NCBI GenBank assembly: GCA_044892505.1 | Contig: CM097883.1 | Location: forward strand, 183,644,001-183,708,000 | DNA: 64,000 bases | Origin: Schmidtea nova | Lineage: Eukaryota | Direction of reading: 5' to 3' | Shown: in pieces, positions 1 to 64,000 of the stretch | How positions within the stretch are numbered: the stretch's first letter is position 1 | Layout of the letters: each line of letters starts with the position of its first letter | Made by a program: the position numbers and the translations under genes | The notes under the pieces: generated by a model | What the model was told of the DNA's origin: nothing | The model's input: the letters and a program-made list of their open reading frames with translations, nothing else | Databases searched by the model: none

Positions 1-51
1 TAATTCTGCAATTTTTCTTAAAAATGCTATTTATTTGCTTATTTCGATAAG

Positions 52-102
52 TTTATGATCTATGCAGAGTTTAATCGGGGAAAGTTTTTCCCGGATACAA
101 TT
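52..102 (+). CDS. ADAM exon (FMIYAEFNRGKFFPDTI)
   Basis: AG at 50-51 and GTAAAT at 103; the 42-nt intron keeps phase 0 into the next exon. Confidence 0.6.
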
Positions 103-3100
103 GTAAATTAACCAGGATAAATGATGAATATTGTTACCATTTAGATATCCAAACAAATGATGGTGACAGTCTATCCGGTCAAACTGCTCTTTGAGCAGGC
201 ACTGAATTTGGAAAATGATGTGCAAAATATTGATAATGCACTTATGAAAATCAGCAAATATAGGCAGACAAATCTCACAGATAAAAAGCACGATATTCTC
301 GTTTTTATAAGGTAAAATATTAAAATTTATCTATTCAATAAACTCAGTAAAATCAGATAATTTTCGATAATTAATTGAGAAATTTTTCAATTATTAATAT
401 GATTTATGAGGACGATTAATTTCTTGATCGAAAATGTTTTCTGAAGAATTAATTGCAGTTTTTTTCTCGTGCAATTTTATAAGCCGTTCAGCCTTCACTC
501 TGGAAATTTGAATAATTGTTTCATAAATTTTCGTTTTGCAATTGTAAATTTTGATTTTTAAAAATAAAGTAATATTTTAAATTTGGCTATTAATAATATT
601 CAATTAAGATTAATTTATATTCTTTAGAAGTCCTTAATATGCTTCACAATTGATGGAATATTTGCAATTTCTTTTCTCTTTATTTACAAATGAATTGAAA
701 TTATCGAAAAAAAAATGATGAAACGAAGAGAAAATAAAATTTATTGCTTTAATGAAATAAATTATATATAAATAAATTATATATATATGTGTGTGTGTGT
801 GTGTACGTGTCTTGATTTGGTATATCGTTTTACTTATAATGGTTGCAATGCCATAAACATTGGAAAGACTATACGTCATCTCTGTATACGAGTTCAAGAG
901 CATGCCACAAAAACTGGAAATAACAATATTATTGAGCATAATAAGACATAAAAGAAGAAAATTCAATTATAAAATATTGTATATGGGTTTTAAAATCTAT
1001 TATAAACGTATAAATTGTGAGGCTTTGAATATAAAATCATTTAATCATAAAATAAATATTCAAAATTTAATCCCTATGTGCATTTCAGAGGCTTTAAATT
1101 ATTTTACTAGGATTATTAAAAGTCTAATTTGATTTTAAAATTTGATTATGTGTTTGCTATTAAATCTATAAATATGATCAGGTTTTTATTTGTTTCGAAC
1201 TTATTTATTATCTGAAGAAAACAACTGAGCTATTAAAAATATTTTTTTGAAAATGATGTTCTTTTATTTATTTGAATAACTTTCCATTATGATAACATTA
1301 CCTGGTCAGTCATTTTGACTGGCAAAACATTTATACTGATTCTTTCTATTTAAAAAAATACATTAGGGTAAATGAAGATTTAATCATCAACACTTGTCTA
1401 AATAAATAAATTTTGGAAATAGAATTTCCCAGCAGTTTTAATGTTAAAAATGCAACGAATACTTTATTTTGATTTTGAAAATTAACAAAAATTTAAAAAG
1501 GATGGTAGAATTTTTAGATTAACTTTATAAAGGGTATGGGAGCGTGTAATAAAGTATTATTATTTTATAAATGAATTTATTGAAATAATTTATTTTACGA
1601 AAATTTTCTTGAACTTCGAAATTTATATTTAGTGGTTTATCATTTTCTTACTATTCTGGAAGAACTTTCATGAAAGGAATGTGCCATTATAAGAAGTCAG
1701 TAGCGCTCATTACTGTAAGTATTAGAATTTTTACTTTTATTTTCTTTATTACTTTGAAAACATAATTTTTATAATTCTTTTCGTAATAGTTTTGAAACAA
1801 AAACTGGAGTCCTTGTTGCCATATAAATCAAATTTTTAAATTACTTCCAGTTTATTATTTATTTTTATTCTTTGAACAAGACCAACAATGTTGTGATATT
1901 GGCTGATAATGAAAATGACAATTGGACTGCATATTTATTTCACTCTTAAAATTTTATTTTATCAAAAAATGATATTTCTTATAGTATATAAATATTAAAG
2001 ATATAAGATGTAGATGATACCGTCCTTTTTACAAATGATGAAAACCCAACAATAACAGGCCATTTTAGAAGCGGGTGAGCTACACTTTCAGTGCTATAAC
2101 TGCCCACCCAGACCAGACCATTTTACTGTCATTAAATTGATTTAAACTTTATTTGAGAATACGATGCAAGTTATTTCCTCTCAAATTATGAAAACAACAG
2201 CTAAATACGTTTTGATTCTTTTCGATCTATTGCATTAGCCACATGCAGGGCCAATATATTTCCTTGTTCGATGATCGTGATCTCTGACCTTATCTGCAAT
2301 TTTATGTTTCATAAATTACAGTTTTCACGTGTACTGAATGAATATTTTTCATCCAATGTAAGTGGTATCATCGATTTTTCCCTCATTGATATTATGATGC
2401 TAAAAGGGTCGTGGTGGGAAAGAACAAAAGTCTGGCATATTATTTATTAGTAATATTACTAATAATACTAATAATACATTTACAAAATAATCAATACCAA
2501 CAAAACATCATTGAACGATTCGTTGAATTCCTAAACTACCAGCTGATTAAATCATTGACATTATTGGCATTATTGTGTGTACCTTTTATTANNNNNNNNN
2601 NNNNNNNNNNNNNNNNNNNNNNNNNNNNNNNNNNNNNNNNNNNNNNNNNNNNNNNNNNNNNNNNNNNNNNNNNNNNNNNNNNNNNNNNNNNNNNNNNNNN
2701 NNNNNNNNNNNNNNNNNNNNNNNNNNNNNNNNNNNNNNNNNNNNNNNNNNNNNNNNNNNNNNNNNNNNTATTATTTATGGACACATTCCAAATTCTATTA
2801 AGATAAAGTATGAGAGAGAAACAATAAAAATTAATTAATTAATTAAAAAACAAGATAAACAACTAATTAAAAATAAATAAAAATAAATATTAAATAAATA
2901 TCATAATTATTTTTTTGTTTCACTTTTGATCTTTTTTTAATAATAATATCAATAATTTCCATAATGGTAAGACTATAGATTAAAATTTCTTTTTTAAACG
3001 AGTACAAAAGTTTTCGGCACAGCCTTTATCAAATGTGACACACTTGATAGAGGCTGTGCCGAAAAATTGTGTACTTGTTTAAAAAAGAAATTTTAATCTT

Positions 3101-6100
3101 GTTGGATCCACCATTTGGTCAACAGTTAGATGTAAAAATAATAATAATAAGAAATAAATAGGAACAAATTAATATGAATATAATTACGAGAAATATCAGT
3201 AAAAACGAATTAAAAGTAATAAAAAATATTAATTTAATATCAAAAATTAGAAGAAAGTAAATGGAAAATATAAATGTTAAAGAAAAAATAATATTTAAAG
3301 CAAAATAAATAAGTAATAAAGAAAAAAAGAATTAATAAAATTCTTAAACCAAAACAAGAAAAGTTAACAATTTACAACAAAATCAATCGATTTTAGCTTT
3401 AATAAAATTTATTATTTGATGATCAGCTTCAACTTTGATCTGATCAGTATATATACTGATGCAGATCCAGACAAATTGAATGCTTATATGCTTATATGCT
3501 TATATGCTTTTATGACTTTAAGATTTGAAAATAATCATTAGGTATGAGTATTTTGTTTTTTTTTATTGTATGATTTTATCATTATGATTTTCTGACATTG
3601 CCATTGTGGTTATTTGCATTAAATTAATAAAATTTTTGAATATATTTTATTTTCTTTGAGATTTATTAAGCTTCTTCCACTGTGTAATCGGTGGAAGGAG
3701 ACGAAGGTATTCATATGTGTATTTATATTTTATTGAGCTTCTTCCACCGTGTAATCGGTGGAAGGAGACAACATTATTATATTATATTAACAATTAGGTA
3801 CAAGTATATTTTTTTTTGAGCAATTTTTGGTCGAGCTTCTTCCACTGTGTAAACGGTGGAAGGAGGCGAATTTATATTATATAGAGTAGTTATAGTAGAT
3901 ATACGTATGATTCAAGGGGCTCCGATCACCGTGAAATCGGTGAAATGGAGGCATACTGTGCCGAGTAGAATGACTGCTCCGTACAGTTAGGCCGTCCCAC
4001 TGGTGTAAAGGCGCCGCAAGGAGAGTAGGAATTTTTACTAACCATGATCACTAATAATTTTTATCACTGGATAGTATAACCAGTTGAAGTTTTATGTTAT
4101 AATAGAGTTGATTCTTATGAGTTTGAGTTGAGTTTGATTTTATTTTTGAGTCTAGAATAGATGCGATTATTATTGGTCAAATTTCACAATTGGATTAATA
4201 GAATGTTACCCTATTTTTCGATTGTCACATCTGGGGTTTGTGGGCATAAAGCGGCAGATACAACGTCTAGGAAATCATACAAAATACACCGTTAAATACT
4301 ATAATATCAAAAATCGATAACTTGAATAGCGTAGTGATCTACCACGCAAGTAGCATAGCACCAATAGGCTATAGGATCAAATATTCAACACATATAATTA
4401 ATATAATTGATTATCCTGAACCCTGTACATAGGGCAGTGGATCTTAGTTAATTTAAATAATTTCTTATCCTGATTGCTGTATGTAGCACAGGCATGAATA
4501 AATAAAATATATTATGAAACAAAGGTATCTGATCGCTGTATATAGCGACAGTGTTAAACGACAGAATGTGTTTTCATTTCTCTTCCTAGTTAAAATATGA
4601 AATCTGTAAAAATTCGGATCCAATCAAATTTATATTAATGGATAACTTTGATTCACAGAAAATGGCTAATACTCAAGCAGAATTGGACAAGGCGTGGCGC
4701 ATTATCCGCAGCCTCGAAAAGGAAATGTTGCGAAAATCCGAAAAAATAAAAGAGGCCGATGTTCTGATCTCAAATTTAAAGAAAAGCTGGTTCAGTCCAG
4801 ATCAAATGAAAGCGCAAATCCTCAAAACTCAACGCTCACAGCGAGCAAACAGCGAAATACAGATGGAACTGGATGCGACCAAGATGGAGCTGAAGAAATG
4901 CCTAAAATCTGTGACAGCTTCCTATCTCAATCAAGAGTTAAGGCAACTCATCAGACCAATTACCTATCAGCATTGGGCTGACGAGAAAGCAGGATGTTCA
5001 AAGGGAACGAACACAGATGAACCATCTCAGGTTCGAACAATAACAGTAGCAACCACACCAAAGAGCACGACCAATCCAGAAGGTAAAAAGAAGAAGAAGA
5101 GTAAGATGGGCGCGCGTCAGCGTCGCTGGAAGAAGCAAGTGCTCCAGCAATTGACACAACATTCGAAAGAAGTGCCCGAGATTGATCTAACAAGGGATTT
5201 TGCAATAACGGATGAAGACATCATTAAATATTTTGAATGATGACTTGAAAATTTTTAGTGTTATTAAATTGTGTATAAAAATTTAGTTTTGATTATAATT
5301 TTTGTTTTGTATTTATTTTAGTGTAAAGTATATGAAAATAATGTGATTTATTAAAAATTTAAAATAGTTTAAATGAAAATATAGATTATAATTAACAATA
5401 GGATTGACATAAAAATAATGAATAATAAGAGCATTAAAGAGATAACATATTGTAATTGATTAAAAATTATTTGTTGATATTGTAAAGAAAAGGGCTGAAA
5501 GAAAAGTTGAGAATTGAAATAAATTGTAAAGAAAGGGGGCTAAAAGAAACATTGAAATGAAAGATAATGAATGCGGATAGAGTAAAGTAAAGCGTAAGTC
5601 CTTCTATCGGCAGCGAGACGAACCCGTGAACATAAATGGGGAGTAGTTTTAGCAATAGAGCTCACCTGCCCATCATTGTTCAAACACCTTGCCCATTTCC
5701 AACTCGATTATTACTGGGAAATGATCGAGGGTGCTCGTGTGATATGTAAGCATTTTATGTTAGGTCTTGGATGGAGGAATCCCTAGAGCGTTTAATTCAT
5801 ATTTTATATTTTTGTTTTAACCCATCCAAAAACCACAACAATCTATAGTCTTACCATTATGGAAATTATTGATATTAATATTAAATAAATAAATAATAAT
5901 AAAAATGATGAATAGAAATAAATAATATTAAATAGTTAATTAATTAAAAAATTATTAAAAATATCTTTTAGCTACTGTCTTTAAATAAATAGTAAGAAGG
6001 GTACCAAAAAGTGGGTCTGTGTGCTTACATTTCACTGCTAATAAATCTAAAAAATAATTCTAATAAATTATCACTATTACTAAAAAACCAATAATAAATG

Positions 6101-9100
6101 AAATATTAGCGCTATATAATGCAAAAGTCATACTATCAAATGAGAAACCTTATTTGTTGAAAAATATATTCAATTATTTTTCATATTATTAATGTTATTA
6201 TAGTATTAATTAAAATGAACATTATTAAATATGATTCTGGTTACTGTCATTGTTCAGTTTTTATTCTTCAAAAATTATTGTTTTAAGTAAATAATTTTGT
6301 ATTTTTCACATATATGCTAATAATCTTATACTGAGGAAATTAAAATTAATAAATTAAAGAAAATTTAATATCTTCTAAGACTACAGTTGCAATATATGCC
6401 GCTCTTGTTAAACGATAAAAGAAGTAAAAATATAATGAAAGCTTATTAACATTAGGTTTTTTTTATTTAGGATTTTTATTCAAAGTCCGCATTGCGAACT
6501 GCATCTATAATTGCTCATGAACTCGCCCATAGTCTTGGGATTGAACATGATTCCGTTCATTGTGAATGCCTTTACAAGTCAACCAAATGTATTATGTCAG
6601 AGAAAATCACAAAGTATATTATTGTTTGTTAAATGAAAATATTTCAAAATTATGAAATTTATAAAATATTAATGAAATTTAATTAAAATATTTTCTGAAA
6701 TTCTTCAGAATAAAAATAGTTTAAATAAAAATTTAAAAAATTAAAATTTGGAATTGCTAACGTGGACCGAAAGATTTATAAAATGACCTTGATAAAATTA
6801 GAAATATTGATTAAATTTGCGGTAGATTTTTAAATTATTAATGTTATTGTTAAATAGCAGTAAAATATTTTATTTTGTTCCCAATTTGTTAACTATTTTC
6901 AATTTCTTTTCTCATCATTTCCATAGAAATATAGATCAAATTATTATAAAATTATAGAAACGTTGTGCAGAAAAAATTTGTAAAATTAGAATTTATGATT
7001 ATTTTATATAGAAATGAAAAAAAATTATCATTTACCCTCCCTGAGTTCAAGCATAAATTTTAATAAATCAACTATTTGAACAACCTATGATAGTTACACT
7101 ATATATAGTTTAATTCCCAATACATAAAAAAATTTCCTTATACCACCCCATTTTTTGTTATTTTTCCAAAATGCTACACGAATGGGTTTTTGAGGTGCTG
7201 CATCTCTACTGCGCACCCTAATTATTAATGATTCTATGAGCGAAAATTATTATTCTAGATATTTCTAAAATGAATTTGAATTTGTAGTATAAATACGTCA
7301 ATTTATACATCAATCAATCAATACGGCAAAACAATTAAAATAACATTTTTCTTTTATTTTTCTTTTGTTTTTTTTCTTTTTTTATTTCTTTGTAAATTTT
7401 CTAGAAGATTCTATTTCTTATCTATCTATAAATTGTGATCTTGATAATGAATCTTTCAATGAAGAAATTATTTAACCGACATTGAGACTGAAGTTATTGT
7501 TGGTAATCAAGAGGCATCGAATAAAAAGATGTCCAAGAAATATACACTGATGAGGTTGGCATTTGTGCTGATTATTTTTCTAATTCTTTTGTTTATAAAT
7601 TAAGTAGTGTTATTTGTTAACTATTCTAGAATTTCTTCATTGCTCTTTGTGTTGTTCTGGTTTATTTTTTCAAACTTCTTTGGTGAAATGACACTTATCT
7701 TGAAAAGATTGTCTGTCTTCTCTCTATTCGAATTTCAGAACGTAGTCAATTAGTGGCAATTATCGTTGTTTTCAATCATATTGATGTTTATAAATATGGG
7801 AATGTGAGAATTTTGAGTGCGTGTGTTAATTTCAATTTTTGTGATTTAATGAAATTAGCAGATTTAATTTTTGGCAATTCTCATATTTTTCTTTTGATCT
7901 TTTTTTATACTCGTTAAATTTTTCAAATGTCATTAGTGAAATGCCACATACTTTTCAGAAGACTGGCCGTTTTCTCTGTACTCTAGTTTTAGAGTATTGT
8001 CAACTGATTATGATGGGTTTGGTATTCTATCATACTGTTGTTCAAATATGAAAATATTTATAATATATTCTTAGTAAAAATATTTTTTTAAATGATTTTT
8101 TTAAGATTAGATTTTTAAAATTCTAAAATAGTTCTATCTTTTTAAAAGTTTGAATGATTTTAAATAAAATTTTATATTACATTTCTTTAAAATCGATATA
8201 TTTGATTTATATTGAAATGTTTGACTGAAAGGTACTTGATAATGAGAAGGAGATTTTCGAAATACATTGTGCAGAATATATATATTTATATTGGCGTTTG
8301 TTTTTAATTATTTTATTGTCACATTTGTTGCATTATGTATTAAAAATTATACCCCAGCCTACCAAATGTCTCCAGTCAGGCAGTTATTTACATATTGCAG
8401 TTTAAAATGAACGTCTGCAGTGCAAATATGAACAGCAATGGGAACAAAAGTCACAAATACCTTCAACATGCTGCGAACGCACATGTACACACGCATGCAC
8501 TTACACACACAGAATATGACTACTCACAGCAGACACGCAACAGTGATAACAGTGAGTCAAGTTAATGAAGGATTGTCATTTTCTTAGAATATGGCTACTC
8601 GGAGAGAGCTTACAGACTTTCAGAAAGGCATTATTTACGGATGCTACCTTTGTGGAAAAGTCAGAGTGAATCTGCTGCATCCCGAAGGAACTATTAACTA
8701 CTTCTTGAAGAAGTACCGCCAGGAGCAGACACATGTCAAAAAGCAACGTTCAGGCCACCCTAAGCTTATGAACATTCGTGAACAACGGCAGCTGAAATGA
8801 CTTGTGGTGGCTCATCATCGGTTCCAGATGAAAGGTAATATTAAGAAGTACTAACTCTCTCACCACTAAAGAAATTCAGTATTCGTATGTGTTTGTGACA
8901 TATGTTCCCATTGCTGATCATTATAAACTGCAATATGTAAATAACTGCCTGACTGGAGACTTTTGGTAGGCCGGAGTATTTGTTTAAATTATGGCTTTAC
9001 TTATTTTAGTTAGTAATTTCATAAATTATAGCCTGAAAGATGAATTCCATCACAAGACAGGTAAATTATCTAGTTAATAAGATTTAAGCATCTTCTACTA

Positions 9101-12100
9101 GTATTGTTCCAAAATAAGCCATTTCAGTAAAACAAAATCATTCGGTCACTCAGAAAAGGAAATTAGGAATATTTCACAGAAAATAATTTGGAATCATCGA
9201 TAAGAAATAAATGAAATCATTTCAAAAAATGTCGAGAAAACTTTTATGTTCATGCTGAAAATATTTTGATAAAATTGCCATTGTTTCAGATAATGATATT
9301 TCTATGGAATCATTGAAGAGTTTTTAATTGGCGCTTTTACTGTTATTTCAGTGCTTGTAGCAGACAGTAGAAAAACATTTCTACAGACAACTTCTATTTT
9401 ATTCTAATCTCTCATTCGAATTTAGCGTTTGCATTTTTTTATTTAGTTTTTTGTTTAACCATGAAAATTAATTACAAAAATTAGAAATGATTTCCTATTA
9501 ACATAGAAAATAATAAAAATGAACAGTAAAAATTATTTAAAAATTCTTACACGACGGTAAATTTAGCAAACGGTCATTTGGATGCAATATGCAAAAGAGT
9601 AGTATTCCTTGAGAAATTTGCGAAAGAGCTGTTTTAGAATTTGACAACTTTCGTTTTGTGACAGAACAATTTTGATTCAAATAAATTTATATGAAAGAGA
9701 CTTCCTTCCGGTTTTAGACATTTATAAAATATGAGTTTATTTATTGCTCTATGATCAGGCCAGAACAGAGTTGGACATTTGGCATGGGCTTACGAAAGAG
9801 TGAGGTCTTTAATTGCAAAAAATAGTTTTTAAAAAGACTCAAATCGTAAAATGCAGAATAAACATGAATTTATTATTGTATTTACTTTTTGTTATTACAG
9901 GATTCAATTGTCTTTCTATTTCAATTTTTTCTTATTACTTGTAAGTATATCATATAAATTTATTTTCTCGTATGTATTTTCGTGTATGTATTTTCCCATA
10001 CAAATATAAATACTTAAAACTAATTGCAAATATACTTAATAATCAGTTTGAAACAGGATTTACATTTCCCATGTGACCTCTCTAGCTCATCGACGTTCAA
10101 GCTGTGGTGTGGTATGCTGCTGGTTTTGTTGTCTGCAGTGAATATCTGGTTAATGGTAACAAAATTAGGGGTCACTAAAATTAGAGAATGATAATCAAAC
10201 TTGCTCAGACAAAATCTTAGAGCGATAAAATTTAATACAAAAAAACTGGTATTTATAAATTTAATAAATTTTCAAATTTATTAACTTTTTATTTGATAAA
10301 TTTAACAAATAAAGAACAAACATTTTGTTAAATAATCATTTAAATTTCAAGAATATTTGACAAAAAATATAATCATAGTATTAAATTTTTAAAAATGTTC
10401 TAATTTGTTGAACATTAATAAAAAAAATTTAATTTGTCAAAAAATATTAATTTAATTTATCTCGGGAATGAATCTTAATTTGTTTTAATAATATTTATTA
10501 AATCAGAATTGATGAGAAAGTAAATATTCAGCAAGTTTCTATCGAATCGAGATTTTATAAAAAGATTATGTTAGCTGAATGATTCCCTTTCTTGTGGTTT
10601 TTCAAATAAACATGACATTTTGCAATGAATCTCTGAGATACCTCTTAGCAGGAATACTGTGAAAGATCGAGTCCTACACGTGGCAAGGGATGTTAATCAA
10701 CAACTTAGTACTTATTGGCAAAAGACTTTTTGTTACTATATGTGCTTGGATGAGATAATAAATGTGTTTGCCATTTTTTGCGTGATGCTGTTGGTGACAC
10801 CATTAGAGAATATTTAGTAGAACTAATTTCTTTCCCTGGAAGAACACAAGGAGTAGATATATTCAATTATTTTATGGAATGTTTTTGACTCAAGTATTAA
10901 ACCTGAAAAGACATTCTCAATAACTAGTGACAGGCCACCGTGTAAGGTTGCGTCAATATCTTGTTTCATAAATTTCTATGTCAATGAAATAAAACAACAA
11001 GTCATCCAATTTCATTGTATCATACATCAATAAGCGTTTTGTGCAAAACAAAATAGCAAAGAATTTGATAATATACTCAAAGATATTACAAAAATGTTAA
11101 ACTATATTATGGCTCGTGAGCTTGATTTTCGTCAGTTTAAAACACTTCTTGTTCAAGATCAGTATAATACCTTTTTATGTATAAAAATGTCCTATGGTTA
11201 AGCCGAGGACGAGTTCTGGAAAGATTTACAGCCTCATGTTCTTTACATACTTTACATTACTCTTCAAATCACTAAACAAAAAAGTAGGAAAAATTGCAAA
11301 ATGTATGCTCTGTGATATAAAGATATTTTAGAGAAAACTGAATTTTATCAAACCATGCAGAAGAAACAATATTTTATATATTTTCTCAATTACAAAACAC
11401 GTTATGTTGTAATATATATTATAAAAGCGATTAGCTTTTGAAATATTAAGATATTTTGTGTACAGCTATGTTTATGATGCTTGTTTACAAATCTAGAATA
11501 TTAACCAATTAAATTTGAGGAAATACTAATAGAAATAAATTCACTCAGTTACAAAAATAAATAACAATTTCTATAAAACACATTCCGTGTTGTAATTTTT
11601 ATAAAAAGTACTTTTTATTTTAATTATTACAATTTTCCATTTATTGTATTATTTGAATATGGTTTACCAAAATTGTTATGAAAAATATACAATTAAAATC
11701 TCTTACTTATTTCCAAATATAATTAAAAAATTTTGGAACATTTTTGATTTTATTCCATGTTGCTTGATTAGTACATTTATGTCTCATTTTCTATCTTAAT
11801 ATTATGGATCATATTAATATTTCTTAAGATTAAATTATTTAAAGTCCTTTTAGAATATACAATTTTCAAGTAAATAAAATTGAAAAAAATACTTAGTAAA
11901 TAAATAATATTCTTAAATTTTTTACTTTATGTCAAATTAAGAATTCAGTCCACTGTGACACATAAATACGCATTTTTTTGCATTTAAGTTGTAAATATTT
12001 AAGAATAAATTCACTAATTTGATCATTTTTTTTAAAACAAGAAAGTTTAATCATTTTGATCATTTGTTGATTTTAGACCTGTTGTGCCTCAGGCTTTTCA

Positions 12101-15100
12101 ATTTAATTATGACATTAATTTAATAATTCAATTATTAATGTATATTGAATGAACTTTTTATCTTTTGGTTTTAAATAAGCAAAAAATAGACTTTTTCACT
12201 TTCAAAAAAACTAACATGACGAACATGCTCCAAAAATAATTTACAATTATAAAATCAAAATGAAAAAAAAATTCAATGAAATGTTTTCAAATCCAAATTT
12301 GGCTACAAATCAGAGATCTACAGAATTATCGAGTGAAAAAAACTATCTGAATCCAATACTAATAATTATAAACTATCAGATTGTGTCAGTAACAATCATA
12401 AATCATTGAATACCGATTGATTTTGAGTGGCTGCAATATGAATCAGAATAATGAGTTTTCCGATGTCGGCTTTATGGATGATAATCAGACCCAGCAATCG
12501 TTTATCCATGGTGAAACCAAAAAGCAATTCAACCAAAAACCATCAAATCCCAAACACAATACGTGTAATGTTCAAACAATGTCAAATCCCGGCACAATTA
12601 ATCAAAATCAACTGGTTAGGCTGTCAAAGATTAGCGATTACGAAAACCAATGATTGTAGATTGGAATATAATGTATTTCGTTCTTAATCTTTTTCTACAA
12701 GGCAATCTTTAATTTTTTTTGCAATACTGAAAATGATCTTTCACTTTCACATATATAAATATAGTACAGATGTCAGGGCCAGTCTATGGTTTGGTGACTG
12801 TGAAACCCTTAATTGGACTCTAGTTTTTATCAGTTATCATATTAAAAATTGGTAAAACAAACCATTCAGAATTTAAATAATTGAAGTTTCGAATGACAAG
12901 TCTTATAAACAAAAGGATGTAGGATATATTTTCTTAATTATTTCACCAAAATTAATTTGAATTTTGTTTATAATTTTCATTTATCTTGTATGTTAAAGTT
13001 AATACTATTAGAAAAATTTGAAAAAAACTTATATTTACTTTTTAAAATTAATAACAAAAATAATTAAAATTTTTTAAACTATTCATTAATAATTTCCAAA
13101 AAATTAATTCAGAGCATAATTTTATGTTCATTTGCATTCTCTCAATGGCATTTGGCCATTGTTTGACTTAATTTACTTAAAATTTTATTCAGGAAGTAAA
13201 TAAATATTATACACGCAGATGAACTTTTTGTTTATTTTTATAATTATTATATTAATTTTTCATAGGATGAATTATTTTTTAAAAATTAATAATTTTTCGG
13301 GTGATTAATGATGACGCGTTTTTTTATAATTGTCATTGTTCAAAAATTTAAGTTTTAATCTGGATCAAATTTAAAAATTTCTTTTTTTTCAATTTTTTAG
13401 GACTATGGATCAGTGCTTCTCAACCTTTTTTCTTCCATAAATCTGCAATACACTGTAGGCAAAATTTTAAAATACTAGGCATAAAGTGAAAAAATAAATG
13501 ATATTTATTAAATTATAATTATTTGAAATATTGTAACAGAAAACTAATGAGATACTAGTTCTTGCTTCAATGAACACCAAAGTTTAATATAACGTTTGTT
13601 GTTTTAGAGAAATCTGATGTTTTTTAAAAAATGAGTTTAATTATTATGATTTTTTATTAATTTTATTAAAACTTATTTCTCATATAAGTTTGAGAATGTT
13701 GAAGCAATTCTTTTATGGCCTCTTTAAATATCGTAGTGTTTCATTTAAAACTGAAATCCAAAACACATTTTATGAAATTTCTCAGAATTTTTACTGAGAA
13801 TTTTGCGTTGAGAAAAAAATTCTATTTTAAAAAGAATGTTTATTAAAATTTATTAATGTTGAGGTTTTAATTATTTGAAATCTCAACTTTCACTGGTGTC
13901 CTAAATAAATAACTAAGACAAGTAAAATTTAACGGGAATATTTTATTTAATAACAAAATATTCTTTTCAAGAATTATTTAATCACACAAAATTTTTATAG
14001 TTTTCAATAATACAATTTCAATGTATGTAGGGTAGAGTGTCCCTTATTTTTCGAGTTTCGAATATCTAACCTCTCACCCTTTCAGTGTAGTCCTCTATGA
14101 AAAAAAAACTGTATGCAAAAAATTTGCCACAAAAAACTATTTTAAGGGTATGCGCAAACGAATTGAAAATTTCAATATGTTAAATGCGGTCTGAGCAGCC
14201 AATAATCTAACAAAAAACTGTACGGTTCATTTTACATTTTTTATATTGCTTTATATTTTCGACTGAATAGCAACGAACATAAGAAAAATATTGTGTTATT
14301 ATCATTTGGGCATATTTTACCAAATAGTGTTCTTGATGCACTTGGGAAACTTCTTGTGATGCTCACGTACGACCTGTAATGCAAACTGAGTCTGTTTCTC
14401 GTCCTCTGTCAGCAAGCCGCTGAATTCTTGAATCATAGCAATTCCTCTCTCTGCTGTGTCATTTGTGACTCTCAATTGTCGCACAATTTCTTCACCATAT
14501 AAATAATCTTCTCTTATGATCCATGTGATTGGATCAGCTTCCAAGAATGCCTCAGATAATGATAGCAATTTAAATATCTTCAAAGAATTGCTAGTGACAA
14601 AATTGTGCAACTGTAGGGCAGGGATGTACTCTTTCTTAACCGTGATTCGTTTCTTGGTATTAGTTTTAGCTTTCTTTTGCAGTTCACCATGCTCTTCTTT
14701 TCCTCGACACACACTTCTCGATCAAATAACGCAAGAGCCACTAAATCTTCACTCAAGTACCAGAGATATCCGAGTAATTTATTGAGAGCACATTTTGATG
14801 CTACGGAATTGAGAATAGCCAGCTTCTTCAGCAGTTGTAAATCGTTAGAATGAGCCATTGAAAGAACTGAACACAACAACCACGATTTGACATACGCTTG
14901 CACCCCAAATAAGCACACTTCGGCCAATCCTTTCCTTTCGCATTCCGTAAGCTTAAGATTTGTGTCTCGGAACCGGAATATTTTGTAGGAATACAACAGC
15001 TTTGCCATAAACCGTGCGCGATGCAAAGCTCCAGGTTTGAGAAAATGAACTCCATGTGGTGGAACTCCGCCCAGGAAGATGATCACTAATTCAAGGAGTT

Positions 15101-18100
15101 CCATGTAGTCATAACGTGGCTGCACCTTTTGTAGTTGATTGGTGCCGAATTGAATCATCTCAGCTATGTCTCCTTGCAGCGCCATATGAACGCTTTGATC
15201 AGCAATGCCGGACTTGTAGGAGTTAACTTCAATGTTGGGCCAGAATGATTGAAATCGCTTAAAAAGAGGGATGTTGGGACCACTTGATGGACCCATTGAT
15301 TGAAGGAATACCTCTTCAAGCATTATCTCATGAATATGATGCTGACATGCAAGGTGAAGGACGTCACACTGTAGCATACTTTGAAACAGAACACAGGCTC
15401 CACTTTTCAGTCCAGTATTGCTCGCAGTCGTATCAAAACTTAGACCTTTGATGCGTTCCTGTAGACCCCATGAAGTCACTTATTTTACTAGAGCATTGGC
15501 AATTTCTTTACCTGTACCATTTGACAGTTTGAGAATAAGAAGGAGCTGCTCAGTTCCTGAGCCTGAAACGATTATGGCAAGTCGGTCCGCATTCTGCTCT
15601 CCTGTCACATCTTTCAGTATTTTGCCATCGAAATGAAGAACCAGTGGTTTTTAGGATCAAAAATTTTTTTCACGTGAGCTGTCGTGACAGAACGATGCAT
15701 GAGTCGAGCATGATGAATTGAAGATCGATTTATGTTTAACTCAGCTACATCTCTTGCAGATGCTTGGACAGCTGCTGACAGATTGTGAACAGCCAAACGG
15801 ATGCTCGTTTTTGTGCGATCAAGAGATGACAAAACTTCAGGCGTCAACACAGTTCGCCTGCCTCTTTTACACTTCCGAGGGGTTTGACTTCCATTGCCAT
15901 TTCGAGATATGGAATCTGAAGTGTCTTCTTTATTGGATTTAGTCTCGCTTGAAGAAATAGCTGCCTTGAGTTGTGATGAATTACACTCTTCTTTCTGTTT
16001 TCTTTCAAATTTTAATCGTTTCTCTTGTTTTGCAGTAGCTTTCTTTTCTTTCCATGCTAGAGACGTATCCACACCAGCCATTGAACCAATTCGTCCTTTT
16101 TCTCTTTGAGCTAACAGAAACAGTCGATTTTCTTCAATTTTAATTAATACCAAGGCGTCTTCGTGAGCAATATCAAAGAGGTCAGCGAATGTCTGCTTCA
16201 GCCCGTCTTCATTTGCAGTTTGTGTTGTAGATTGGCCTCCTTTGCTTTTCTTGAGATTTTCCCACCTCGTCATTTTTTTTCAAGCTGTTTAACGGCATGG
16301 TGACGTGGTCTCACTGGAATCCGTGCTCTATTACAAAACTCCTCCATTTTAATTATTGTTTGTAGCGCAGCATCATGTTTACTTTCAGCACAGGTCTGCA
16401 GTTTGTGCAGGTAGACACCCATTACATCACCAATGGAAGGCAATTTAGCTCCAGCAAGACTTTCCTTTATTAATCCAAGTAGATACACATTTGCATTACT
16501 TTTCGTAATACAATTCATACTAAAGCAATAAGGAAATATAAATAATGCAATTAACATGGTTTGGTAATTAAAAATGAACTGTAAGCACTTATACCTACTC
16601 CGTATTAGAAAAAAGATAGCTCTCAGAGTATTTAAATTTGCACAAAATTTATAAAAAATTAAAACAACTTGCGCATTAGAGCCTTTTTGTGCTTCTCGAT
16701 TTTAAATATTTCACAGTATTCACCGTTGAAATCTACTTTTGATTCTCAATATTTTAATCGCGATTTGTTGGCGATTTTCATACTTTTGCCTTTTTTATAC
16801 TAAAATTGTCTGTGGTAACTATAGTAAATTTATTATTTTAAATATTTATATAACCTATTTCATTTATCTACATATATTAATATATTAATATTTCTATGAT
16901 TTGACTTATTTTGTAATGTAAATATTTATTTGATTTATTTTCTGCTATAACATTAAATTTTTCTTTTAAAGATATTCGTAACACTAATTATTAAATGAAT
17001 GACTACAAGGTAATAATAATAAATTATTAATTAATAACTACAGGCTAATGATTATTGATTTATACAGTATTAAATAAAAAGTAACAGGATTAAAAGTAAT
17101 CACAAAATATTAATTGTTGAAATGACTGTCATGAAAATACGACTGTTTGAGACAATCAATCACACATAACTGAAAACAGTGACTGCTATGGAGCTGCCAC
17201 GTACGATGCTTGTTGGTTTGAATTGATTGAGGTTTGATTGATTGTTATTGAAAAAATGACGGATTGTTAATTTCACAGAACGGAAGAGAAATGATTAATT
17301 TGATTTATATTGATTGATTATTTGCTTTGCGGGTATATGTTTACTGTGTATTTATTGGACCCTGTCCTATAATATTTTGAGATTATGAATGTGTCGATGT
17401 GACTACCCTCATCATCCAACATTAGTATTGAAATATGTGTCAACCCCTATGAGAACCAGTTAAGTCATTCAATTTGCTTTTCTGAGATTTAATCAGATTA
17501 TTAACTTTTTCTATTATTTCAATTATTTTTATTGTTATTAGATCTATTCCGGTGATGTGGTCAAATTGTTCGGTTCAAGCTTTAAGTAATTTTAACAATA
17601 CAGGAATAGATATTTGTTTAAATGATTTTCCTGACTTGTCAGAGTATAGAATGATAGATATAGGAAAGAATTGTAAAGAAATAAACCCACAATCCGATGC
17701 ATTTTGCGGTTTGAAAAAGAAAGTAATAAATATTAAAATGTATTAAATTATAGACTACACGCATCTTTAAATTTCTTTCAGAATTGGAATTTAGTTCCAT
17801 CAATTTTTGAGCATTGCTGTAACATTTCCTTCTGTACGCTTATGGCAACGTCGCAATGTTCATCTGGAGATTGTTGTGATCCTATCACCTGCAAATATCT
17901 TTCATCGGACAATATTTGTAGAGCTTCAACAAATGAATGTGATTTGACTGAATATTGCACTGGAAATAAAAATGAATGTCCACCAGATAAATCTCTTGAT
18001 AACGGATCTAGCTGTCACAATAATGAAGTCTGTTTGAAAAATACTTAATTGCATAAAATATTTGGTATAGGGTTATTGTTTCAAAGGGAATTGTGGTTCT

Positions 18101-21100
18101 GCTAATTCAGCATGTCAACTTTTGTTTGGAATGGATTTCCAATCAGCGAGAGAAGAGTGCTATTTTGAAAATATGAAAGGCACTTCATTTCAAGGACATT
18201 GTGGATATAGACCAAATATCACTAAGTCTTATATTGAATTGGAATATCAGTACTCTTATTGTTCACGCAAGTTGGTTATATTTCATTTATTACAAATAAA
18301 TTTTCAAAGTTTCGTAACAAAAAGAGCATTTTTCATAAATAATACAAAAATAATATAATATCATTTTCAGTGAGGTGCTCAGAAACCTCCATGCGGAAAT
18401 CAAAAAAATGTGAAATCCTCATATGACAGATTTATTTTTATTGCTTATCTTGTTAATATAATATGCAGACTATCTGCTTGAGGGGCTCGTAGTAATGGTG
18501 CACTTAGGGTGAAGGTTTTGGGTCTCAATCCCCCGTGGAAGGATTTGATCATAAAACCTTTAAAATTTGATAACTTTTACGAGTAGCATTTATTATAAAC
18601 TATAATAAGAAGCTCGGTGATTTTTTGACTCCCAATAATTCTGTAATTGAAGATAATGTAGTATTTCTAGAAGATAATGGATCCCGGAGCTTTAATTACA
18701 ATTATTTGAAGCCTTATGTATACGATAACAGAGTTTAAAACGTATTGAGAATAGAGTTCAATTGATCTTGAATCAAAGTGTTGAATCAAAAATATATTTA
18801 CTTTTTAACGTATTATTTGTGAAATGAGAAGATTATGTGACCTTTAACTCACAATGCTTAAGAAAAATGATCTTGCACTATATACCCTTATTCAATTTTG
18901 TTCTGACAGCTATATAAATAATATACTTTCATTTCATTATTTATCACTTTATAAATGAGTACAATGTTTACAATATCACTACAGTTTTACAGGCCGTCAT
19001 ATTGCCGGTCTAGCGTGGTGATTTTATTTTCAAAAAAGAAAAAATAATCCATCCAAAAAAGTGTTTATTTTTCAGTATGTGAGCCTCGTTACTTTTATTT
19101 GCAATTACATTGCACTCGGTTTCTTCTTTAGACAATAGACATAATATTCGTAAATTATATTCATTAAAACATATTATTCAAAAAATATTCATCAATAATA
19201 TTATTTGAAATATTTTTCTGAAGCATTGATAATTTTTATGAGCTTTGATTCAAACATTCTGTAATTCAACATACTGATTAAATTTTATATTTTCAATTTT
19301 ATTTATATTTTCAATTTTATTTTATATTTGAAATTAAAATTTTAAACTCTCATTTTTTGAATTTCATAAAGTTTTATAAACTTAATTTTTAAATCAATAT
19401 TTATTAAACTTATTTTATCAAATTTTTAAATATTTATATTAACACCTCACATCCCCCTTTTTTAAATCTTTCATCTTTTCGATATTTTATATCATGGTTT
19501 TGTCTTCTTCACCTCCTAAGAAATAGCTTCTTTCGTGAATTTTCTTTATTATTGTATATGGTCCTTCAAATTTTTCCTGGTCTTTATTTCGAATCTCACC
19601 CTTTATTAATACAGCCTCTCCTTTATTGAAATTTCTTATTGTTTTGATTTCTTTTGCGCTTGTTACTTCAATTTACTTGCTTTTTATCTTTCTTTCATTA
19701 TTTATTGAAGTACTGCTATACCATTTTGATCTGGTAATTCTCCTTACAAAAATTATTCCTGCCGGACTTGCTCCAATTGTTTTCTGTTTTGTCGCATTTT
19801 AGGTATATTCAATTTCCTGTAATATCTCTCCAAATTATTTTTGCTTTGTTATCTTAAAGACTCGTTAATATAATCACAGATTGTGCGAAACTGTCTTTCT
19901 ATTAATCCATTGGTGTTATGGTGATATGGATTTGAAAACACTATTTCGATTCCTGTTGACTTGGCCAATTCTTTTATATTGTTTGACTCAAAACATTTCC
20001 CACAGTCTACATACAGTTCTTTCGGTGCTCTTTATATCCATTTGTTTAGCAAAGTTTTCAATATTGTTTTTTCATCTTGTTTAGCTCTAACAGACAGAGA
20101 AATGTATTTACTGTAATGTTCAGTGATACCACATATGTATCTTTTTCTATTGATTGTTTCCTTCATTGGTTCACATATATCCATAATGATCATCTCACTG
20201 AATGCTGCTGAAAAATCACCATCTTCAATTCGCACATTCTCATTTGACTGATCCAATCTCTCAGCCACACACGATACATCTGCAATACCTGGAAAAGATA
20301 CATCAGTCTTGTCAATTTCATGACCTCCCAGCATCCCTATTACGTCCATTCCTAAGATCATATAAACATTTACCGGTAGATTCATCAACGAGAAACAATC
20401 ATCACTCAATAATTTACCATCAACAATCAGTTGAACGTTCACATCACACATACATCTGACTAGTGATCCATCCGCAGTCATGATACTCCCATTCCTTATA
20501 AATCGTTTCTTCGCAATTCTGGCTGACACGACTGATTTGGAACATCCCGAGTCGATCAATGCTTTCACGGACTCCCCATTGATCATGACAGAAATAAACT
20601 GCAACGCCATTATGTTCGTGCTGGAGTAGACGCTGGCGCATGCGTTACTCCTTTTCCATTTCCCGACTCTGAATTTTTGGTGCACTCCTTTGCAATGTAG
20701 CCCTCTTCTTCACATCGCCAACACTTCTTTCTTTGTTTCTTAAAGCAAATTTCTTCTAAATGGCCATTCTTTCCGCAATATAAACATTTCTTTTGCTTGT
20801 CTTGTTTTCCCACAACAGCCAAACATAGTTCCATAGTGTCGCAGTTTACTAAAACACGGGACTGTTTCAAAACATCAACAAGAGACATCTGCTGAATCTT
20901 GGCATTGGATCGTAACTGTTGTGACGTTGCTGTTGGCAAACCCATAATGAATGCGCTTTTAATTAAAATCTCATTATCTATCTTGGCCAATGATGCTAAG
21001 TTTTTGAGATCATTCAAATATACATCGACTGGCTCATTGCTCTACGGAAGTTATATTGAATGTTTACGTTGTTTAAATATTCAGAGTTGGCAGAATTATT

Positions 21101-24100
21101 TAATTTAATAAAGTTTTAATATTGTAATCTTATTTTATTATTATTCATTGGTTTTAGATTTTATATATAACAATAAAAATATAACATGGCGTCACGAACT
21201 GAAAAAGAATACTTGCAGGAATACTTATTTAAAGATAAGTTATCAAAATTAATTATATTCAAGAAGCGAGGAACCAACGTTAAAATTGAAGATCATTTAA
21301 TTCTTTTCAAAAGTTTTGTTGATCAGTTTGCCAAACACAACTTGGTAACGGAGGAAGAAAAAATTAAAGTATTTTTAAAATACTTTGACGAAGAAATAGT
21401 TAAAGAGATCGAATGCTTAGGAGATATTAGCACAACTAGGACCATAGACTGGTACGAAGAAAAGATTCTAAAAATCGTAGAGATTAAAAGGTCAAAGACC
21501 TCAATAATTATAGATATTCTCGGCGACACCAGACAAGAAAGAGATGAGACTGTAGTAGATTTTGCAAAAAGAGTAAGGATGCGATGCCTAAGTTACGAAG
21601 GAGAAAAAGAAAAAATGATGATACATACCTTTATAGAAGGTTTGAGAAACCAAACTCTTTCGGTAGCCTTGAAGATCAGAGAGCCAAAAACGTTAGAAGA
21701 AGCTATAAAAGAGATAAAAATGGAGCATGTTGGCGTAAAAGTAAAAGAAGACGAGTATAATTAAGTTAGAAAACTGGCGACAACGGACGAAGGGACAATA
21801 AATATCTTAAAAAGAGAAATTGATAGGTTGAACAAGAATATTGAAGAATTGAGGAAGGAACAATTGAGAAAACCGAATAAAAATCCGAGAGAAGTAAGAG
21901 AAGACATTTCTTCCTATCAGCAAAACGTTACATGTTTTAAATGTAACAAGGAAGGGTATATAGCGAGATTTTGCCTTAAAAAAGATGACAGTGGAAACAT
22001 TGATACAAGGACGTGCTATAAGTGCGGAAAAAGGGGACATATAGCAGCAAATTGCAAAATTGGTACAAATAGGATGAATGTGATTAAATGTTACGAATGC
22101 GGTGGTGGTCATTTGGCTAGATATTGTGACAAGAGAAATAAATTCAGATATTTCCAAGAAGAAGATGGAGAGGAAGAGGATGGTTCAGCGAGAGGATCAA
22201 AAACCGATTCTGAAGATGACAAGCATATAAATAATATAACAGAAGTAAGATCTGATAAAGGGACGAAGAGACCAAATGAAAATTTAGAAGAAAAATATGC
22301 AAATTATATAAACGGTGAAGGGGAAAAACCAAAGAAACTGTTACAAAAATACCAGTCTACAGTTATCTCTAGTAGCAGGCCGGAAAAAGCGAGGAATAAA
22401 CCAATAACTGAATGTTATATTGGACATCAGATGGTTAAAGTTATGTTTGATACGGGTGCAGATTTAAATGTTATTAGCCAGGAGTTGACAGATAAACTAA
22501 TAAACGCAAATCCAACCATAAAGGTGTATAATTCAAAAACAAGAGTTACATGTGCCTATTGGAAGCTCAATCGAATGTGCAGGTAAAATCCAGCTAAACA
22601 TAGCAATAGGACAGATTGTGACAAGTCATGTATTTGACATTATGCCAAATATATTCCCACATGTTTATATCGGGATAAGAAGTATGAAGAAATATGGAAT
22701 TATCAATAATGCACCAGAAGACTGCATAGAGATCCAAGGAATTAGGTTGCCATTCTTATCAAAAACTATTCCAGCGGCTTCTTTAAACGAATCCCAACTG
22801 TATTAGAGAGTCGTAATACGGTTAAAGGGAGAGAAGAGGCTTGGGGGGACGGTTATCAGGATTATTATAGAGTTATTGTATCAAGTAACGTACAGATTTA
22901 AACAGTCGTAGAGTATTTTATCAGAGGAATGGCAATAGATAAGCAGAACAAGAGATTAAAGAATCTTAATCAAAGTTGTGTGTTTAATGGTGAAAGAGTC
23001 AAAATGGCAGAGAGAAATTTTGATAAGTGATTACGTGCTTAAAGTTGATGAAGGATATGTATTAGTAAAAATTGATAAGATGGAAGGCGGTATTAAACAA
23101 TTGCATGTAGGAACCACTTTAGGTTACAAAGAAAGATTTTACGATAAAATGGCAGAAAAGGCTAATATTGGAAGTATGTCATCATTAGAACAGCGAAGAG
23201 AAATCACGACCATCGATAAAATATTACGAAGCATAGAAGATTCTTTAGATCATTCTATTAAATATAGCGAAAGAAAGGAGTTAGTGAAAACAATAGAAGA
23301 AAATAAGGATGTTTTTAGTAAATATAAAATGGATATTGGGAAAAGTACATCACTATCTCATGAAATTGACACTGGGAACGCTCGGCCAATTGCTTTTAAA
23401 CCGAGGAAGGTACCATTAGGTCTGGAGGAAGAGGTTGACCACATGGTACAAGATTTATTAAGAGCTGGAATTGTGAGACCGAGCAAGTCAGCGTGGAATT
23501 TTCCGATTGTGGTTGTTAGGAAAACGAATGGTGATATTAGAATGTGCGTCGATTATAGGGCACTGAACGCAAAGACGGCAAGACCAATCTTTCCAATACC
23601 AGCTGCGGAAGATCTTTTTGATACACTTGGAGGAGCAAAGTTTTTCTCTACATTAGATCTATCAAGTGGTTACTACCAAGTACCAATAAAAGAAGGTGAC
23701 ATAGAGAAGACAGCTTTTAGCACAAAGTATGGACAATTCGAATTTACACGAATGCCATTTGGATTATGTTCCGCGCCGGCCACTTTTCAAAAGCTTATGA
23801 ACATGGTCTTGAGAAATGAAAATTGGATTAAGTGTGTCGTATATTTGGATGATGTTCTTATATTTGGGAGAACCATCGAAGAATATAATCAAAGATTGAA
23901 CACTGTATTACGCCGAATTAAAGAGTCAGGACTGAAATTATCACCAGCTAAGTGTTCATTTTTAAAAACAGAAGTTAATTATTTAGGACATGTCATCAAT
24001 GAGAATTGGGTAAAAACTGACCCAGAGAAAATTGAGAGTATACGATCATGGAAAATGCCAACATGTAAAAAAGAATTGCAGACCTTCTTAGGATTTTGCA

Positions 24101-27100
24101 ATTATTACCGTAGATTTATAAAAATTTATGCAGCGACATCAGAAAAATTGAGTTCAATGTTAAAGAGTGAAAATAATTTTGTGTGGAATGAAGATAGAAA
24201 AGGAGCATTTTACGAACTTAAAAGCAGACTGTCAACGCCACCAGTGTTGGCCTTGCCAAATAAGGAAGGCGAATATATACTGGACACAGACGCTTCGCAC
24301 AATAGTATGGGAGCCGTTTTGTCACAGAGACAAAATGGAGAAGAAAGAGTTTTGTGTTATGCATCAAAAACCATGAGTAAGAGTCAGAGAAAATATTGTA
24401 TAACAAGAAAAGAACTATTGACAATATATACGTTTGTGCTGAAATTTAAACATTATTTGATGGGATCAAAGTTTTTAGTGAGAACGGACCACCAAGCGCT
24501 GAAATGGTTATTGAAATGGGATAATCCAAACACATCACAATACTGTGTTTGGAGAGCCGAACTAGAAGTCTACGACATGGTTGTCGAATATAGAAAGGGC
24601 GAAGAACACATAAGTGCTGATGCGATGTCCAGGTTACCTCCATGTGAACAATGCTTACTTAAGCATAAAGAACCGATGAAGCGTCGAAACGTAAAAGTAT
24701 ACGATGAATTAATAGATGTAAAAAGGACAGGAAACGACGATCTAGAATCAGAAAGGGTTTTGTGCGAACTGAAAGTACATGAACATGATTGGGGACAAGA
24801 CGATGATGTCGACATACAAACCATAATTAAAAGGATGAAACGTTCAGATTCTGAAAATGACAGAAACGTAGAAGAGATAAGAAGAGGTAGCAAAGAATTA
24901 CAAACAATATGGGCACACAGAAAAAAACTAAGGATCAGGGGCGATCTACTTTATATCCAGGAAGATAAAGAATACAGATTGATACTCCCGAAATTAAAGA
25001 GGAAAGAATTAATAATACAATTCCACAGTTTTCTAGGACATCCCGGAATCGAAAAAACCTATCGAATAATAAAGAATGAATATTATTGGCTTAATATGGA
25101 GTCTGATATATCAGAAGTAATAGGAAAATGTCAAGAATGCGCACACAACAAAAATAGAAACGGTAGAATAAGGGCACCATTTCAAAGCATAATTGGAGAA
25201 AAACCTTTTCAGATAATAGCAATGGACATAACAGGACCGTTCAAAACAACACAGAAAGGGTTTAGGTATATACTGGGTATAATCGATTACTTTTCGAAAT
25301 ATATAAGTTTAATACCAATGAGAAATATCGAGACAGAGAATATTCCAGAAGCGGTGTGGTCGCAGTGGATTTCAAAATTTGGAGCACCAGAACAAATACA
25401 TTCAGATTGTAGAAGTAATTTTCAATCAAGATTGTTTGCCGAATACTGTAAAATATTAGGAATTAGGAAGACTTTTACCTCACCTTACTACCCACAGAGT
25501 GATGGACTGGTAGAACGACTATTTGGAACTGCAAAAAGTATGATTGCAGCAGTGTTAGAAGAGAAGAAGAGCAAAGACTGGAGTGTAGTATTACCAGTAA
25601 TAGAGTTTGGATTAAGAACTACAATACAAAAATCAACGAATTATTCACCATATGAAATAGTATTTGGAAATCAAGCAAGATTACCCATATCAGCAATAAA
25701 GGTTAATACGAGACATTTTCAAGACTATGACGATTACGTCCAACAGCTGCAACTAAATTTATCAGATATTCACAAGAAAGTACGAGAAAATATGGATAGA
25801 CAAAGAGAGTGTATCGTCGCAAGATATAATCAGAATCGATGGCACAAAGAATTGATAGTAGGAGATAAGGTAATGATAAAGAATGAAGACAGGAGGGGTT
25901 TCGAGAAGAAGTATATAGGGCCATTCATAATAGAAGAAATAATGGATAAATGGACCTATGTGTTATATAGTGACAAAGCTAAAAAAAGAATAAGAAGAAA
26001 TTATAATCAAATAAAAGTAGTAAATGACGAGGGAGATTCTTGTAGAGTAAAGCCAACCAACACTAGTATTTGGTCAAGGGAACCGAAGACCAATTTAAAA
26101 CCGACGAGAAGATACCCATTACGGACGACGAGAAATCAGAAACCTAAGTACCGTTCGGTTGCCAGCGAGGGGATGTGATATAATTAATGAATTAATTATA
26201 TGCATAAGTTATATTGAATGTTTACGTTGTTTAAATATTCAGAGTTGGCAGAATTATTTAATTTAATAAAGTTTTAATATTGTAATCTTATTTTATTATT
26301 ATTCATTGGTTTTAGATTTCATATATAACAATAAAAATATTACAGTCATATGCTTGGAACATATCTATGGAATAGACATCGATCAGGGCATGTTCGATCT
26401 TCAATGCGTTGCCCTTGTCTTCCGCACTCAAATGCTGATATACTGCGAAAGCTGGTCTATCTAGGTATAACGGAATAATTGATTCTAAATCCACGATTTT
26501 CTGAATTTTTGCCACTAGCTTCACTTTCTGAATCCACTGTTGAACGTCACCTTCTCCTCTGAAAATAGGGATCATATTGTTCATATCAAATTATTCTCCA
26601 TTCAATCTACCAAAATGATTTCACTATCCAAATCTTGACAAAAACTACACTGCTTAGTTTTTGTAACTCTTTCATTTTTTAAAAACTAAATAGAAATTTC
26701 AAATATTTTATATGAAAAACAGATGAGATGACTCAAGTTTTGATTGATTTCAGGTCTACAATTTTTCTGTTTAGATGAAATTCATTGTTATACTATTTTA
26801 TTTTTCTTTTAACGATTTTATCGACCTTCCTTCTTCACGATTGTTTCTTTACTTAATTTCGGTAAATTTAAGGTTCGTTGAATAATCGTTTTTTTCAGTG
26901 CTATCTTCATTGATTTATTTATCCATCGTACTCAACTAAGCGACCCATAAATACAATATTATTCAAGTTATTTAGAGATAAATTACTATTTATAGTGTCA
27001 GTAATTATTTAATTACTATTTTGANNNNNNNNNNNNNNNNNNNNNNNNNNNNNNNNNNNNNNNNNNNNNNNNNNNNNNNNNNNNNNNNNNNNNNNNNNNN

Positions 27101-29516
27101 NNNNNNNNNNNNNNNNNNNNNNNNNNNNNNNNNNNNNNNNNNNNNNNNNNNNAATTTTTTTTTGAATTCATTAAAAATTAAAAAGGAACAAGTTTAAAAA
27201 CGCACGATAAAGCATTACGCAGTAAACTAACACAAAAGAAAATAAAACCGTAAAGTACAATAGTAATCATACGAACCGCGTTCGATGAGTCGGTCGAGAT
27301 AGGGCTTAAACGATAGAAAAGAGGCATCTCAAAAAAGAGCCAACAATTTGAGCGAAGGTCGCATTAACATACGAAGGACCGCGCGAGAATTGAATGGGGA
27401 AGATCATCATTTTACAGAATAACGAAAAGCACGATCAAAGAACAAAATTGATATCAAAATAAAGAAAATAATTTATTAAAAAGTATAGGAAAAATCCCCA
27501 TTGAAATATCGGAGGTACGAATAAAAATAGAATTAAATTAAAGTTGATTGTTTTAATCAATCAATTAATATACAAAAGTTAATGTATACACATGATTTAA
27601 CGGAATTTATAACAAATATTGTAGAAATAAATAGATCAAATTATAAAATTAAAATTACAAAAAAAAATAAATAAATAACCATTTATTAAAGCCATTTATT
27701 AACCATTTTATTAAATAGTCAATATAATTATTTGAATGAAAACATGCGTGGGTGTCAGTCTATTTTAGTATAAAAAGACGCAAAAACAGTTGAAGTAATG
27801 TACAGTTAGTTTGCAGTTAACACAAATTTTGATTTCGTGTTTTCGCCAGCCAGTCGCGTAGGTGAGTAGGCTTGTTTTGTGTATGGTAACCTGTAATGAA
27901 CATCAGATTTAATCATGTTATGTACTGGTATTCAATAAATGTTTTGAATCATAAAAATTTATGATTATTCGCGGATAAATCCTTAGAACATCCGGGAAAA
28001 TAAATAAGGACATGTCCTGATGGTCTCGCTTCCTGGTGGGCAATAAATGGCCTCTCGGCCTGACTGTCTTTGGAGAGTTTGGCGATGCGTTGTACTTGAA
28101 CCAAATTTGGGCGAGAGAAAATAGGATTGCCAGGAGCATTCATTGGTTTGGTGAATTAATTGAGAATGAATAAAGGTATATTGTTGATAGCGGAAAGTAA
28201 TAGATCGATAGAAGGAAAATCATTCGATTCTTACTTACAGCAAGAACCCGAAGAGAGAATTTAGTGAGGAGTAGTTTCGGCAACGGAACTCATCTGCTCA
28301 CTAGATTCTCGCCATCGTGTACAGTACCAACATAGTTATTTGGGGAATAACTATGGGAACACGGGTGTGATGGATTGATATTTATGTTTTAGTGTGGGTT
28401 GTATTAACCCCTAGAAATCGTTAATAGTTTTATAACAACACCCATACCACCCAACATATATATTAGTAATTAATTTTTCTATTTTAAATGTTTTCAATAA
28501 CTAAAAGTATTTTTATAAAATATAATACTAATTCTTTAAGGCTAAGAACTTGACCGTAACAAATTATTTATTTTTATCTTCTTATTTATTACCTAAAATT
28601 TTTATGAATTCTTTATTTTGAATTTTATTTCTGCACTCCGTACACAGCCCAAGAAAACTACTAGATCACACTAATACATAAGCTAAATAAACTGGATGAC
28701 CACTAGAATTTTTATTTGCGTTTATCATCAGGGAGCTTTTGCAAATTAAATCCTGAGTAGATCATTTTGTTATTAATAATTTACTTTAAGTTACACATTT
28801 TTAAATAGATACATAAATTATGAAATTAGGGATACAGGGAAATTAAAATTTTAGTATTGTAACATGAAATTTAATATGGTTTATCAAATTGTTTTTACTA
28901 ATTTTTACCATTTTTTCAGGATTTATTTTTAACATTCATTTTGTATTCTTTAATATTAGAATTGAGTGGATTTTAAATTATTAATTTCGGATTGTAATAT
29001 AATTTAAACATTGTTGTTTTAATTATTGACTTAATTGATCAATTTAAAAGGATTACTTGAACATATTATACAGTTGCATCTATTTTTAAAGAACATTTTA
29101 TTGTAAAACTTTATTTTTAAAAATATCGAATTTCTAGTTTTTTCTAATAACTGTTGTAAATAAATGAAATTTTCAATATAAATGCTTTCATAATTCGTGT
29201 GATATATAGTGATAAATATTCAGAGATATTTATTGTGGTTCATTAAAATGTGATTTTAATTTCGTGAACAAAACACCGAATATTAAATGGCAGCAATCAT
29301 TGGAAAATATTAATTATATTACATATGAAGATAAAAGAAAATGTTATTTTGGGCAGTATAATACAAATTTAACAGGAATATCTGATCCTACGATGGTACC
29401 GAATGGATCACCCTGTGGTTTGAACAAAGTAATTTACTATGTAATTTGACTTTGATTTATTCTTATTTCAGTATTGCGTATATCAAAAATGTGTTCCTAT
29501 TCCAAAAACTCAATAA
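52..29516 (+). CDS. ADAM-family (reprolysin/M12B) metalloprotease gene, 5'-incomplete; metalloprotease + disintegrin + Cys-rich domains, no EGF/TM/tail
   Basis: Exons 52-102, 145-311, 1633-1714, 6471-6613, 17542-17722, 17782-18027, 18071-18270, 29224-29428, 29472-29516 join at GT-AG sites with consistent phases into one reading frame. It contains HELAHSLGIEHD, the CIM Met-turn, the disintegrin CRASTNECDLTEYCTG, DIYCGSLKC and DPTMVPNGSPCG. AATAAA overlaps the stop codon. Confidence 0.9.
145..311 (+). CDS. ADAM exon, metalloprotease domain (ISKQMMVTV...KHDILVFI)
   Basis: TTTAG acceptor at 144, open frame, HD motif, GTAAAA donor at 312, phase 2 matching exon 1633. Confidence 0.8.
808..1062 (+). 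mobile_element. Penelope-like retroelement GIY-YIG endonuclease remnant
   Basis: LVYRFTYNGCNAINIGKTIRHLCIRVQEH and ILY...CEALNIK resemble the PLE endonuclease; frameshifted. A short inverted copy of the NCEA segment lies near 640-660. Confidence 0.65.
1633..1714 (+). CDS. ADAM exon (GLSFSYYSGRTFMKGMCHYKKSVALIT)
   Basis: AG at 1631-32 and GTAAGT at 1715; matches the G..MC..S segment preceding the zinc site. Confidence 0.85.
3443..3460 (+). promoter_or_regulatory. Putative TATA box of LTR-A inside the perfect palindrome ATCAGTATATATACTGAT
   Basis: The aligned position in copy 2 reads CAGTATAAATACTG (50389-50402). Confidence 0.5.
3671..3952 (+). repeat. Array of four stem-loops, core CAC(C/T)G-TG(T/A)AA(T/A)-CGGTG
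   Basis: Units at 3671-3700, 3738-3767, 3836-3865 and 3918-3952; three units in copy 2 (50637, 50716, 50801). Confidence 0.9.
4416..4551 (+). repeat. Array of three bulged stem-loops with core CTG-TAYR-TAG (UGUAHAUA, Pumilio-element-like)
   Basis: Units at 4416-4437, 4469-4492 and 4529-4551; conserved at about 51252-51273, 51305-51328 and 51365-51387. Confidence 0.85.
4638..5240 (+). CDS. LTR-encoded 200-aa protein: N-terminal coiled coil, Thr/Pro linker, basic motif KKKKKSKMGARQRRWKK; function unknown
   Basis: Intact ORF; about 80% amino-acid identity by eye to copy 2, with many synonymous changes. Confidence 0.85.
   Translation: MDNFDSQKMANTQAELDKAWRIIRSLEKEMLRKSEKIKEADVLISNLKKSWFSPDQMKAQILKTQRSQRANSEIQMELDATKMELKKCLKSVTASYLNQELRQLIRPITYQHWADEKAGCSKGTNTDEPSQVRTITVATTPKSTTNPEGKKKKKSKMGARQRRWKKQVLQQLTQHSKEVPEIDLTRDFAITDEDIIKYFE
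5627..5729 (+). ncRNA. Putative structured RNA motif in the 3' part of LTR-A (GAGUA/UCAYCUG internal loop, GCAA tetraloop, second 10-bp hairpin)
   Basis: The same fold with compensatory changes occurs at 28255-28355. Confidence 0.6.
6471..6613 (+). CDS. ADAM catalytic exon (HELAHSLGIEHD...CIM)
   Basis: Canonical HExxHxxGxxH zinc-binding motif plus Met-turn; TTTAG acceptor and GTATAT donor. Confidence 0.95.
8352..8976 (+). mobile_element. Non-autonomous Tc1-family element (~625 bp) with a transposase N-terminal HTH remnant (8591-8800)
   Basis: TA TSDs at 8350-51 and 8977-78; ~60-bp TIRs (CAGCCTACCAAATGTCTCCAGTCAGGCAG / CTGCCTGACTGGAGACTTTTGGTAGGCCGG); ELTDFQKGII and RSGHPK motifs. Confidence 0.9.
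10515..11400 (+). mobile_element. Decayed hAT (Buster/GTF2IRD2-like) transposase remnant
   Basis: Frameshifted peptides such as EIPLSRNTVKDRVLHVARDVNQQL and CLDE; ends not defined. Confidence 0.6.
14033..16600 (-). mobile_element. hAT-superfamily (hATm-like) transposon with a frameshifted transposase
   Basis: ORF pieces 16270-16557, 15614-16273, 14580-15479 and 14317-14712 carry LVLHFDGK, FDTTASNTG, LACQHHI and NDTAERG; TIR-like TAGAGTGTCCC at 14033; the other end was not found. Confidence 0.8.
17542..17722 (+). CDS. ADAM exon (PVMWSNCS...CLNDFP...FCG)
   Basis: Phase-2 join AA|A = Lys; WSxCS and CLxxxP motifs; GTAATA donor at 17723. Confidence 0.85.
17782..18027 (+). CDS. ADAM disintegrin exon
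   Basis: CC..C.L....CS.G.CC...C and CR....ECDL.EYCTG...CP.D pattern; flanked by 59-nt and 43-nt GT-AG introns. Confidence 0.93.
18071..18270 (+). CDS. ADAM Cys-rich exon (GYCFKGNC...GHCG...YC)
   Basis: Phase 0 start at 18071; phase 2 donor at 18271 fits the exon at 29224. Confidence 0.88.
18481..18540 (+). mobile_element. Possible tRNA-derived SINE head or tRNA pseudogene
   Basis: GGGGCTCGTAGTAATGG (A-box-like) and GGGTCTCAATCCC (B-box-like); degenerate. Confidence 0.3.
21186..22806 (+). pseudogene. gag: gypsy gag (three CCHC knuckles) and protease, with one in-frame TAA (21762-64) and a frameshift near 22555
   Basis: CFKCNKEGYIARFC, CYKCGKRGHIAANC and CYECGGGHLARYC; protease MFDTGA. Confidence 0.85.
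22978..26178 (+). CDS. pol: gypsy pol: reverse transcriptase, RNase H, integrase (open, 1066 aa)
   Basis: RMCVDYRALN, YLDD, TDAS, GHPG...CQEC, AMDITG, IHSD and DGLVER motifs. Confidence 0.95.
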   Translation: MCLMVKESKWQREILISDYVLKVDEGYVLVKIDKMEGGIKQLHVGTTLGYKERFYDKMAEKANIGSMSSLEQRREITTIDKILRSIEDSLDHSIKYSERKELVKTIEENKDVFSKYKMDIGKSTSLSHEIDTGNARPIAFKPRKVPLGLEEEVDHMVQDLLRAGIVRPSKSAWNFPIVVVRKTNGDIRMCVDYRALNAKTARPIFPIPAAEDLFDTLGGAKFFSTLDLSSGYYQVPIKEGDIEKTAFSTKYGQFEFTRMPFGLCSAPATFQKLMNMVLRNENWIKCVVYLDDVLIFGRTIEEYNQRLNTVLRRIKESGLKLSPAKCSFLKTEVNYLGHVINENWVKTDPEKIESIRSWKMPTCKKELQTFLGFCNYYRRFIKIYAATSEKLSSMLKSENNFVWNEDRKGAFYELKSRLSTPPVLALPNKEGEYILDTDASHNSMGAVLSQRQNGEERVLCYASKTMSKSQRKYCITRKELLTIYTFVLKFKHYLMGSKFLVRTDHQALKWLLKWDNPNTSQYCVWRAELEVYDMVVEYRKGEEHISADAMSRLPPCEQCLLKHKEPMKRRNVKVYDELIDVKRTGNDDLESERVLCELKVHEHDWGQDDDVDIQTIIKRMKRSDSENDRNVEEIRRGSKELQTIWAHRKKLRIRGDLLYIQEDKEYRLILPKLKRKELIIQFHSFLGHPGIEKTYRIIKNEYYWLNMESDISEVIGKCQECAHNKNRNGRIRAPFQSIIGEKPFQIIAMDITGPFKTTQKGFRYILGIIDYFSKYISLIPMRNIETENIPEAVWSQWISKFGAPEQIHSDCRSNFQSRLFAEYCKILGIRKTFTSPYYPQSDGLVERLFGTAKSMIAAVLEEKKSKDWSVVLPVIEFGLRTTIQKSTNYSPYEIVFGNQARLPISAIKVNTRHFQDYDDYVQQLQLNLSDIHKKVRENMDRQRECIVARYNQNRWHKELIVGDKVMIKNEDRRGFEKKYIGPFIIEEIMDKWTYVLYSDKAKKRIRRNYNQIKVVNDEGDSCRVKPTNTSIWSREPKTNLKPTRRYPLRTTRNQKPKYRSVASEGM
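26950..28440 (+). mobile_element. Large LTR-like sequence, family B (left boundary uncertain, partly masked)
   Basis: Ends ...TAACAACA at 28440; TATAAAAAG at ~27770; 3' region is homologous to the 3' end of LTR-A. Confidence 0.55.
29224..29428 (+). CDS. ADAM Cys-rich exon (DIYCGSLKC...DPTMVPNGSPCGLNK)
   Basis: TTCAG acceptor at 29223; conserved CG.L.C and V..G..CG motifs; GTAATT donor at 29429. Confidence 0.9.
29472..29516 (+). CDS. ADAM terminal exon (YCVYQKCVPIPKTQ*)
   Basis: Follows a 43-nt intron ending TTTCAG; C....C end of the Cys-rich domain; stop TAA lies within AATAAA. Confidence 0.8.
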   Translation, partial: YCVYQKCVPIPKTQ

Positions 29517-29793
29517 ATATTTCTGATTCATTGAAAAAATTTAGTTTTTTGCTTAATTTTTATTTAAAATAATGTTGAATAATTTCAAATTTATTATATA
29601 AATTAAATTATTAAATCAAAGTAAATAAATTTTGATCATAATCTGGTGGTTGAAGGCATAAATAACTAAAAATTTTCTAATGCCTAATGCAGCAAAGCAA
29701 AATAAATAATGAGAACATTGTTTTATTTTCTTTAAATGTTATTAGTAATAATTCTGACAATTATTTTTTATTGCATTTTCCAATGTTTTAGTA

Positions 29794-29998
29794 CAGTGAT
29801 TTAGTAAATGAATACCCATGAGATTACAAATAAAAATTATAACCTGTTAGTAAATGTTTATTTTGCAAAATAATTTCAAGTTTAGCTGCACCTAAATTCT
29901 TGATAGATTTAAGGTTTAATAATAGTGGTGAATTATTAAGGAATTGGGGCCGCAATAAAAACTGATTGAGTCGTGATTAAAAAGGCTGAGAAACACTG
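29794..29998. mobile_element. hAT (Charlie-like) MITE
   Basis: CAGTG...GAGAAACACTG ends; 8-bp TSD TTTTAGTA / CTTTAGTA (7 of 8 match). Confidence 0.75.
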
Positions 29999-30147
29999 CT
30001 TTAGTACATATTTTAATGGAATTTGGAAGTTTTCATTTAATATCTTTTAATACAGTTGAACTCGGTTATAATGAACAGAATTGGTATTTGTTATCTCCAA
30101 GAAGTAACAAAATAGGTAGTGAATGATTTTCATGTAAATATTCATTT

Positions 30148-30852
30148 TGTTGGAGTTGATATTAAAATCACAAAAATAAAAAGAAATAATAGTAAACGCA
30201 AAGAAATATCAAAATAAATAAAAGTGCAAAAATTAATTAAAACATTTATTAAAATTAATATTTATCGGGAGAAATGGGTTAGGTTGAATGCCAAATCAAA
30301 AAACGAATTCAAAAATAATAATTTACTAAGGGGTCCTCAGAGAAAGTTATCGTAAAAACAAACTAATTAAAAATTAATTAATCGCTCAACTTGTGAGATC
30401 AAAAGCGGGAGATTGCGCAGGGCAATTAGGGAGGATCCACCCGAACGCAAACATGATAGTTTGTTTATGAGCCAATTAAGCCAGAGATTGGGTAACTTTT
30501 CGGTTTTGATTAAATTTAATTGTCATTTGAGAAATATATAAAAGGCAGTGCAGAAGTATAGGATGGAGAGTAACTGAGAGAAATTTATAATATTTGGTCA
30601 GTTGAGGAAATTTGGAAAACGAGAATTATTATTGCTAGTTCAGTAAAAAAAATAAGAATTGAATAGGTACTTGCGGAATCCTGAAAAGACAATAGACGAA
30701 GTGAGAAAAGATTTTAGTAACAGTTAGTCACCATTGGGATTTAAGCCCTAACGTAAGAATCAAATCCAAAAAAGAGAGTGAAAATTACTGAAAGTGTTAA
30801 TTATATTGATTAAAACAAATTAAGTTGAAAGATAAATTGTATTTGTGGTGGT
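30148..30852 (+). mobile_element. Left part of an LTR-like sequence (family C) interrupted by the Maverick; probably continues from 47714 to ~48560
   Basis: TGTTGG start, as in LTR-A; CCAAT boxes and TATATAAAAG at ~30536; inserted just after a TcMar-type TIR (TA|CAGTTGAACTCGGTTATAA at 30053); TSD not confirmed. Confidence 0.4.
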
Positions 30853-31744
30853 AGCAGTAGAATGTGAGTCAATCAGATATAGGTCAAGGCCCCCTCTAGA
30901 ATTTTTTTATGTAGGTCAATTTAAGAACATTTTACCGTCAAATCTTTTGCTTAAGGGCACCTTAGGTGTAAAATGTATGCCAAGGTTGATTTAAGGTCAT
31001 TTTAAGGTAATTTTAGATGAAATTTATGGTTTAAGGGCACTTTAAGGATAAAAAAGAATCAAGGTCGTTTTAAGGACACTTTAAGGAAAATAGGTAAAGT
31101 TCGTATTTCAGGTCACGATGAGGAAAATTAAGTAGGTCAAATATGTTTAAAGTGAATTTAATGTTAAATTAAGGAGGTCAAATACAATTTTCAAAATTTT
31201 TCTGTCAGAATTAAATACGTCGATTTCAGGTCAGGATGAGGACAAATTAAGTAGGTTGATAATAATAATAAATTTTTGTATGTCAAAATTAAGTAGGTCA
31301 AATATAATTTTCGAAATTTTTCTAAGTCAGAATAAGGAAGGCTATTAAAAATTTTCGAAATTAATCAAAGTAAGAATTATGTAGATTAATAATAATTTTC
31401 TAATATTTCTATGTCAGAATTTAGTAGGTTAATAATAAATTTCGAAATTTTTCCAAGTCAGAATTAAGTAGGTCACTTTAAGGATACTTTAAACTCCACA
31501 AAGTAGGGCAAACATAATTTTCAAAAAGTTTATGTCAGAAATAAGTAGGTCGAATATAATAATTTTCGATGTCAGAATTAAGTAGCTCAAAAATAAAAAA
31601 AATTTGAAAATGTTTTCTAAGTAAGAATTAACTACTAAGTGACACAACATTTTGTGACTAACATGGCATTGTAAGTACAAGTTTAATAAAGGCAATGCAA
31701 TCAAGCTGAAATATTAACAAGGTAAGTAAAGAGTAATTTGATTC

Positions 31745-31804
<60 letters not shown>
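31745..31804. repeat. (TAA)n microsatellite
   Basis: Direct reading of the sequence. Confidence 0.95.
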
Positions 31805-31806
<2 letters not shown>

Positions 31807-31951
31807 TTTTAAAACTTTGATAATAAAATTTTAAAATTAACACTAGTCAATAAATCGAAACTATAATAAAAATTTGGACAAGAAAAAACTAAATTAGATA
31901 ATATTAAAATTTATTAAATAAAATTTATGTAAATCGTGCACTGTCAATTCT

Positions 31952-32269
31952 CTAAATTGGAGTTATATTATCTTTTGTATCTACTTTATAACCCTGAATA
32001 ATTATATTAGTGAACCAGTGTTCTTGATCCTTGTATTCGATTGATTGGAACGCATCCTGGAAACAAGTTTTTCTGTTGTTGATGTAAATTGTTTCTTTGC
32101 TACTTAAACTTTTATTGATTTTCAATAAAACTTTATTTATTGCAACAACATCTTCTTTAGATATACTTGCAGCTAAACTGACATACAATAACTCTGTTAA
32201 TTTGACCGGGTACGATAATCTAAAAAGTATTTCTTCTACAAAGAAATAAATTTTATAGTCATGATACAT
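31952..32269 (-). CDS. Maverick accessory ORF, unknown function
   Basis: 105-aa ORF inside the TIRs; no family recognised. Confidence 0.35.
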   Translation of the reverse strand: MYHDYKIYFFVEEILFRLSYPVKLTELLYVSLAASISKEDVVAINKVLLKINKSLSSKETIYINNRKTCFQDAFQSIEYKDQEHWFTNIIIQGYKVDTKDNITPI

Positions 32270-32669
32270 TTGGACTGGTTTGAATTGTGTCTTGATTTTT
32301 CTTTTAATTTCTTCTTTCTTGCTTTCTTCACCATTGATTGTGTTGTTAAAAATTTTATAAGTAGGAAAATTTTGTGATGATGTTAAATTTGTGTGATGTA
32401 GTTAAATGTTTTAGTTAGTGTCTTTATTTAAAATGTTTAAGTATTTAGTTAATGTTTATATGTCTTTAGTTATTTGTCAAATTATTTAAAAACTATTTTA
32501 ATAAAGAAAACAGCTATATAAATAAAAAACATATTACTATTTAAAAACTTATAAACAAACTAAAAAACGAATTATAATAAATTTATTAAATGAAAACTAA
32601 AAATGGTAAATACAAATGATAACACATAAAAACCTAAATAATAACAATAAACATATATACTATATTCAG

Positions 32670-32888
32670 TTATTGTTGTGGTGATGATTGATTGCAATCT
32701 GTCATCTCATGATTACATTCGTCATAATCTGGAAGATCATCAGAAATCTTGCGATGACATTCATCAAAATCAGGTGATTCTGTCGATTCGTCGCATTGTG
32801 AAGATTAATCACATTGAACTGATTCGTCACATTCTGATGGAACCGGACAATCAACGGATTCATCAAATCCGGAGTATAATTGGGCCAT
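32670..32888 (-). pseudogene. Small acidic Cys/Asp/Glu repeat ORF (MAQLYSGFDESVDCPVPSECDESVQCD*SSQCDES...)
   Basis: Repeated (E/Q)CDES and DEC units; one internal TAA. Confidence 0.45.
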
Positions 32889-32967
32889 CTTTTAGGTTCT
32901 TCGTCTTCTTCTTATTTTCTAATTTTGCGGATTCTAACTCGAATCTTTTCAGTTCACTCAGCAGATT

Positions 32968-33165
32968 TTATATACGGAACCTCTCAATTCGGTCGGTACA
33001 ATGCCCCCATTGATAGGCACACAGTATGTGCTCGGCCATGAAAGGGATCTCAACATTCAGATTTGCGAGGTGGTCCAGCAATATTTGATTGATGTCTATT
33101 CCCGTAATACACTGGATATTATACAGGAATAGTTCGGGTGCTGTGTAAATCAGCTGAGTCATCAA
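32968..33165 (-). CDS. Maverick accessory ORF (HILCAYQWGHC), unknown function
   Basis: 65-aa ORF in tandem with neighbouring accessory ORFs. Confidence 0.4.
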   Translation of the reverse strand: MMTQLIYTAPELFLYNIQCITGIDINQILLDHLANLNVEIPFMAEHILCAYQWGHCTDRIERFRI

Positions 33166-33364
33166 ATTGGGGAATATTTCTTCCAGTTTGTTTTAATTTT
33201 TCATCACTAATAAATTCCTTGCATCCCATAATTATAAATCTCCCGGTCTTAACATATATTATAGGATATTTACAACTTCTTTCAATAATTTGCTGTGGTT
33301 TCCCCTTTAAGAAATTCATGTGAGATACATCAGTTTTACCCTTATAATTTATGTTGCTAGTCAT
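33119..33364 (-). CDS. Maverick accessory ORF, possible TBP-like fold fragment
   Basis: SNINYKG and IIYVKTGRFIIMGCK resemble the TBP repeat motif (LIF.SGK.V.TG.K). Confidence 0.35.
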   Translation of the reverse strand: MTSNINYKGKTDVSHMNFLKGKPQQIIERSCKYPIIYVKTGRFIIMGCKEFISDEKLKQTGRNIPQFDDSADLHSTRTIPV

Positions 33365-33434
33365 TACTTTAATGAATATTTTTTAAATATGAAAACAACA
33401 ATAACAACTATTATTTAAAATAAATATAAACAAC

Positions 33435-33471
<37 letters not shown>

Positions 33472-33493
33472 TGAAAATTATAAAATTATAAAT

Positions 33494-34105
33494 ATGGAAT
33501 TAAGAAATGATGCAGTGTTTCAAATTGTTGGCCCGAGTGGAAGTGGAAAAAATTTGTTTGTTTGTAAATTATTACAATCAAAATTATTCAAGTCTTTAAT
33601 TTAATAAAATTTATTGGCAAAAGGGATGAACATGGATTGACTCAAGATCAATTTTGTAAAATAAAAATGACAATCATAAAAGGTTTCGATAAATATTGGT
33701 CATTTAGATTTCGACAAGGTGATGTTATTATTGATGACTTGTATCAAGAAGCAAATAGAGAAAAGGATTTATAACTTATTTACAAAAATTGCTAAACACA
33801 AAGGTGTTACAGTAAGTTTTATTACTCAGAATTTATTTCACAATGGTGACAGTCATCGAACTCGTAATTTGAATTTTCAATATCTAGTTGTTTTTAAAAA
33901 TCCTAGAGATGCAGCAGTTATTGATTTTCTTGCAAGACAAGCATGCCCATCTAATCCTTATTTCTTGATTGATGCGTTTCAAGATGCTACAAAAGCTCTT
34001 CATGAATATCTTTTTCTTGATTTCATACAACAAAGTTTATATGATTTAAGAGTTAGAACAGATATTTTCAACCAGGAAGGAGCCATCGGTTATAAACAAA
34101 GTTAA
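33494..34105 (+). pseudogene. Maverick packaging ATPase (FtsK/A32-like), frameshifted
   Basis: Walker A GPSGSGK, Walker B IIDDL, ITQNLF and FKNPRD motifs. Confidence 0.92.
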
Positions 34106-34446
34106 TTAGATTTATATTATCAATCATGTTAATGAAATCTTAAGTAAAGTTTTTGCGTTTGATAAATGCTAGAAAATCGCAGAAACTAAAAAAACAAAGA
34201 AATTTGGAGAAAAAACCAATTGCAAAGAATAGTTATAAACAACCGAAAAAATTAATTATGGATAATATTTCGCAGAATAATCGCATTAAAAATACTTTAA
34301 AACCAAAACAAATACATCATCGTAGTTTCCCATTTTTTACTTAAAGCCCCAAGTATTAGAAGAATGAGTATTTTACAATCATTTCCTAATTACGTTATTG
34401 ATGATTTATTAGTAGGGGAAAGTGAGCGCACAGCCCCACTTTTTTT

Positions 34447-34905
34447 CAACTAGCAACGGTTGCTAGGGTAAATACACACATCAAGATATTCCTCAATTCA
34501 GGTGATGCCAGGGTGAACGTGCACACACATCAATATATATATATATATATATATATTCCCCGATGAACCTGTTGCCAGGGTAAACACACACACATCAAAA
34601 TATTCCTCGAGACAGGTATTGCTAAGGTAAGCACACACATTACTATATAATCACCGGGGAGATGTTGCTAAGGTAAATACACACATCAAGATATTCCTCA
34701 ATGCAGGTGTTGCTAGGGTAAACACACATCAATATATATTCACCGAGGATCCTGTTGCCAGGGTTAACACACACATCAATATATTCCTCGAGGCAGTTAT
34801 TGCTAAGGTAAGCACACACATTAATATATAATTACCGGGAAGATATTGCTAGGGTAAATACGCACATTAAAGTGTAGTGCATTGGAATCTGTTGCTAAGA
34901 TAAAC
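34447..34905. repeat. Subterminal tandem array (~45-50-bp units, GTTGCTAGGGTAAAYACACACATCAA), left arm
   Basis: About ten diverged units; mirrored, with extra units, at ~43735-44390. Confidence 0.9.
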
Positions 34906-37766
34906 ACGCATATTTTTAAAAATCATATTTAAAAAACATATTTTTAAAAATAAATAATAAAAATGTATGTTATTGTTATAATAATAAAAATAGTATTTGT
35001 AATGAATAAATAATATTATAAATAATAATAACAATAACAATATTAAAAATTTTACAAATAACAATAAAATATTATAAGAATAACAATATTATTACAAAAA
35101 TAGAAATATTAATAATACTTATGTTATTGTTATTAATGTAAATATTAGAATAANNNNNNNNNNNNNNNNNNNNNNNNNNNNNNNNNNNNNNNNNNNNNNN
35201 NNNNNNNNNNNNNNNNNNNNNNNNNNNNNNNNNNNNNNNNNNNNNNNNNNNNNNNNNNNNNNNNNNNNNNNNNNNNNNNNNACAATATTATTACAAAAAT
35301 AACAATAGAAATACTAATGTTATTGTTAATAATATTAATATAAGACTAATGATTAAAATAATGNNNNNNNNNNNNNNNNNNNNNNNNNNNNNNNNNNNNN
35401 NNNNNNNNNNNNNNNNNNNNNNNNNNNNNNNNNNNNNNNNNNNNNNNNNNNNNNNNNNNNNNNNNNNNNNNNNNNNNNNNNNNNNNNNNNNNNNNNNNNN
35501 NNNNNNNNNNNNNNNNNNNNNNNNNNNNNNNNNNNNNNNNNNNNNNNNNNNNNNNNNNNNNNNNNNNNNNNNNNNNNNNNNNNNNNNNNNNNNNNNNNNN
35601 NNNNNNNNNNNNNNNNNNNNNNNNNNNNAAATATTATTATGAAAAATAATAATAAAAATAATACGTAAAATATTAAAAGAAAAATAATAATAAAAAAAAA
35701 ATTAATAATAAAAATATTAAAGTATTTGTTATTAATATCAATAATAATTATTACATATAAATAATAATGTTAAAAACAATAATAATGGTAATAATGAATT
35801 AATAATAGTAATAATGGATGAATAATAATGTTAAAAATAATAATAATTATGGTAATAATGNNNNNNNNNNNNNNNNNNNNNNNNNNNNNNNNNNNNNNNN
35901 NNNNNNNNNNNNNNNNNNNNNNNNNNNNNNNNNNNNNNNNNNNNNNNNNNNNNNNNNNNNNNNNNNNNNNNNNNNNNNNNNNNNNNNNNNNNNNNNNNNN
36001 NNNNNNNNNNNNNNNNNNNNNNNNNNNNNNNNNNNNNNNNNNNNNNNNNNNNNNNNNNNNNNNNNNNNNNNNNNNNAAAATATTAATAGAAAAATTAATA
36101 ATAGAAATGGTAATGCCATTGTTTTTAATAACAATAATGATAATAAAAATAATAATAAATNNNNNNNNNNNNNNNNNNNNNNNNNNNNNNNNNNNNNNNN
36201 NNNNNNNNNNNNNNNNNNNNNNNNNNNNNNNNNNNNNNNNNNNNNNNNNNNNNNNNNNNNNNNNNNNNNNNNNNNNNNNNNNNNNNNNNNNNNNNNNNNN
36301 NNNNNNNNNNNNNNNNNNNNNNNNNNNNNNNNNNNNNNNNNNNNNNNNNNNNNNNNNNNNNNNNNNNNNNNNNNNNNNNNNNNNNNNNNNNNNNNNNNNN
36401 NNNAATTTGATTATTTAAATACACTTAAGAATAATAAGAATAATATTTATACAGATAATTTAATTATATATAAAATATCACAAGAATAGCATTATTATTA
36501 CAAAAATAACAATAGTATAATAAATTAGTGTTAACGTTATTGTTGTTATAAAAAAAGATAATAATAAAATCATAGTAAAATAATAATCATAATAAAAAAA
36601 AAATAAGAAGAATAAGAAGAATAAGAAGAATAATAAGAAAAAAAATAAGAAAAAAAAACAATAAGAAAAATAATAATAATAAAAGATTATTAATAAAAAA
36701 TGTTATTGTTATTAATATAAGAATAAGAATAATAATGATAATGATAAAATAATAAGAAAAATTATAATTATAAAAAATTATTAATAAAAATGTTATTGTT
36801 ATTAATATAATAATAAAAATTATAATTATAATGATAAATAAATAAAGAATAATAATAATAATAATAAAAAATAATAAAAATAATAATGGTAATAATGTTA
36901 TTAATAAAATTTTAATTATTAAAAATAAAAATAATAATGATAATAATAATAATTTTTACTAATTATATTTAATAATATATTATTATTTATTAAAAGAACT
37001 TCTTTAAAAATTAATTGATATTAAAGTTCTTGTTATAAGATCATTATCTAATAATTAATATAAAATATTTAATAATAATTACAATAATAAAAATTTAAGT
37101 AAATAATTTTAATATTATGAAAAATAATAATAATTGATTTCAATTATTATATTCTTAACTAGAATTGTTTTAATAATTAGTAAACACAAAGATGTAAAAT
37201 TTAAATTATTTACAAGTAATTTAAAAATATTAATTTACTATAATAATTTTCATATAGAACATATTATTTGCTATGATAGAAAATAAATTATTTATTAATA
37301 ATTAATTTACAAAAACCTTAATTACTAAAAAATTTGTAAAAAATAAAACAATAAGTAATATTAATCAATATTCAAATTAATTTTATATTCAAATTAATTA
37401 ATTAATTATTATAAAAAATTAGAATAATTATAATTAAAACTAGAATTGTTTTAATAATTAGTTATAAAATAAAAATTCAAATTCAAAAATTGTAAATAAT
37501 TTTCAAAAATTAGTAAACACTACAAAACTAATTAAAAAATAATTAATAATTTAAATAATATAGTTAATTATTTTAAGTTCTCATTAGTATTTATTAACTT
37601 ATCTATGATAAACATTACAAATCTCTTTGAATAATAAATAAAGATTATCCGTTAAATTACAAAATTGATAAAGAAAACTAATTATTAAATAATTTAAATT
37701 AATATTTATATACAAAGGTAATTAATTATAAATTGCAATCATTAAATAAATTATTAAAATACTTAC

Positions 37767-37937
37767 AGTTACTTTCTTTTCTCTTTTCATCGTTAAATTT
37801 ATTTTCTTTTGGATTATCCATTGTTTCAGATGTTTCAACATTGTAACCAATAAAGTTGTTCATATTGTTGTCGACATCGTTGTTGTAATCATTGATCATG
37901 GTAATATCCATATTGTTGATGTTGTTGTTCATTTTAT
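37767..37937 (-). CDS. Spliced Asn-rich exon at the centre of the foldback element (MNNNINNMD...KRKESN)
   Basis: 48-nt GTAAG...TTTTAG intron at 37985-37938 upstream; ATG at 37932; GTAAGT donor at 37766. Confidence 0.5.
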
Positions 37938-38330
37938 CTAAAATAAGTTGATTATTTAAAAAATTTAAAACAAAAATTAACTTACCAAATTTAGGTTGCA
38001 GTAAAAAGTGATTCTCAAATGAAAAACTATTGTTTATATACTAAATTCAAAACTTTTTAAACAATCAAATTCGAGGAAACATACGCACACGTTTGTAAAT
38101 ACCACAGTGTAATTTATTTTTACAATTAAACTTTTTAAAAATTATTAAACACATAATTTATTGTCATAAATATATGTCATCATTTAATGATAAATATCAA
38201 TTATTATTAAAATACAATGTAATAAATTAAGATTAATTTTAAAGTTAAATTACACTAATAAATTATAAAAATTATTACAAGTAATTAAAATCAAATAAAA
38301 AAAAAAGTTTAATTATTCGATAAATTGTAA

Positions 38331-38420
38331 ATTAATTGAAATAAAAATTAATTAATTGAAATAAAAATTAATTAATTGAAATAAAAATTAATTAATTAAA
38401 ATAAAAATTAATTAATTAAA
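38331..38420. repeat. 20-bp tandem repeat (AATTAATTGAAATAAAAATT) x4-5 in the foldback spacer
   Basis: Direct reading of the sequence. Confidence 0.85.
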
Positions 38421-41252
38421 AGTAAACTAATTATTCACAAAGTTATTAGTTTTTACATAATGTATTATTGTAGAGAATTAGAATATAAATTGTTACAGTG
38501 AAAACATAATTAAAGTATCAATCAGCAAATAAAATCAATTATTTACAACAAAACCCACGTGTAACACGATAATTTTTAAATTTCTAATCAAACAATTTAG
38601 TGGAAAATTTATACATATAATGAAAACTCTAAAAAAGTATTTTAAAATTACAAAAATAACAATAAAAAATGTGTGCAACAAGAAAAATGACTAATTTTAT
38701 ATTTTAATTTAAGCCATTTTATAGGAAATTAAATTCTACATATACACTGTTAATGTGAAAACTCATTATCTTTATTACAACATCAAAGAAAACCAATTAA
38801 TAACAACAAAACATGTGTGCAGCGCGCAAAACACAACATTTTAAACATCTGAAACAATGGATAATCCAAAAGAAAAGAAATTTAACGATGAAAAGAGAAA
38901 AGAAAGTAACTGTAAGTATTTTAATAATTTATTTAATGATTGCAATTTATAATTAATAACCTTTGCATATAAATATTAATTTAAATTATTTAATAATTAG
39001 TTTTCTTTATTAATTTTGTAATTTAACGGATAATCTTTATTTATTATTCAAAGAGATTTGTAATGTTTATCATAGATAAGTTAATAAATACTAATGAGAA
39101 CTTAAAATAATTAACTATATTATTTAAATTATTAATTATTTTTTAATTAGTTTTGTAGTGTTTACTAATTTTTGAAAATTATTTACAATTTTTGAATTTG
39201 AATTTTTATTTTATAACTAATTATTAAAACAATTCTAGTTTTAATTATAATTATTCTAATTTTTTATAATAATTAATTAATTAATTTGAATATAAAATTA
39301 ATTTGAATATTGATTAATATTACTTATTGTTTTATTTTTTACAAATTTTTTAGTAATTAAGGTTTTTGTAAATTAATTATTAATAAATAATTTATTTTCT
39401 ATCATAGCAAATAATATGTTCTATATGAAAATTATTATAGTAAATTAATATTTTTAAATTACTTGTAAATAATTTAAATTTTACATCTTTGTGTTTACTA
39501 ATTATTAAAACAATTCTAGTTAAGAATATAATAATTGAAATCAATTATTATTATTTTTCATAATATTAAAATTATTTACTTAAATTTTTATTATTGTAAT
39601 TATTATTAAATATTTTATATTAATTATTAGATAATGATCTTATAACAAGAACTTTAATATCAATTAATTTTTAAAGAAGTTCTTTTAATAAATAATAATA
39701 TATTATTAAATATAATTAGTAAATATTATTATTATCATTATTATTTTTATTTTTAATAATTAAAATTTTATTAATAACATTATTACCATTATTATTTTTA
39801 TTATTTTTTATTATTATTATTATTCTTTATTTATTTATCATTATAATTATAATTTTTATTATTATATTAATAACAATAACATTTTTATTAATAATTTTTT
39901 ATAATTATAATTTTTCTTATTATTTTATCATTATCATTATTATTCTTATTCTTATATTAATAACAATAACATTTTTTATTAATAATCTTTTATTATTATT
40001 ATTTTTCTTATTGTTTTTTTTTCTTATTTTTTTTTCTTATTATTTTTCTTATTCTTCTTATTCTTCTTATTTTTTTTTATTATGATTATTATTTTACTAT
40101 GATTTTATTATTATCTTTTTTTATAACAACAATAACGTTAACACTAATTTATTATACTATTGTTATTTTTGTAATAATAATGCTATTCTTGTGATATTTT
40201 ATATATAATTAAATTATCTGTATAAATATTATTCTTATTATTCTTAAGTGTATTTAAATAATCAAATTNNNNNNNNNNNNNNNNNNNNNNNNNNNNNNNN
40301 NNNNNNNNNNNNNNNNNNNNNNNNNNNNNNNNNNNNNNNNNNNNNNNNNNNNNNNNNNNNNNNNNNNNNNNNNNNNNNNNNNNNNNNNNNNNNNNNNATT
40401 AATTATTATTTTTATTATCATTATTGTTATTAATAACAATGGCATTACCATTTCTATTATTAATTTTTCTATTAATATTTTNNNNNNNNNNNNNNNNNNN
40501 NNNNNNNNNNNNNNNNNNNNNNNNNNNNNNNNNNNNNNNNNNNNNNNNNNNNNNNNNNNNNNNNNNNNNNNNNNNNNNNNNNNNNNNNNNNNNNNNNNNN
40601 NNNNNNNNNNNNNNNNNNNNNNNNNNNNNNNNNNNNNNNNNNNNNNNNNNNNNNNNNNNNNNNNNCCATAATTATTATTATTTTTAACATTATTATTTAT
40701 CCATTATTACTATTATTAATTCATTATTACCATTATTATTGTTTTTAACATTATTATTTATATGTAATAATTATTATTGATATTAATAACAAATACTTTA
40801 ATATTTTTATTATTAATTTTTTTTATTATTATTTTTCTTTTAATATTTTACGTATTATTTTTATTATTATTTTTCATAATAATATGATTATTTTNNNNNN
40901 NNNNNNNNNNNNNNNNNNNNNNNNNNNNNNNNNNNNNNNNNNNNNNNNNNNNNNNNNNNNNNNNNNNNNNNNNNNNNNNNNNNNNNNNNNNNNNNNNNNN
41001 NNNNNNNNNNNNNNNNNNNNNNNNNNNNNNNNNNNNNNNNNNNNNNNNNNNNNNNNNNNNNNNNNNNNNNNNNNNNNNNNNNNNNNNNNNNNNNNNNNNN
41101 NNNNNNNNNNNNNNNNNNNNNNNNNNNNNNNNNNNNNNCATTATTTTAATCATTAGTCTTATATTAATATTATTAACAATAACATTAGTATTTCTATTGT
41201 TATTTTTGTAATAATATTGTTATTTTTGTATAATTTTATTATTATTTTTAAA

Positions 41253-41283
<31 letters not shown>

Positions 41284-41292
41284 TCAATATTA

Positions 41293-41327
<35 letters not shown>

Positions 41328-44300
41328 TTTATCATTATCATTAATATTATTCTAATATTTACATTAATAACAATAACATAAGTATTATTAATATTTCTAT
41401 TTTTGTAATAATATTGTTATTCTTATAATATTTTATTGTTATTTGTAAAATTTTTAATATTGTTATTGTTATTATTATTTATAATATTATTTATTCATTA
41501 CAAATACTATTTTTATTATTATAACAATAACATACATTTTTATTATTTATTTTTAAAAATATTATTTTTTCTATTAATATTATTATTATATTTTATTATT
41601 ATTTTTTTTTTTTAATTATTAATAATTCATTATTACGATTATTATTATTATTTTNNNNNNNNNNNNNNNNNNNNNNNNNNNNNNNNNNNNNNNNNNNNNN
41701 NNNNNNNNNNNNNNNNNNNNNNNNNNNNNNNNNNNNNNNNNNNNNNNNNNNNNNNNNNNNNNNNNNNNNNNNNNNNNNNNNNNNNNNNNNNNNNNNNNNN
41801 NNNNNNNNNNNNNNNNNNNNNNNNNNNNNNNNNNNNNNNNNNNNNNNNNNNNNNNNNNNATACCTTTAATATTTATATTATTATTATTTTTCTTTTATTA
41901 TTTTTAATATTATTTGTATTACTATTATTATTTTTCCTAAACATATGATTATTATTATGATTATTATGATTATTATTATTATTATTTTATTATTATAATT
42001 ACTATTTTTATTATTATAACAATTATATACATTTTTATTATTTATTTTTAAAAATATTATTTTTCCTATTAATAAAATTATTATTATTCTTATTATTATT
42101 TTTTTTTTAATTATTATAATTATTATAAATATCATTATTACCATAATTATTATTATTTTNNNNNNNNNNNNNNNNNNNNNNNNNNNNNNNNNNNNNNNNN
42201 NNNNNNNNNNNNNNNNNNNNNNNNNNNNNNNNNNNNNNNNNNNNNNNNNNNNNNNNNNNNNNNNNNNNNNNNNNNNNNNNNNNNNNNNNNNNNNNNNNNN
42301 NNNNNNNNNNNNNNNNNNNNNNNNNNNNNNNNNNNNNNNNNNNNNNATANNNNNNNNNNNNNNNNNNNNNNNNNNNNNNNNNNNNNNNNNNNNNNNNNNN
42401 NNNNNNNNNNNNNNNNNNNNNNNNNNNNNNNNNNNNNNNNNNNNNNNNNNNNNNNNNNNNNNNNNNNNNNNNNNNNNNNNNNNNNNNNNNNNNNTCATTC
42501 TTATTAATATTATTCTTATATTAGTATTACTAATATTGCTATTTTTGTAATAATATTGTTATTCTTGTATTATTTTATCATTATTTTTAAAATTATATTG
42601 GTATTATTATTATTATTAATATTATTATTTCATCTTTTATAATTACTATTCTTATTAATATAACAATAACATACATTTTTATTATTTATTTTTAATAATA
42701 TCATTTTTCNNNNNNNNNNNNNNNNNNNNNNNNNNNNNNNNNNNNNNNNNNNNNNNNNNNNNNNNNNNNNNNNNNNNNNNNNNNNNNNNNNNNNNNNNNN
42801 NNNNNNNNNNNNNNNNNNNNNNNNNNNNNNNNNNNNNNNNNNNNNNNNNNNNNNNNNNNNNNNNNNNNNNNNNNNNNNNNNNNNNNNNNNNNNNNNNNNN
42901 NNNNNNNNNNNNNNNNNNNNNNNNNNNNNNNNNNNNNNNNNNNNNNNNNNNNNNNNNNNNNNNNNNNNNNNNNNNNNNNNNNNNNNNNNNNNNNNNNNNN
43001 NNNNNNNNNNNNNNNNNNNNNNNNNNNNNNNNNNNNNNNNNNNNNNNNNNNNNNNNNNNNNNNNNNNNNNNNNNNNNNNNNNNNNNNNNNNNNNNNNNNN
43101 NNNNNNNNNNNNNNNNNNNNNNNNNNNNNNNNNNNNNNNNNNNNNNNNNNNNNNNNNNNNNNNNNNNNNNNNNNNNNNNNNNNNNNNNNNNNNNNNNNNN
43201 NNNNNNNNNNNNNNNNNNNNNNNNNNNNNNNNNNNNNNNNNNNNNNNNNNNNNNNNNNNNNNNNNNNNNNNNNNNNNNNNNNNNNNNNNNNNNNNNNNNN
43301 NNNNNNNNNNNNNNNNNNNNNNNNNNNNNNNNNNNNNNNNNNNNNNNNNNNNNNNNNNNNNNNNNNNNNNNNNNNNNNNNNNNNNNNNNNNNNNNNNNNN
43401 NNNNNNNNNNNNNNNNNNNNNNNNNNNNNNNNNNNNNNNNNNNNNNNNNNNNNNNNNNNNNNNNNNNNNNNNNNNNNNNNNNNNNNNNNNNNNNNNNNNN
43501 NNNNNNNNNNNNNNNNNNNNNNNNNNNNNNNNNNNNNNNNNNNNNNNNNNNNNNNNNNNNNNNNNNNNNNNNNNNNNNNNNNNNAAAATTAAATTATATA
43601 TCGAAAGTTATTAGTTAAAAAATATGTCGAACATCTATTCGGTATGTTAATCACCTAATTAAAATAAAAAATAAATGTCATTCAATAATAAAAATATTGA
43701 CATGTGTTATTTGGTGCATATAATGATTATTGTATGTGTGTGTTTTTATCTTAACAACATCCTCCCCGGGGACTATTTATTGATGTGTGTATGTTTACCC
43801 TAGTAACAACTGCATTGGAGATGATATATTGATGTGTGTGTGTGTGTGTTTACCCTAGTAACAACTGCATTGGGGATGATATATTGGTGTGTGTGTGTGT
43901 GTTTAACTTACCTACAGGTTCCGAGGGGACTCCTTATACGCGCGTGTTTATCTTAGCAACAGATTCCAATGCACTACACTTTAATGTGCGTATTTACCCT
44001 AGCAATATCTTCCCGGTAATTATATATTAATGTGTGTGCTTACCTTAGCAATAACTGCCTCGAGGAATATATTGATGTGTGTGTTAACCCTGGCAACAGG
44101 ATCCTCGGGGAATATATACTGATGTGTGTTTACCCTAGCAACACCTGCATTGAGGAATATCTTGATGTGTGTATTTACCTTAGCAACATCTCCCCGGTGA
44201 TTATATAGTAATGTGTGTGCTTACCTTAGCAATACCTGTCTCGAGGAATATTTTGATGTGTGTGTGTGTTTACCCTGGCAACAGGTTCATCGGGGAATAT

Positions 44301-44704
44301 ATATATTGATGTGTGTGCACGTTCACCCTGACAACACCTGAATTGAGGAATATCTTGATGTGTGTATTTACCCTAGCAACAGTTGCTAGTTGAAAAAAGT
44401 GGGGCTGTGCGCTCACTTTCTCCTACTTTTATTGAAAAGTTTAATTAAAGTTGTTAGAGGTAAAATCAATATAAGTGAATCTAATAGAAAAGTTTTGAAC
44501 AAACACGATAAACCATTGTTATCACTCGTAAAAACAAAAAATAGAAAACTAATGCGTAAAATAATATATAAACAACAAGGAAGATTTATTGCAGCATTGT
44601 TACCATTATCATTATTGGGATGTGCTGATTTACTAGGAAAACGGTCATAAACAATCGGACAATCGTTGCCTAATCTTATTTTAAACTTTAAATCTTCTTT
44701 TTTA

Positions 44705-45447
44705 ATGGATAGGATATGAACGAACCCAAAACACGAAGCAGTTTTCGGTGGAGTCAAAAGGCTAAGCAAAAATGTATTGAATTCGAGAAAACAGACTCAA
44801 AGTTGGTTATCGGGGCAACTTCTAGACAAACCGATGCTGAAATGTTTTTCGACTCGAGCATATAAAACATAGAATTAATGATTTGCTGGAAATGGATTTG
44901 ACAGAAATGATTCAGTATTCAACAATTAACAAGGGATAAAAGTATATTTAAACATGTATTGATGTTTACAGTCGTTTTGCTAGGGCTATTCGAGTAAAAT
45001 CTAAATTTGCTAATGAAATGGCTTTTGCAATCAAAACAATGTTCAAAAGTGGGCGTCCAACTAATTTACAAACTGATTTGGGTAAGTTTATATATATTAT
45101 TTTATAAAATGATAATTATTTATCTAGGTAAGGAATTTTATAATAGTAAAGTCAAGGAAGTTCTAAATAAAATCAATCATTACTCGGTATTCTTTCAATT
45201 CAAAGCAGCTCATGTTGAAAGATTTAGTCTTACATTAGGAGATCGTCTGAAGAAATATTTTGTGCATCAAGGGAATAAAACATGGATTAATGTTTTATCA
45301 CAAATGATTCATAGTTATAATCATTCTGCTCATCGAGGTAATAATGCAAATAAACCTGCTGAAGTAGTTGATTGTGAAAATATTATGAATGATACGAAAA
45401 TAAAGAAATCAAAATATAAAATTGGTGATGATGTTCGAATTATTTTA
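44705..45447 (+). pseudogene. Maverick retroviral-like integrase with a 46-nt intron (45082-45127)
   Basis: AVFGGV, EMDL, CIDVYSR, LQTDLG|KEFYN, AAHVERF, YNHSAH and YKIGDDVRI motifs; several stops and frameshifts. Confidence 0.9.
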
Positions 45448-46460
45448 CCAATATTTTACCAAGCAATAGTTGTTCTGATATACATTCAGATAACAGTGCC
45501 ATTAAATCCATAGTCAATCTACAAAATCCGATTTATTTAGAGTGTATTTTGAAAGTCGCTCTCTTGGACTTTTCATTTGTGTAAAATCATTTCCATTTTA
45601 TAGTAAAGCCAAAAATGAATTCAAAATGAAACAATTGCAGTCACATTATAAAAATATTGTAATTGACAATGAAGTAGATGAAATTGATATATCTGATCCT
45701 GCCAATGATATTCCTCAAATATAAAGCGATAAGAATTTTCTTTATTTCAACTGTATTTATTACCCCTTCACTATAACATTTGATACTTTGGCAATGACAA
45801 AAAGATTAAAATTACCGAAACAGAGTTATCAAGGTCCTACAGATATATACAAAATGCGGTTACCTGGATATAGCAAATTTGGAGAAAAGTTGGAAAAAAA
45901 TAGAATAAAGATAGAGTACAAGGCTGATACTAAATTTACATATACATTTAACGATAATTTTTACATATTGAAATTGGAAGAACTGCAATCATATTTGAAT
46001 CAAAATTGTGCAAGTATTTTTAAATCATTGAAATTGGTAGATGACTTACTTCAAATTCAGTTTGAATACGGATATTAGTAAAGTTACTTTTCCCAGAAAC
46101 CTCACAAAAACATTAGGACTAGCGAAACAAACATATACTGAAGATGGAAAAACAAATGAAGAAATACATAAACCAAAAATAATTAAACTTCATCAACAAT
46201 TATTCATCTACAGTAATACAGTGAATCCTATAATTGTTGGCGAATCTTTAGTTCCCATGTTAAAGTTGGTATGGATTGAAAAACATGAACAGGATGAAGT
46301 TGTGCAAATACAAGTAGAAAATCCCATGTTTTTATCGGTTTCAACTTCTTGTATAAACAATATAGAAATTAATATCAGAGATGATAGAGGTAATTTAATA
46401 AACTTTCCAAAAGATTCAAAAACTCATTTGACTCTACATTTTCGAAAAAGCGATAAGTAA
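45442..46460 (+). pseudogene. Maverick minor capsid (penton) protein, frameshifted
   Basis: LP..SNS N-terminus; C-terminal LFIYSN...IVGESLVPML...IEINIRDDRG...LTLHFRK. Confidence 0.85.
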
Positions 46461-46850
46461 TCCCAATATAATTTCATTGTACAGTAATAGCCAAACTGGT
46501 GGCGATTTATCGTATTTTGTAGGGAAACAGTATGGATCAGATTGATTGAAAACTATTGGAAGATTTGCACTTTCGATTTCTAAACAAATAGATAGTTTTG
46601 GAATGAAAACTGCTAGAGATGTGATCATGAAAGATCATAAAATATTACCTTCATTGAAAACAAATGCTTTGGCTGCACTTAATAAAGCTTTTCCTTCTAT
46701 TACAAATGCTCCCTTCTATTACAAATGCTTCCTTCTATTACAAATATGTTTACAAAAATTGAACCAGAACCTGAACCGGTAAGGCCAAGACGTAAAAAAG
46801 GTAGAAAACGTATAAACGAACGAATGAAAGGTCACGGAACTATATTTAAA
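46454..46850 (+). pseudogene. Maverick small core-like protein
   Basis: SQTGGDLSYFVGKQYGS..KTIGRFAL pattern located between penton and capsid. Confidence 0.55.
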
Positions 46851-46852
46851 GA

Positions 46853-47260
46853 ATGATTTGCGGTAAATCTGAATTATGTATTTTTGATTGACCATCACCC
46901 CAAGCTGTTATTGAATATGGAGTATTTGAAGATGTATTTCCAATGAATTCTATTACAGATAGTAGAAATGATGTGAAATTTTACATTAACGGTTCTCAAA
47001 CCGAATATTTAGATTTGAACCATACTTTATTATGCGTTACTGTCAAGGTTGCAGATAAAGATAAAATTAAATTAGCTGATGCGAGTGATGTAGTACCAAA
47101 TAATTACCTGTTTCATACACTCTTCAAAGATGCGATTCCTAGATTTAATAATATAAAAATTGAGGGTGGAAACAATACATATGCACACAAGGCAATAATC
47201 GAAACTATTTTAAATTATACGAGTGATGCAAAAGAAACTTGTATTTCTGACCTAAAGTAA
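46853..47260 (+). pseudogene. Maverick major capsid protein, N-terminal part only (cut off by the right TIR)
   Basis: CGKSELCIF, FYINGSQTEYLDLNHTLL, NNYLFHTLF and YAHKAIIETILNY motifs. Confidence 0.9.
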
Positions 47261-49071
47261 TTTCGTAAATTATTATTATTATTGACCTACTTAATTCTGA
47301 CGGAGAAAAATTTCAAAAATTATTATTGACCTACTTAATTTGTCCACATAATGACAAAGAAAAATTTTGAAAATTATATTTAACTTACTTAATTTAACCA
47401 TAAATTCATCTTTAAAATATTTGACCTACTTAATTTGTCCTTATAGTGACCTGAAAAACGACATTTACCTACTTTTTTGTCCTCAATGTGTCTCTAAAAT
47501 GACACTGACCTACTTTTTTGTCCCTAAAGTGTCCTTAAACAATGAATCTGAATTTAAACAATAAAACGACCTTTAATCAACCTTGGCCTACTTTTTTGAC
47601 TTTAAAATGTCCTTAAGCAAAAAACTGACCCTTAAGTGTCCTTAAATTGACCTACATAAAAACTTCCTGGGGGAGGTCTTAACCTATATTTGATGGTCTC
47701 ACATTCTATTATTGCGGGTAATCAAATAAATTGTTCTGTGTTGGGTTTCATTTATTTTCGATAATTAAAAGACACGAGGAGTCAGGTCTTTGACCCGATC
47801 TTAAACAAAGTAAAATAACCCAACAATTTTTATAAAGAATAAATCAATTTTTTTAAAACGTACACAAATTTGAAAAACAGCCTTTTTACAATTGTTCTTT
47901 GTGTACACATTTGAAAAAGTCAGTGTCGAAAACTCGTATACTTTTAACAATTATCGCTTCTCCATAAACATTTGTAAGAAACGAGAAATTATTTAGACTC
48001 AGTACAATGAAGAAATTTATGTTATTTCCTGTAACATTCATTTTAGCTTTGAAAAACGAGAAATGGCAAAATCGTTGTATTTAGTTCACATAAAAAATGT
48101 CACTATTGAAATTTAATATTTTCAAATTATATAAGAATAATTCAGGAGGTTATCAAAATGTGATTCGGGGGAAATTTTTAAAAATATATACGCCAATAAA
48201 TGAGGAATGGGGATTTAGTATATTCATACATAAAAAACTATTTTTACTCGGTTATTTTGAGTTTATTTTCAAAAAAAGCACTAAGTAGCAAGTAGTCTTT
48301 TTTTGATGATGATTTTGTTTGTTTTTGTTAATGCCCTGTCTCAATTGATTTAGGAGGATCTTGGTCGGCCAACCGGCTACTAGTTCCCGATGTGTTGGAA
48401 AAACCAAACCGAAAAGTCGGAAGAGACATTCAAATCATCGTCTTATTAAATTATATACACTGATACGGGTGAAAGTAAATTATGAGGGAAGAAATCAAGT
48501 TATTAAAGTATGGGAAATATTAGATTGAAAAATAGAGGTAGAACCCTTCAAAAGTTTTCGAACAAGTAAACTAAAAGAGAAATTATAGATGGTCATAAAT
48601 AACATAAAGTAATGTTACAGAAAGTCACGAGTTGATAAGTTAAAAGTACCTTTGAAAAAAGACTGAGTAAGCGCTTAAAACCTATCGGCATAGGAACCCG
48701 TAAGAGAATATAATAAGTAGTTTGGGTAACAAAGCTCACCTGATTATTGAATTCTTGTATCACCGTATACATTACAAGTTTAACTATGGGTAAACAAATG
48801 AGGTAATCTAGCATTTTCATGATGGCGTGTTTGTTACTGTAATCCCTAGCAACTACAATTTTTAACAACCAATTCAACCGCATATCACTAAGAAATAATT
48901 TTCCTAAACTGAGTTGTTAATTTACTACAAATATTAAACTAAAATTCATAATCATTCATAATCATTTAATAAAAAACAAAATTCAAAGCACAAATTTATT
49001 TTTAAAAACTAAAGGAAAATATGAGAATTTGTTTTTTTTCAGTCAATAAATAATGCCAGTGATGCTTTAAA

Positions 49072-49912
49072 TTATATTTTATCAATAATTGGACTTTGCA
49101 ATTGAACGATATCAGAAGATTTGTCCCAGAGATCCTTCGATAAATACATGGAATCTTCAACACGATCTGGCCAAGAAATTGATTTGAAATTAGAAAATAA
49201 TTCATCACTGGATGATTTCAATTCATTGCTGATTGCACAATGGACAATCGAATGACAAGCATCTACTGGATCTTTCAGGAACAGCCACATCATAAATTGT
49301 AGAATCGGTTGTAAAAATATGTTATAACTCGAAATGATATTTCTACTCAATGATGTGTTAATCATGCCTCCAGTAAACATTGTAATTATATTTACATTAC
49401 TATTTCCAGTTTTCTTGTCACGCAATCGACAATGGAGTTCTCGACTAAACAAACATAAAGCCAGTTTTGAATTAGCATATGCTTGCATTGGACTATATGG
49501 ATGATTGCTCAAATCAAGATTTGACATATTAAGTACACCTTTTTTGCACAGAGAAGAGGAAACAAAAATAATTCTAACCGGATCATTACTTAAATCTTCT
49601 ATTTTATTATCACCGTCTTCTTGAGAAACACATGAATTCAGATTAGGAAATTTTGTCAATAAGATATTTGTTAAAAGAAATGGACCAAGATAATTTACAG
49701 TCATATCCTCTTCAGTTTTCGTACATTGAACCATTCGAAAATGTCCTGTCATTACGCCAGCATTATTAATAAGAACGTCAATTTTTTCATGTGATAAACT
49801 TTTGCAAAAATCTTTAATTGAATCTAAGTTGGATAAATCAAGTGGAAGAACTGTTGCAATTTCACGTGTTTTGTTAATATTTTCTGCAATTTTTTCTCCC
49901 AAAATTATATTT
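49072..49912 (-). CDS. Short-chain dehydrogenase/reductase (RDH11-14/DHRS-like) exon; the N-terminal TGxxxGIG exon was not located
   Basis: LDLSNLDS, DVLINNAG, VNYLGPFLLT, VSS and catalytic YANSK motifs; TTTTAG acceptor at 49913-14; open frame to the stop. Confidence 0.9.
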
Positions 49913-50009
49913 CTAAAATTGATATATTTTATAAAAAATAAATCAAATTATAATTTTATTGTCTTTTATTTAAAATTGTTTATCAAGAAATTACAGTTAA
50001 ATTATATAT

Positions 50010-52051
50010 TGTTGGATCCACCATTTGGTCCACATTTAACATAAAAATAATAATAAGAAGAAATAAATAAGACTAAATTAAAATTAATATAATTGCGAGA
50101 AATTTCAGTAAAAACGAATTAAAAGTAATAAAAGATATGAAGAATATTGAAAAATTAGAAGAAATAGAATTGAAACTGTCAAAACTGTTAAGGAAAATGA
50201 TATTTAATTATATTTAAATAATAAGAAAGTGAAAAAAATAAGTAATAAAGAAAAAGAATTAATAAAATTTCTGTAAATTAAAACAAGAAAATGAAAATCA
50301 TATTTGTTGATAAAATTGATTTTATTTTTAATAAAATTACATTGATGACCATCAGATTGATGCTGATTGGTCAATGAACTGATCTGGTCAGTATAAATAC
50401 TGATCCAGATTCAGATTAAATTAATGATTTAAGTGTTTGAATTTTGACATAAATTTTGAGTTTATGCTTCAGAAGAATTTTTGTTTTCAAGAAAATTTAT
50501 AAAGGTATGCAGTTTGATATTTTTATTGTTATTGTTATATAATTCTATTACGATTTTTCTGTCATTGCATTAATTCATTTAATAAAATTTTATGAATAAT
50601 TCTAGTTATATTTTTTTTAATTTTTATTTGTTCAAGCTTCTTCCACTGTGTAATCGGTGGAAGGAGACAAGGGTATTAGATTATTTATATTATTCAGGAT
50701 TATATTTTGGTCGAGCTTCTTTCACTGTGTAATCGGTGGAAGGAGGCGAATTTATATTATATATTGTATTTAAGTATAGATATGTATTATTATGCAAGGG
50801 GGCTCCTGAACATCGTGAAATCGATGAAAGGAGGCATACTGTGCCGAGTAGAAGACTGCTCCGTACAGTTAGGCCGCCCAACTGGTATAAAGTGCCACTA
50901 GGAAGGTAGGATTTTACTAACCATAAATGCTAACATTTTTTATCACTGGATAGTATAACCAGTTGAAGTTTGATTTTGAGATACTAATTGATTTGATTAT
51001 TATCGAGTTTACTTCACCTTTGGATTAACAGAATGTTACCCTATTTTTACGATTGTCACATCTGGGGTTTGTTGGCATAAAGCGGCTGATATAAAGTCTA
51101 GAAATAAATATAAAATACACCTTTGAACGAAATAATACAAGAAATCGATAACTTTAATAGCGTAGTTCAGTGATCTACCACACAAATAGAGCATCAGCAA
51201 TGGATCAAATATTCAACACAGATAATTCATAATGAAATGTAATATATTATCCTGAACCCTGTACATAGGGCAGTAGATCTTAGTTATTTTTAATAATTTA
51301 TTATCCTGAGTGCTGTACATAGCACCGGCGTGAATAAATGAAATAAATTATCAAATGAATGTATCTGATCGCTGTACATAGCGACAGTGTTGAAAATATA
51401 ATATGTATATTATTTCTTTTCCTAAATTAGAAATTAATAATCGTAGAAATTATGAGAATTATTCAACCAAAAACCAAGTTCATATTGATAAACCATCTTG
51501 AATTCTAGAAAAATGTCAATCAAATCAGTAACTCTTAAATCAGAATTAGACAAGGCTTGGCGTATTATCCGCAGCCTTGAGAAGGAGATATCGAATAAAT
51601 CCGAAAGAATAAAAGAAGCCGACATCACCATAGCGAAGTTACAGAAGAGCTGGTTTAGCCCAGACCAAATGAAGGCACAACTCCTCAAGAATCAACGCTC
51701 TCGACAAGCGAATGATAATATAAAATGGAGCTAGAAGCAACAAAAATGGAGTTGAAAAAATGCTTAAAATCGGTAACGGCTTCTTACCTCAATCAAGAGT
51801 TGAAACAGCTCATACGTCCTATCACGTATCAGCATTGGTCTGAAGAGAAGTCAGGCTGTTCGAAAGGGACAAATACGGATGAACCATCTCAGGTTCGAGT
51901 AATCCCAGTACAAACTACACCAAAAAGCATAGAAAATCCGGAGGTTAAAAAGAAGAAAAACAAGATGGGCGCACGTCAGCGTCGTTGGAAAAAGCAAGTC
52001 CTACAACAATTGATACATCATTCAAAAGAAATACCGGAAATCGACTTAACT
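50010..52051 (+). mobile_element. Second, diverged LTR-A copy, 3'-truncated
   Basis: Same TGTTGGATCCACCATTTGGTC start, hairpin arrays and ORF; homology ends at a junction with the Tigger ORF. Confidence 0.88.
51498..52051 (+). pseudogene. LTR-A ORF copy 2 (1-nt frameshift at ~51722; runs in frame into the transposase start)
   Basis: ELDKAWRIIRSLEKE...KMGARQRRWKKQVLQQL. Confidence 0.85.
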
Positions 52052-54123
52052 ATGCCTGTTAACTATGCCTGTTCTATGATGCCTGTTAAGAAAAAAAGAA
52101 AATGTATTTCATTAGAAACCAAAATTAAAATTTTAAACCGTATTGAAAATGGAGGGTTCTACGAGCCTTGGTAAAAGTTTTGATGTGAATGAAGCTACGA
52201 TACGCACTATAAAGAGAAATGAAAGTATTATCCGAAGATCTGTGATGGACGGAACTAAACTATCTTCCAAGTACTCCTCATATACAAGATGTAGCGTTAT
52301 GGAAAAAACAGAAAAGGCATTGGCTGTATGGATAGAAGACAACAACCAAAAACGAGTTCCATTGGATGGAAATACAATCAAGCAGAAAGCATTACATATA
52401 TATGCCAAGATTGAACAATTGCAACCATCTAATTCAACGCAGGCCAAGAAAACTGTTTTTTCTGCAAGTACAGGATGGCTAAGAGCATTTCTAAACAGAA
52501 ACTCGCTTCATAACGTGCAAATTAAGGGCGAAATTGGCTCAGCCAACGAGAAATCTGCTAAAGAATTCCCCGAAAAGTTAGCCAGAATAATTGAAAAAGG
52601 TGGATACACTCCAGACCAAGTTTTTAATGCAGATGAAACTGGTCTTTTTTGGAAGAAAATGCCAAAAAGAACATATGTGGCTAGATCTGAAAAAGTCGCC
52701 AGTGGATTTAAAGCAGCTAAAGAACGTATTACTTTATTATTTTGCAGCAATGCTTCAGGGGATCGGCAGTTAAAACCTCTATTTATTAATAAAACTTTTA
52801 AACCACGTGCAATGAAAAATAAAAACGTAAAAACCTTGCCTGTTCATTGGATGGCCAATAACAAAGCATGGGTAACATCATTACTTTTTACAGAATGGTT
52901 CAATACGTGTTTTATTCCAGAAGTTAAAGTGTATATGGAAGAAAAAGGTTTGGAATTCAAAATTCTTTTGCTTATAGATAATGCTCCCGGACATCCACAT
53001 TTAGAACACCCAAATGAAAAAATTGTATTTTTGCCACCTAATACAACGTCTTTATTACAACCACAAGATCAAGGTATAATTGCCACGTTTAAAACCAATT
53101 ATTTAAAACAATCATTTCAATATATTTTGGATAAACTAGAAAATGACAGAGCAATAACAGTTATTGATGCCTGGAAGAAGTTTTCAATTATGGATTGTGT
53201 AAAATTTGTAAATATTGCAGTACATGAATTAAAACCATCAACTTTAAATGCGTGTTGGAAAGCGGTTTGGTCAGATTGTGTCAAAGATAAAAATTGCGTG
53301 CCTCCAATTTCAACCGAATATTCCAACATTATAAATTTATCAATGGCAGTTGGTGGATTAGGGTTTGAAGATTTGGCTTTTGAAGATATTGAAGAAGTCA
53401 TACTAGATCCAGTTATTAGCGATGAGTCATTAATAGAAGTTGCTCTAGAGGGTACTGATTGCCGAGAAAAAAGTGGAATTGTGACGTCTGCTCCTCTTAG
53501 TGCCGGTTTAATTATAGAAGGATTGCAATTGGCAGAAAAGTTGGAAAATATTTTTATTGAAAACGATCCCAATTTTGAGCGAGGTTTGAAATTCCAAAAA
53601 GATCTGAAATTCTGTATGGCTCGTTATAAAGAATTATTGAAAGACATAAACAAGAGCGTACCTAATAATACGTCAACAGCAAAAAATTCTCGTGACTCGT
53701 GCACTTCATTGACTTCACAGCTTCTGTATGAAAATACAGAACCTAATATTTCGAGCGAGGAATCTGAATGTGAAATCAATTTTAAACCAGTCTCAAGAAA
53801 GCGCATACGTATTTCTTCAGACACTGACAGTGATTAAAAGATTATTTTTTGTTAAATTGTTAATTATAAATTTATTTTTTCGTAATGTCTATACATATAT
53901 ACATTGAATATGTTTATTTTTCTAAACTATTGTTATTAAATAAAAAAATTTCTTAATTCTGCTGTTATTGAATCTAATCTACGAAAATGCTTTTTATATT
54001 TGTTAGTAATTTTTTTACATTATTTTTAACACGGTTTTTTTTACACGATTTATTTAAATTTACACGGTTTTTTTACACGATTTTTTTACACGGTACCTAT
54101 CCAACGTGTAAAAGAAGACTTAG

Positions 54124-54126
<3 letters not shown>
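52052..54126 (+). mobile_element. pogo/Tigger DNA transposon lacking its 5' end
   Basis: 3' end ...AAAAGAAGACTTAGGTG|TA with subterminal TTTTACACG repeats; no 5' TIR. Confidence 0.85.
52076..53837 (+). CDS. pogo/Tigger transposase (HTH-psq, CENP-B HTH, DD29D) with one ~2-nt deletion near 52150
   Basis: KRKCISLETK, FSASTGW, FNADETGLFW, LIDNAPGH and LLQPQDQGII motifs. Confidence 0.92.

Positions 54127-54184
<58 letters not shown>
54127..54184. repeat. (TA)n microsatellite at the Tigger TA target
   Basis: Direct reading of the sequence. Confidence 0.95.
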
Positions 54185-54188
<4 letters not shown>

Positions 54189-54699
54189 AACGTTGGTATT
54201 GTTGACCTTTGATATATCACTATAAGTTTCTAAGATGTTTCTGATAGCCTCAGTCAAATTCATTCCTTGGCAAAACCAAACTGTATGCAATATCTTACAA
54301 TACCGGACAGCCTAGTTGCATCAAGGATATTTTCCTTCATAACTTTTTAGAATAAGGTATTATTGCAACCATATTTACAATGATTGTTAACGTGGTCTAT
54401 GCTAAAATCACGTGTGAATTTTATCAAATTCTGATTATCATTTGATGCATAAGTAGAGTAGAATTCATTTATGGGTCGACCGCCTAATTTCATCACAAGA
54501 AATAATTCTCCAAAAATGATTTTATTCAACTTCCATGACAACGCTAATAATGGGTTGATGAACCTTTGCTAGTGATGCACCCATGAATTTTGTTTACCAT
54601 TGAATCACTGAGATGCTGACAGAGTGTGGTGATGCCAATGTCATTCGATCAAATTAATTTTACTCATCTTAAAAGGTCTTCTTTTTTGCAGAAGGATTC

Positions 54700-54945
54700 A
54701 CAGTGTACTTTTTATTTTAAGATGTTCAATAGTTTTACTATGGGATTTAGGTCTGGAGAGTACTCAGACCACTCCATAGTAGTTATTTCGTTTGCAGTAA
54801 ACCTTGCACGGGTAATAACAGCTTTGTGTGCAGAAGAATTATACTGCTGAAAATGGTAAAATCCGGTACCTCGGAAGAGTCGTTCAGCTGAGGATTGTAG
54901 ATGATACTCCAACACATCTATATAACGAGACGTGCTCACAATTTG
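54700..54945 (-). mobile_element. Tc1 transposase catalytic-domain remnant
   Basis: YIDVLE, FQQYNSSAH and MEWSEYSPDLNPI motifs. Confidence 0.8.
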
Positions 54946-55447
54946 AGTGCAGACATTAAGTCTGTGAGGTGTTTTCAGCTGAGAACTAAATATTTCAATG
55001 AATTATTAAAATAATTGTTATAATTAATGTGTATTTAAAGTTGTAATTTGAAGAGATGAAATAGATAAATAAATTATAATTTTATAAATAATTTTATACT
55101 TTTTAAAATTTATAAATAGTTCTGAAAATATTTTGTTCAAGGCTGAAAATTTGATTGAAAATTATATAATATTTCATAAAATAAAAACTTGTAATTATGA
55201 CTTCAACTTCCCAACCTGATTTAGAAAATAATTTAGAAGATGTTCTAGCAACATCTAATAAAGTCTACCAACTCATGTTCGAGCAAAACATTCCCAAACC
55301 ATTCTTTCTTTATGTCTATCATCTTACTGGGTTTCTTTGAGAAATATTCTGTTCATTCTTTAAAATCAATCACCATAATCAGTTTATTATGTTTTCAACC
55401 TATAAATGATGTAATCAAACACTAATACTTCAGGATGACGATAGACG

Positions 55448-56384
55448 TGTTAGAATTGGGCTTAAAGTTTATAGACTTATAATTTAATTTTATAATAATA
55501 ATAAAAATAGATAAACATAAATGAATTACTATTAATAAATAATAGTTATAAATAAATACTATAATAAATAATAATTACTATTAATAGAAAAAAGATAAAA
55601 ATAAATATTTCAATTAATAATAGTGATTTATAAATAAAAAATTTTTTAAAGAATAAATATTATCTAAATAGTAGTTACTAAAAGTAAATGAGTTACCATC
55701 ACCATAAATTGTTGCCGATTACAAATGTAGGATCACGATGTCTACTGCAGTTTATAAAACTATAAATACTTATTTAGTAAGAAAAAACAAATAAAGTAAA
55801 ATTTAAAGTTAACAGACAGAAAATAATAGAGTTTAAAAAGGAGAATAATAACAATACTGAGAATTCGCGAACCGCTGTCATTTGGTTTAATTTAGTTACT
55901 ATTGAAATTTGGTAATTTGTTTTTTTAAAATTTTATTTAAGAGTACTAGTATTACTTTTTAATACTATTTTACTCGATCTGTTAGCAAAGTATATATTTA
56001 GAAGAGAAATTTTAAGGTACAACTATCAACCAATTTTCTCGGTTGATACCATCGCGCTTAAATTCTTTCTACCTCTCACCTAGTCAAAGTTGTTGAGAGA
56101 ATTAGATCCAGCTTTCGCTCTTTGAAATACATGAGGACGGTTTGAACAACCGATATCTTGTTTGAGAAAAATAGACAGCGTTATTTTGTATTTTGTATTT
56201 TGGGGATTTTTGTATTATTTCAATTGTACTAAAGTTTGTCATAATTAAAAATTATTAATGGTATTGTATAACTTAATTATAAGAAACAATTTCATTTACA
56301 TTCATTAAAAATATCGTTTGGAGTCCAATATTGATTTATTTATAAATTTTGTGTTAATTTGTAACCACTGATACGAACCAAACA
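55448..56384 (+). mobile_element. Solo LTR, family D (937 bp)
   Basis: TGTTAG...CAAACA termini with 4-bp TSD GACG (55444-47 and 56385-88). Confidence 0.8.
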
Positions 56385-56712
56385 GACGTTTTAAATTTAT
56401 AAAATGACGCTGGGAATCGCGATGACACTAAAAATAGTAATTGTTGACAGGTGATGAATGATACCACTCAAAATGGAGAGCGAAGAGAATTTAAAATATA
56501 AGCTGAGCAAATTTTCACTTTAACCACCCTAAAAATTGTGATCTCACAGGTGTTACAAATTCAGTAATTGATATTGCAACATAATTTCGAGCATACAAAT
56601 TAAGAAACTCAAGCAACTGCAAACATTAACAAATATATGCAAATATATACAAATGGATAAAATCTATATTTTATTTAGCTGAGGTTATTTTCATTTTCGT
56701 CACTTGAAAAAT

Positions 56713-58570
56713 TGTTAGGGTTCGAGATCAAGGGATCTAGGTTTTTGTATAAATCTTGAAATAAATTAGTTAAATAAATAAATTAAGACGTATAGTAATA
56801 AATAATTACTATAAATAAATTTAGATTAAATATAGTAATAATTAAATAGTATAAATAAAATATAGTAAGTAACAATTATTATAAATAAATAGATAATAAT
56901 TTTAGTAATAAATAAATAGATAATAGTAATAATAAATTATATATAGTAATAATAAATTATATATAGTAATAATAAATTATATATAGTAATAATAAATAAC
57001 TTTAATTTAAAATTAGTAAATTTTAAAGGTCAAAATAGACCTACGCATAGAAAATCGAGTCTGGTCGTCTAGACACACACATAGTTAAATTATCATATAT
57101 AAACTGATTGCAAATCAGTTGGAGACAGTAGTATTATTTAGAGTGAATTTCTTAGCGGTAACAAATTGAAATTTTTCGGAAAATACATAAATTTTAAATA
57201 CAAATACACCAAATAATAAACAAACCAACCAAACGGTTGACGACAAAAGTATTTGAAATAAATAAACCAAATAAATTGAGTCAAATAAAAGTATAATCAA
57301 TTACGTTATCGAATAAACACCAACCCAGAATCCATTATTGACTGAAATTAAAATATAGATATATCAAAATAAATAAATAATCCCACAAAAGAATGAATTT
57401 TTGGGCACAAAGCTGAAATGTTGGAAATGCAAGGAAAATCATTATTTGGATCAATGCAGAGAATTTAAAGAAATGAACCCCGCAATGCGACGTAAAACAG
57501 TAGGATACTGGAAGTTATACTCCAATTGTTTAAAACTAATCATTTGGCATCGGAATGTCGAAAGGCTTCATTCTGTAGGAAAGAGGGGTGTAAGCTGAAA
57601 CACAGTAACCTACTTCATGTGGATCAGTCAGAGTCTAAAAGGAAGGAGAACATATTGATATCCGCTACGAAAGATGAGTTAATAACAAGAGAGCGAAAAT
57701 ATCTAAGCTTAAGGACCATACCAATCTACCTTGAGCATGGAACGAAGAAGATTAAAGTTAATGTGCTTTTAGACGATGCTAGCTCTATTAGCTACATAAG
57801 TCAGAGTATTGCAGACGAGTTGGGTCTAAAAGGAAAGAGGAAATAGTTTCTGTGAGCGTCATCGGAGGTCACATTCAAAATATGACAACAAGAATAGTCA
57901 CGATGACGTTAATAGGTTATGATCAGAAGATGAAGGAGTTTACAGCGTCAGCCGTGAAGAGTGTTACCGGAGAAATGAGGGTAATCAATTAGGCAAAGGA
58001 AAAATGGCAATGGGAGCACTTATAGGATATACGATTTCCAATGTCTGATGAACGACAGGTAGTGCATGTTCTTATAGGAGCCGATTATTTAGGGTTGCAA
58101 AGAGCGTTGAAGGAAGTGGATGGGAAGATGAATGAATCGATTGCGAGATTAACGCCATTAGGTTGAAAGGGTCTTTGAATCGATGATAAAGTCATCAAAG
58201 AAGGCAATGGAAGCAATAATGGAAAGTTCTGACGTAAATGACGAAGAGTTAGGAAATGTTTTTAATAGAGCAGAAATGCTGATCAATTCGAGACCACTTG
58301 TCATGCAAACAGAAGACTGTAAGGAGGACAGAGTGATAACACCGAATCATTTAGTAATTGAGGGATGGAAGACTGAAGCAGATTGGGAAGTTGAAGGATC
58401 AAAAAATAGTAACAATTACGCACGATGGAGACGAGTTCAAACTTTAACTCATTAGTTTTGGCAGCGATGGATGAAAGAATTAACTCCCTGTTGGAGAAAC
58501 AGACAAAAATGGAAATGTCGCATTTGATTGTGGAAATCACATAACAAAGAAAAACGAAATTCTTAGGATG
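56713..58570 (+). mobile_element. BEL/Pao LTR retrotransposon remnant (putative 5' LTR ~56713-57325; gag knuckles, protease, integrase)
   Basis: CWKCKENHYLDQC, HLASEC...GCKLKHSNLLH, LLDDAS, RLTPLGW, EMLINSRPL and ITPNH motifs; RT region deleted. Confidence 0.85.
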
Positions 58571-58629
58571 TGTTACCAATGTTTGATCCAGGCCATTTGA
58601 TCAAGGCTTGAGAAAAAATAAGCAAAACC

Positions 58630-59180
58630 CAATGAAGAAAATTTAATTAGCGAACTACTTCTGACGAAAAGCCCAACCATATATGTCATAATATCATTAC
58701 ATAAATTCATAGAAACTGTCATTGAAAACCACATAATTCCATTAAATAAATTGTCAATCATCAAATGCGAAGAAGCGCCTATTATTGGTAGTGTCACATG
58801 AGTCCATCCAAACAATGTAAATTGTTGCAGATAATGCTTCTTCACCAAGATGAGAACGAACCACCTAATGCCACAACTGAATATATAGAACGATATAAAC
58901 TGATGGTGAGAAAATAGCGACTTTGAAGCGATTTTCAGGTGGATTATCGTCAGAGACACGCGAAAACATTAACACGATTGTCTTATTTAAGTCACGAAGT
59001 TAATGAGGACATTCATTTGAATTGAAATAATTCCCATCTCATCTACGAATGAAACTTGCGGTGGCTATTTTCATATCCTCTTCAACGTTGAACTCTAACG
59101 ACGTATTGTCACAATCCGTCCCGATATCGGTTTCATTTGATAAATAATTTCCCATTGAACCATAACACATCCTTGCAATC
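58630..59180 (-). pseudogene. CDS1/2: Degraded phosphatidate cytidylyltransferase (CDP-DAG synthase) copy
   Basis: HQFISF...FVLILVKKHY..QF.LFGWTHVTL...HL.I.NLF.G..WF.....CNDIM.Y matches eukaryotic CDS; truncated at both sides; the fragment is intronless. Confidence 0.85.
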
Positions 59181-59606
59181 AATTTTCCCCATCTTTTTCA
59201 AATTCAAAAAAAAACCAATTTTCCAAATTACTCGATTAATTAAACAAAAAGGTTCAAAGCGCACACAGACGCGAGATTGTCTTCATCGCAGCACACACAG
59301 ACGCTGATAATTAAAAAAAAGCAATGCGCACACAGACGCGTACAAACAATACATCCAGAAATCACCAGGTTGACTTCTCTGATTCGTTGAAATAATATGC
59401 GGATCTGGTATAAATAACAATGTGCAATTCAGTCAAATAGACGATAAAAGTTTTACATGTAGAGAAATTTTTTGTAGCGAAACTGATTGTGAAATTTATA
59501 CTATTGTGAAATTTTCAGTTATAATATGCGATAATAAAGGTATATTTTGCTGATTAGTTTTATTCATTTCGTTATTACATTATTCTTTTTTATCTAATAT
59601 CACTAA

Positions 59607-60204
59607 GAGCCCATCCTTAAATGACCTCACGCTCCTAAGGGGAGGGAAGCAGACATTTTTAACGAGGAAGGGGTTTTAAGAAATGTGACATCACAAAAAA
59701 ATATTTCATTTGACAATTTTATCACTATTATTTAGTCATTCAAATAAATTTAATCTTTTACTCACTAGATGTCTAAAGTATGAATTAAATTTTAATTAAA
59801 TTTCATTTTAACTTACTTCATCAAGAAGAGAATTCAAGTTTTAGTTGAATTTTAATAAACAAAACTTTGATCATTATACTAATATCAAATTGATTAATTA
59901 AAAGTTATATTACCAATTCGTAAATAATTATTTGCAGGGAATTCACTCCTAATGATGGATAAAAATAAAATGTACCAGTGTATTTTTGACGCATACGTTT
60001 CAGCATATTTTAGAAAGTGCAGAAAGGCTTACCAAAAAGAACTAGTTCAAAAGTGGAATGAAATGTGATGAGGGGGAAGGGGCAAAAATCAGCCAAAATT
60101 GCGTGACGTCATATGAGAAGGGCTGACATTTTGTGATGTCCTGTGATGAGGGGGCGGGGGCAAAAATCGGTCAAAATTGCGTGACATCATTTATGGACGG
60201 GCCC
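59607..60204. mobile_element. PIF/Harbinger MITE
   Basis: TAA TSDs; TIR G(A/G)GCCC(A/G)TCC(T/A)TAAATGA; the 3' subterminal block is duplicated. Confidence 0.85.
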
Positions 60205-61154
60205 TAAGGGGAGCATCGTTGGTTATCGACAACGAGGTTAACGACCTCTCTGTTGCGATTCCTTCGCGGATTGCGTTGATGCGGCGACATGTACCAATCT
60301 AAAATGGAAGGAGAAAAGATTTGCACATAGGATATTTCAATAAAGCGTTTTGATAAAGTTAGTAAATGTATTAAACATTGAGAAGGTTGTGGTGAACATA
60401 TTTCAAAGCCGGTTATTGTAGTAAAAAACAGGGAGTATCAATAGAGCATTTTTCAGGAAATCGATAAGGACGTTAGCAAAATAAGATGTTCTCATAAACG
60501 ATTTTTCATAAAGTTGGTCAATATATATATAAGATAAGGGTATTACTAGCAAACGTCGGTTCGTATGATCGTTAATGTAGATCAAACCCATGGATGTTTT
60601 AATAAAGCAAAATATAGTGTATTAAAATATAGGAGGTTTATTAGGATAATAACTTATCATGTATAGCCATACTAAATCGTTGTTTATTATTTGCTTTTGC
60701 CTTATTATTATTAATTATGTCAGTTAAACCCCCATATTATTTTTCATACCCTTATGTTTTGTTTTAATGAATAAATTTTAGTAGATGAGTCCAACGTGAT
60801 ATAATGCCGCGAAGGTGGATGTCATACAGGTGGGGCTTTCAGAGCTCCACGGTAAGTTAAATTCGAAGTAAATTGAAGTGCTAGGGGAGGGTAATGCACA
60901 TGTGGAACATACAAATCAATTTGAGAAGTTCGGCCGATTATTCAGTGATTAGCAGGTTTTACTTATAACCCGAGTATACTCCAAGTAAGAGAACTCGGCG
61001 AAAGGAGCTTCACTGCCATGTCAACCACTGAAGTGATATGTTTTATAGCGTTATAAATTTAACCCAATGTAAATATCCACAAGGTAAAGTTAGGAATAAC
61101 ATTTCCCCGTCGTCATAAATCATATAATAAAAAGTGGAGATTTTAACACATTTA

Positions 61155-61454
61155 CTATCCAAAAATTGGCATATCCATATTATTCCACCTATCGAGTAGG
61201 AAATGGCGATGCCAAAAATTCGCCCAATTCCAACTGGGACTTGGTGAGATAGCCTGTCGAAACTCGACCCAGAAATCGAGATATTCCTTCAAGACGATAG
61301 ATATCATCACGTTAATTAACTGACCAACTAGCCACTGCAATTCCGAAATCGAGAGTTCGAGACCTGTCAGCCGAAGACGGCCAAGCGACACTTTATCTCC
61401 ATCTGTTGGAAGTGGTTTATTGAGTAATTGACCCATTAACGAAAGGACAAACAC
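61155..61454 (-). pseudogene. Probable endogenous rhabdovirus L C-terminal-domain fragment
   Basis: PLPTDG...LG..LTGL and RQAI...SWNW resemble my recollection of vesiculovirus PPSDG..VG..ITGI and lyssavirus KQVI...SWSW; not confirmed by search. Confidence 0.45.
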
Positions 61455-61467
61455 CCGGGAATATGAG

Positions 61468-62530
61468 CAGAGCCGGATTAAACTTTTGTAGGCCTGTTTC
61501 AGAACTATAGTGTAGGCCCCTTAGATGCTTGCAGAAACATATAATTGTATACGGGTATAATTGTTAATCGCCTTTTACATTGTTGTTTTTACTTATTGCG
61601 TAATAAGTTTACATATATAAAGTACTAATATGTTTACGAAATATAATTACATTTTTAATGCCAAAGAATGTTATAATATAATAAAATATAATTGTTATAA
61701 TGTTATAATATAATAAAATATAATTACTCGTCCTATGTTGTGCATAATGTTAAAAATCTCGACGACGCGACTTAATTGATGAAAAAGAGTCAATGATATC
61801 CTGAAAGTCAAGGCTTTGGACGATTTCGTATTCAATATCCATCAGTGTTAAGCTGCTTAATCTTTCTTGAGCCAGGGTTGATCTTACAGCATTTTTAATG
61901 CGTTTGAGATGACTGAAGGAGCGTTCGTCGCTGCAGTTAGAAACCGGCAAAGTTAGATAAATGCGCAAAGCGACATACACATTTGCAAATCCTGTCTGAA
62001 GATTCAATTCATTCAAAAGTTTCAACATTTCAAGTGGTGTTTTCTTTGTCGGTAATGATCGCATTTCTTTTAGAAAAGTTCTCCACTGAATCCACTCATC
62101 ACAGAGTTCATCAGTGACATCATCAGAGTAGAATTTCAAACAATTTCAAAGATTCCATTGTTGCAGTGCTGTTTTCATCATACGCAGTATAAAAAATAAC
62201 AACGATCGTCGATTGCTTTATATGCTGCAATTCTACGGTTAAGATCGGTAACAAGTGAATCAATTATAACATAATAGGTATCAACTTTGAACTTCTCTTC
62301 CCCCGTTAAAACAACAGCTGACTCATTGCTATCGTCTGCTCTGCGTTTTGGTTGACGTGCGCGTCTTGTTTCGAATTTCTTTTCTGAGCACAATTCTGCA
62401 GCGGTATCTCGATAAAATTCAAATCTATTCCTCTGAGATGCTAGAAATTCCGACAATGACTTCAGTAGTCCTACTGCAGTACACAGATCCATTTTTTCTG
62501 ATTGCAACAGCTGGCTTATATCATTTATGC
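61468..62530 (-). mobile_element. hAT transposon, 3' part (ZMYM1-like transposase C-terminus and dimerisation domain)
   Basis: TIR CAGAGCCGGATT at 61468; LTLPVSNCSDERSFSHLKRIK...RSTL.QERL motif. Confidence 0.88.
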
Positions 62531-62540
62531 GTTCCAGAAT

Positions 62541-62650
62541 TAGAGCATCTAAACCGGTTAAAACCGAAACCGGTTAACCGGTTAATCGGAGGTTTTTTAA
62601 AAAACCGTAAACCGGGTTATTTTACACGGTTAACCGGTTTTTCCAATTAT
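62541..62650. mobile_element. hAT/MITE-type end with AACCGGTT repeats
   Basis: TAGAGCATCTAAACCGGTT followed by several (A)ACCGGTT palindromes; a 36-bp tandem duplication follows at ~62755-62822. Confidence 0.55.
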
Positions 62651-63199
62651 TTAATTAAATATAAAGAATATTCAGTTTTTATTCACACAGTTATAAATTA
62701 CGCGCTCAACTCGAGGATTACATTCAAAATAGAAAAGGTGTCAACAAAAGTGCCATTTCTAAGAAACACTTATATGCCTTCGGTTCCGTTTCTAAGAAAC
62801 ACAAAATATGCCTTCGGTTCCGCAGAAAGGTTCGTTCAGGTACTTTCTTTGGGAAAGGGTTAGCCAACTATCTATTGTTATGTTTTTCTACGACGCAAAG
62901 CATAAATAAACTACAAAAATCAGTCGTTAATTTCACGTTGCGTTTGAAAGTTGTGTTTTGCTGACAAGAAGGAAATTAAAGTGATTTGGCAACCCGTGTC
63001 CATAATTGCAATCAACAAGTCTATCAGGTAATTAATATTACGTGTATTGCATGTTATAAGTGTATAGTCAAATAACAATTCATTTTTACCAATTTTATAA
63101 AAAAAATGTTATTTGTTATAAATATAAACTTAAATCAATATACTAATATGTTATATGTATGTGTATAGTTGAAATTAATATATTTATAAAATATTTTAG

Positions 63200-64000
63200 C
63201 AACCATAAAAAATGAATTCGAAAAAATCAAGCGTTTGGAGCTATTTTGACAAGGACATTACCACATAGACACCTAAATGTAATACAGGTTGCGATAGTAC
63301 ACTATCTGTAGAACATATAGTTGGAAATTTATTGGACTTTCAGGAAGCAATTATTGGACAAAGGGACCTTTAAATCCTTACCTCGGATCTAGAACGGCTG
63401 AGAGCATCAGCATCTATCAGCCGTGGGAAAAGGAGACCGAGCTGCCGATTATTAAAAAGGAAATGAATATGAGGAGAGCAATTGGATGGTTTGTGGATAG
63501 AGACTCCAGTCCCGGAAGACTTATTTTCTCAAACCTCCTAGCTCTCACAGGAGAGGATTTGTCGGTGTCCGTATCAAATTTTGAACGAACAGAAAACCCT
63601 ATTCATAGGCTTTACTGCTCTCGCCAAAACAACTCGGGGCAGCCTGGAGTCTCTCCTAACGTCTTGAGACATATAATGGTAACGGCAGATCAGCTCGAAG
63701 ATCTGATCAAAACCAATTATGATTTTATGTATCAGTCTCTTTTGATTATGCAGAGGTGATGATGAAATTAGAGAAGATAAATACATCTAGAATTCACTAT
63801 CATATAAATTGTTTCACATGTCTAAGACCTATTGATTATTTCAAACTGAGTTCAGATATTGAGTATGAATTCCCAGATGTTTCACTTCAAATGAAACGGA
63901 TGGTTACATGTGAACTATCTTTGTTAAAAAGACTTCCCTTGATGCCAAAGTCCTATCAAATTCATATCAAATTAAGTTCTGAAGAACTTTCTTTTCATAT
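63200..64000 (+). pseudogene. Endogenous rhabdovirus L (polymerase) fragment, capping/PRNTase domain; continues beyond the window
   Basis: GPLNPYLGSRTAES (GxxT), QPWEKE, AIGWFV, LTGED, RTENPIHR (HR motif), NYDFMYQ, HYHINCFTCLRPI and PDVS are collinear with VSV L; about two frameshifts. Confidence 0.92.

Follow-up and report, generated by a model that had tools for sequence, protein, structure and literature searches.

Long terminal repeats (LTRs) are usually viewed as non-coding, and solo LTRs as dead remnants. An initial annotation of a 64,000-nucleotide stretch of the Schmidtea nova genome (contig CM097883.1, positions 183,644,001 to 183,708,000; hereafter the window) had nonetheless proposed that an LTR in it may encode an Arg-rich RNA-binding regulator, paired with hairpin arrays just upstream of the gene. 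This locus raises the questions of whether the open reading frame (ORF) is a genuine gene, what kind of element carries it, and what its product might do.

The unit containing the ORF is a 2741-bp sequence on the + strand (3100..5840; TGTTG...CAACA), without gag or pol and bordered by the target-site duplication ATCT (left 3096..3099, right 5841..5844), so that our reading of the sequence confirms its earlier description as a TG...CA unit with a 4-bp duplication. Because it combines such ends and duplication with the fact that the same LTR stands at both ends of full elements, the unit is a solo LTR, belonging to a Burro-type giant gypsy element as detailed below. A second, diverged LTR copy on the same strand (50010..52050; about 75% DNA identity to the first) is ended at about 52050 by a pogo/Tigger-type transposon (HTH_Tnp_Tc5 and DDE_1 domains). 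As had been noted, it keeps about 80% of the protein's residues (139 of 171 aligned, 81%) and displays the listed synonymous codon pairs, but its ORF is cut off and suffers a frame shift near 51720.

A search of the 1.25-Gb genome with the LTR protein yielded 8768 first-look candidates, and many of the best 150 of these 8768, which were scored, lie in same-strand pairs about 22 kb apart; an exact 17-mer from the LTR start occurs 359 times in the genome. LTRs of the window's type were found to flank elements of 22-28 kb. In the four two-LTR copies examined the LTR pairs are 99.1-99.97% identical over aligned bases, and three of the four (relatives A, B and D) have clear 4-bp duplications. A primer site, which we take to be tRNA-Pro-like, lies 3' of the 5' LTR in two-LTR copies. 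Full copies, with an LTR spacing of 25.3-25.5 kb, display the domain order gag knuckles, fusion glycoprotein, protease, reverse transcriptase (RT), RNase H, integrase and ankyrins, the protease-RT-RNase H-integrase order being seen in domain scans of the element. In one copy (L100) a Monjiviricetes_fusion domain (E ~1e-71) is located upstream of the protease and RT in a single open frame, i.e. an env-like fusion protein is encoded in frame between gag and protease. RING and TRAF/MATH ORFs occur on either side of the polyprotein along with the ankyrin cargo, and Pfam scans reported no BIR, BCL2-like or dUTPase-like domains. Full-length two-LTR elements of the kind needed to assign a superfamily are thus present, and by the content and order of their domains the element is a gypsy element of the Burro type. 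Planarian Burro/GYPSM1 are described as giant gypsy-like elements with many host-interfering domains (PMC6431247), and the likeness extends to a size of about 28 kb, CCHC gag knuckles, RT-RNase H-integrase, ankyrins, TRAF/MATH and RING accessory ORFs and the env-like fusion protein in frame between gag and protease (PMC6431247). The present element differs in its LTR of 2.7-3.3 kb, and its TRAF/MATH ORF is downstream rather than upstream or within ORF1 as in the Burro review, whose text makes no mention of a gene inside the LTR (PMC6431247).

The 200-codon ORF (4638-5240) is intact and contains the basic motif earlier ascribed to it. Its first methionine is present in only a third of 84 copies and the invariant start is Met9 at 4662; the gene accordingly spans 4662..5240 on the + strand and encodes 192 residues from this invariant methionine in a frame open from 4638. 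Of the 359 17-mer matches, the first 100 were drawn on for a sample of 55 LTR starts (contig C1, mostly one per pair), a choice made by the 5' end and hence blind to the ORF. An ORF match was recovered within 3.3 kb in 43 of the 55, with the frame intact in 36, which shows that most LTRs of the family possess it. Among 84 distinct intact copies, partly chosen by protein similarity, the pairwise dN/dS is 0.089 (median dS 1.19), a value to be read with the non-independence of the pairs and the near-saturation of dS in mind. Broken down by region, dN/dS rises to 0.64 in the linker; the two helical cores give 0.05 and 0.045, and the Arg-rich basic motif (residues 150-170), the most constrained part of the protein, gives 0.019. 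As a neutral control, 15 pairs of 5' and 3' LTRs were considered, but they differ by just 4 synonymous and 5 nonsynonymous changes, which is insufficient for the purpose. One might still hold that the frame arose by chance, is dead or is a remnant of gag, pointing to the broken second copy in the window and to the 7 of 43 sampled ORF regions that are disrupted or partial. Such a reading is scarcely credible: dN/dS is 0.09 over the 84 copies, far from a value near 1, with synonymous sites saturated, homologues are found in two other lineages of the element (see below), and a family profile run against the long genome stretches examined matches LTR copies only, never gag or any other internal ORF. 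The selection data already refute the chance or dead-frame reading. Judged from these comparisons, the ORF is thus a genuine gene whose protein is maintained by purifying selection, and the LTR context likewise supports the earlier proposal of a protein gene in the LTR of an invertebrate element.

Homologues with 31-39% identity are encoded in the LTRs of two further lineages. In the sister lineage (lineage 2), a 3.3-kb LTR codes for a 194-residue homologue (35% identity over 145 residues, E 2e-23) and a second ORF, and dN/dS is 0.16 in 18 copies; the LTR homologue of an intermediate lineage (lineage 1.5), found from other LTR starts, shows 39% identity. The gene is absent from lineage 3, which has an LTR of 1731 bp, a spacing of about 11.5 kb and gag only in the one interior examined. 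An alignment revealed that the three gene-bearing lineages keep the signatures WF.P..(M/I)K, L..V..S and EL...IRPIT.Q.W in addition to the basic motif. The latter (KKKKKSKMGARQRRWKKQ; 5085..5138, + strand) has a glycine and two arginines invariant over the three lineages; the pattern (M/I/L)G(A/S)(R/K)xRR is kept in the sister lineages, and the motif takes the forms KMGARQRRWKK, RIGSKRRRQRK and RMGSRQRRRRR. It is half lysine in lineage 1, the window's own, and richer in arginine in lineages 1.5 and 2 (KHRMGSRQRRRRREF). The motif singled out at the outset, the most constrained region of the protein, is also retained in distant lineages. By these comparisons the LTR gene predates the window's LTR family.

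Beyond these lineages, no relative was detected among 5.8 billion proteins with either a single-protein or a three-lineage-profile query, in 1.84 billion representatives with the lineage-1 profile, or among PDB sequences; none was found among longer proteins either, which is weak evidence. The fold comparison proposed for the protein likewise returned no match in BFVD or PDB, and the best score in the ESM Atlas (0.89) is a lead only. Pfam gave nothing above cut-off, a PC-Esterase match falling below its cut-off and being rejected, and a link to the lineage-3 Gag through a shared weak EAD9 match was dismissed by direct comparison. Likewise, nothing in Pfam, PDB sequences, BFVD, PDB folds or the large protein sets linked the protein to Rev, Tat, Rex or CERV by sequence or fold. 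The family hence appears to be an orphan, its relatives having been found only in this genome.

An AlphaFold model (pLDDT 73, pTM 0.27) predicts two long helices (residues 2-43 and 46-96) and a short one (102-109), followed by a disordered linker, a basic helix (151-168) and an acidic tail. When two copies were modeled they formed a parallel homodimer over residues 4-87, scoring 0.53 against 0.00 for the best control, with the runs agreeing in at least 73% of contacts and a pLDDT of at least 62. The mark used for a dimer is attained in microbes by 21 of 30 solved pairs and none of 23 single chains; in eukaryotes the corresponding figures are 17 of 29 pairs (7 of 16 in animals) and 0 of 30 single chains, with the proviso that long coiled coils may pass through generic likeness. 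The modeling supports dimerization of the LTR protein as a prediction. The last 32 residues include 8 acidic and 3 basic positions and many bulky hydrophobics, and a similar C-terminal tail is seen in all three gene-bearing lineages. Inspection of the alignments by eye, against the usual patterns of leucine-rich CRM1 export signals, uncovered only a partial pattern in this tail and no clean conserved signal.

The anatomy of the LTR bears on how the gene might be expressed. A TATA box at 3448-3455 (+ strand), inside a palindrome at 3437..3470, is the likely LTR promoter: 35 of 37 copies have TATA(A/T)ATA around LTR position 385, and 34 of these 35 also show ATTGG 5' of it (the copy at 3100..5840 is without ATTGG), and GTATAAATA is found at the equivalent place in lineages 1.5, 2 and 3. 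A likely first splice donor, AG/GTATGA (3540..3547, + strand; intron from 3542), follows; despite variable spacers, the donor word AG/GT(A/G) lies 85-171 nt 3' of the TATA box in all 35 TATA copies. Candidate poly(A) hexamers ATTAAA/AATAAA (3618..3631, + strand) could mark the end of R, and A(A/T)TAAA is seen about 73 nt after the donor in most copies, though of all the steps in this reading the poly(A) position is the least secure, as hexamers of this kind abound in the AT-rich sequence. This layout resembles that of foamy viruses, where a donor stands ahead of the poly(A) signal inside the LTR (PMC3694450). At the other end, a likely splice acceptor CAG (4656..4658, + strand) is placed 3 nt 5' of the conserved ATG, and a YAG, alternating between TAG and CAG, precedes the ATG by 3-4 nt in 84 of 84 copies and by 1-5 nt in 22 of 23 further copies, mostly of lineage 2. 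A YAG 0-5 nt before the ATG is also present at the RING ORF, a 368-aa ORF and the second LTR ORF, and is not seen at the TRAF, 189-aa and gag starts; of 8 start contexts of internal ORFs examined, 3 have one. Two junction patterns, covering part of the sequence variants, had no match in the genome that would represent a spliced copy. The TATA box, donor and acceptor together suggest that the LTR promoter lies 5' of the gene and that the hairpins fall within the gene's intron: U3 would be short, transcription would start near 3480, and joining of the donor at 3542 to the acceptor at 4658 would remove a 1.1-kb intron with the candidate poly(A) signal and all the hairpins. The simplest reading of these motifs places the gene outside U3, within U5 or a long R.

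MMTV sag and HIV nef, the known LTR-borne genes with which the ORF had been compared, are located in U3. The likeness holds insofar as each is a protein gene within or overlapping an LTR, but the present gene is 3' of the TATA box and behind a predicted intron, and the comparison thus probably puts it in the wrong place. An arrangement as in sag or nef would have the promoter in a conserved block near the 3' end of the LTR and the ORF in U3, so that only the 3' LTR would express it, by means of a splice donor far upstream. This block (5575..5790, + strand), a structured RNA with a donor-like GC/GTAAGT at 5594, is indeed the most conserved part of the LTR (98% within lineage 1; GTAAGT in 37 of 37 copies and CATAAAT in 36 of 37), and a U5 or R of 2.2 kb would be unusual. 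However, 5 of 23 pairs in the block have changed on both sides between lineages, and its ATAAAT word is unlikely to be a TATA box because it runs directly into the covarying RNA stem. Moreover, a canonical TATAAATA stands near the 5' end of the LTR in all four lineages, with ATTGG upstream in three, and we accordingly consider a U3 location improbable. Spliced-leader trans-splicing at the acceptor of the gene is also disfavoured: flatworm spliced leaders have a terminal AUG (PMC12582326), and the gap between acceptor and ATG, being 4 nt in 22 of the 84 copies and 5 nt in lineage 2, would leave the leader AUG out of frame.

The hairpins in the predicted intron fall into three groups, and the earlier description of hairpin arrays holds for them unevenly. 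Four A-type hairpins with the loop UG(N)AAU (3671-3700, 3738-3767, 3836-3865 and 3920-3950, + strand) are real on the + strand, where the units fold with z -6.5 and -5.1 as against -5.1 and -3.0 on the - strand, and they show G-U tolerant changes and one two-sided change; array A is restricted to lineage 1, being absent from lineages 1.5, 2 and 3. Three B-type bulged hairpins with UGUANAUA loops (4415-4437, 4469-4492 and 4529-4551, + strand), whose pattern occurs 791 times in the genome, do not as a whole array exceed shuffles (z -1.2). Their support comes instead from covariation, stem positions being paired in 33 and 32 of 36 contexts as opposed to 7 and 4 of 36 in a slid control. The loops read UGUANAUA in 327 of 336 cases, with base 5 free (C, U, G or A), the B2 loop of the window copy deviating (TGTATGTA). 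Since UGUANAUA with a free fifth base is reported as the Pumilio recognition element consensus (PMC11602169), array B looks like a set of host Pumilio sites. These sites are half-paired in hairpins and probably lie in a 5' intron, which is atypical, as PUF sites are usually found in 3' UTRs.

Array B is common to lineages 1 and 1.5 and missing from lineage 2. The specific proposal that the protein is paired with the arrays at 3670-4555 consequently fares poorly, in that lineage 2 keeps the protein without array A or B and the B loops resemble sites for a host protein; the case for this pairing is weak. A better candidate cis-element, whether a packaging or a response element, is a two-hairpin module at 3950..4022 (+ strand). 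This two-hairpin fold occurs 258-363 nt after the TATA box in all four lineages, including the gene-less lineage 3, the lineage-1 module being matched to the others by position and fold rather than sequence. When lineages 1.5, 2 and 3 are compared, 5 of the 9 pairs of its second hairpin have changed on both sides. Taken by itself, lineage 1 offers weak covariation in its hairpins (two-sided changes in 1 of 30 and 1 of 26 pairs). In four sampled types of LTR deletion the ORF is gone, together with part or all of B, whereas A and the module are retained; two of the four each occur in both LTRs of an element. The sample is small, and deletions of this sort can arise in the final copying round. 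The module is regarded as the best candidate because it is kept both in these ORF-less deletions and across lineages, and it may equally be a packaging signal. Rfam reported nothing inside the LTR.

The export regulators HIV-1 Rev with its RRE, HTLV Rex, HERV-K Rec and MMTV Rem form a natural comparison set. Like them, the LTR protein is small, basic, a predicted oligomer and likely made from a spliced mRNA, with structured RNA predicted in the part removed by splicing. It differs in being without sequence or fold similarity to them, in having no clear leucine-rich export signal and in its 85-residue predicted coiled coil, and its RNA target is putative. The foamy virus Tas, like the LTR protein, is basic with an acidic tail, but Tas is encoded outside the LTR, from an internal promoter, whereas the gene described here is inside it. 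Among invertebrates, the gypsy element Cer1 of C. elegans encodes CERV, a protein made from a spliced mRNA, required for export of unspliced genomic RNA and predicted to multimerise (PMC10309623). The present protein is similarly self-encoded by an invertebrate gypsy element, likely spliced and a predicted dimer, but it has 192-196 residues, is encoded wholly inside the LTR and combines a predicted coiled coil with the Arg-rich motif. The published account of CERV also means that the presence of a self-encoded RNA regulator in an invertebrate LTR element, initially thought to be possibly undescribed, has a precedent (PMC10309623).

With these analogies in mind we tentatively propose, while regarding it as somewhat short of probable, that the LTR gene is a selected accessory gene with a role like that of Rev or CERV, whose product binds and exports the unspliced RNA of the element. 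The gene would be expressed by splicing from the LTR's own promoter, and the predicted coiled-coil dimer would use its Arg-rich motif to bind the element's unspliced RNA, which would then leave the nucleus as with Rev and CERV. Genomic RNA would have to retain the LTR intron and several downstream accessory ORFs would use their own acceptors; as these ORFs apparently need splicing, the element would require a means of switching between the spliced and unspliced forms of its RNA. Action in trans is envisaged for the protein, the two-hairpin module being its most plausible target, and array B would be read by host Pumilio. Two elements are without the ORF in both LTRs, as is lineage 3, and this fits a trans-acting product; likewise, a small predicted dimer with a strongly constrained Arg-rich motif that is dispensable in cis fits a Rev-like role. 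Several observations nevertheless weigh against it: in lineage 2 the protein persists without arrays A and B, and the module in the ORF-less lineage 3 is as expected of a Gag packaging signal. The half-lysine motif of lineage 1 could be only a nuclear or nucleolar localisation signal; the alignments show no clean conserved leucine-rich export signal, and the database comparisons gave no link by sequence or fold to Rev, Tat, Rex or CERV. The splicing it presupposes is further weakened by the failure of the two junction patterns to recover a spliced genomic copy and by the limitation of ATG-adjoining acceptors to 3 of the 8 internal-ORF contexts examined.

Alternatively, the protein may be an accessory factor aimed at the host, as the element's cargo of TRAF, RING and ankyrin domains is, with its basic motif being a nuclear or nucleolar import signal only and the hairpins being read by Gag for packaging and by host proteins such as Pumilio. 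Burro elements are reported to have many host-interfering domains (PMC6431247), the B loops match UGUANAUA with a free fifth base, the module persists where the gene is absent, and the distribution of arrays A and B among lineages does not follow that of the gene. We nonetheless judge this rather unlikely, as the basic motif is under tighter constraint than the coiled coil (dN/dS 0.019 versus about 0.05) and its glycine and two arginines are kept at 31-39% identity, when import signals usually need less conservation; constraint of this strength is also unlike that of a fast-evolving protein in conflict with the host. It is, in turn, doubtful that the protein is a transcriptional transactivator, acting on DNA like the foamy Tas or on nascent RNA like Tat, with the basic helix binding possibly the TATA palindrome and the acidic-hydrophobic tail serving as an activation domain. 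The composition of that tail (8 acidic and 3 basic among the last 32 residues), similar in three lineages, would suit such a function, as would the GATCAG-TATA-CTGAT palindrome with ATTGG in the three gene-bearing lineages, the flank in lineage 3 being different; a palindromic site would also suit the predicted dimer. But a single ORF-less lineage underlies the palindrome contrast, about 45 disordered residues separate the coiled coil from the basic region that follows it, unlike in bZIP proteins, and no DNA-binding fold was matched. A Rev- or CERV-like role hence remains our preferred interpretation.

In terms of novelty, Burro-type elements and a self-encoded export regulator in a gypsy element (CERV, PMC10309623) are already known from earlier accounts. 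As far as titles and the openings of abstracts disclose, neither a gene inside a Burro LTR nor an intron-bearing gene on the U5 side of a gypsy LTR has been reported. Against this background, the locus adds an orphan gene family that is under selection and occupies an unusual position, within a giant element's LTR. Extending the Rev-like interpretation, one could speculate, with appreciable doubt, that each LTR is a self-contained, intron-bearing gene unit (promoter, donor, hairpin-filled intron and acceptor) for new dimeric Arg-rich regulators that operate a Rev-like switch, that full, pol-less, env-less and gag-only derivatives receive the protein in trans from hundreds of solo LTRs, and that the Pumilio sites within that intron link the RNA to host stem-cell control. 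Planarian Burro elements are reported to be expressed and PIWI-silenced (PMC8532177). In S. nova, hundreds of LTRs keep a selected gene, apparently with its own promoter and intron, and repeat annotation hides what is a large multi-copy gene family. If its product is a regulator of RNA export or transcription, the family would show that complex-retrovirus-style control arose in gypsy elements a second time, from a source unrelated to CERV.

The most conserved block of the giant-element LTR (window 5575-5790) contains a covarying RNA structure common to all lineages as well as a donor-like GCGTAAG, and an Rfam search recovered no match in it. Lineages 1.5 and 2 carry an additional LTR ORF upstream of the LTR-gene homologue, coding for a Trp/Cys-rich product of 157-174 residues (L155:7358-7831, minus strand; L187 near 1290-1790; L192:1272-1793). 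This ORF has a predicted acceptor of its own, and a Pfam scan of its product returned no match. Lineage 3, as represented by the stretches L199 and L200 (G000:C1:51.55-51.57 Mb), has a gene-less LTR of 1731 bp with a spacing of ~11.5 kb; the one interior that was read contains a gag-like ORF only, and the lineage is likely non-autonomous. A pattern that picks mostly the 3' block of the lineage-3 LTR gave 433 genomic matches.

A palindromic repeat of very high copy number harbours the window's solo LTR in its arm (window 2960-3099 and 5841-5870), and contigs joining ~3085 to 5841 represent the empty form. Elsewhere, ten LTR 5' starts are clustered 0.7-2.2 kb apart (L104, G000:C1:275.21-275.23 Mb), an arrangement suggestive of LTR fragments repeated in tandem. 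The window also contains an ordinary gypsy element unrelated to the giant family (21048-26344; gag, PR, RT, RH and IN), with terminal repeats of 139 bp that are 98.6% alike, and nested large inverted repeats surrounding very AT-rich arrays (30858-47708). The ORFs at 33722, 45013, 46041 and 46943 are reminiscent of parts of the ATPase, integrase and capsid genes of Polinton/Maverick elements; a Pfam scan of the window gave no support for this identity.

The family itself comprises full elements and two propagated deletion classes (stretches L031-L044 and L100-L103). The interval between the RING ORF and gag holds tandem copies of a 71-bp repeat, in an array whose length varies (L038:4944-5918, L036:1471-1693). 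The pol-deleted class lacks 3.0 kb including RT-RH-IN while retaining env and the protease; its junction (L039:6118-6134), through which the reading frame stays open in L039, occurs at 41 genomic places with at most one mismatch. The env-deleted class retains pol and lacks 5.4 kb including env, with its junction (L042:4611-4619) found at 8 genomic places. The env-less and pol-less classes could complement each other's missing parts, or full copies may serve as the helpers on which both depend.

Follow-up and report, generated by a model that had tools for sequence, protein, structure and literature searches.

A genuine, selected array of RNA hairpins lies within an unusually long, protein-coding LTR in the 64,000-nucleotide stretch of Schmidtea nova DNA that was analysed in this study (hereafter the window). 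Seven hairpins are present in the 64 kb, four at 3671-3943 and three at 50637-50826, and they occur only in the two copies of this LTR, which also encodes a conserved basic protein. The sequence itself shows the LTR and its hairpins, the conservation and strand bias of the latter, and the selection on the open reading frame (ORF). The best explanation that we can offer, plausible though tentative, is that the array and the LTR-borne protein constitute a Rev/RRE-like switch that protects or routes unspliced RNA. The initial annotation of this locus, which had recognised the hairpins as a possible multivalent protein-binding RNA array, did not recognise that a predicted intron holds the array, nor that a three-way junction and a second array accompany it; these are described below together with the features compiled in Table 1.

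Table 1. Coordinates of the features of the array-bearing LTR and its surroundings (positions within the window).
Feature	Position	Strand	Description
Palindromic MITE-like host repeat, insertion target	2932..3099	.	resumes 5841-5889
Left target-site duplication ATCT	3096..3099	+	right copy 5841-5844
Solo LTR copy 1	3100..5840	+	2,741 bp, termini TGTTG...CAACA
Palindrome centred on TATA-like motif (3448)	3437..3467	+	candidate promoter, motif only; copy 2 ~50377-50413
Predicted splice donor AG|GTATG	3540..3546 (donor 3542)	+	copy 2 at 50503
AATAAA kept in both copies	3626..3631	+	candidate poly(A) signal; copy 2 at 50581
Hairpin unit 1	3671..3700	+	12 bp, loop UGUAAU
Hairpin unit 2	3738..3767	+	12 bp, loop UGUAAU
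Hairpin unit 3	3831..3870	+	12-13 bp, loop UGUAAA, purine-rich internal loop, 3-bp lower stem
Three-way junction, unit 4 as one arm	3916..3998	+	predicted fold in both copies
Hairpin unit 4	3926-3943	+	loop UGAAAU, arm of three-way junction
Small hairpin past junction	4001..4016	+	one compensatory change between copies
TACTAAC, branch-point-like	4036..4042	+	copy 2 at 50915
32 nt identical in both copies	4061..4092	+	5-bp hairpin, AG (4073-4074) in loop
Second array, three hairpins NN-CUG-UAYR-UAG-NN	4413..4555	+	cores 4423, 4477, 4536
Predicted acceptor YAG before ATG (4662)	4657..4664 (acceptor 4658)	+	copy 2 AG at 51507
LTR-borne ORF, 192 aa from conserved ATG	4662..5240	+	predicted: two long helices joined by a linker to a basic helix
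Basic motif, 11 K/R in 17 residues	5085..5135	+	P0001 166-182
LTR copy 2	50010..52055	+	71-75% identical to copy 1; 3' part lost
Copy-2 array	50637..50880	+	long units 50637-50666, 50716-50745; junction 50799-50880

We read copy 1 as the solo LTR of an LTR retroelement. Its TGTTG...CAACA termini provide the TG...CA ends and the short inverted repeat expected of an LTR and agree with the TGTTRNR...YNYAACA integrase-recognition consensus given in the available portion of PMC3601003. It is flanked by a short target-site duplication, and contigs from four of four sequencing runs join approximately 3083-3093 to 5841, representing the empty site. Copy 2 opens at 50010 with the same 21 bases and breaks off at a junction with a pogo/Tigger element; at 51719-52174 the C-terminal piece of the copy-2 ORF stands in frame with the N-terminal part of a pogo/Tigger transposase, and the short ATGCCTGTT repeats between the two probably mark a deletion junction. 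A Ginger or other TIR DNA transposon was considered and rejected, since such elements possess extended terminal inverted repeats and a transposase, whereas the terminal symmetry here is just 5 bp and the ORF is without a transposase domain in Pfam. No internal gag-pol region of the array-bearing element was found within the 64-kb window, and a separate gypsy-type element at 21048-26344, which carries 139-bp direct repeats that are 98.6% identical together with gag, protease, RT, RNase H and integrase domains, has no similarity to the 2.7-kb LTR.

Contigs from the sequencing runs also span several hairpin units while departing from the window at many positions (28 letters differ over 3672-3850 in one example), so that the multi-unit layout is present in diverged copies too. 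Among the 15 contig joints listed of 130, none is a splice joint, although contigs of this kind do not bear on expression. Most of the run contigs differ from the window at 5522 and 5582, within 3' poly(A)-like hexamers, and the contig depth at 5615-5709, a stretch perhaps common to related families, is far above that of the array; depth is greater in hairpin bins than in spacer bins, a hint only, as depth cannot rank parts. The 3' end of copy 1 (5560-5840) is structured and GC-richer, a block of ~46 nt is duplicated before it (5478-5560), and the MITE-like target (2932-3099 and 5841-5889) is covered by many run contigs. Elsewhere, Pfam identifies gypsy and Tigger elements and an exon with a metalloprotease-like motif is discernible by eye, surroundings that suggest an animal genome rich in AT. 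A large foldback-like inverted repeat at 34400-44400 has AT-rich low-complexity arms, many N gaps and outer ends with tandem units of 45-55 nt; a short-chain dehydrogenase open frame of 291 aa (49072-49947, - strand) faces copy 2 in head-to-head orientation, 63 bp away from the start of that LTR; and several adjacent open frames of 40% GC at 14317-16701 (- strand), without a convincing Pfam match, look by eye like a decayed DNA transposase.

The hairpin units, four of which belong to copy 1 and three to copy 2, lie where they were annotated initially, with loops starting at 3683, 3750, 3848 and 3932 and at 50649, 50728 and 50816, respectively, and with the loop sequence UGUAAU in four units, UGAAAU in two and UGUAAA in one. 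The 12-bp stem that had been attributed to the units holds for the five long ones, where 60 of 60 cells are paired (50 Watson-Crick and 10 G.U), but not for unit 4, the core of which comprises only 5-6 bp. The G.U pairs do occupy fixed stem positions, one being present in 5/5 long units, a second in 4/5 and a third in 1/5, and all 10 non-Watson-Crick cells of the long stems are G.U pairs as opposed to mismatches, which favours RNA over DNA. Two-sided pair changes are absent from the long units. Units 1-3 fold at a z of about -6 on the + strand, the - strand being 3-11 kcal/mol worse, and copy 1 contains three stems that reach 12 bp or more and include 6 or more G-C pairs, whereas none arose in any of 200 dinucleotide shuffles.

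A covariance model built from the seven units, as had been advised, and here scanned over the 64 kb, recovered its own seven units by construction and no further credible unit, its three extra matches being two reverse-strand echoes and one at chance level. Rfam returned no match at gathering score over the same 64 kb (three were at chance level, E 2.7-8.5), and hammerhead, HDV-like and twister ribozymes are unsupported both by eye and by Rfam. A prokaryotic repeat-spacer (CRISPR-like) array was likewise rejected in view of the unit spacing of 67, 98 and 84 nt, the related spacers and the animal-type gypsy/Tigger context. The spacers had previously been described as unrelated, a description that must be withdrawn as the motif TTATATTAT recurs behind four of the five long units, at 3777, 3872, 50685 and 50752. 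This motif is complementary, with one G.U, to the loop of the invariant, candidate-acceptor hairpin at 4071-4079 (50950-50958 in copy 2), matches of this type occurring four times in the 49 kb outside the LTRs; the resulting 13-bp helix is predicted with a probability of 0.65 in copy 2 and is not predicted in copy 1.

Unit 4 forms one arm of a three-way junction, the helices of which have predicted pair probabilities >0.9 in both copies. The eight tool-predicted helices of 3916-4084 comprise 41 pairs, of which 35 are unchanged, two altered on one side, three altered on both sides and one broken, so that the junction and the helices that follow it keep 40 of the 41 pairs between copies; the corresponding count of 11 G.U against 0 A.C is partly circular, since the helices were drawn from + strand folds. 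The compensatory change noted initially in unit 4 (C-G to U-A) is indeed present, although on its own it is not significant, as 76 of 500 shuffles reach that level; covariation counts are small because only two copies are readable in full. Two further helices are predicted to enclose the copy-1 array, 3711-3726/3895-3910 (16 bp, probability 0.97) and 3645-3658/4017-4030 (14 bp, 0.9), and neither is predicted in copy 2.

Comparison of the two copies bears out the view that the units are conserved while the spacers drift: the units are 95-97% identical, whereas two array spacers are 63% and 78% identical. Identity amounts to 88% in the junction region, 100% at 4061-4092 and 89% in the second array, and to just 31% at the synonymous sites of the ORF. 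The first 320 bp of the LTR are 80% identical and may be constrained too, or the copies may be mosaic, a history that may inflate some of these identities. The fine interleaving of conserved units with drifting spacers argues for selection on the sequence of the units, beyond shape alone, which in turn suggests a sequence-reading partner. The proposal of a multivalent protein-binding RNA array is supported in part, with regard to RNA-level structure and the LTR setting; protein binding is what we would best infer from the near-invariant repeated sequence.

Departures from symmetry in the long stems amount to 10 cells at three positions; read on the + strand, each of the 10 is G.T, and A.C never appears inside the stem. 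The CpG of the 5' arm has decayed in four of the seven units, leaving a G.U pair, as against none of seven for that of the 3' arm. After correction for G+T skew, using 173 background windows as reference, the asymmetry is modest (z -0.3 to -2.7) with the same sign in seven of seven windows. An RNA-level function on the + strand is, in our estimation, highly probable. A position upstream of the transcription start site had been put forward as evidence against an RNA array; however, U3, which lies upstream of that site, is nonetheless transcribed by way of the 3' LTR, and such a position would place the array at the opposite RNA end without refuting it. Whatever the U3/R/U5 layout, the array would stand at one end of the genomic RNA or at both.

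Both hairpin arrays, the junction and the TACTAAC box are all situated between the predicted donor and the predicted acceptor. AGGTATG has two matches on the + strand of the 64 kb, one per copy and in the homologous place, while TACTAAC has three, two of them in the LTR copies, and a YAG 3-5 nt ahead of the ATG is kept in both copies (4657, 51507), although this acceptor was chosen by position from among the 32 AG dinucleotides aligned between the copies there. The AG at 4073-4074 is a candidate alternative or decoy acceptor. The splice sites and the promoter are predicted as motif calls, the TATA-like motif lying ~95-115 nt upstream of the predicted donor and ~220 nt upstream of the array start in both copies. 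The conserved AATAAA follows the donor by ~80 nt and precedes the array by 45-56 nt, and as a poly(A) signal it is weak because this hexamer has a background of 3.5 per kb. If the motif calls are correct, the RNA modules would leave the ORF mRNA by splicing and stay in the unspliced RNA.

The second array, which in copy 2 spans 51249-51391 with cores at 51259, 51313 and 51372, is paired in 30 of 30 cells, and two of its five pairs show two-sided changes, a result reached by one of 500 shuffles; these changes stem from three paralogues in two copies and do not amount to six independent events. Judged by energy it folds about equally on both strands. Its loops hold self-complementary hexamers of the UGUACA or UAUAUA type, and five of its six units carry UGUA(C/U)AUA.

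The LTR-borne ORF is under strong purifying selection, with a dN/dS of 0.063 (bootstrap range 0.035-0.125, based on 792 of 1000 replicates, those for which the correction was defined) over 173 codon pairs, three gapped or broken codons being skipped, and with a pS of 0.69 and a pN of 0.11; the copy-2 ORF is frameshifted near 51720. The 17-residue stretch across the basic motif is identical in both copies, and the tail of the protein displays an arginine-containing nuclear-localisation pattern, so that the basic arginine-containing RNA-binding/nuclear-localisation motif typical of Rev, Rex and Rec is present at the level of a motif. The leucine-rich export-signal pattern, strict or relaxed, is absent from the protein of either copy, the relaxed pattern being one that occurs in 1505 of 2000 shuffles.

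Single-sequence structure modelling (mean pLDDT 67, pTM 0.24) placed a C-terminal helix behind two long ones, from which it is separated by a linker modelled at low confidence. Residues 25-135, when modelled as a parallel in-register homodimer, scored 0.54 as compared to 0.00 for the best of three controls, with a contact agreement of at least 94% and a pLDDT of at least 83. The mark applied to dimers was attained in microbes by 21 of 30 solved pairs but by 0 of 23 single chains, and in eukaryotes by 17 of 29 solved pairs but by 0 of 30 single chains; of the eukaryotic dimers without an older solved relative, only one of seven attained it, and generic coiled coils may do so through memorisation by the predictor. 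The protein is predicted on this basis to be a coiled-coil dimer with a basic tail.

Homology searches in Pfam matched none of the Rev, Rex and Tat families (one sub-threshold match was unrelated); further searches gave a best E of 0.11 among PDB sequences, no viral fold at E 0.001 or better, and, among 1.84 billion representatives examined with HMMER, a single match (E 9e-4) to a repetitive, unrelated-looking sequence. Scans for related loci gave 91 viral and 401 metagenome pattern matches, not one of which was confirmed, and the unit pattern had no match in viral and metagenome contigs. In a protein atlas the top score of 0.90 fell to a 213-aa hypothetical cluster, which is a lead only, the C-terminal half having no usable match. 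As the homologue collections are mostly prokaryotic or viral, these blanks do not show novelty. The protein is not a Rev family member, given that neither homology nor an export signal was found.

Transcription, splicing, binding and the step that is controlled are what we infer in proposing the following Rev/RRE-like scheme. The array would be a cis-acting RNA element of an invertebrate LTR retroelement, located inside the predicted intron. Early RNA would be spliced from the donor at 3542 to the acceptor at 4658 with the loss of all hairpins, and the spliced RNA would be translated into the LTR-borne protein, which would dimerise via its long parallel coiled coil and thereby present two basic tails that may bind hairpins of the GNRA-like kind (U-GNRA-U). 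With three or four hairpins occupied by several dimers, a multivalent complex would arise that is capable of holding back splicing or nuclear retention, so that unspliced RNA would be routed onward. The whole would act as a feedback switch, the simplest reading that uses all of the parts. We counted in its favour the pairing and conservation of the hairpins and of the junction, the selection on the ORF with its identical basic stretch, the predicted homodimer, the precedents of CERV and boxB, the homologous placement of the rare donor AGGTATG and of TACTAAC and the retention of the YAG before the ATG. We counted against it the absence of an export-signal pattern and of a Rev/Rex/Tat match, the differences between copies in the RRE-like long-range helices, the modest strand asymmetry, the small covariation counts, the possible mosaic history, the low yield of the dimer mark among eukaryotic dimers without an older relative, and the fact that splice sites and promoter are motif calls. 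More doubtfully, the LTR as a whole may be a self-contained regulatory cassette that holds a promoter, an intron with two hairpin arrays and the gene for a hairpin-binding coiled-coil dimer; such a Rev-like or scaffold switch would have evolved independently, would dispense with an export signal and would resemble a natural counterpart of the MS2 array, and even solo LTRs could provide it in trans.

Two rivals, each rather unlikely in our judgement, use the same intron logic as the Rev/RRE-like switch, so that the sequence cannot separate them from it. Retroviral packaging signals are stem-loop clusters downstream of a donor, and the stem-loops behind the major donor could accordingly mark unspliced RNA for the Gag nucleocapsid, the hexamers in the second-array loops allowing two genomes to pair. 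Such a packaging or dimerisation signal would follow the same placement logic, with the array in unspliced RNA only, and is consistent with the two-sided changes in the second array; it would, however, assign no role to the basic LTR protein that is under selection, and it has to contend with long stems of almost invariant sequence and with unit loops that are A-rich and not G-rich.

The second of these rivals holds that host factors bind the hairpins, whether as an NXF1-type constitutive transport element (CTE), as a motor-adaptor localisation signal, or as a splicing/poly(A) module together with the donor, the AATAAA at 3626 and TACTAAC. A CTE has large internal loops, which the units are without; Rfam gave no gathering-score match and none below E 2.7, and AATAAA is a common hexamer here. 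Host factors would nonetheless suit an LTR protein that has no export signal and an array that begins close behind the conserved AATAAA, as well as the UGUA(C/U)AUA of the second array, which we take to be the Pumilio motif. Furthermore, CTEs are described in the accessible part of PMC10746203 as acting as repeated sites without a viral adaptor, and a donor upstream of the poly(A) signal would correspond to the foamy-virus layout outlined in the accessible part of PMC3694450.

A mechanism of the TAR/Tat or boxB/N type, whereby the protein would bind nascent-RNA hairpins near the promoter and promote elongation or poly(A) read-through, is improbable. The distance of the array from the TATA-like motif in both copies, the GNRA-like unit loops, which resemble those of boxB, and the nuclear-localisation pattern would accommodate it, whereas the promoter is itself a candidate motif and TAR sits at the very start of the RNA, with a donor preceding the array in the present case. 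Very unlikely indeed is the DNA enhancer palindrome that had been named as the alternative, in which each unit would pair two inverted half-sites recognised by a transcription factor acting as a dimer, perhaps the LTR protein. A primary sequence that hardly varies, a unit number that does, the predicted dimeric basic protein and a second array that folds alike on both strands would all be compatible with it, yet it is disfavoured by the one-sided G.T asymmetries and CpG decay described above, and by the position of unit 4 within a branched fold that shows two-sided changes, a feature for which double-stranded DNA has no need. There is least to be said for the view that the array arose neutrally, through tandem duplication and through template switches made by the reverse transcriptase, as the position-specific features of units 3 and 4 persist despite near-saturated synonymous divergence while adjacent spacers drift, even though unit number varies between copies and the spacers share a motif as duplication predicts.

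To our knowledge, little is known of how the intron-containing RNA of invertebrate LTR retrotransposons fares against nuclear quality control. In the LTR described here a candidate protein and a short, repeated and easily synthesised RNA target stand side by side, which makes this question directly testable. Should the Rev/RRE-like reading prove right, it would represent a convergent solution, solo LTRs could be protein-coding regulatory units, and the hairpin and its peptide might furnish a new orthogonal tethering pair. No such LTR is described in the full-text, mostly open-access literature that was searched, and the family may already figure in repeat catalogues.

Several known systems invite comparison. 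According to the available portion of PMC10746203, HIV-1 Rev/RRE, HTLV Rex/RxRE and HERV-K Rec/RcRE share an accessory protein made from spliced mRNA, a basic motif, multimerisation and a structured element in unspliced RNA, attributes that are predicted for the present LTR. The latter differs from them in being without a sequence family match or an export-signal pattern, in presenting a row of separate near-identical hairpins in place of the one long branched stem of the RRE, and in housing both gene and RNA element inside the LTR. The C. elegans gypsy element Cer1 encodes CERV, which is likewise the product of a spliced mRNA and is needed for the export of unspliced RNA; the likeness extends to the element itself, an LTR retrotransposon of an invertebrate, and to an accessory nuclear protein made by splicing, which is predicted in our case (PMC10309623, available portion). 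CERV, however, comprises 517 aa encoded by five exons that share frames with gag and the region before the 3' LTR, as against 192 aa from one exon inside the LTR here; its RNA target is still to be tested, and neither 'stem-loop' nor 'RRE' appears in the part of the CERV description that is available (PMC10309623).

The foamy virus LTR, in the accessible text of PMC3694450, has its splice donor upstream of the poly(A) signal, as is predicted here, although in the present LTR ~2.2 kb with the arrays and the ORF lie beyond the candidate poly(A) signal. Long LTRs of several kb are known from Ogre (1.9-6.5 kb) and Burro, and the available descriptions of these elements, by which alone the comparison is made, mention neither repeated hairpin arrays nor an LTR-borne RNA-binding gene (PMC6431247). 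A link to planarian Burro was not adopted, the descriptions in the accessible parts of PMC6431247 and PMC8532177 giving no basis for such an assignment. At the level of the hairpin itself, boxB penta- and hexaloops are GNRA-like and are bound by N peptides, and the phi21 hexaloop has a pyrimidine-pyrimidine flanking pair (PMC12550061, available portion). The likeness of the present units to the phage N peptide/boxB pair, namely hairpins with GNRA-like loops and an arginine-rich peptide reader, the latter being proposed in our case, is an analogy of shape only, as the phage system serves bacterial antitermination and has another loop sequence. Finally, MMTV sag and HIV nef are genes inside U3, and as such they overlap the LTR, as does the LTR-borne ORF described in this study.

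Follow-up and report, generated by a model that had tools for sequence, protein, structure and literature searches.

Protein-RNA switches that act on unspliced RNA are well known in complex retroviruses. Few examples come from LTR elements of invertebrates, and CERV of C. elegans is the only one that we found. An open reading frame (ORF) inside an LTR is known from MMTV, whose sag ORF is located in U3, and HIV TAR and the MS2 operator are bulged hairpins that bind proteins. The locus described here would not be expected to resemble these in sequence. Rev-like proteins have a basic motif, an export signal, and an oligomerisation domain, and the response elements of beta- and deltaretroviruses lie near or in U3 (PMC5568270). 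CERV, a product of the Ty3/gypsy element Cer1, is translated from a spliced mRNA and is required for the export of unspliced RNA (PMC10309623). Arrays of short hairpin-forming repeats are found inside the LTRs of maize Sireviruses, which are plant Copia elements (PMC4728375). In plant LTR elements, extra ORFs are placed in the internal region, according to the available part of a review.

We analyzed a 64,000-nt stretch of flatworm DNA (the window), in which three bulged hairpins in tandem are followed by an orphan ORF within the same LTR (Table 1). In common with the HTLV Rex/RxRE, HERV-K Rec/RcRE, and MMTV Rem/RmRE systems, this LTR has a small basic protein with a predicted helix, structured RNA in the LTR region, and an ORF that is probably expressed through splicing that would remove the structure. 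Unlike them, it has separate hairpins of 22-24 nt instead of one large branched element, its ORF lies wholly within the LTR, the host is a flatworm, and the protein has no match in sequence or fold. The protein also has no export-signal consensus (none of eight patterns matches the copy A protein), and we therefore do not class it as Rev-like. As proposed here, it would resemble CERV in being encoded by an invertebrate LTR retrotransposon and made from a spliced mRNA. Whereas the Sirevirus repeats are symmetric palindromes upstream of the TATA box, the flatworm units are bulged, follow a TATA-like box, and precede the ORF, and an array further upstream (array I) is strand-biased. The planarian giant Gypsy element Burro, from a probably related host group, is similar in its long LTRs and accessory ORFs (PMC6431247). 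The available parts of the descriptions of Burro, of planarian genomes, and of Macrostomum LTR elements mention neither an LTR-internal ORF nor a hairpin array. The array is not reported in the literature that we searched; subscription papers, Repbase entries, and supplements may describe the family. Overall, the cis-element is real and belongs to a known kind, has no earlier match, and adjoins a selected orphan gene.

Table 1 Features of the solo LTR and its surroundings (positions in the window)
Feature	Position	Strand	Remarks
Palindromic repeat, target of the LTR insertion	2931..3099, resumes 5841-5889		
Target-site duplication ATCT, 4-bp	left 3096..3099, right 5841-5844	+	
Solo LTR, copy A	3100..5840	+	2,741 bp; ends TGTTG...CAACA
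TATA-like box 3448 within inverted repeat	3436..3468	+	same layout in copy B (~50381-50411); putative promoter
Candidate splice donor AG|GTATG at 3542	3539..3549	+	copy B 50505
Hairpin array I	3671..3865	+	three 12-pair hairpins with UGUAAW loop (two in copy B)
Further conserved hairpins	3914..4085	+	two pairs changed on both sides between copies
Bulged hairpin unit 1	4416..4437	+	copy B 51252-51273
Bulged hairpin unit 2	4469..4492	+	copy B 51306-51328
AATAAA in 83% AT spacer	4497..4502	+	conserved, not distinctive
Bulged hairpin unit 3	4529..4551	+	copy B 51365-51387
Pyrimidine tract and AG, candidate splice acceptor	4569..4589	+	copy B 51430
Orphan ORF, 200 aa	4638..5240	+	predicted long N-terminal helices, linker, basic helix
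Basic block, residues 150-167	5085..5138	+	net charge +11; nearly identical in copy B
Copy B	50010..~52055	+	~75% identical to copy A; ORF frameshift near 51720

The interval 3100-5840 is a solo LTR with a 4-bp target duplication, as follows from its termini, the ATCT flanks, the palindromic empty site, and contigs that skip the interval. The termini TGTTGGA...CACAACA fit the integrase att motif TGTTRNR...YNYAACA, described as the terminal inverted repeat motif of LTRs (PMC3601003). Removal of the element and one ATCT joins the flanks into a gap-free palindrome of 213 bp, and contigs jump from 3083/3086 to 5841 in four of four public runs (one study). The sequence-only reading had called the element an LTR, and the termini, the att motif, and the target duplication bear this out. 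The family is multi-copy and dispersed: two copies (A and B) lie within the window, and 3,709-7,975 contigs per run, flanks included, show 80-100% likeness and cover all 30 bins (one study). The 3' part of copy B is missing, and this copy ends at a junction with a Tigger-type transposase gene. Because Gypsy elements make up over 90% of the LTR elements of Dugesia and Schmidtea (according to the available part of a preprint), Gypsy is the likely class of the element. We did not find its internal region, and the contig loose ends listed include no paired-LTR/gag-pol junction. The identity of a Ginger DNA transposon was considered and dropped, since the inverted ends are just 5 bp long.

The near-perfect 213-bp palindrome at the insertion site is probably a high-copy foldback or MITE family of its own, and many contigs carry its empty form. 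Rfam gave weak matches of this flanking palindrome to microRNA models only, far below the gathering score and due to palindromy, and it gave none for copy B. Within the LTR, the summed contig depth over 5546-5737 is about ten times that of the rest; contig depth is no valid ranking of the parts. This stretch contains GTAAGT (5594), CATAAA (5631), and small hairpins; it may recur in many families or form a repeat of its own. Shuffled sequences fold as well as the final 341 bases of the LTR.

The ORF is under strong purifying selection. Over 167 codons, copies A and B differ with dN 0.11 and dS of about 2, i.e., a dN/dS of about 0.05, which is rough with dS near saturation; the differences by codon position are 19/15/80. 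Six of the eight ORF differences listed from contigs of the public runs are also at third positions, and the two copies have a common ORF start at about 4662. A shallow structure model of the protein (3-row alignment, pTM 0.25) predicts helices at residues 2-50 and 54-119, a disordered linker, and a helix at 159-178 over the basic block. The basic helix (residues 150-178) has more Lys than Arg, and the 3.5-residue (heptad) periodicity of the protein is weak. The basic block may be nothing more than a nuclear localisation signal. A word search with the ORF found no homologue, and a search of viral contigs found no match. There was one sub-threshold match to Pfam, and the best results were 0.89 in the ESM Atlas, E 0.14 against the PDB, and E 0.03 against PHROGs; no viral fold was matched at E 0.001. 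One match among 1.84 billion representative proteins was rejected as a repeat protein.

The way in which this ORF would be expressed bears on the three hairpins. Between the TATA-like box at 3448 and the ORF there are 23 ATGs in copy A and 17 in copy B, so plain scanning from the TATA to the ORF would be blocked. The candidate acceptor, located between hairpin 3 and the start codon, ranks first among 179 AG in copy A and among 130 in copy B, and the donor at 3542 ranks first among 127 GT in copy A and is tied for second among 90 in copy B, by splice-site scores that are ad hoc and biased toward T-rich DNA. The stretch that holds the acceptor is identical between the copies at just 51 of 86 positions. 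The acceptor after hairpin 3, together with the upstream donor and TATA, changes the likely context of the hairpins: judged by these sequence signals, all three are probably within an intron and kept just in unspliced RNA. If the promoter is at 3448, the donor at 3542 would be spliced to the acceptor at 4589, and an intron of 1,048 nt (926 in copy B) would enclose every hairpin. Alternatively, the promoter may be near the 3' end, and a donor such as GTAAGT at 5594 would be spliced across the element to 4589 of the 3' LTR. The ORF of MMTV sag sits in U3, and the latter model would place the flatworm ORF likewise. The ORF mRNA might also arise from a donor-like site near 4025, or through trans-splicing, a process known in flatworms (PMC4558846). 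In all splicing models the ORF mRNA would be without the three hairpins and the unspliced RNA would have them. As a separate observation, the inverted repeat centred on the TATA-like box (3420-3470 and 50340-50415) differs in sequence between the copies with its symmetry kept.

All three bulged hairpins proposed in the sequence-only reading are present, with three counterparts in copy B (51252..51387). Their common form is a lower stem of three pairs, a bulge starting with A, an upper stem of 4-5 pairs ending CU/AG, and a GUAYRU loop. A pattern derived from the units has five matches against 0.00 expected (100 shuffles), in a partly circular test, and a covariance model built from three units recovers the other three at E 1e-4 to 4e-3. 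No further units were detected in the window, the next match of the model having E 0.8. Over the six units 33 of 36 cells are paired, and three of the six pairs are changed on both sides. Both the paired share and the covariation score were reached by one of 500 shuffles, and the count of doubly changed pairs by 93 of 500; the six rows are three orthologous pairs, so that n is about three independent unit types, and the covariation comes from two copies. The two variable pairs of the upper stem are Watson-Crick in all six units, compared with three of 37 chance matches in viral contigs, in agreement with the earlier claim that the stems vary between units and stay paired. No core pair of the upper stem is changed on both sides between orthologous units. 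In unit 2, the changes between copies A and B shift the register; the lower stem is still paired, with one pair being U.G, which is valid on the + strand only.

The units are identical between the copies at 64 of 69 positions, with the synonymous sites of the ORF near saturation (pS 0.70). They are more conserved than all flanks together (64/69 vs 139/189, p 5e-4) and not significantly more conserved than the two inner spacers (64/69 vs 56/67, p 0.12); block conservation or exchange between subfamilies could therefore contribute to this identity. The neighbouring stretches drop to 50-59% identity. Among 40 listed of 420 contig differences none falls within the three hairpins, and the list is too selected to count as support. 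Folding of the 146-nt array is weak, and no better on the + strand (z -1.8 and -1.35) than on the - strand (z -2.5 and -3.6). Units 1 and 2 of copy A are predicted to cross-pair, with a hairpin pair probability of about 0.13; in copy B the predicted probability of the Watson-Crick stem pairs is at least 0.96. The G.U pairs that close the loops have a predicted probability of about 0.7. These closing pairs had been taken as favouring + strand RNA, and we do not retain this point: G.U merely turns a six-base loop into a four-base one and is hardly strand-selective. Transitions in TACG yield three products, TACA, TATG, and TATA, and these are the loop variants of the units; CpG decay or a Y-R constraint may account for this.

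Over the array, Rfam yielded nothing at E up to 10 in copy A or copy B, the exact pattern of unit 1 has no match in viral contigs or metagenomes, and a degenerate unit pattern gave 37 single matches and no array in viral contigs. Several known kinds of signal were considered and dropped: the bulged A as a branch point (it is 57-62 nt from the acceptor, with another AG between), microRNA precursors (the hairpins are too short), and the iron-responsive element and Roquin and Smaug sites (their loops differ). We consider it probable that the units form a functional nucleic-acid structure. The earlier description of them as hairpins of the protein-binding type also agrees with our results, since they are conserved in structure and look like docking sites.

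Array I, upstream of the three units, gives an indication of the strand. The region 3640-4120 folds with z -8.2 and its counterpart in copy B with z -4.7. Ten of 60 cells of array I are G.U on the + strand and none is A.C; its two variable pairs each have a change on a single side and are still paired. This G.U/A.C asymmetry and the neighbouring doubly changed pairs, not the G.U closers, favour + strand RNA. The exact pattern of array I has no metagenome match. Between array I and the units, the stretch 4200-4400 has conserved blocks (79-86% identity) without + strand folding, which are candidate DNA-binding sites.

The explanation that we prefer, with a probability of about 0.4, is that the LTR's own basic protein docks at the units, which it recognises by shape, and that these sites set the fate of the unspliced RNA (splicing, poly(A) use, export). 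The array would be a tandem set of small RNA sites recognised by shape and loop. Lying directly 5' of the acceptor of the LTR's own ORF, it would be present solely in unspliced or not-yet-spliced RNA. The ORF product, translated from spliced mRNA, would bind the array via its basic helix; the bound protein would restrain splicing or the use of the nearby AAUAAA, or license export, and full-length genomic RNA would accumulate. Such a feedback switch would work like Rev/Rex-type systems without being a member of them. We infer here the ligand, + strand transcription, and the use of 4589 as the acceptor, either with the donor at 3542 that follows the TATA at 3448 or with one in the other LTR. The sequence-only reading had already named the element's own basic protein as a possible ligand, and with an ORF dN/dS of about 0.05 this protein appears a serious candidate. 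We counted in favour of docking the conserved pairing, the near-identity of the units between the copies, the + strand bias of array I, the acceptor position, the selection on the ORF, the conserved basic block with its predicted helix, and the precedents of CERV and the retroviral response elements, and against it the three independent unit types, the similar conservation of the inner spacers, the weak folding, the cross-pairing in copy A, the lack of an export consensus, the weak heptad periodicity, and the ad hoc splice scores.

A wider version of the docking explanation, possible and rather doubtful, is that the whole LTR is a self-contained feedback cassette. It would consist of the TATA at 3448, a short first exon, a 1-kb intron with two different hairpin arrays, and an orphan protein; by binding to the hairpins, the protein would determine if the LTR RNA is spliced, cut at a poly(A) site, or kept whole as a genome. 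This would be an independently evolved Rev/Tat-like switch, with the protein and its target both encoded in a single LTR of an invertebrate retrotransposon, and intact in each solo LTR. If true, a cassette contained in the LTR would show a de novo origin of such control, and solo LTRs could supply a trans-acting regulator. A small orphan protein and a 23-nt target are also an easily testable pair. If host proteins alone bind the units, the array would be an ordinary LTR cis-element.

The same structural evidence and the predicted intronic position would also suit packaging or dimerisation, in which the element's Gag/nucleocapsid reads the hairpins and their place in an intron limits packaging to unspliced RNA. 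Bulged-A stem-loops are capsid-binding signals in MS2 and in the yeast L-A virus, and units 1 and 2 can cross-pair, possibly between two RNAs. However, most packaging signals are found outside the LTR, downstream of the primer-binding site; we regard this explanation as unlikely. Quite unlikely is also a role at the DNA level, with the units serving the ORF as an internal promoter or enhancer, as imperfect palindromes that a dimeric transcription factor recognises or that fold in single-stranded DNA during reverse transcription. As DNA, single units do fold on either strand (-2.5 to -5.9 kcal/mol), the - strand of the array folds as well as the +, and the cis-regulatory part of Sirevirus LTRs contains arrays of palindromes (PMC4728375). 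Yet a factor that reads sequence would not preserve the CC/GG, TG/CA, and CG/CG complementarity or the one-sided bulge, and the ten G.U against no A.C cells of array I point to RNA of the + strand. Finally, the units might have no function: one small palindrome may have been duplicated in tandem, and recent exchange between the copies may have kept its remnants alike. Their common 5' flank TATC, inner spacers nearly as conserved as the units, and the weak folding would fit such an origin, but the stems have diverged between units with complementarity kept, and the identity of 50-59% in the neighbouring stretches also speaks against it. We hold this to be very unlikely.

Two host factors had been proposed as ligands in the sequence-only reading, and neither of them is retained. 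A Pumilio (PUF) protein of the host would melt the loops and repress or destabilise the element RNA. The 8-mer UGUA(C/U)AUA is, as earlier counted, in five of the six units, and in this it agrees with the Pumilio element UGUAHAUA (10.1101/403006); here, unlike there, it closes into a stem and is lost in one unit, and the bulge and stems have no PUF role. Opening the 8-mer costs 2.4 kcal/mol, compared with a median of 2.7 for 27 of the 28 other UGUAHAUA sites in the window (one was dropped because of a nearby N). The expectation that the hairpins bury the site beyond background is thus ruled out, and burial does not exclude Pumilio binding. Structure can also tune the binding of PUM2 (PMC6521599). 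On the other side, UGUAHAUA is common in this AT-rich window (33 occurrences, 20 expected), unit 2 of copy A lacks it and keeps the fold, and the bulge and lower stem are left unexplained. If the sites are intronic they would be absent from mRNA, the target of PUF proteins. All six units have C or U at position 5, where 21 of the 28 other sites have A; PUM2 accepts A, C, and U alike there (10.1101/403006). PUM2 binding is modelled with an unpaired 8-mer required, and bases 1 and 8 are here paired with a predicted probability of about 0.97. We judge Pumilio binding improbable, and the same holds for CFIm, which would use the UGUA motifs around the AAUAAA at 4497 to set a poly(A) site of the LTR, close to hairpin 3, that would compete with the splice acceptor at 4589. 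All six units contain UGUA, as do the open loops of array I, there is a GU/U-rich stretch after hairpin 3, and in the LTRs of animal Metaviridae a GT-rich stretch comes after AATAAA (PMC3601003). The AAUAAA between units 2 and 3 is indeed conserved, as had been noted, but it is unremarkable, since seven of the ten AATAAA in the aligned part of the LTR are conserved; a poly(A) switch has no specific support. Moreover, the U-rich stretch doubles as the pyrimidine tract of the acceptor, the UG of UGUA is predicted to be paired, another AATAAA is available at 5518 downstream of the ORF, and CFIm would leave the bulge and stems unexplained. A poly(A) role is nevertheless compatible with docking of the LTR's own protein, because the array straddles the AAUAAA.

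Besides the LTR copies, the AT-rich eukaryotic DNA of the window carries a Ty3/gypsy pol, a Tigger-type transposase, and a metalloprotease exon. The matches of a dehydrogenase gene, given below, place the host among the flatworms, and the base composition suggests a planarian. The Ty3/gypsy element (21048-26344) has direct repeats of 139 bp (98.6% identical), an open pol, and an interrupted gag region, and a second protease fragment is located at 20032-20610 (minus strand). The interval 34441-44398, very AT-rich and gapped, is a nested inverted duplication that spans about 10 kb and is flanked by homologous ORF fragments (30858-31332 and 47245-47708); it could be an artefact of assembly or stem from Polinton-like relics, as their long terminal inverted repeats, and five ORFs flanking it have no Pfam match. 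The exon at 6477-6614 encodes a HExxHxxGxxHD zinc motif and a Met-turn of an ADAM-like metalloprotease, and this gene may harbour copy A of the solo LTR in an intron. An intronless short-chain dehydrogenase gene on the minus strand (49075-49908) is arranged head to head with copy B, some 100 bp away from its start; the named best matches of the gene are in flukes at 33-38%, with further matches at 85, 59, and 56%.

Follow-up and report, generated by a model that had tools for sequence, protein, structure and literature searches.

Intact Mavericks (Polintons) of vertebrates span 12.7–24.6 kb and carry 7–8 core genes, and vertebrate elements are flanked by 6-bp duplications, end in (AGT)2 or (AG)3 motifs and have repeats of 46–1,447 bp (PMC8097293). 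A general Maverick repeat range of 100–1,500 bp has also been reported (PMC10748475). Gene-poor forms are on record as well. In Repbase names, ‘N1’ denotes a non-autonomous element. Zebrafish Polinton-1N1_DR is a gene-poor, Polinton-ended sequence known by name (PMC9341505), and repeat-only Polinton insertions occur in C. elegans (bioRxiv 10.1101/2024.01.15.575659). Outside the Mavericks, Galileo copy 112 of D. willistoni is a 9,021-bp element that lacks a transposase; its arms measure 4,246 and 4,680 bp, and it contains tandem repeats as well as AT-rich segments (PMC4168063). Independent origins in several lineages have been suggested for foldback structure (PMC4079207). Nesting, too, has precedent, as nesting of virophages and of Polinton-like viruses (PLVs) is common in Halocafeteria, with 5 PLVs and 9 virophages (bioRxiv 10.64898/2026.07.28.741278). 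Giant gene-less foldbacks such as Galileo are already known; we found none described with Maverick ends, and no multi-kilobase palindromic gene-less Maverick, in the literature searched, which was largely open-access (supplementary element tables could hold cases). The accessible portions of PMC3014272, PMC6431247, PMC5499653, PMC11296320 and PMC12166617 contain no palindromic Maverick case.

Here we describe a 10-kb insert that lies inside a decayed Maverick in Schmidtea nova, within a window of 64,000 nucleotides (assembly GCA_044892505.1, contig CM097883.1, positions 183,644,001 to 183,708,000). The insert is real and well bounded, and has a foldback-satellite-like build with probable Maverick ends. 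It resembles vertebrate Mavericks in its 6-bp duplication, an end motif starting with AG, long terminal inverted repeats and a similar order of size, but differs in having 3.4-kb paired arms, no core gene in its readable part and a tip that reads AGTAGG rather than AGTAGT (PMC8097293). Polinton-1N1_DR and the C. elegans remnants are likewise gene-poor or gene-less and Polinton-ended, but are not described as multi-kilobase palindromes in the passages that report them. With Galileo copy 112 (PMC4168063) and Tetris (PMC4079207) the insert shares the absence of genes, a length on the order of 9 kb, giant unequal arms, tandem repeats and AT-rich segments, whereas those elements have 7–10-bp duplications, depend on cut-and-paste transposases (P, Mutator) and lack the Maverick end motif. 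The Halocafeteria elements are also often nested in one another, but they bear genes, and their terminal palindromes are short (one subtype has 52 nt) where the insert has multi-kilobase arms.

Results

Boundaries and terminal repeats

The AGTAG…CTACT ends and exact 6-bp target-site duplication proposed by the initial annotation are both present (Table 1). When flank lengths of 4–10 were compared, the two sides matched at 6 only. TTTATT makes up 0.0033 of the 6-mers in the window, and 2 of 834 AGTAG/CTACT pairs there have a 6-bp flank match, the second being a chance pair, so the match is weak on its own; it gains weight because it bounds an inverted repeat of 499 bp (95% identity) and falls within a split gene. 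Both tips read AGTAGG, which agrees with (AGT)2 at 5 of 6 letters in a motif list drawn from vertebrate elements. The AGTAG motif is common to the insert tips and the left tip of the outer Maverick. Past the tip, the terminal repeats of the two elements are unrelated (local score 21; 88 of 100 shuffles scored as high), which bears out the claim that the inner repeat is unlike that of its host.

Table 1. Features of the insert and of the outer Maverick, in window coordinates.
Feature	Coordinates	Strand	Description
Outer Maverick, left part	30853..34410	+	Decayed terminal repeat
Two accessory frames, outer Maverick	31931-32269, 33194-33364	-	
A32-type ATPase, in three frames	33494-34102		Outer Maverick, left part
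Small split gene, first piece	34337-34408		Outer Maverick, left part
Left TTTATT copy	34405..34410	.	6-bp target-site duplication
Whole insert	34411-44427		10,017 bp; tips AGTAG (34411) and CTACT (44427)
Left terminal repeat	34411..34909	+	AGTAG tip, ~47-bp leader, 10 subrepeats of 45-49 bp; 40% GC
Left-arm junction	34910..34937	+	2,378 bp missing relative to right arm; short imperfect tandem duplication at joint
Left inner arm	34931..37835	+	Very AT-rich, degenerate (AAT)n arrays
Weak candidate gene fragment	37729..38040	-	104-codon Asn-rich stop-free frame, from spacer into left arm
Spacer (loop)	37836..38842	.	Unpaired, 1,007 bp; ~19% GC
Right inner arm	38843..41570	-	Mirror of left inner arm
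Right-only block	41564..43941	-	2,378 bp
Right terminal repeat	43942..44427	-	95% identical to left one (6 substitutions, 3 gaps); ends CTACT
Right TTTATT copy	44428..44433	.	6-bp target-site duplication
Outer Maverick, right part	44428..47713	+	Ends in decayed terminal repeat
Small split gene, second piece	44429-44647		Outer Maverick, right part
Integrase with stops	44702-45441		Outer Maverick, right part
Partial homologues of the next two core genes	45444-46689		Outer Maverick, right part
Capsid gene	cut off near 47242		Outer Maverick, right part

These boundaries bear on whether the insert might instead be a foldback derived from a DNA transposon of the cut-and-paste type (P/Galileo- or Mutator-like), with the subrepeats serving as transposase-binding sites and the Maverick-like tip arising by coincidence. 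The long unequal arms and internal tandem repeats typical of that foldback class are present, the architecture is the same as that of Galileo copy 112 of D. willistoni (PMC4168063), and the inner and outer repeats have no sequence link past the tip. Nevertheless, reported duplications measure 7–8 bp for Galileo and 8–10 bp for Tetris, whereas lengths of 7–10 fail to match at the insert, and the AGTAG tip is rare in the window (frequency ~0.0007). Nor do the subrepeats argue against a Maverick, because the ends of the outer Maverick also have subrepeats, of 41–44 bp. We regard a cut-and-paste origin as quite improbable, and Maverick-type ends and integration as very probable. A special hairpin at the tips was also considered and rejected (z –0.5 and –0.8).

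Arm structure

The left arm, spacer and right arm measure 3,425, 1,007 and 5,585 bp, in agreement with the arms of 3.4 and 5.6 kb around a 1-kb spacer first noted. The accompanying description of the insert as ~90% palindromic was right in that the arms occupy 90% of it, yet overstated, as only 68% is paired: 41564–43941 has no left counterpart. Among non-N bases, 5,099 of 7,196 have a partner at ≥90% identity. The left arm corresponds to the right arm with 2,378 bp taken out. The subrepeat-bearing terminal module, at 499 bp, falls within the published Maverick repeat range, but pairing continues to 3.4 kb, past that range. The left inner arm is 98–100% complementary to 41570–38843 in its readable parts, and the arm body has 12% GC with degenerate AAT arrays, versus 40% for the terminal module. 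Because the arms are colinear from the tip through to the loop and differ by only 0.6% (15 substitutions, with 9 small gaps besides, across the 2,546 columns compared), we take them to be the product of one recent duplication.

In the right-only block lie additional diverged copies (86%) of an AT-rich unit, a unique stretch of ~150 bp and 4 extra terminal subrepeats; the outer part of the block, where readable, is highly repeated in public runs. The right end accordingly has 14 subrepeats of 45–55 bp and the left end 10; one of the left subrepeats is stretched by a TA run, and the break falls inside the tenth, which is cut short. The small duplication at the left-arm joint reads like templated end-joining. 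The simplest reading would be that both arms were once ~5.6 kb long and that the left one then lost a block.

Long AT-rich palindromes are difficult to assemble, and the structure could in principle stem from chimeric reads that fold back or from a repeat joined wrongly. N makes up 2,821 of the 10,017 bases of the insert (28%, in 11 runs; 72% is readable), some of it within the arms, and the read-level evidence comes from short-read contigs. An artefact is very improbable, however: the arms differ by the substitutions, small gaps and 2.4-kb block given above, the flanks carry the duplication and continue one gene on both sides, and the terminus and the arm/spacer sequence are both present in public runs, the best of which may be the source sample.

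Coding content of the insert

None of the polymerase, integrase, ATPase, protease and capsid genes that mark a Maverick was found in the readable 72% of the insert, so it is not an autonomous member of the group. A search with 125 ORFs from 10 of 69 related loci, covering that readable part, gave 0 internal matches, and 8 of 102 ORF alignments touch the insert, at its edges only, as run-over from the split gene. Comparisons of the insert with all 69 related loci by blastn and tblastx yielded nothing, none of these loci is an autonomous element with the inner tips, and Rfam gave 0 matches over 34300–44500 at E 0.1. The exact 20-nt inner tip had 0 matches in viral and metagenome contigs, a result of little weight since these are not animal assemblies.

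The spacer holds one weak lead, a frame that could be a fragment of an accessory gene of the parent element. It includes a 48-nt intron-like stretch, GTAAGT…TTTTAG at 37985–37938, one of 3 such candidates in the window. Resampled sequence yields a 104-codon frame in 1.6% of trials and the intron pattern in 2.8% (p ~0.02–0.03, assessed after the fact), and the frame has no homologues in Pfam, Atlas or protein searches. The earlier view that the arms carry no recognizable Maverick genes stands for the readable 72%, with the qualification that 28% of the element is N and that the spacer contains this weak spliced-frame candidate.

The outer Maverick and its split gene

The outer element extends over ~30853–47713 and amounts to 6,844 bp when the insert is discounted, or 13% of the window without the insert. 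In the long ones among 69 related loci, genes run from the ATPase through a small basic gene, the integrase and further core genes to the capsid, and the gene order of the outer element is the same as in loci L003, L015 and L056. The ATPases and integrases of the related loci match Pox_A32 and rve. The long reverse ORF of L056 matches DNA_pol_B_2 and Endonuclease_7; the long reverse ORFs of L003 and L015 have only the latter match in common with it. Against a 407-aa protein, the outer capsid fragment shows 76% identity, and a structural model of that homologue (pLDDT 67) matches double jelly-roll capsids (iridovirus, E 1e-13; mavirus, E 4e-12). Sequence searches were less informative: Pfam left the capsid homologues unrecognized, PDB sequence searches with the capsid gave one spurious match and otherwise none, and 39 pattern matches to the capsid homologue in viral contigs yielded 0 confirmed cases. 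On the basis of sequence and modeling, the outer element is a Maverick, with a predicted double jelly-roll capsid, an A32 ATPase and an rve integrase in Maverick order.

It is also a decayed deletion derivative. Searches for polymerase and protease genes in it found neither, and stops or frame changes occur in its ATPase, integrase and capsid genes. Its ends, built of subrepeats, are 79% alike (60 mismatches in 356 positions; 17%), and its flanks, GGTGGT and GCGGGT, agree at 4 of 6 positions, with no intact duplication.

The initial annotation held that excising the insert restores an interrupted ORF, which it labelled pX-like; no search result gave the gene that name. Homologues of this small gene came from 13 HMMER matches, 2 of which, both >1,000 aa, were excluded, leaving 11 for testing; a word-index search with the right piece came up blank. 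All 11 match the right piece and 9 match the left, and the two pieces match adjoining residues of the homologues. In 8 of the 9 that match the left piece, a single residue closes one piece and also opens the other, in line with a 6-bp duplication. Continuity across the insertion is thus supported, but the gene is not otherwise intact, because a frame change creates a second break near 34338.

Relative age and abundance

The arms differ at 15 of 2,546 columns and the outer ends by 17%, a divergence ~29 times lower for the arms, so the insert is much younger than the outer copy. Provided that both repeat pairs began identical, sequence divergence places the arrival of the insert long after decay of the outer copy.

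Public data for the same organism consist of short-read contigs from four runs of three samples in one study; a soil-metagenome run (share 0.26; 35 contigs) was left out, and no RNA dataset was among the matches listed. For three of the runs, we placed contigs on 43585–49950, which takes in the right end only of the insert; among the contig ends and joins listed, neither an empty site nor other flanks appeared. A host dehydrogenase gene had depths of ~50, 12 and 13 in these runs. The inner terminus and the outer Maverick reached summed depths hundreds to thousands of times that of the host gene, and position 43641, in the right-only block, had a summed contig depth 250–1,300 times that of the neighboring host gene in all 3 runs, although summed contig depth should not be read as copy number and is inflated by subrepeats. 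Single contigs in the inner terminus reach ~90 times host depth. Both sequences are highly repeated, and the terminus is not the single occurrence that would have refuted the initial annotation's reading. The depth at 43641 also marks the right-only block as repeated sequence, probably part of the normal end of its family. High terminus depth may, however, stem from ordinary Mavericks with these ends and not from palindromic copies. In each of the three runs, 24–29 contigs continue past the capsid break of the outer copy and represent other copies of an abundant Maverick family. Among the 40 best-supported differences (159 further ones were recorded), 0 lie in the inner terminus and 38 in the outer element, a distribution consistent with recent arrival of the insert in an old copy.

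Discussion

The initial annotation's central description is supported: the foldback is non-autonomous and Maverick-ended, lies within another Maverick and differs from it in the family of its ends. We consider it moderately probable that the insert derives from a Maverick/Polinton of a different family from the outer element, is non-autonomous, arose when one end was copied back and owes its integration to the integrase of a helper. First, strand-displacing, protein-primed replication would have copied a parent Maverick from one end. Second, the polymerase would have switched template ~6.6 kb in and retraced its path to the starting end; the linear product would have had mirror arms of ~5.6 kb each around a 1-kb loop and would have lacked core genes. 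With two correct tips, such a product could be replicated and integrated in trans by the polymerase and integrase of a helper, as Maverick gene content suggests. It then integrated, with a 6-bp duplication, into the small gene of a decayed, deleted Maverick; the insertion and its order are observed, and a Maverick integrase is the presumed enzyme. Finally, 2.4 kb may have been lost from the left arm, where the difference between the arms is observed and the direction and timing of the loss are conjectural. Palindromic copy-back derivatives of protein-primed linear genomes are known as phi29 mini-replicons and yeast killer-plasmid hairpins. The proposed mechanism is like theirs in that an origin-bearing end is duplicated by template switching, genes are lost and a helper is needed, but those palindromes are free replicons, whereas the insert is integrated in an animal chromosome. 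Two observations count against a helper-dependent Maverick derivative: no autonomous element with the inner tips turned up among the 69 related loci or in viral and metagenome contigs, and the sixth letter of the tip differs from that of (AGT)2.

That the copy-back event preceded integration is, on balance, the better-supported order. Alternatively, the palindrome could be a one-off relic that was never mobile, in which a second-family Maverick inserted and was then rearranged in place as its genes were deleted and one end was copied over the other by repair. The terminal 500 bp of the arms differ more (6/501, 1.2%) than the inner arms (9/2,045, 0.44%; Fisher p 0.09), so that the inner arms look slightly younger than the tips, a pattern that leans toward arms made or homogenized after insertion. 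In addition, the 2.4-kb loss with its small joint duplication shows that repair events struck the insert, and no second palindromic copy was seen in the short-read contigs, where palindromic and ordinary copies are indistinguishable. By contrast, rearrangement in place requires a big deletion and a multi-kilobase inverted copy soon after insertion, given arm divergence of 0.6%. Moreover, the four runs from three samples hold 58–76% of the words of 36960–38839, in the arm and spacer, although an orthologous copy would do likewise and the best run may be the source sample. Overall, we judge rearrangement in place unlikely.

Whichever way the palindrome was made, its position does not establish that it was parasitizing a Maverick, as had been suggested. 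The outer copy had already decayed and belongs to an abundant family, and because of that abundance and its share of the window, chance nesting suffices. We therefore rejected targeting of Mavericks by the insert as unsupported.

More broadly, a young, gene-less and largely mirror-image insert with the Maverick end signature, located in an older dead Maverick, suggests that Mavericks spawn hairpin-shaped hitch-hikers. A bolder and rather doubtful extension is that palindromic Maverick satellites form a self-propagating, abundant class of copy-back defective genomes, recurring in unrelated animals, competing, in the manner of defective-interfering genomes, for the polymerase, integrase and capsid of the helper, and perhaps carrying a small intron-bearing gene at the loop. 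Elements without genes are missed by design in gene-based screens, for example one that demanded five core proteins (PMC10748475), and may thus be an overlooked source of multi-kilobase palindromes, fragile sites and hairpin RNA. A single rearranged relic, if that is what the insert is, would be a mere curiosity. However, Maverick replication in animals is known mostly from models, and if Mavericks replicate as linear, strand-displacing genomes, a palindrome that lacks genes but keeps two correct ends is the by-product to be expected. Palindromic satellites, if real, would amount to fossils, kept in genomes, of Maverick replication in its free, strand-displacing form, and a family of them would make the replication model testable from genomes alone, through junction sequences, arm identity and helper dependence.

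Outer Maverick and other elements in the window

Within the integrase of the outer Maverick, the older, decayed copy that the inner element interrupts, lies a 46-nt intron-like stretch (GTAAGT...TAG), and alignments to the intronless homologues of two related loci, L003 and L015, jump by about this length. The published description of vertebrate Mavericks calls them intronless (PMC8097293). An accessory frame of the same copy resembles, at 41%, an ORF that related loci carry (L003:2175-2618) and that itself matches the TATA-binding-protein family (E 2e-17). Directly beyond the right end of the outer Maverick, depth is likewise far above that of the neighbouring host dehydrogenase gene in three public sequencing runs: another repeat adjoins the element there. 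Elsewhere, a short piece that resembles the endonuclease-VII-like portion of related Mavericks' long polymerase-type ORFs is probably another Maverick relic, and a retrotransposon lies next to pieces of another that runs the other way.

Features of the window
Position	Strand	Feature
2134-2315	-	Endonuclease-VII-like fragment
2977-3099		Hairpin, 61-nt arms
3088-5191 / 49999-52050		Dispersed 2-kb repeat pair, 71-75%
8339-8989		650-bp element, 72-nt inverted ends
20032-21041	-	Second retrotransposon, fragments only
21177-26178	+	Retrotransposon; its 1,063-aa pol frame is open throughout and covers RT, RNase H and integrase
33194-33364	-	Accessory frame
34411-34909, 43585-44427		Inner-element subrepeats
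43960-44360		Contig joints that omit or duplicate subrepeats
45082-45127	+	Intron-like stretch
47714-47830		High-depth right flank
52137-53837	+	Unbroken pogo/Tigger-type transposase frame, 566 codons (HTH_Tnp_Tc5, DDE_1)

Termini of the inner element

The subrepeats at both ends of the inner element resemble the RFX X-box. Matches to the X-box consensus number 10 in the 1,342 bp of the ends versus 5 in the 54 kb outside, the former being repeats of a single motif and hence not independent. The terminal leader, the ~47-bp stretch between the AGTAG tip and the subrepeats, contains a CTAGCAAC-N-GTTGCTAG palindrome. Some contig joints in the right terminus omit or duplicate entire subrepeats, a pattern that can also come from mis-placement on repeats; these joints suggest that subrepeat number differs between copies of the terminus.
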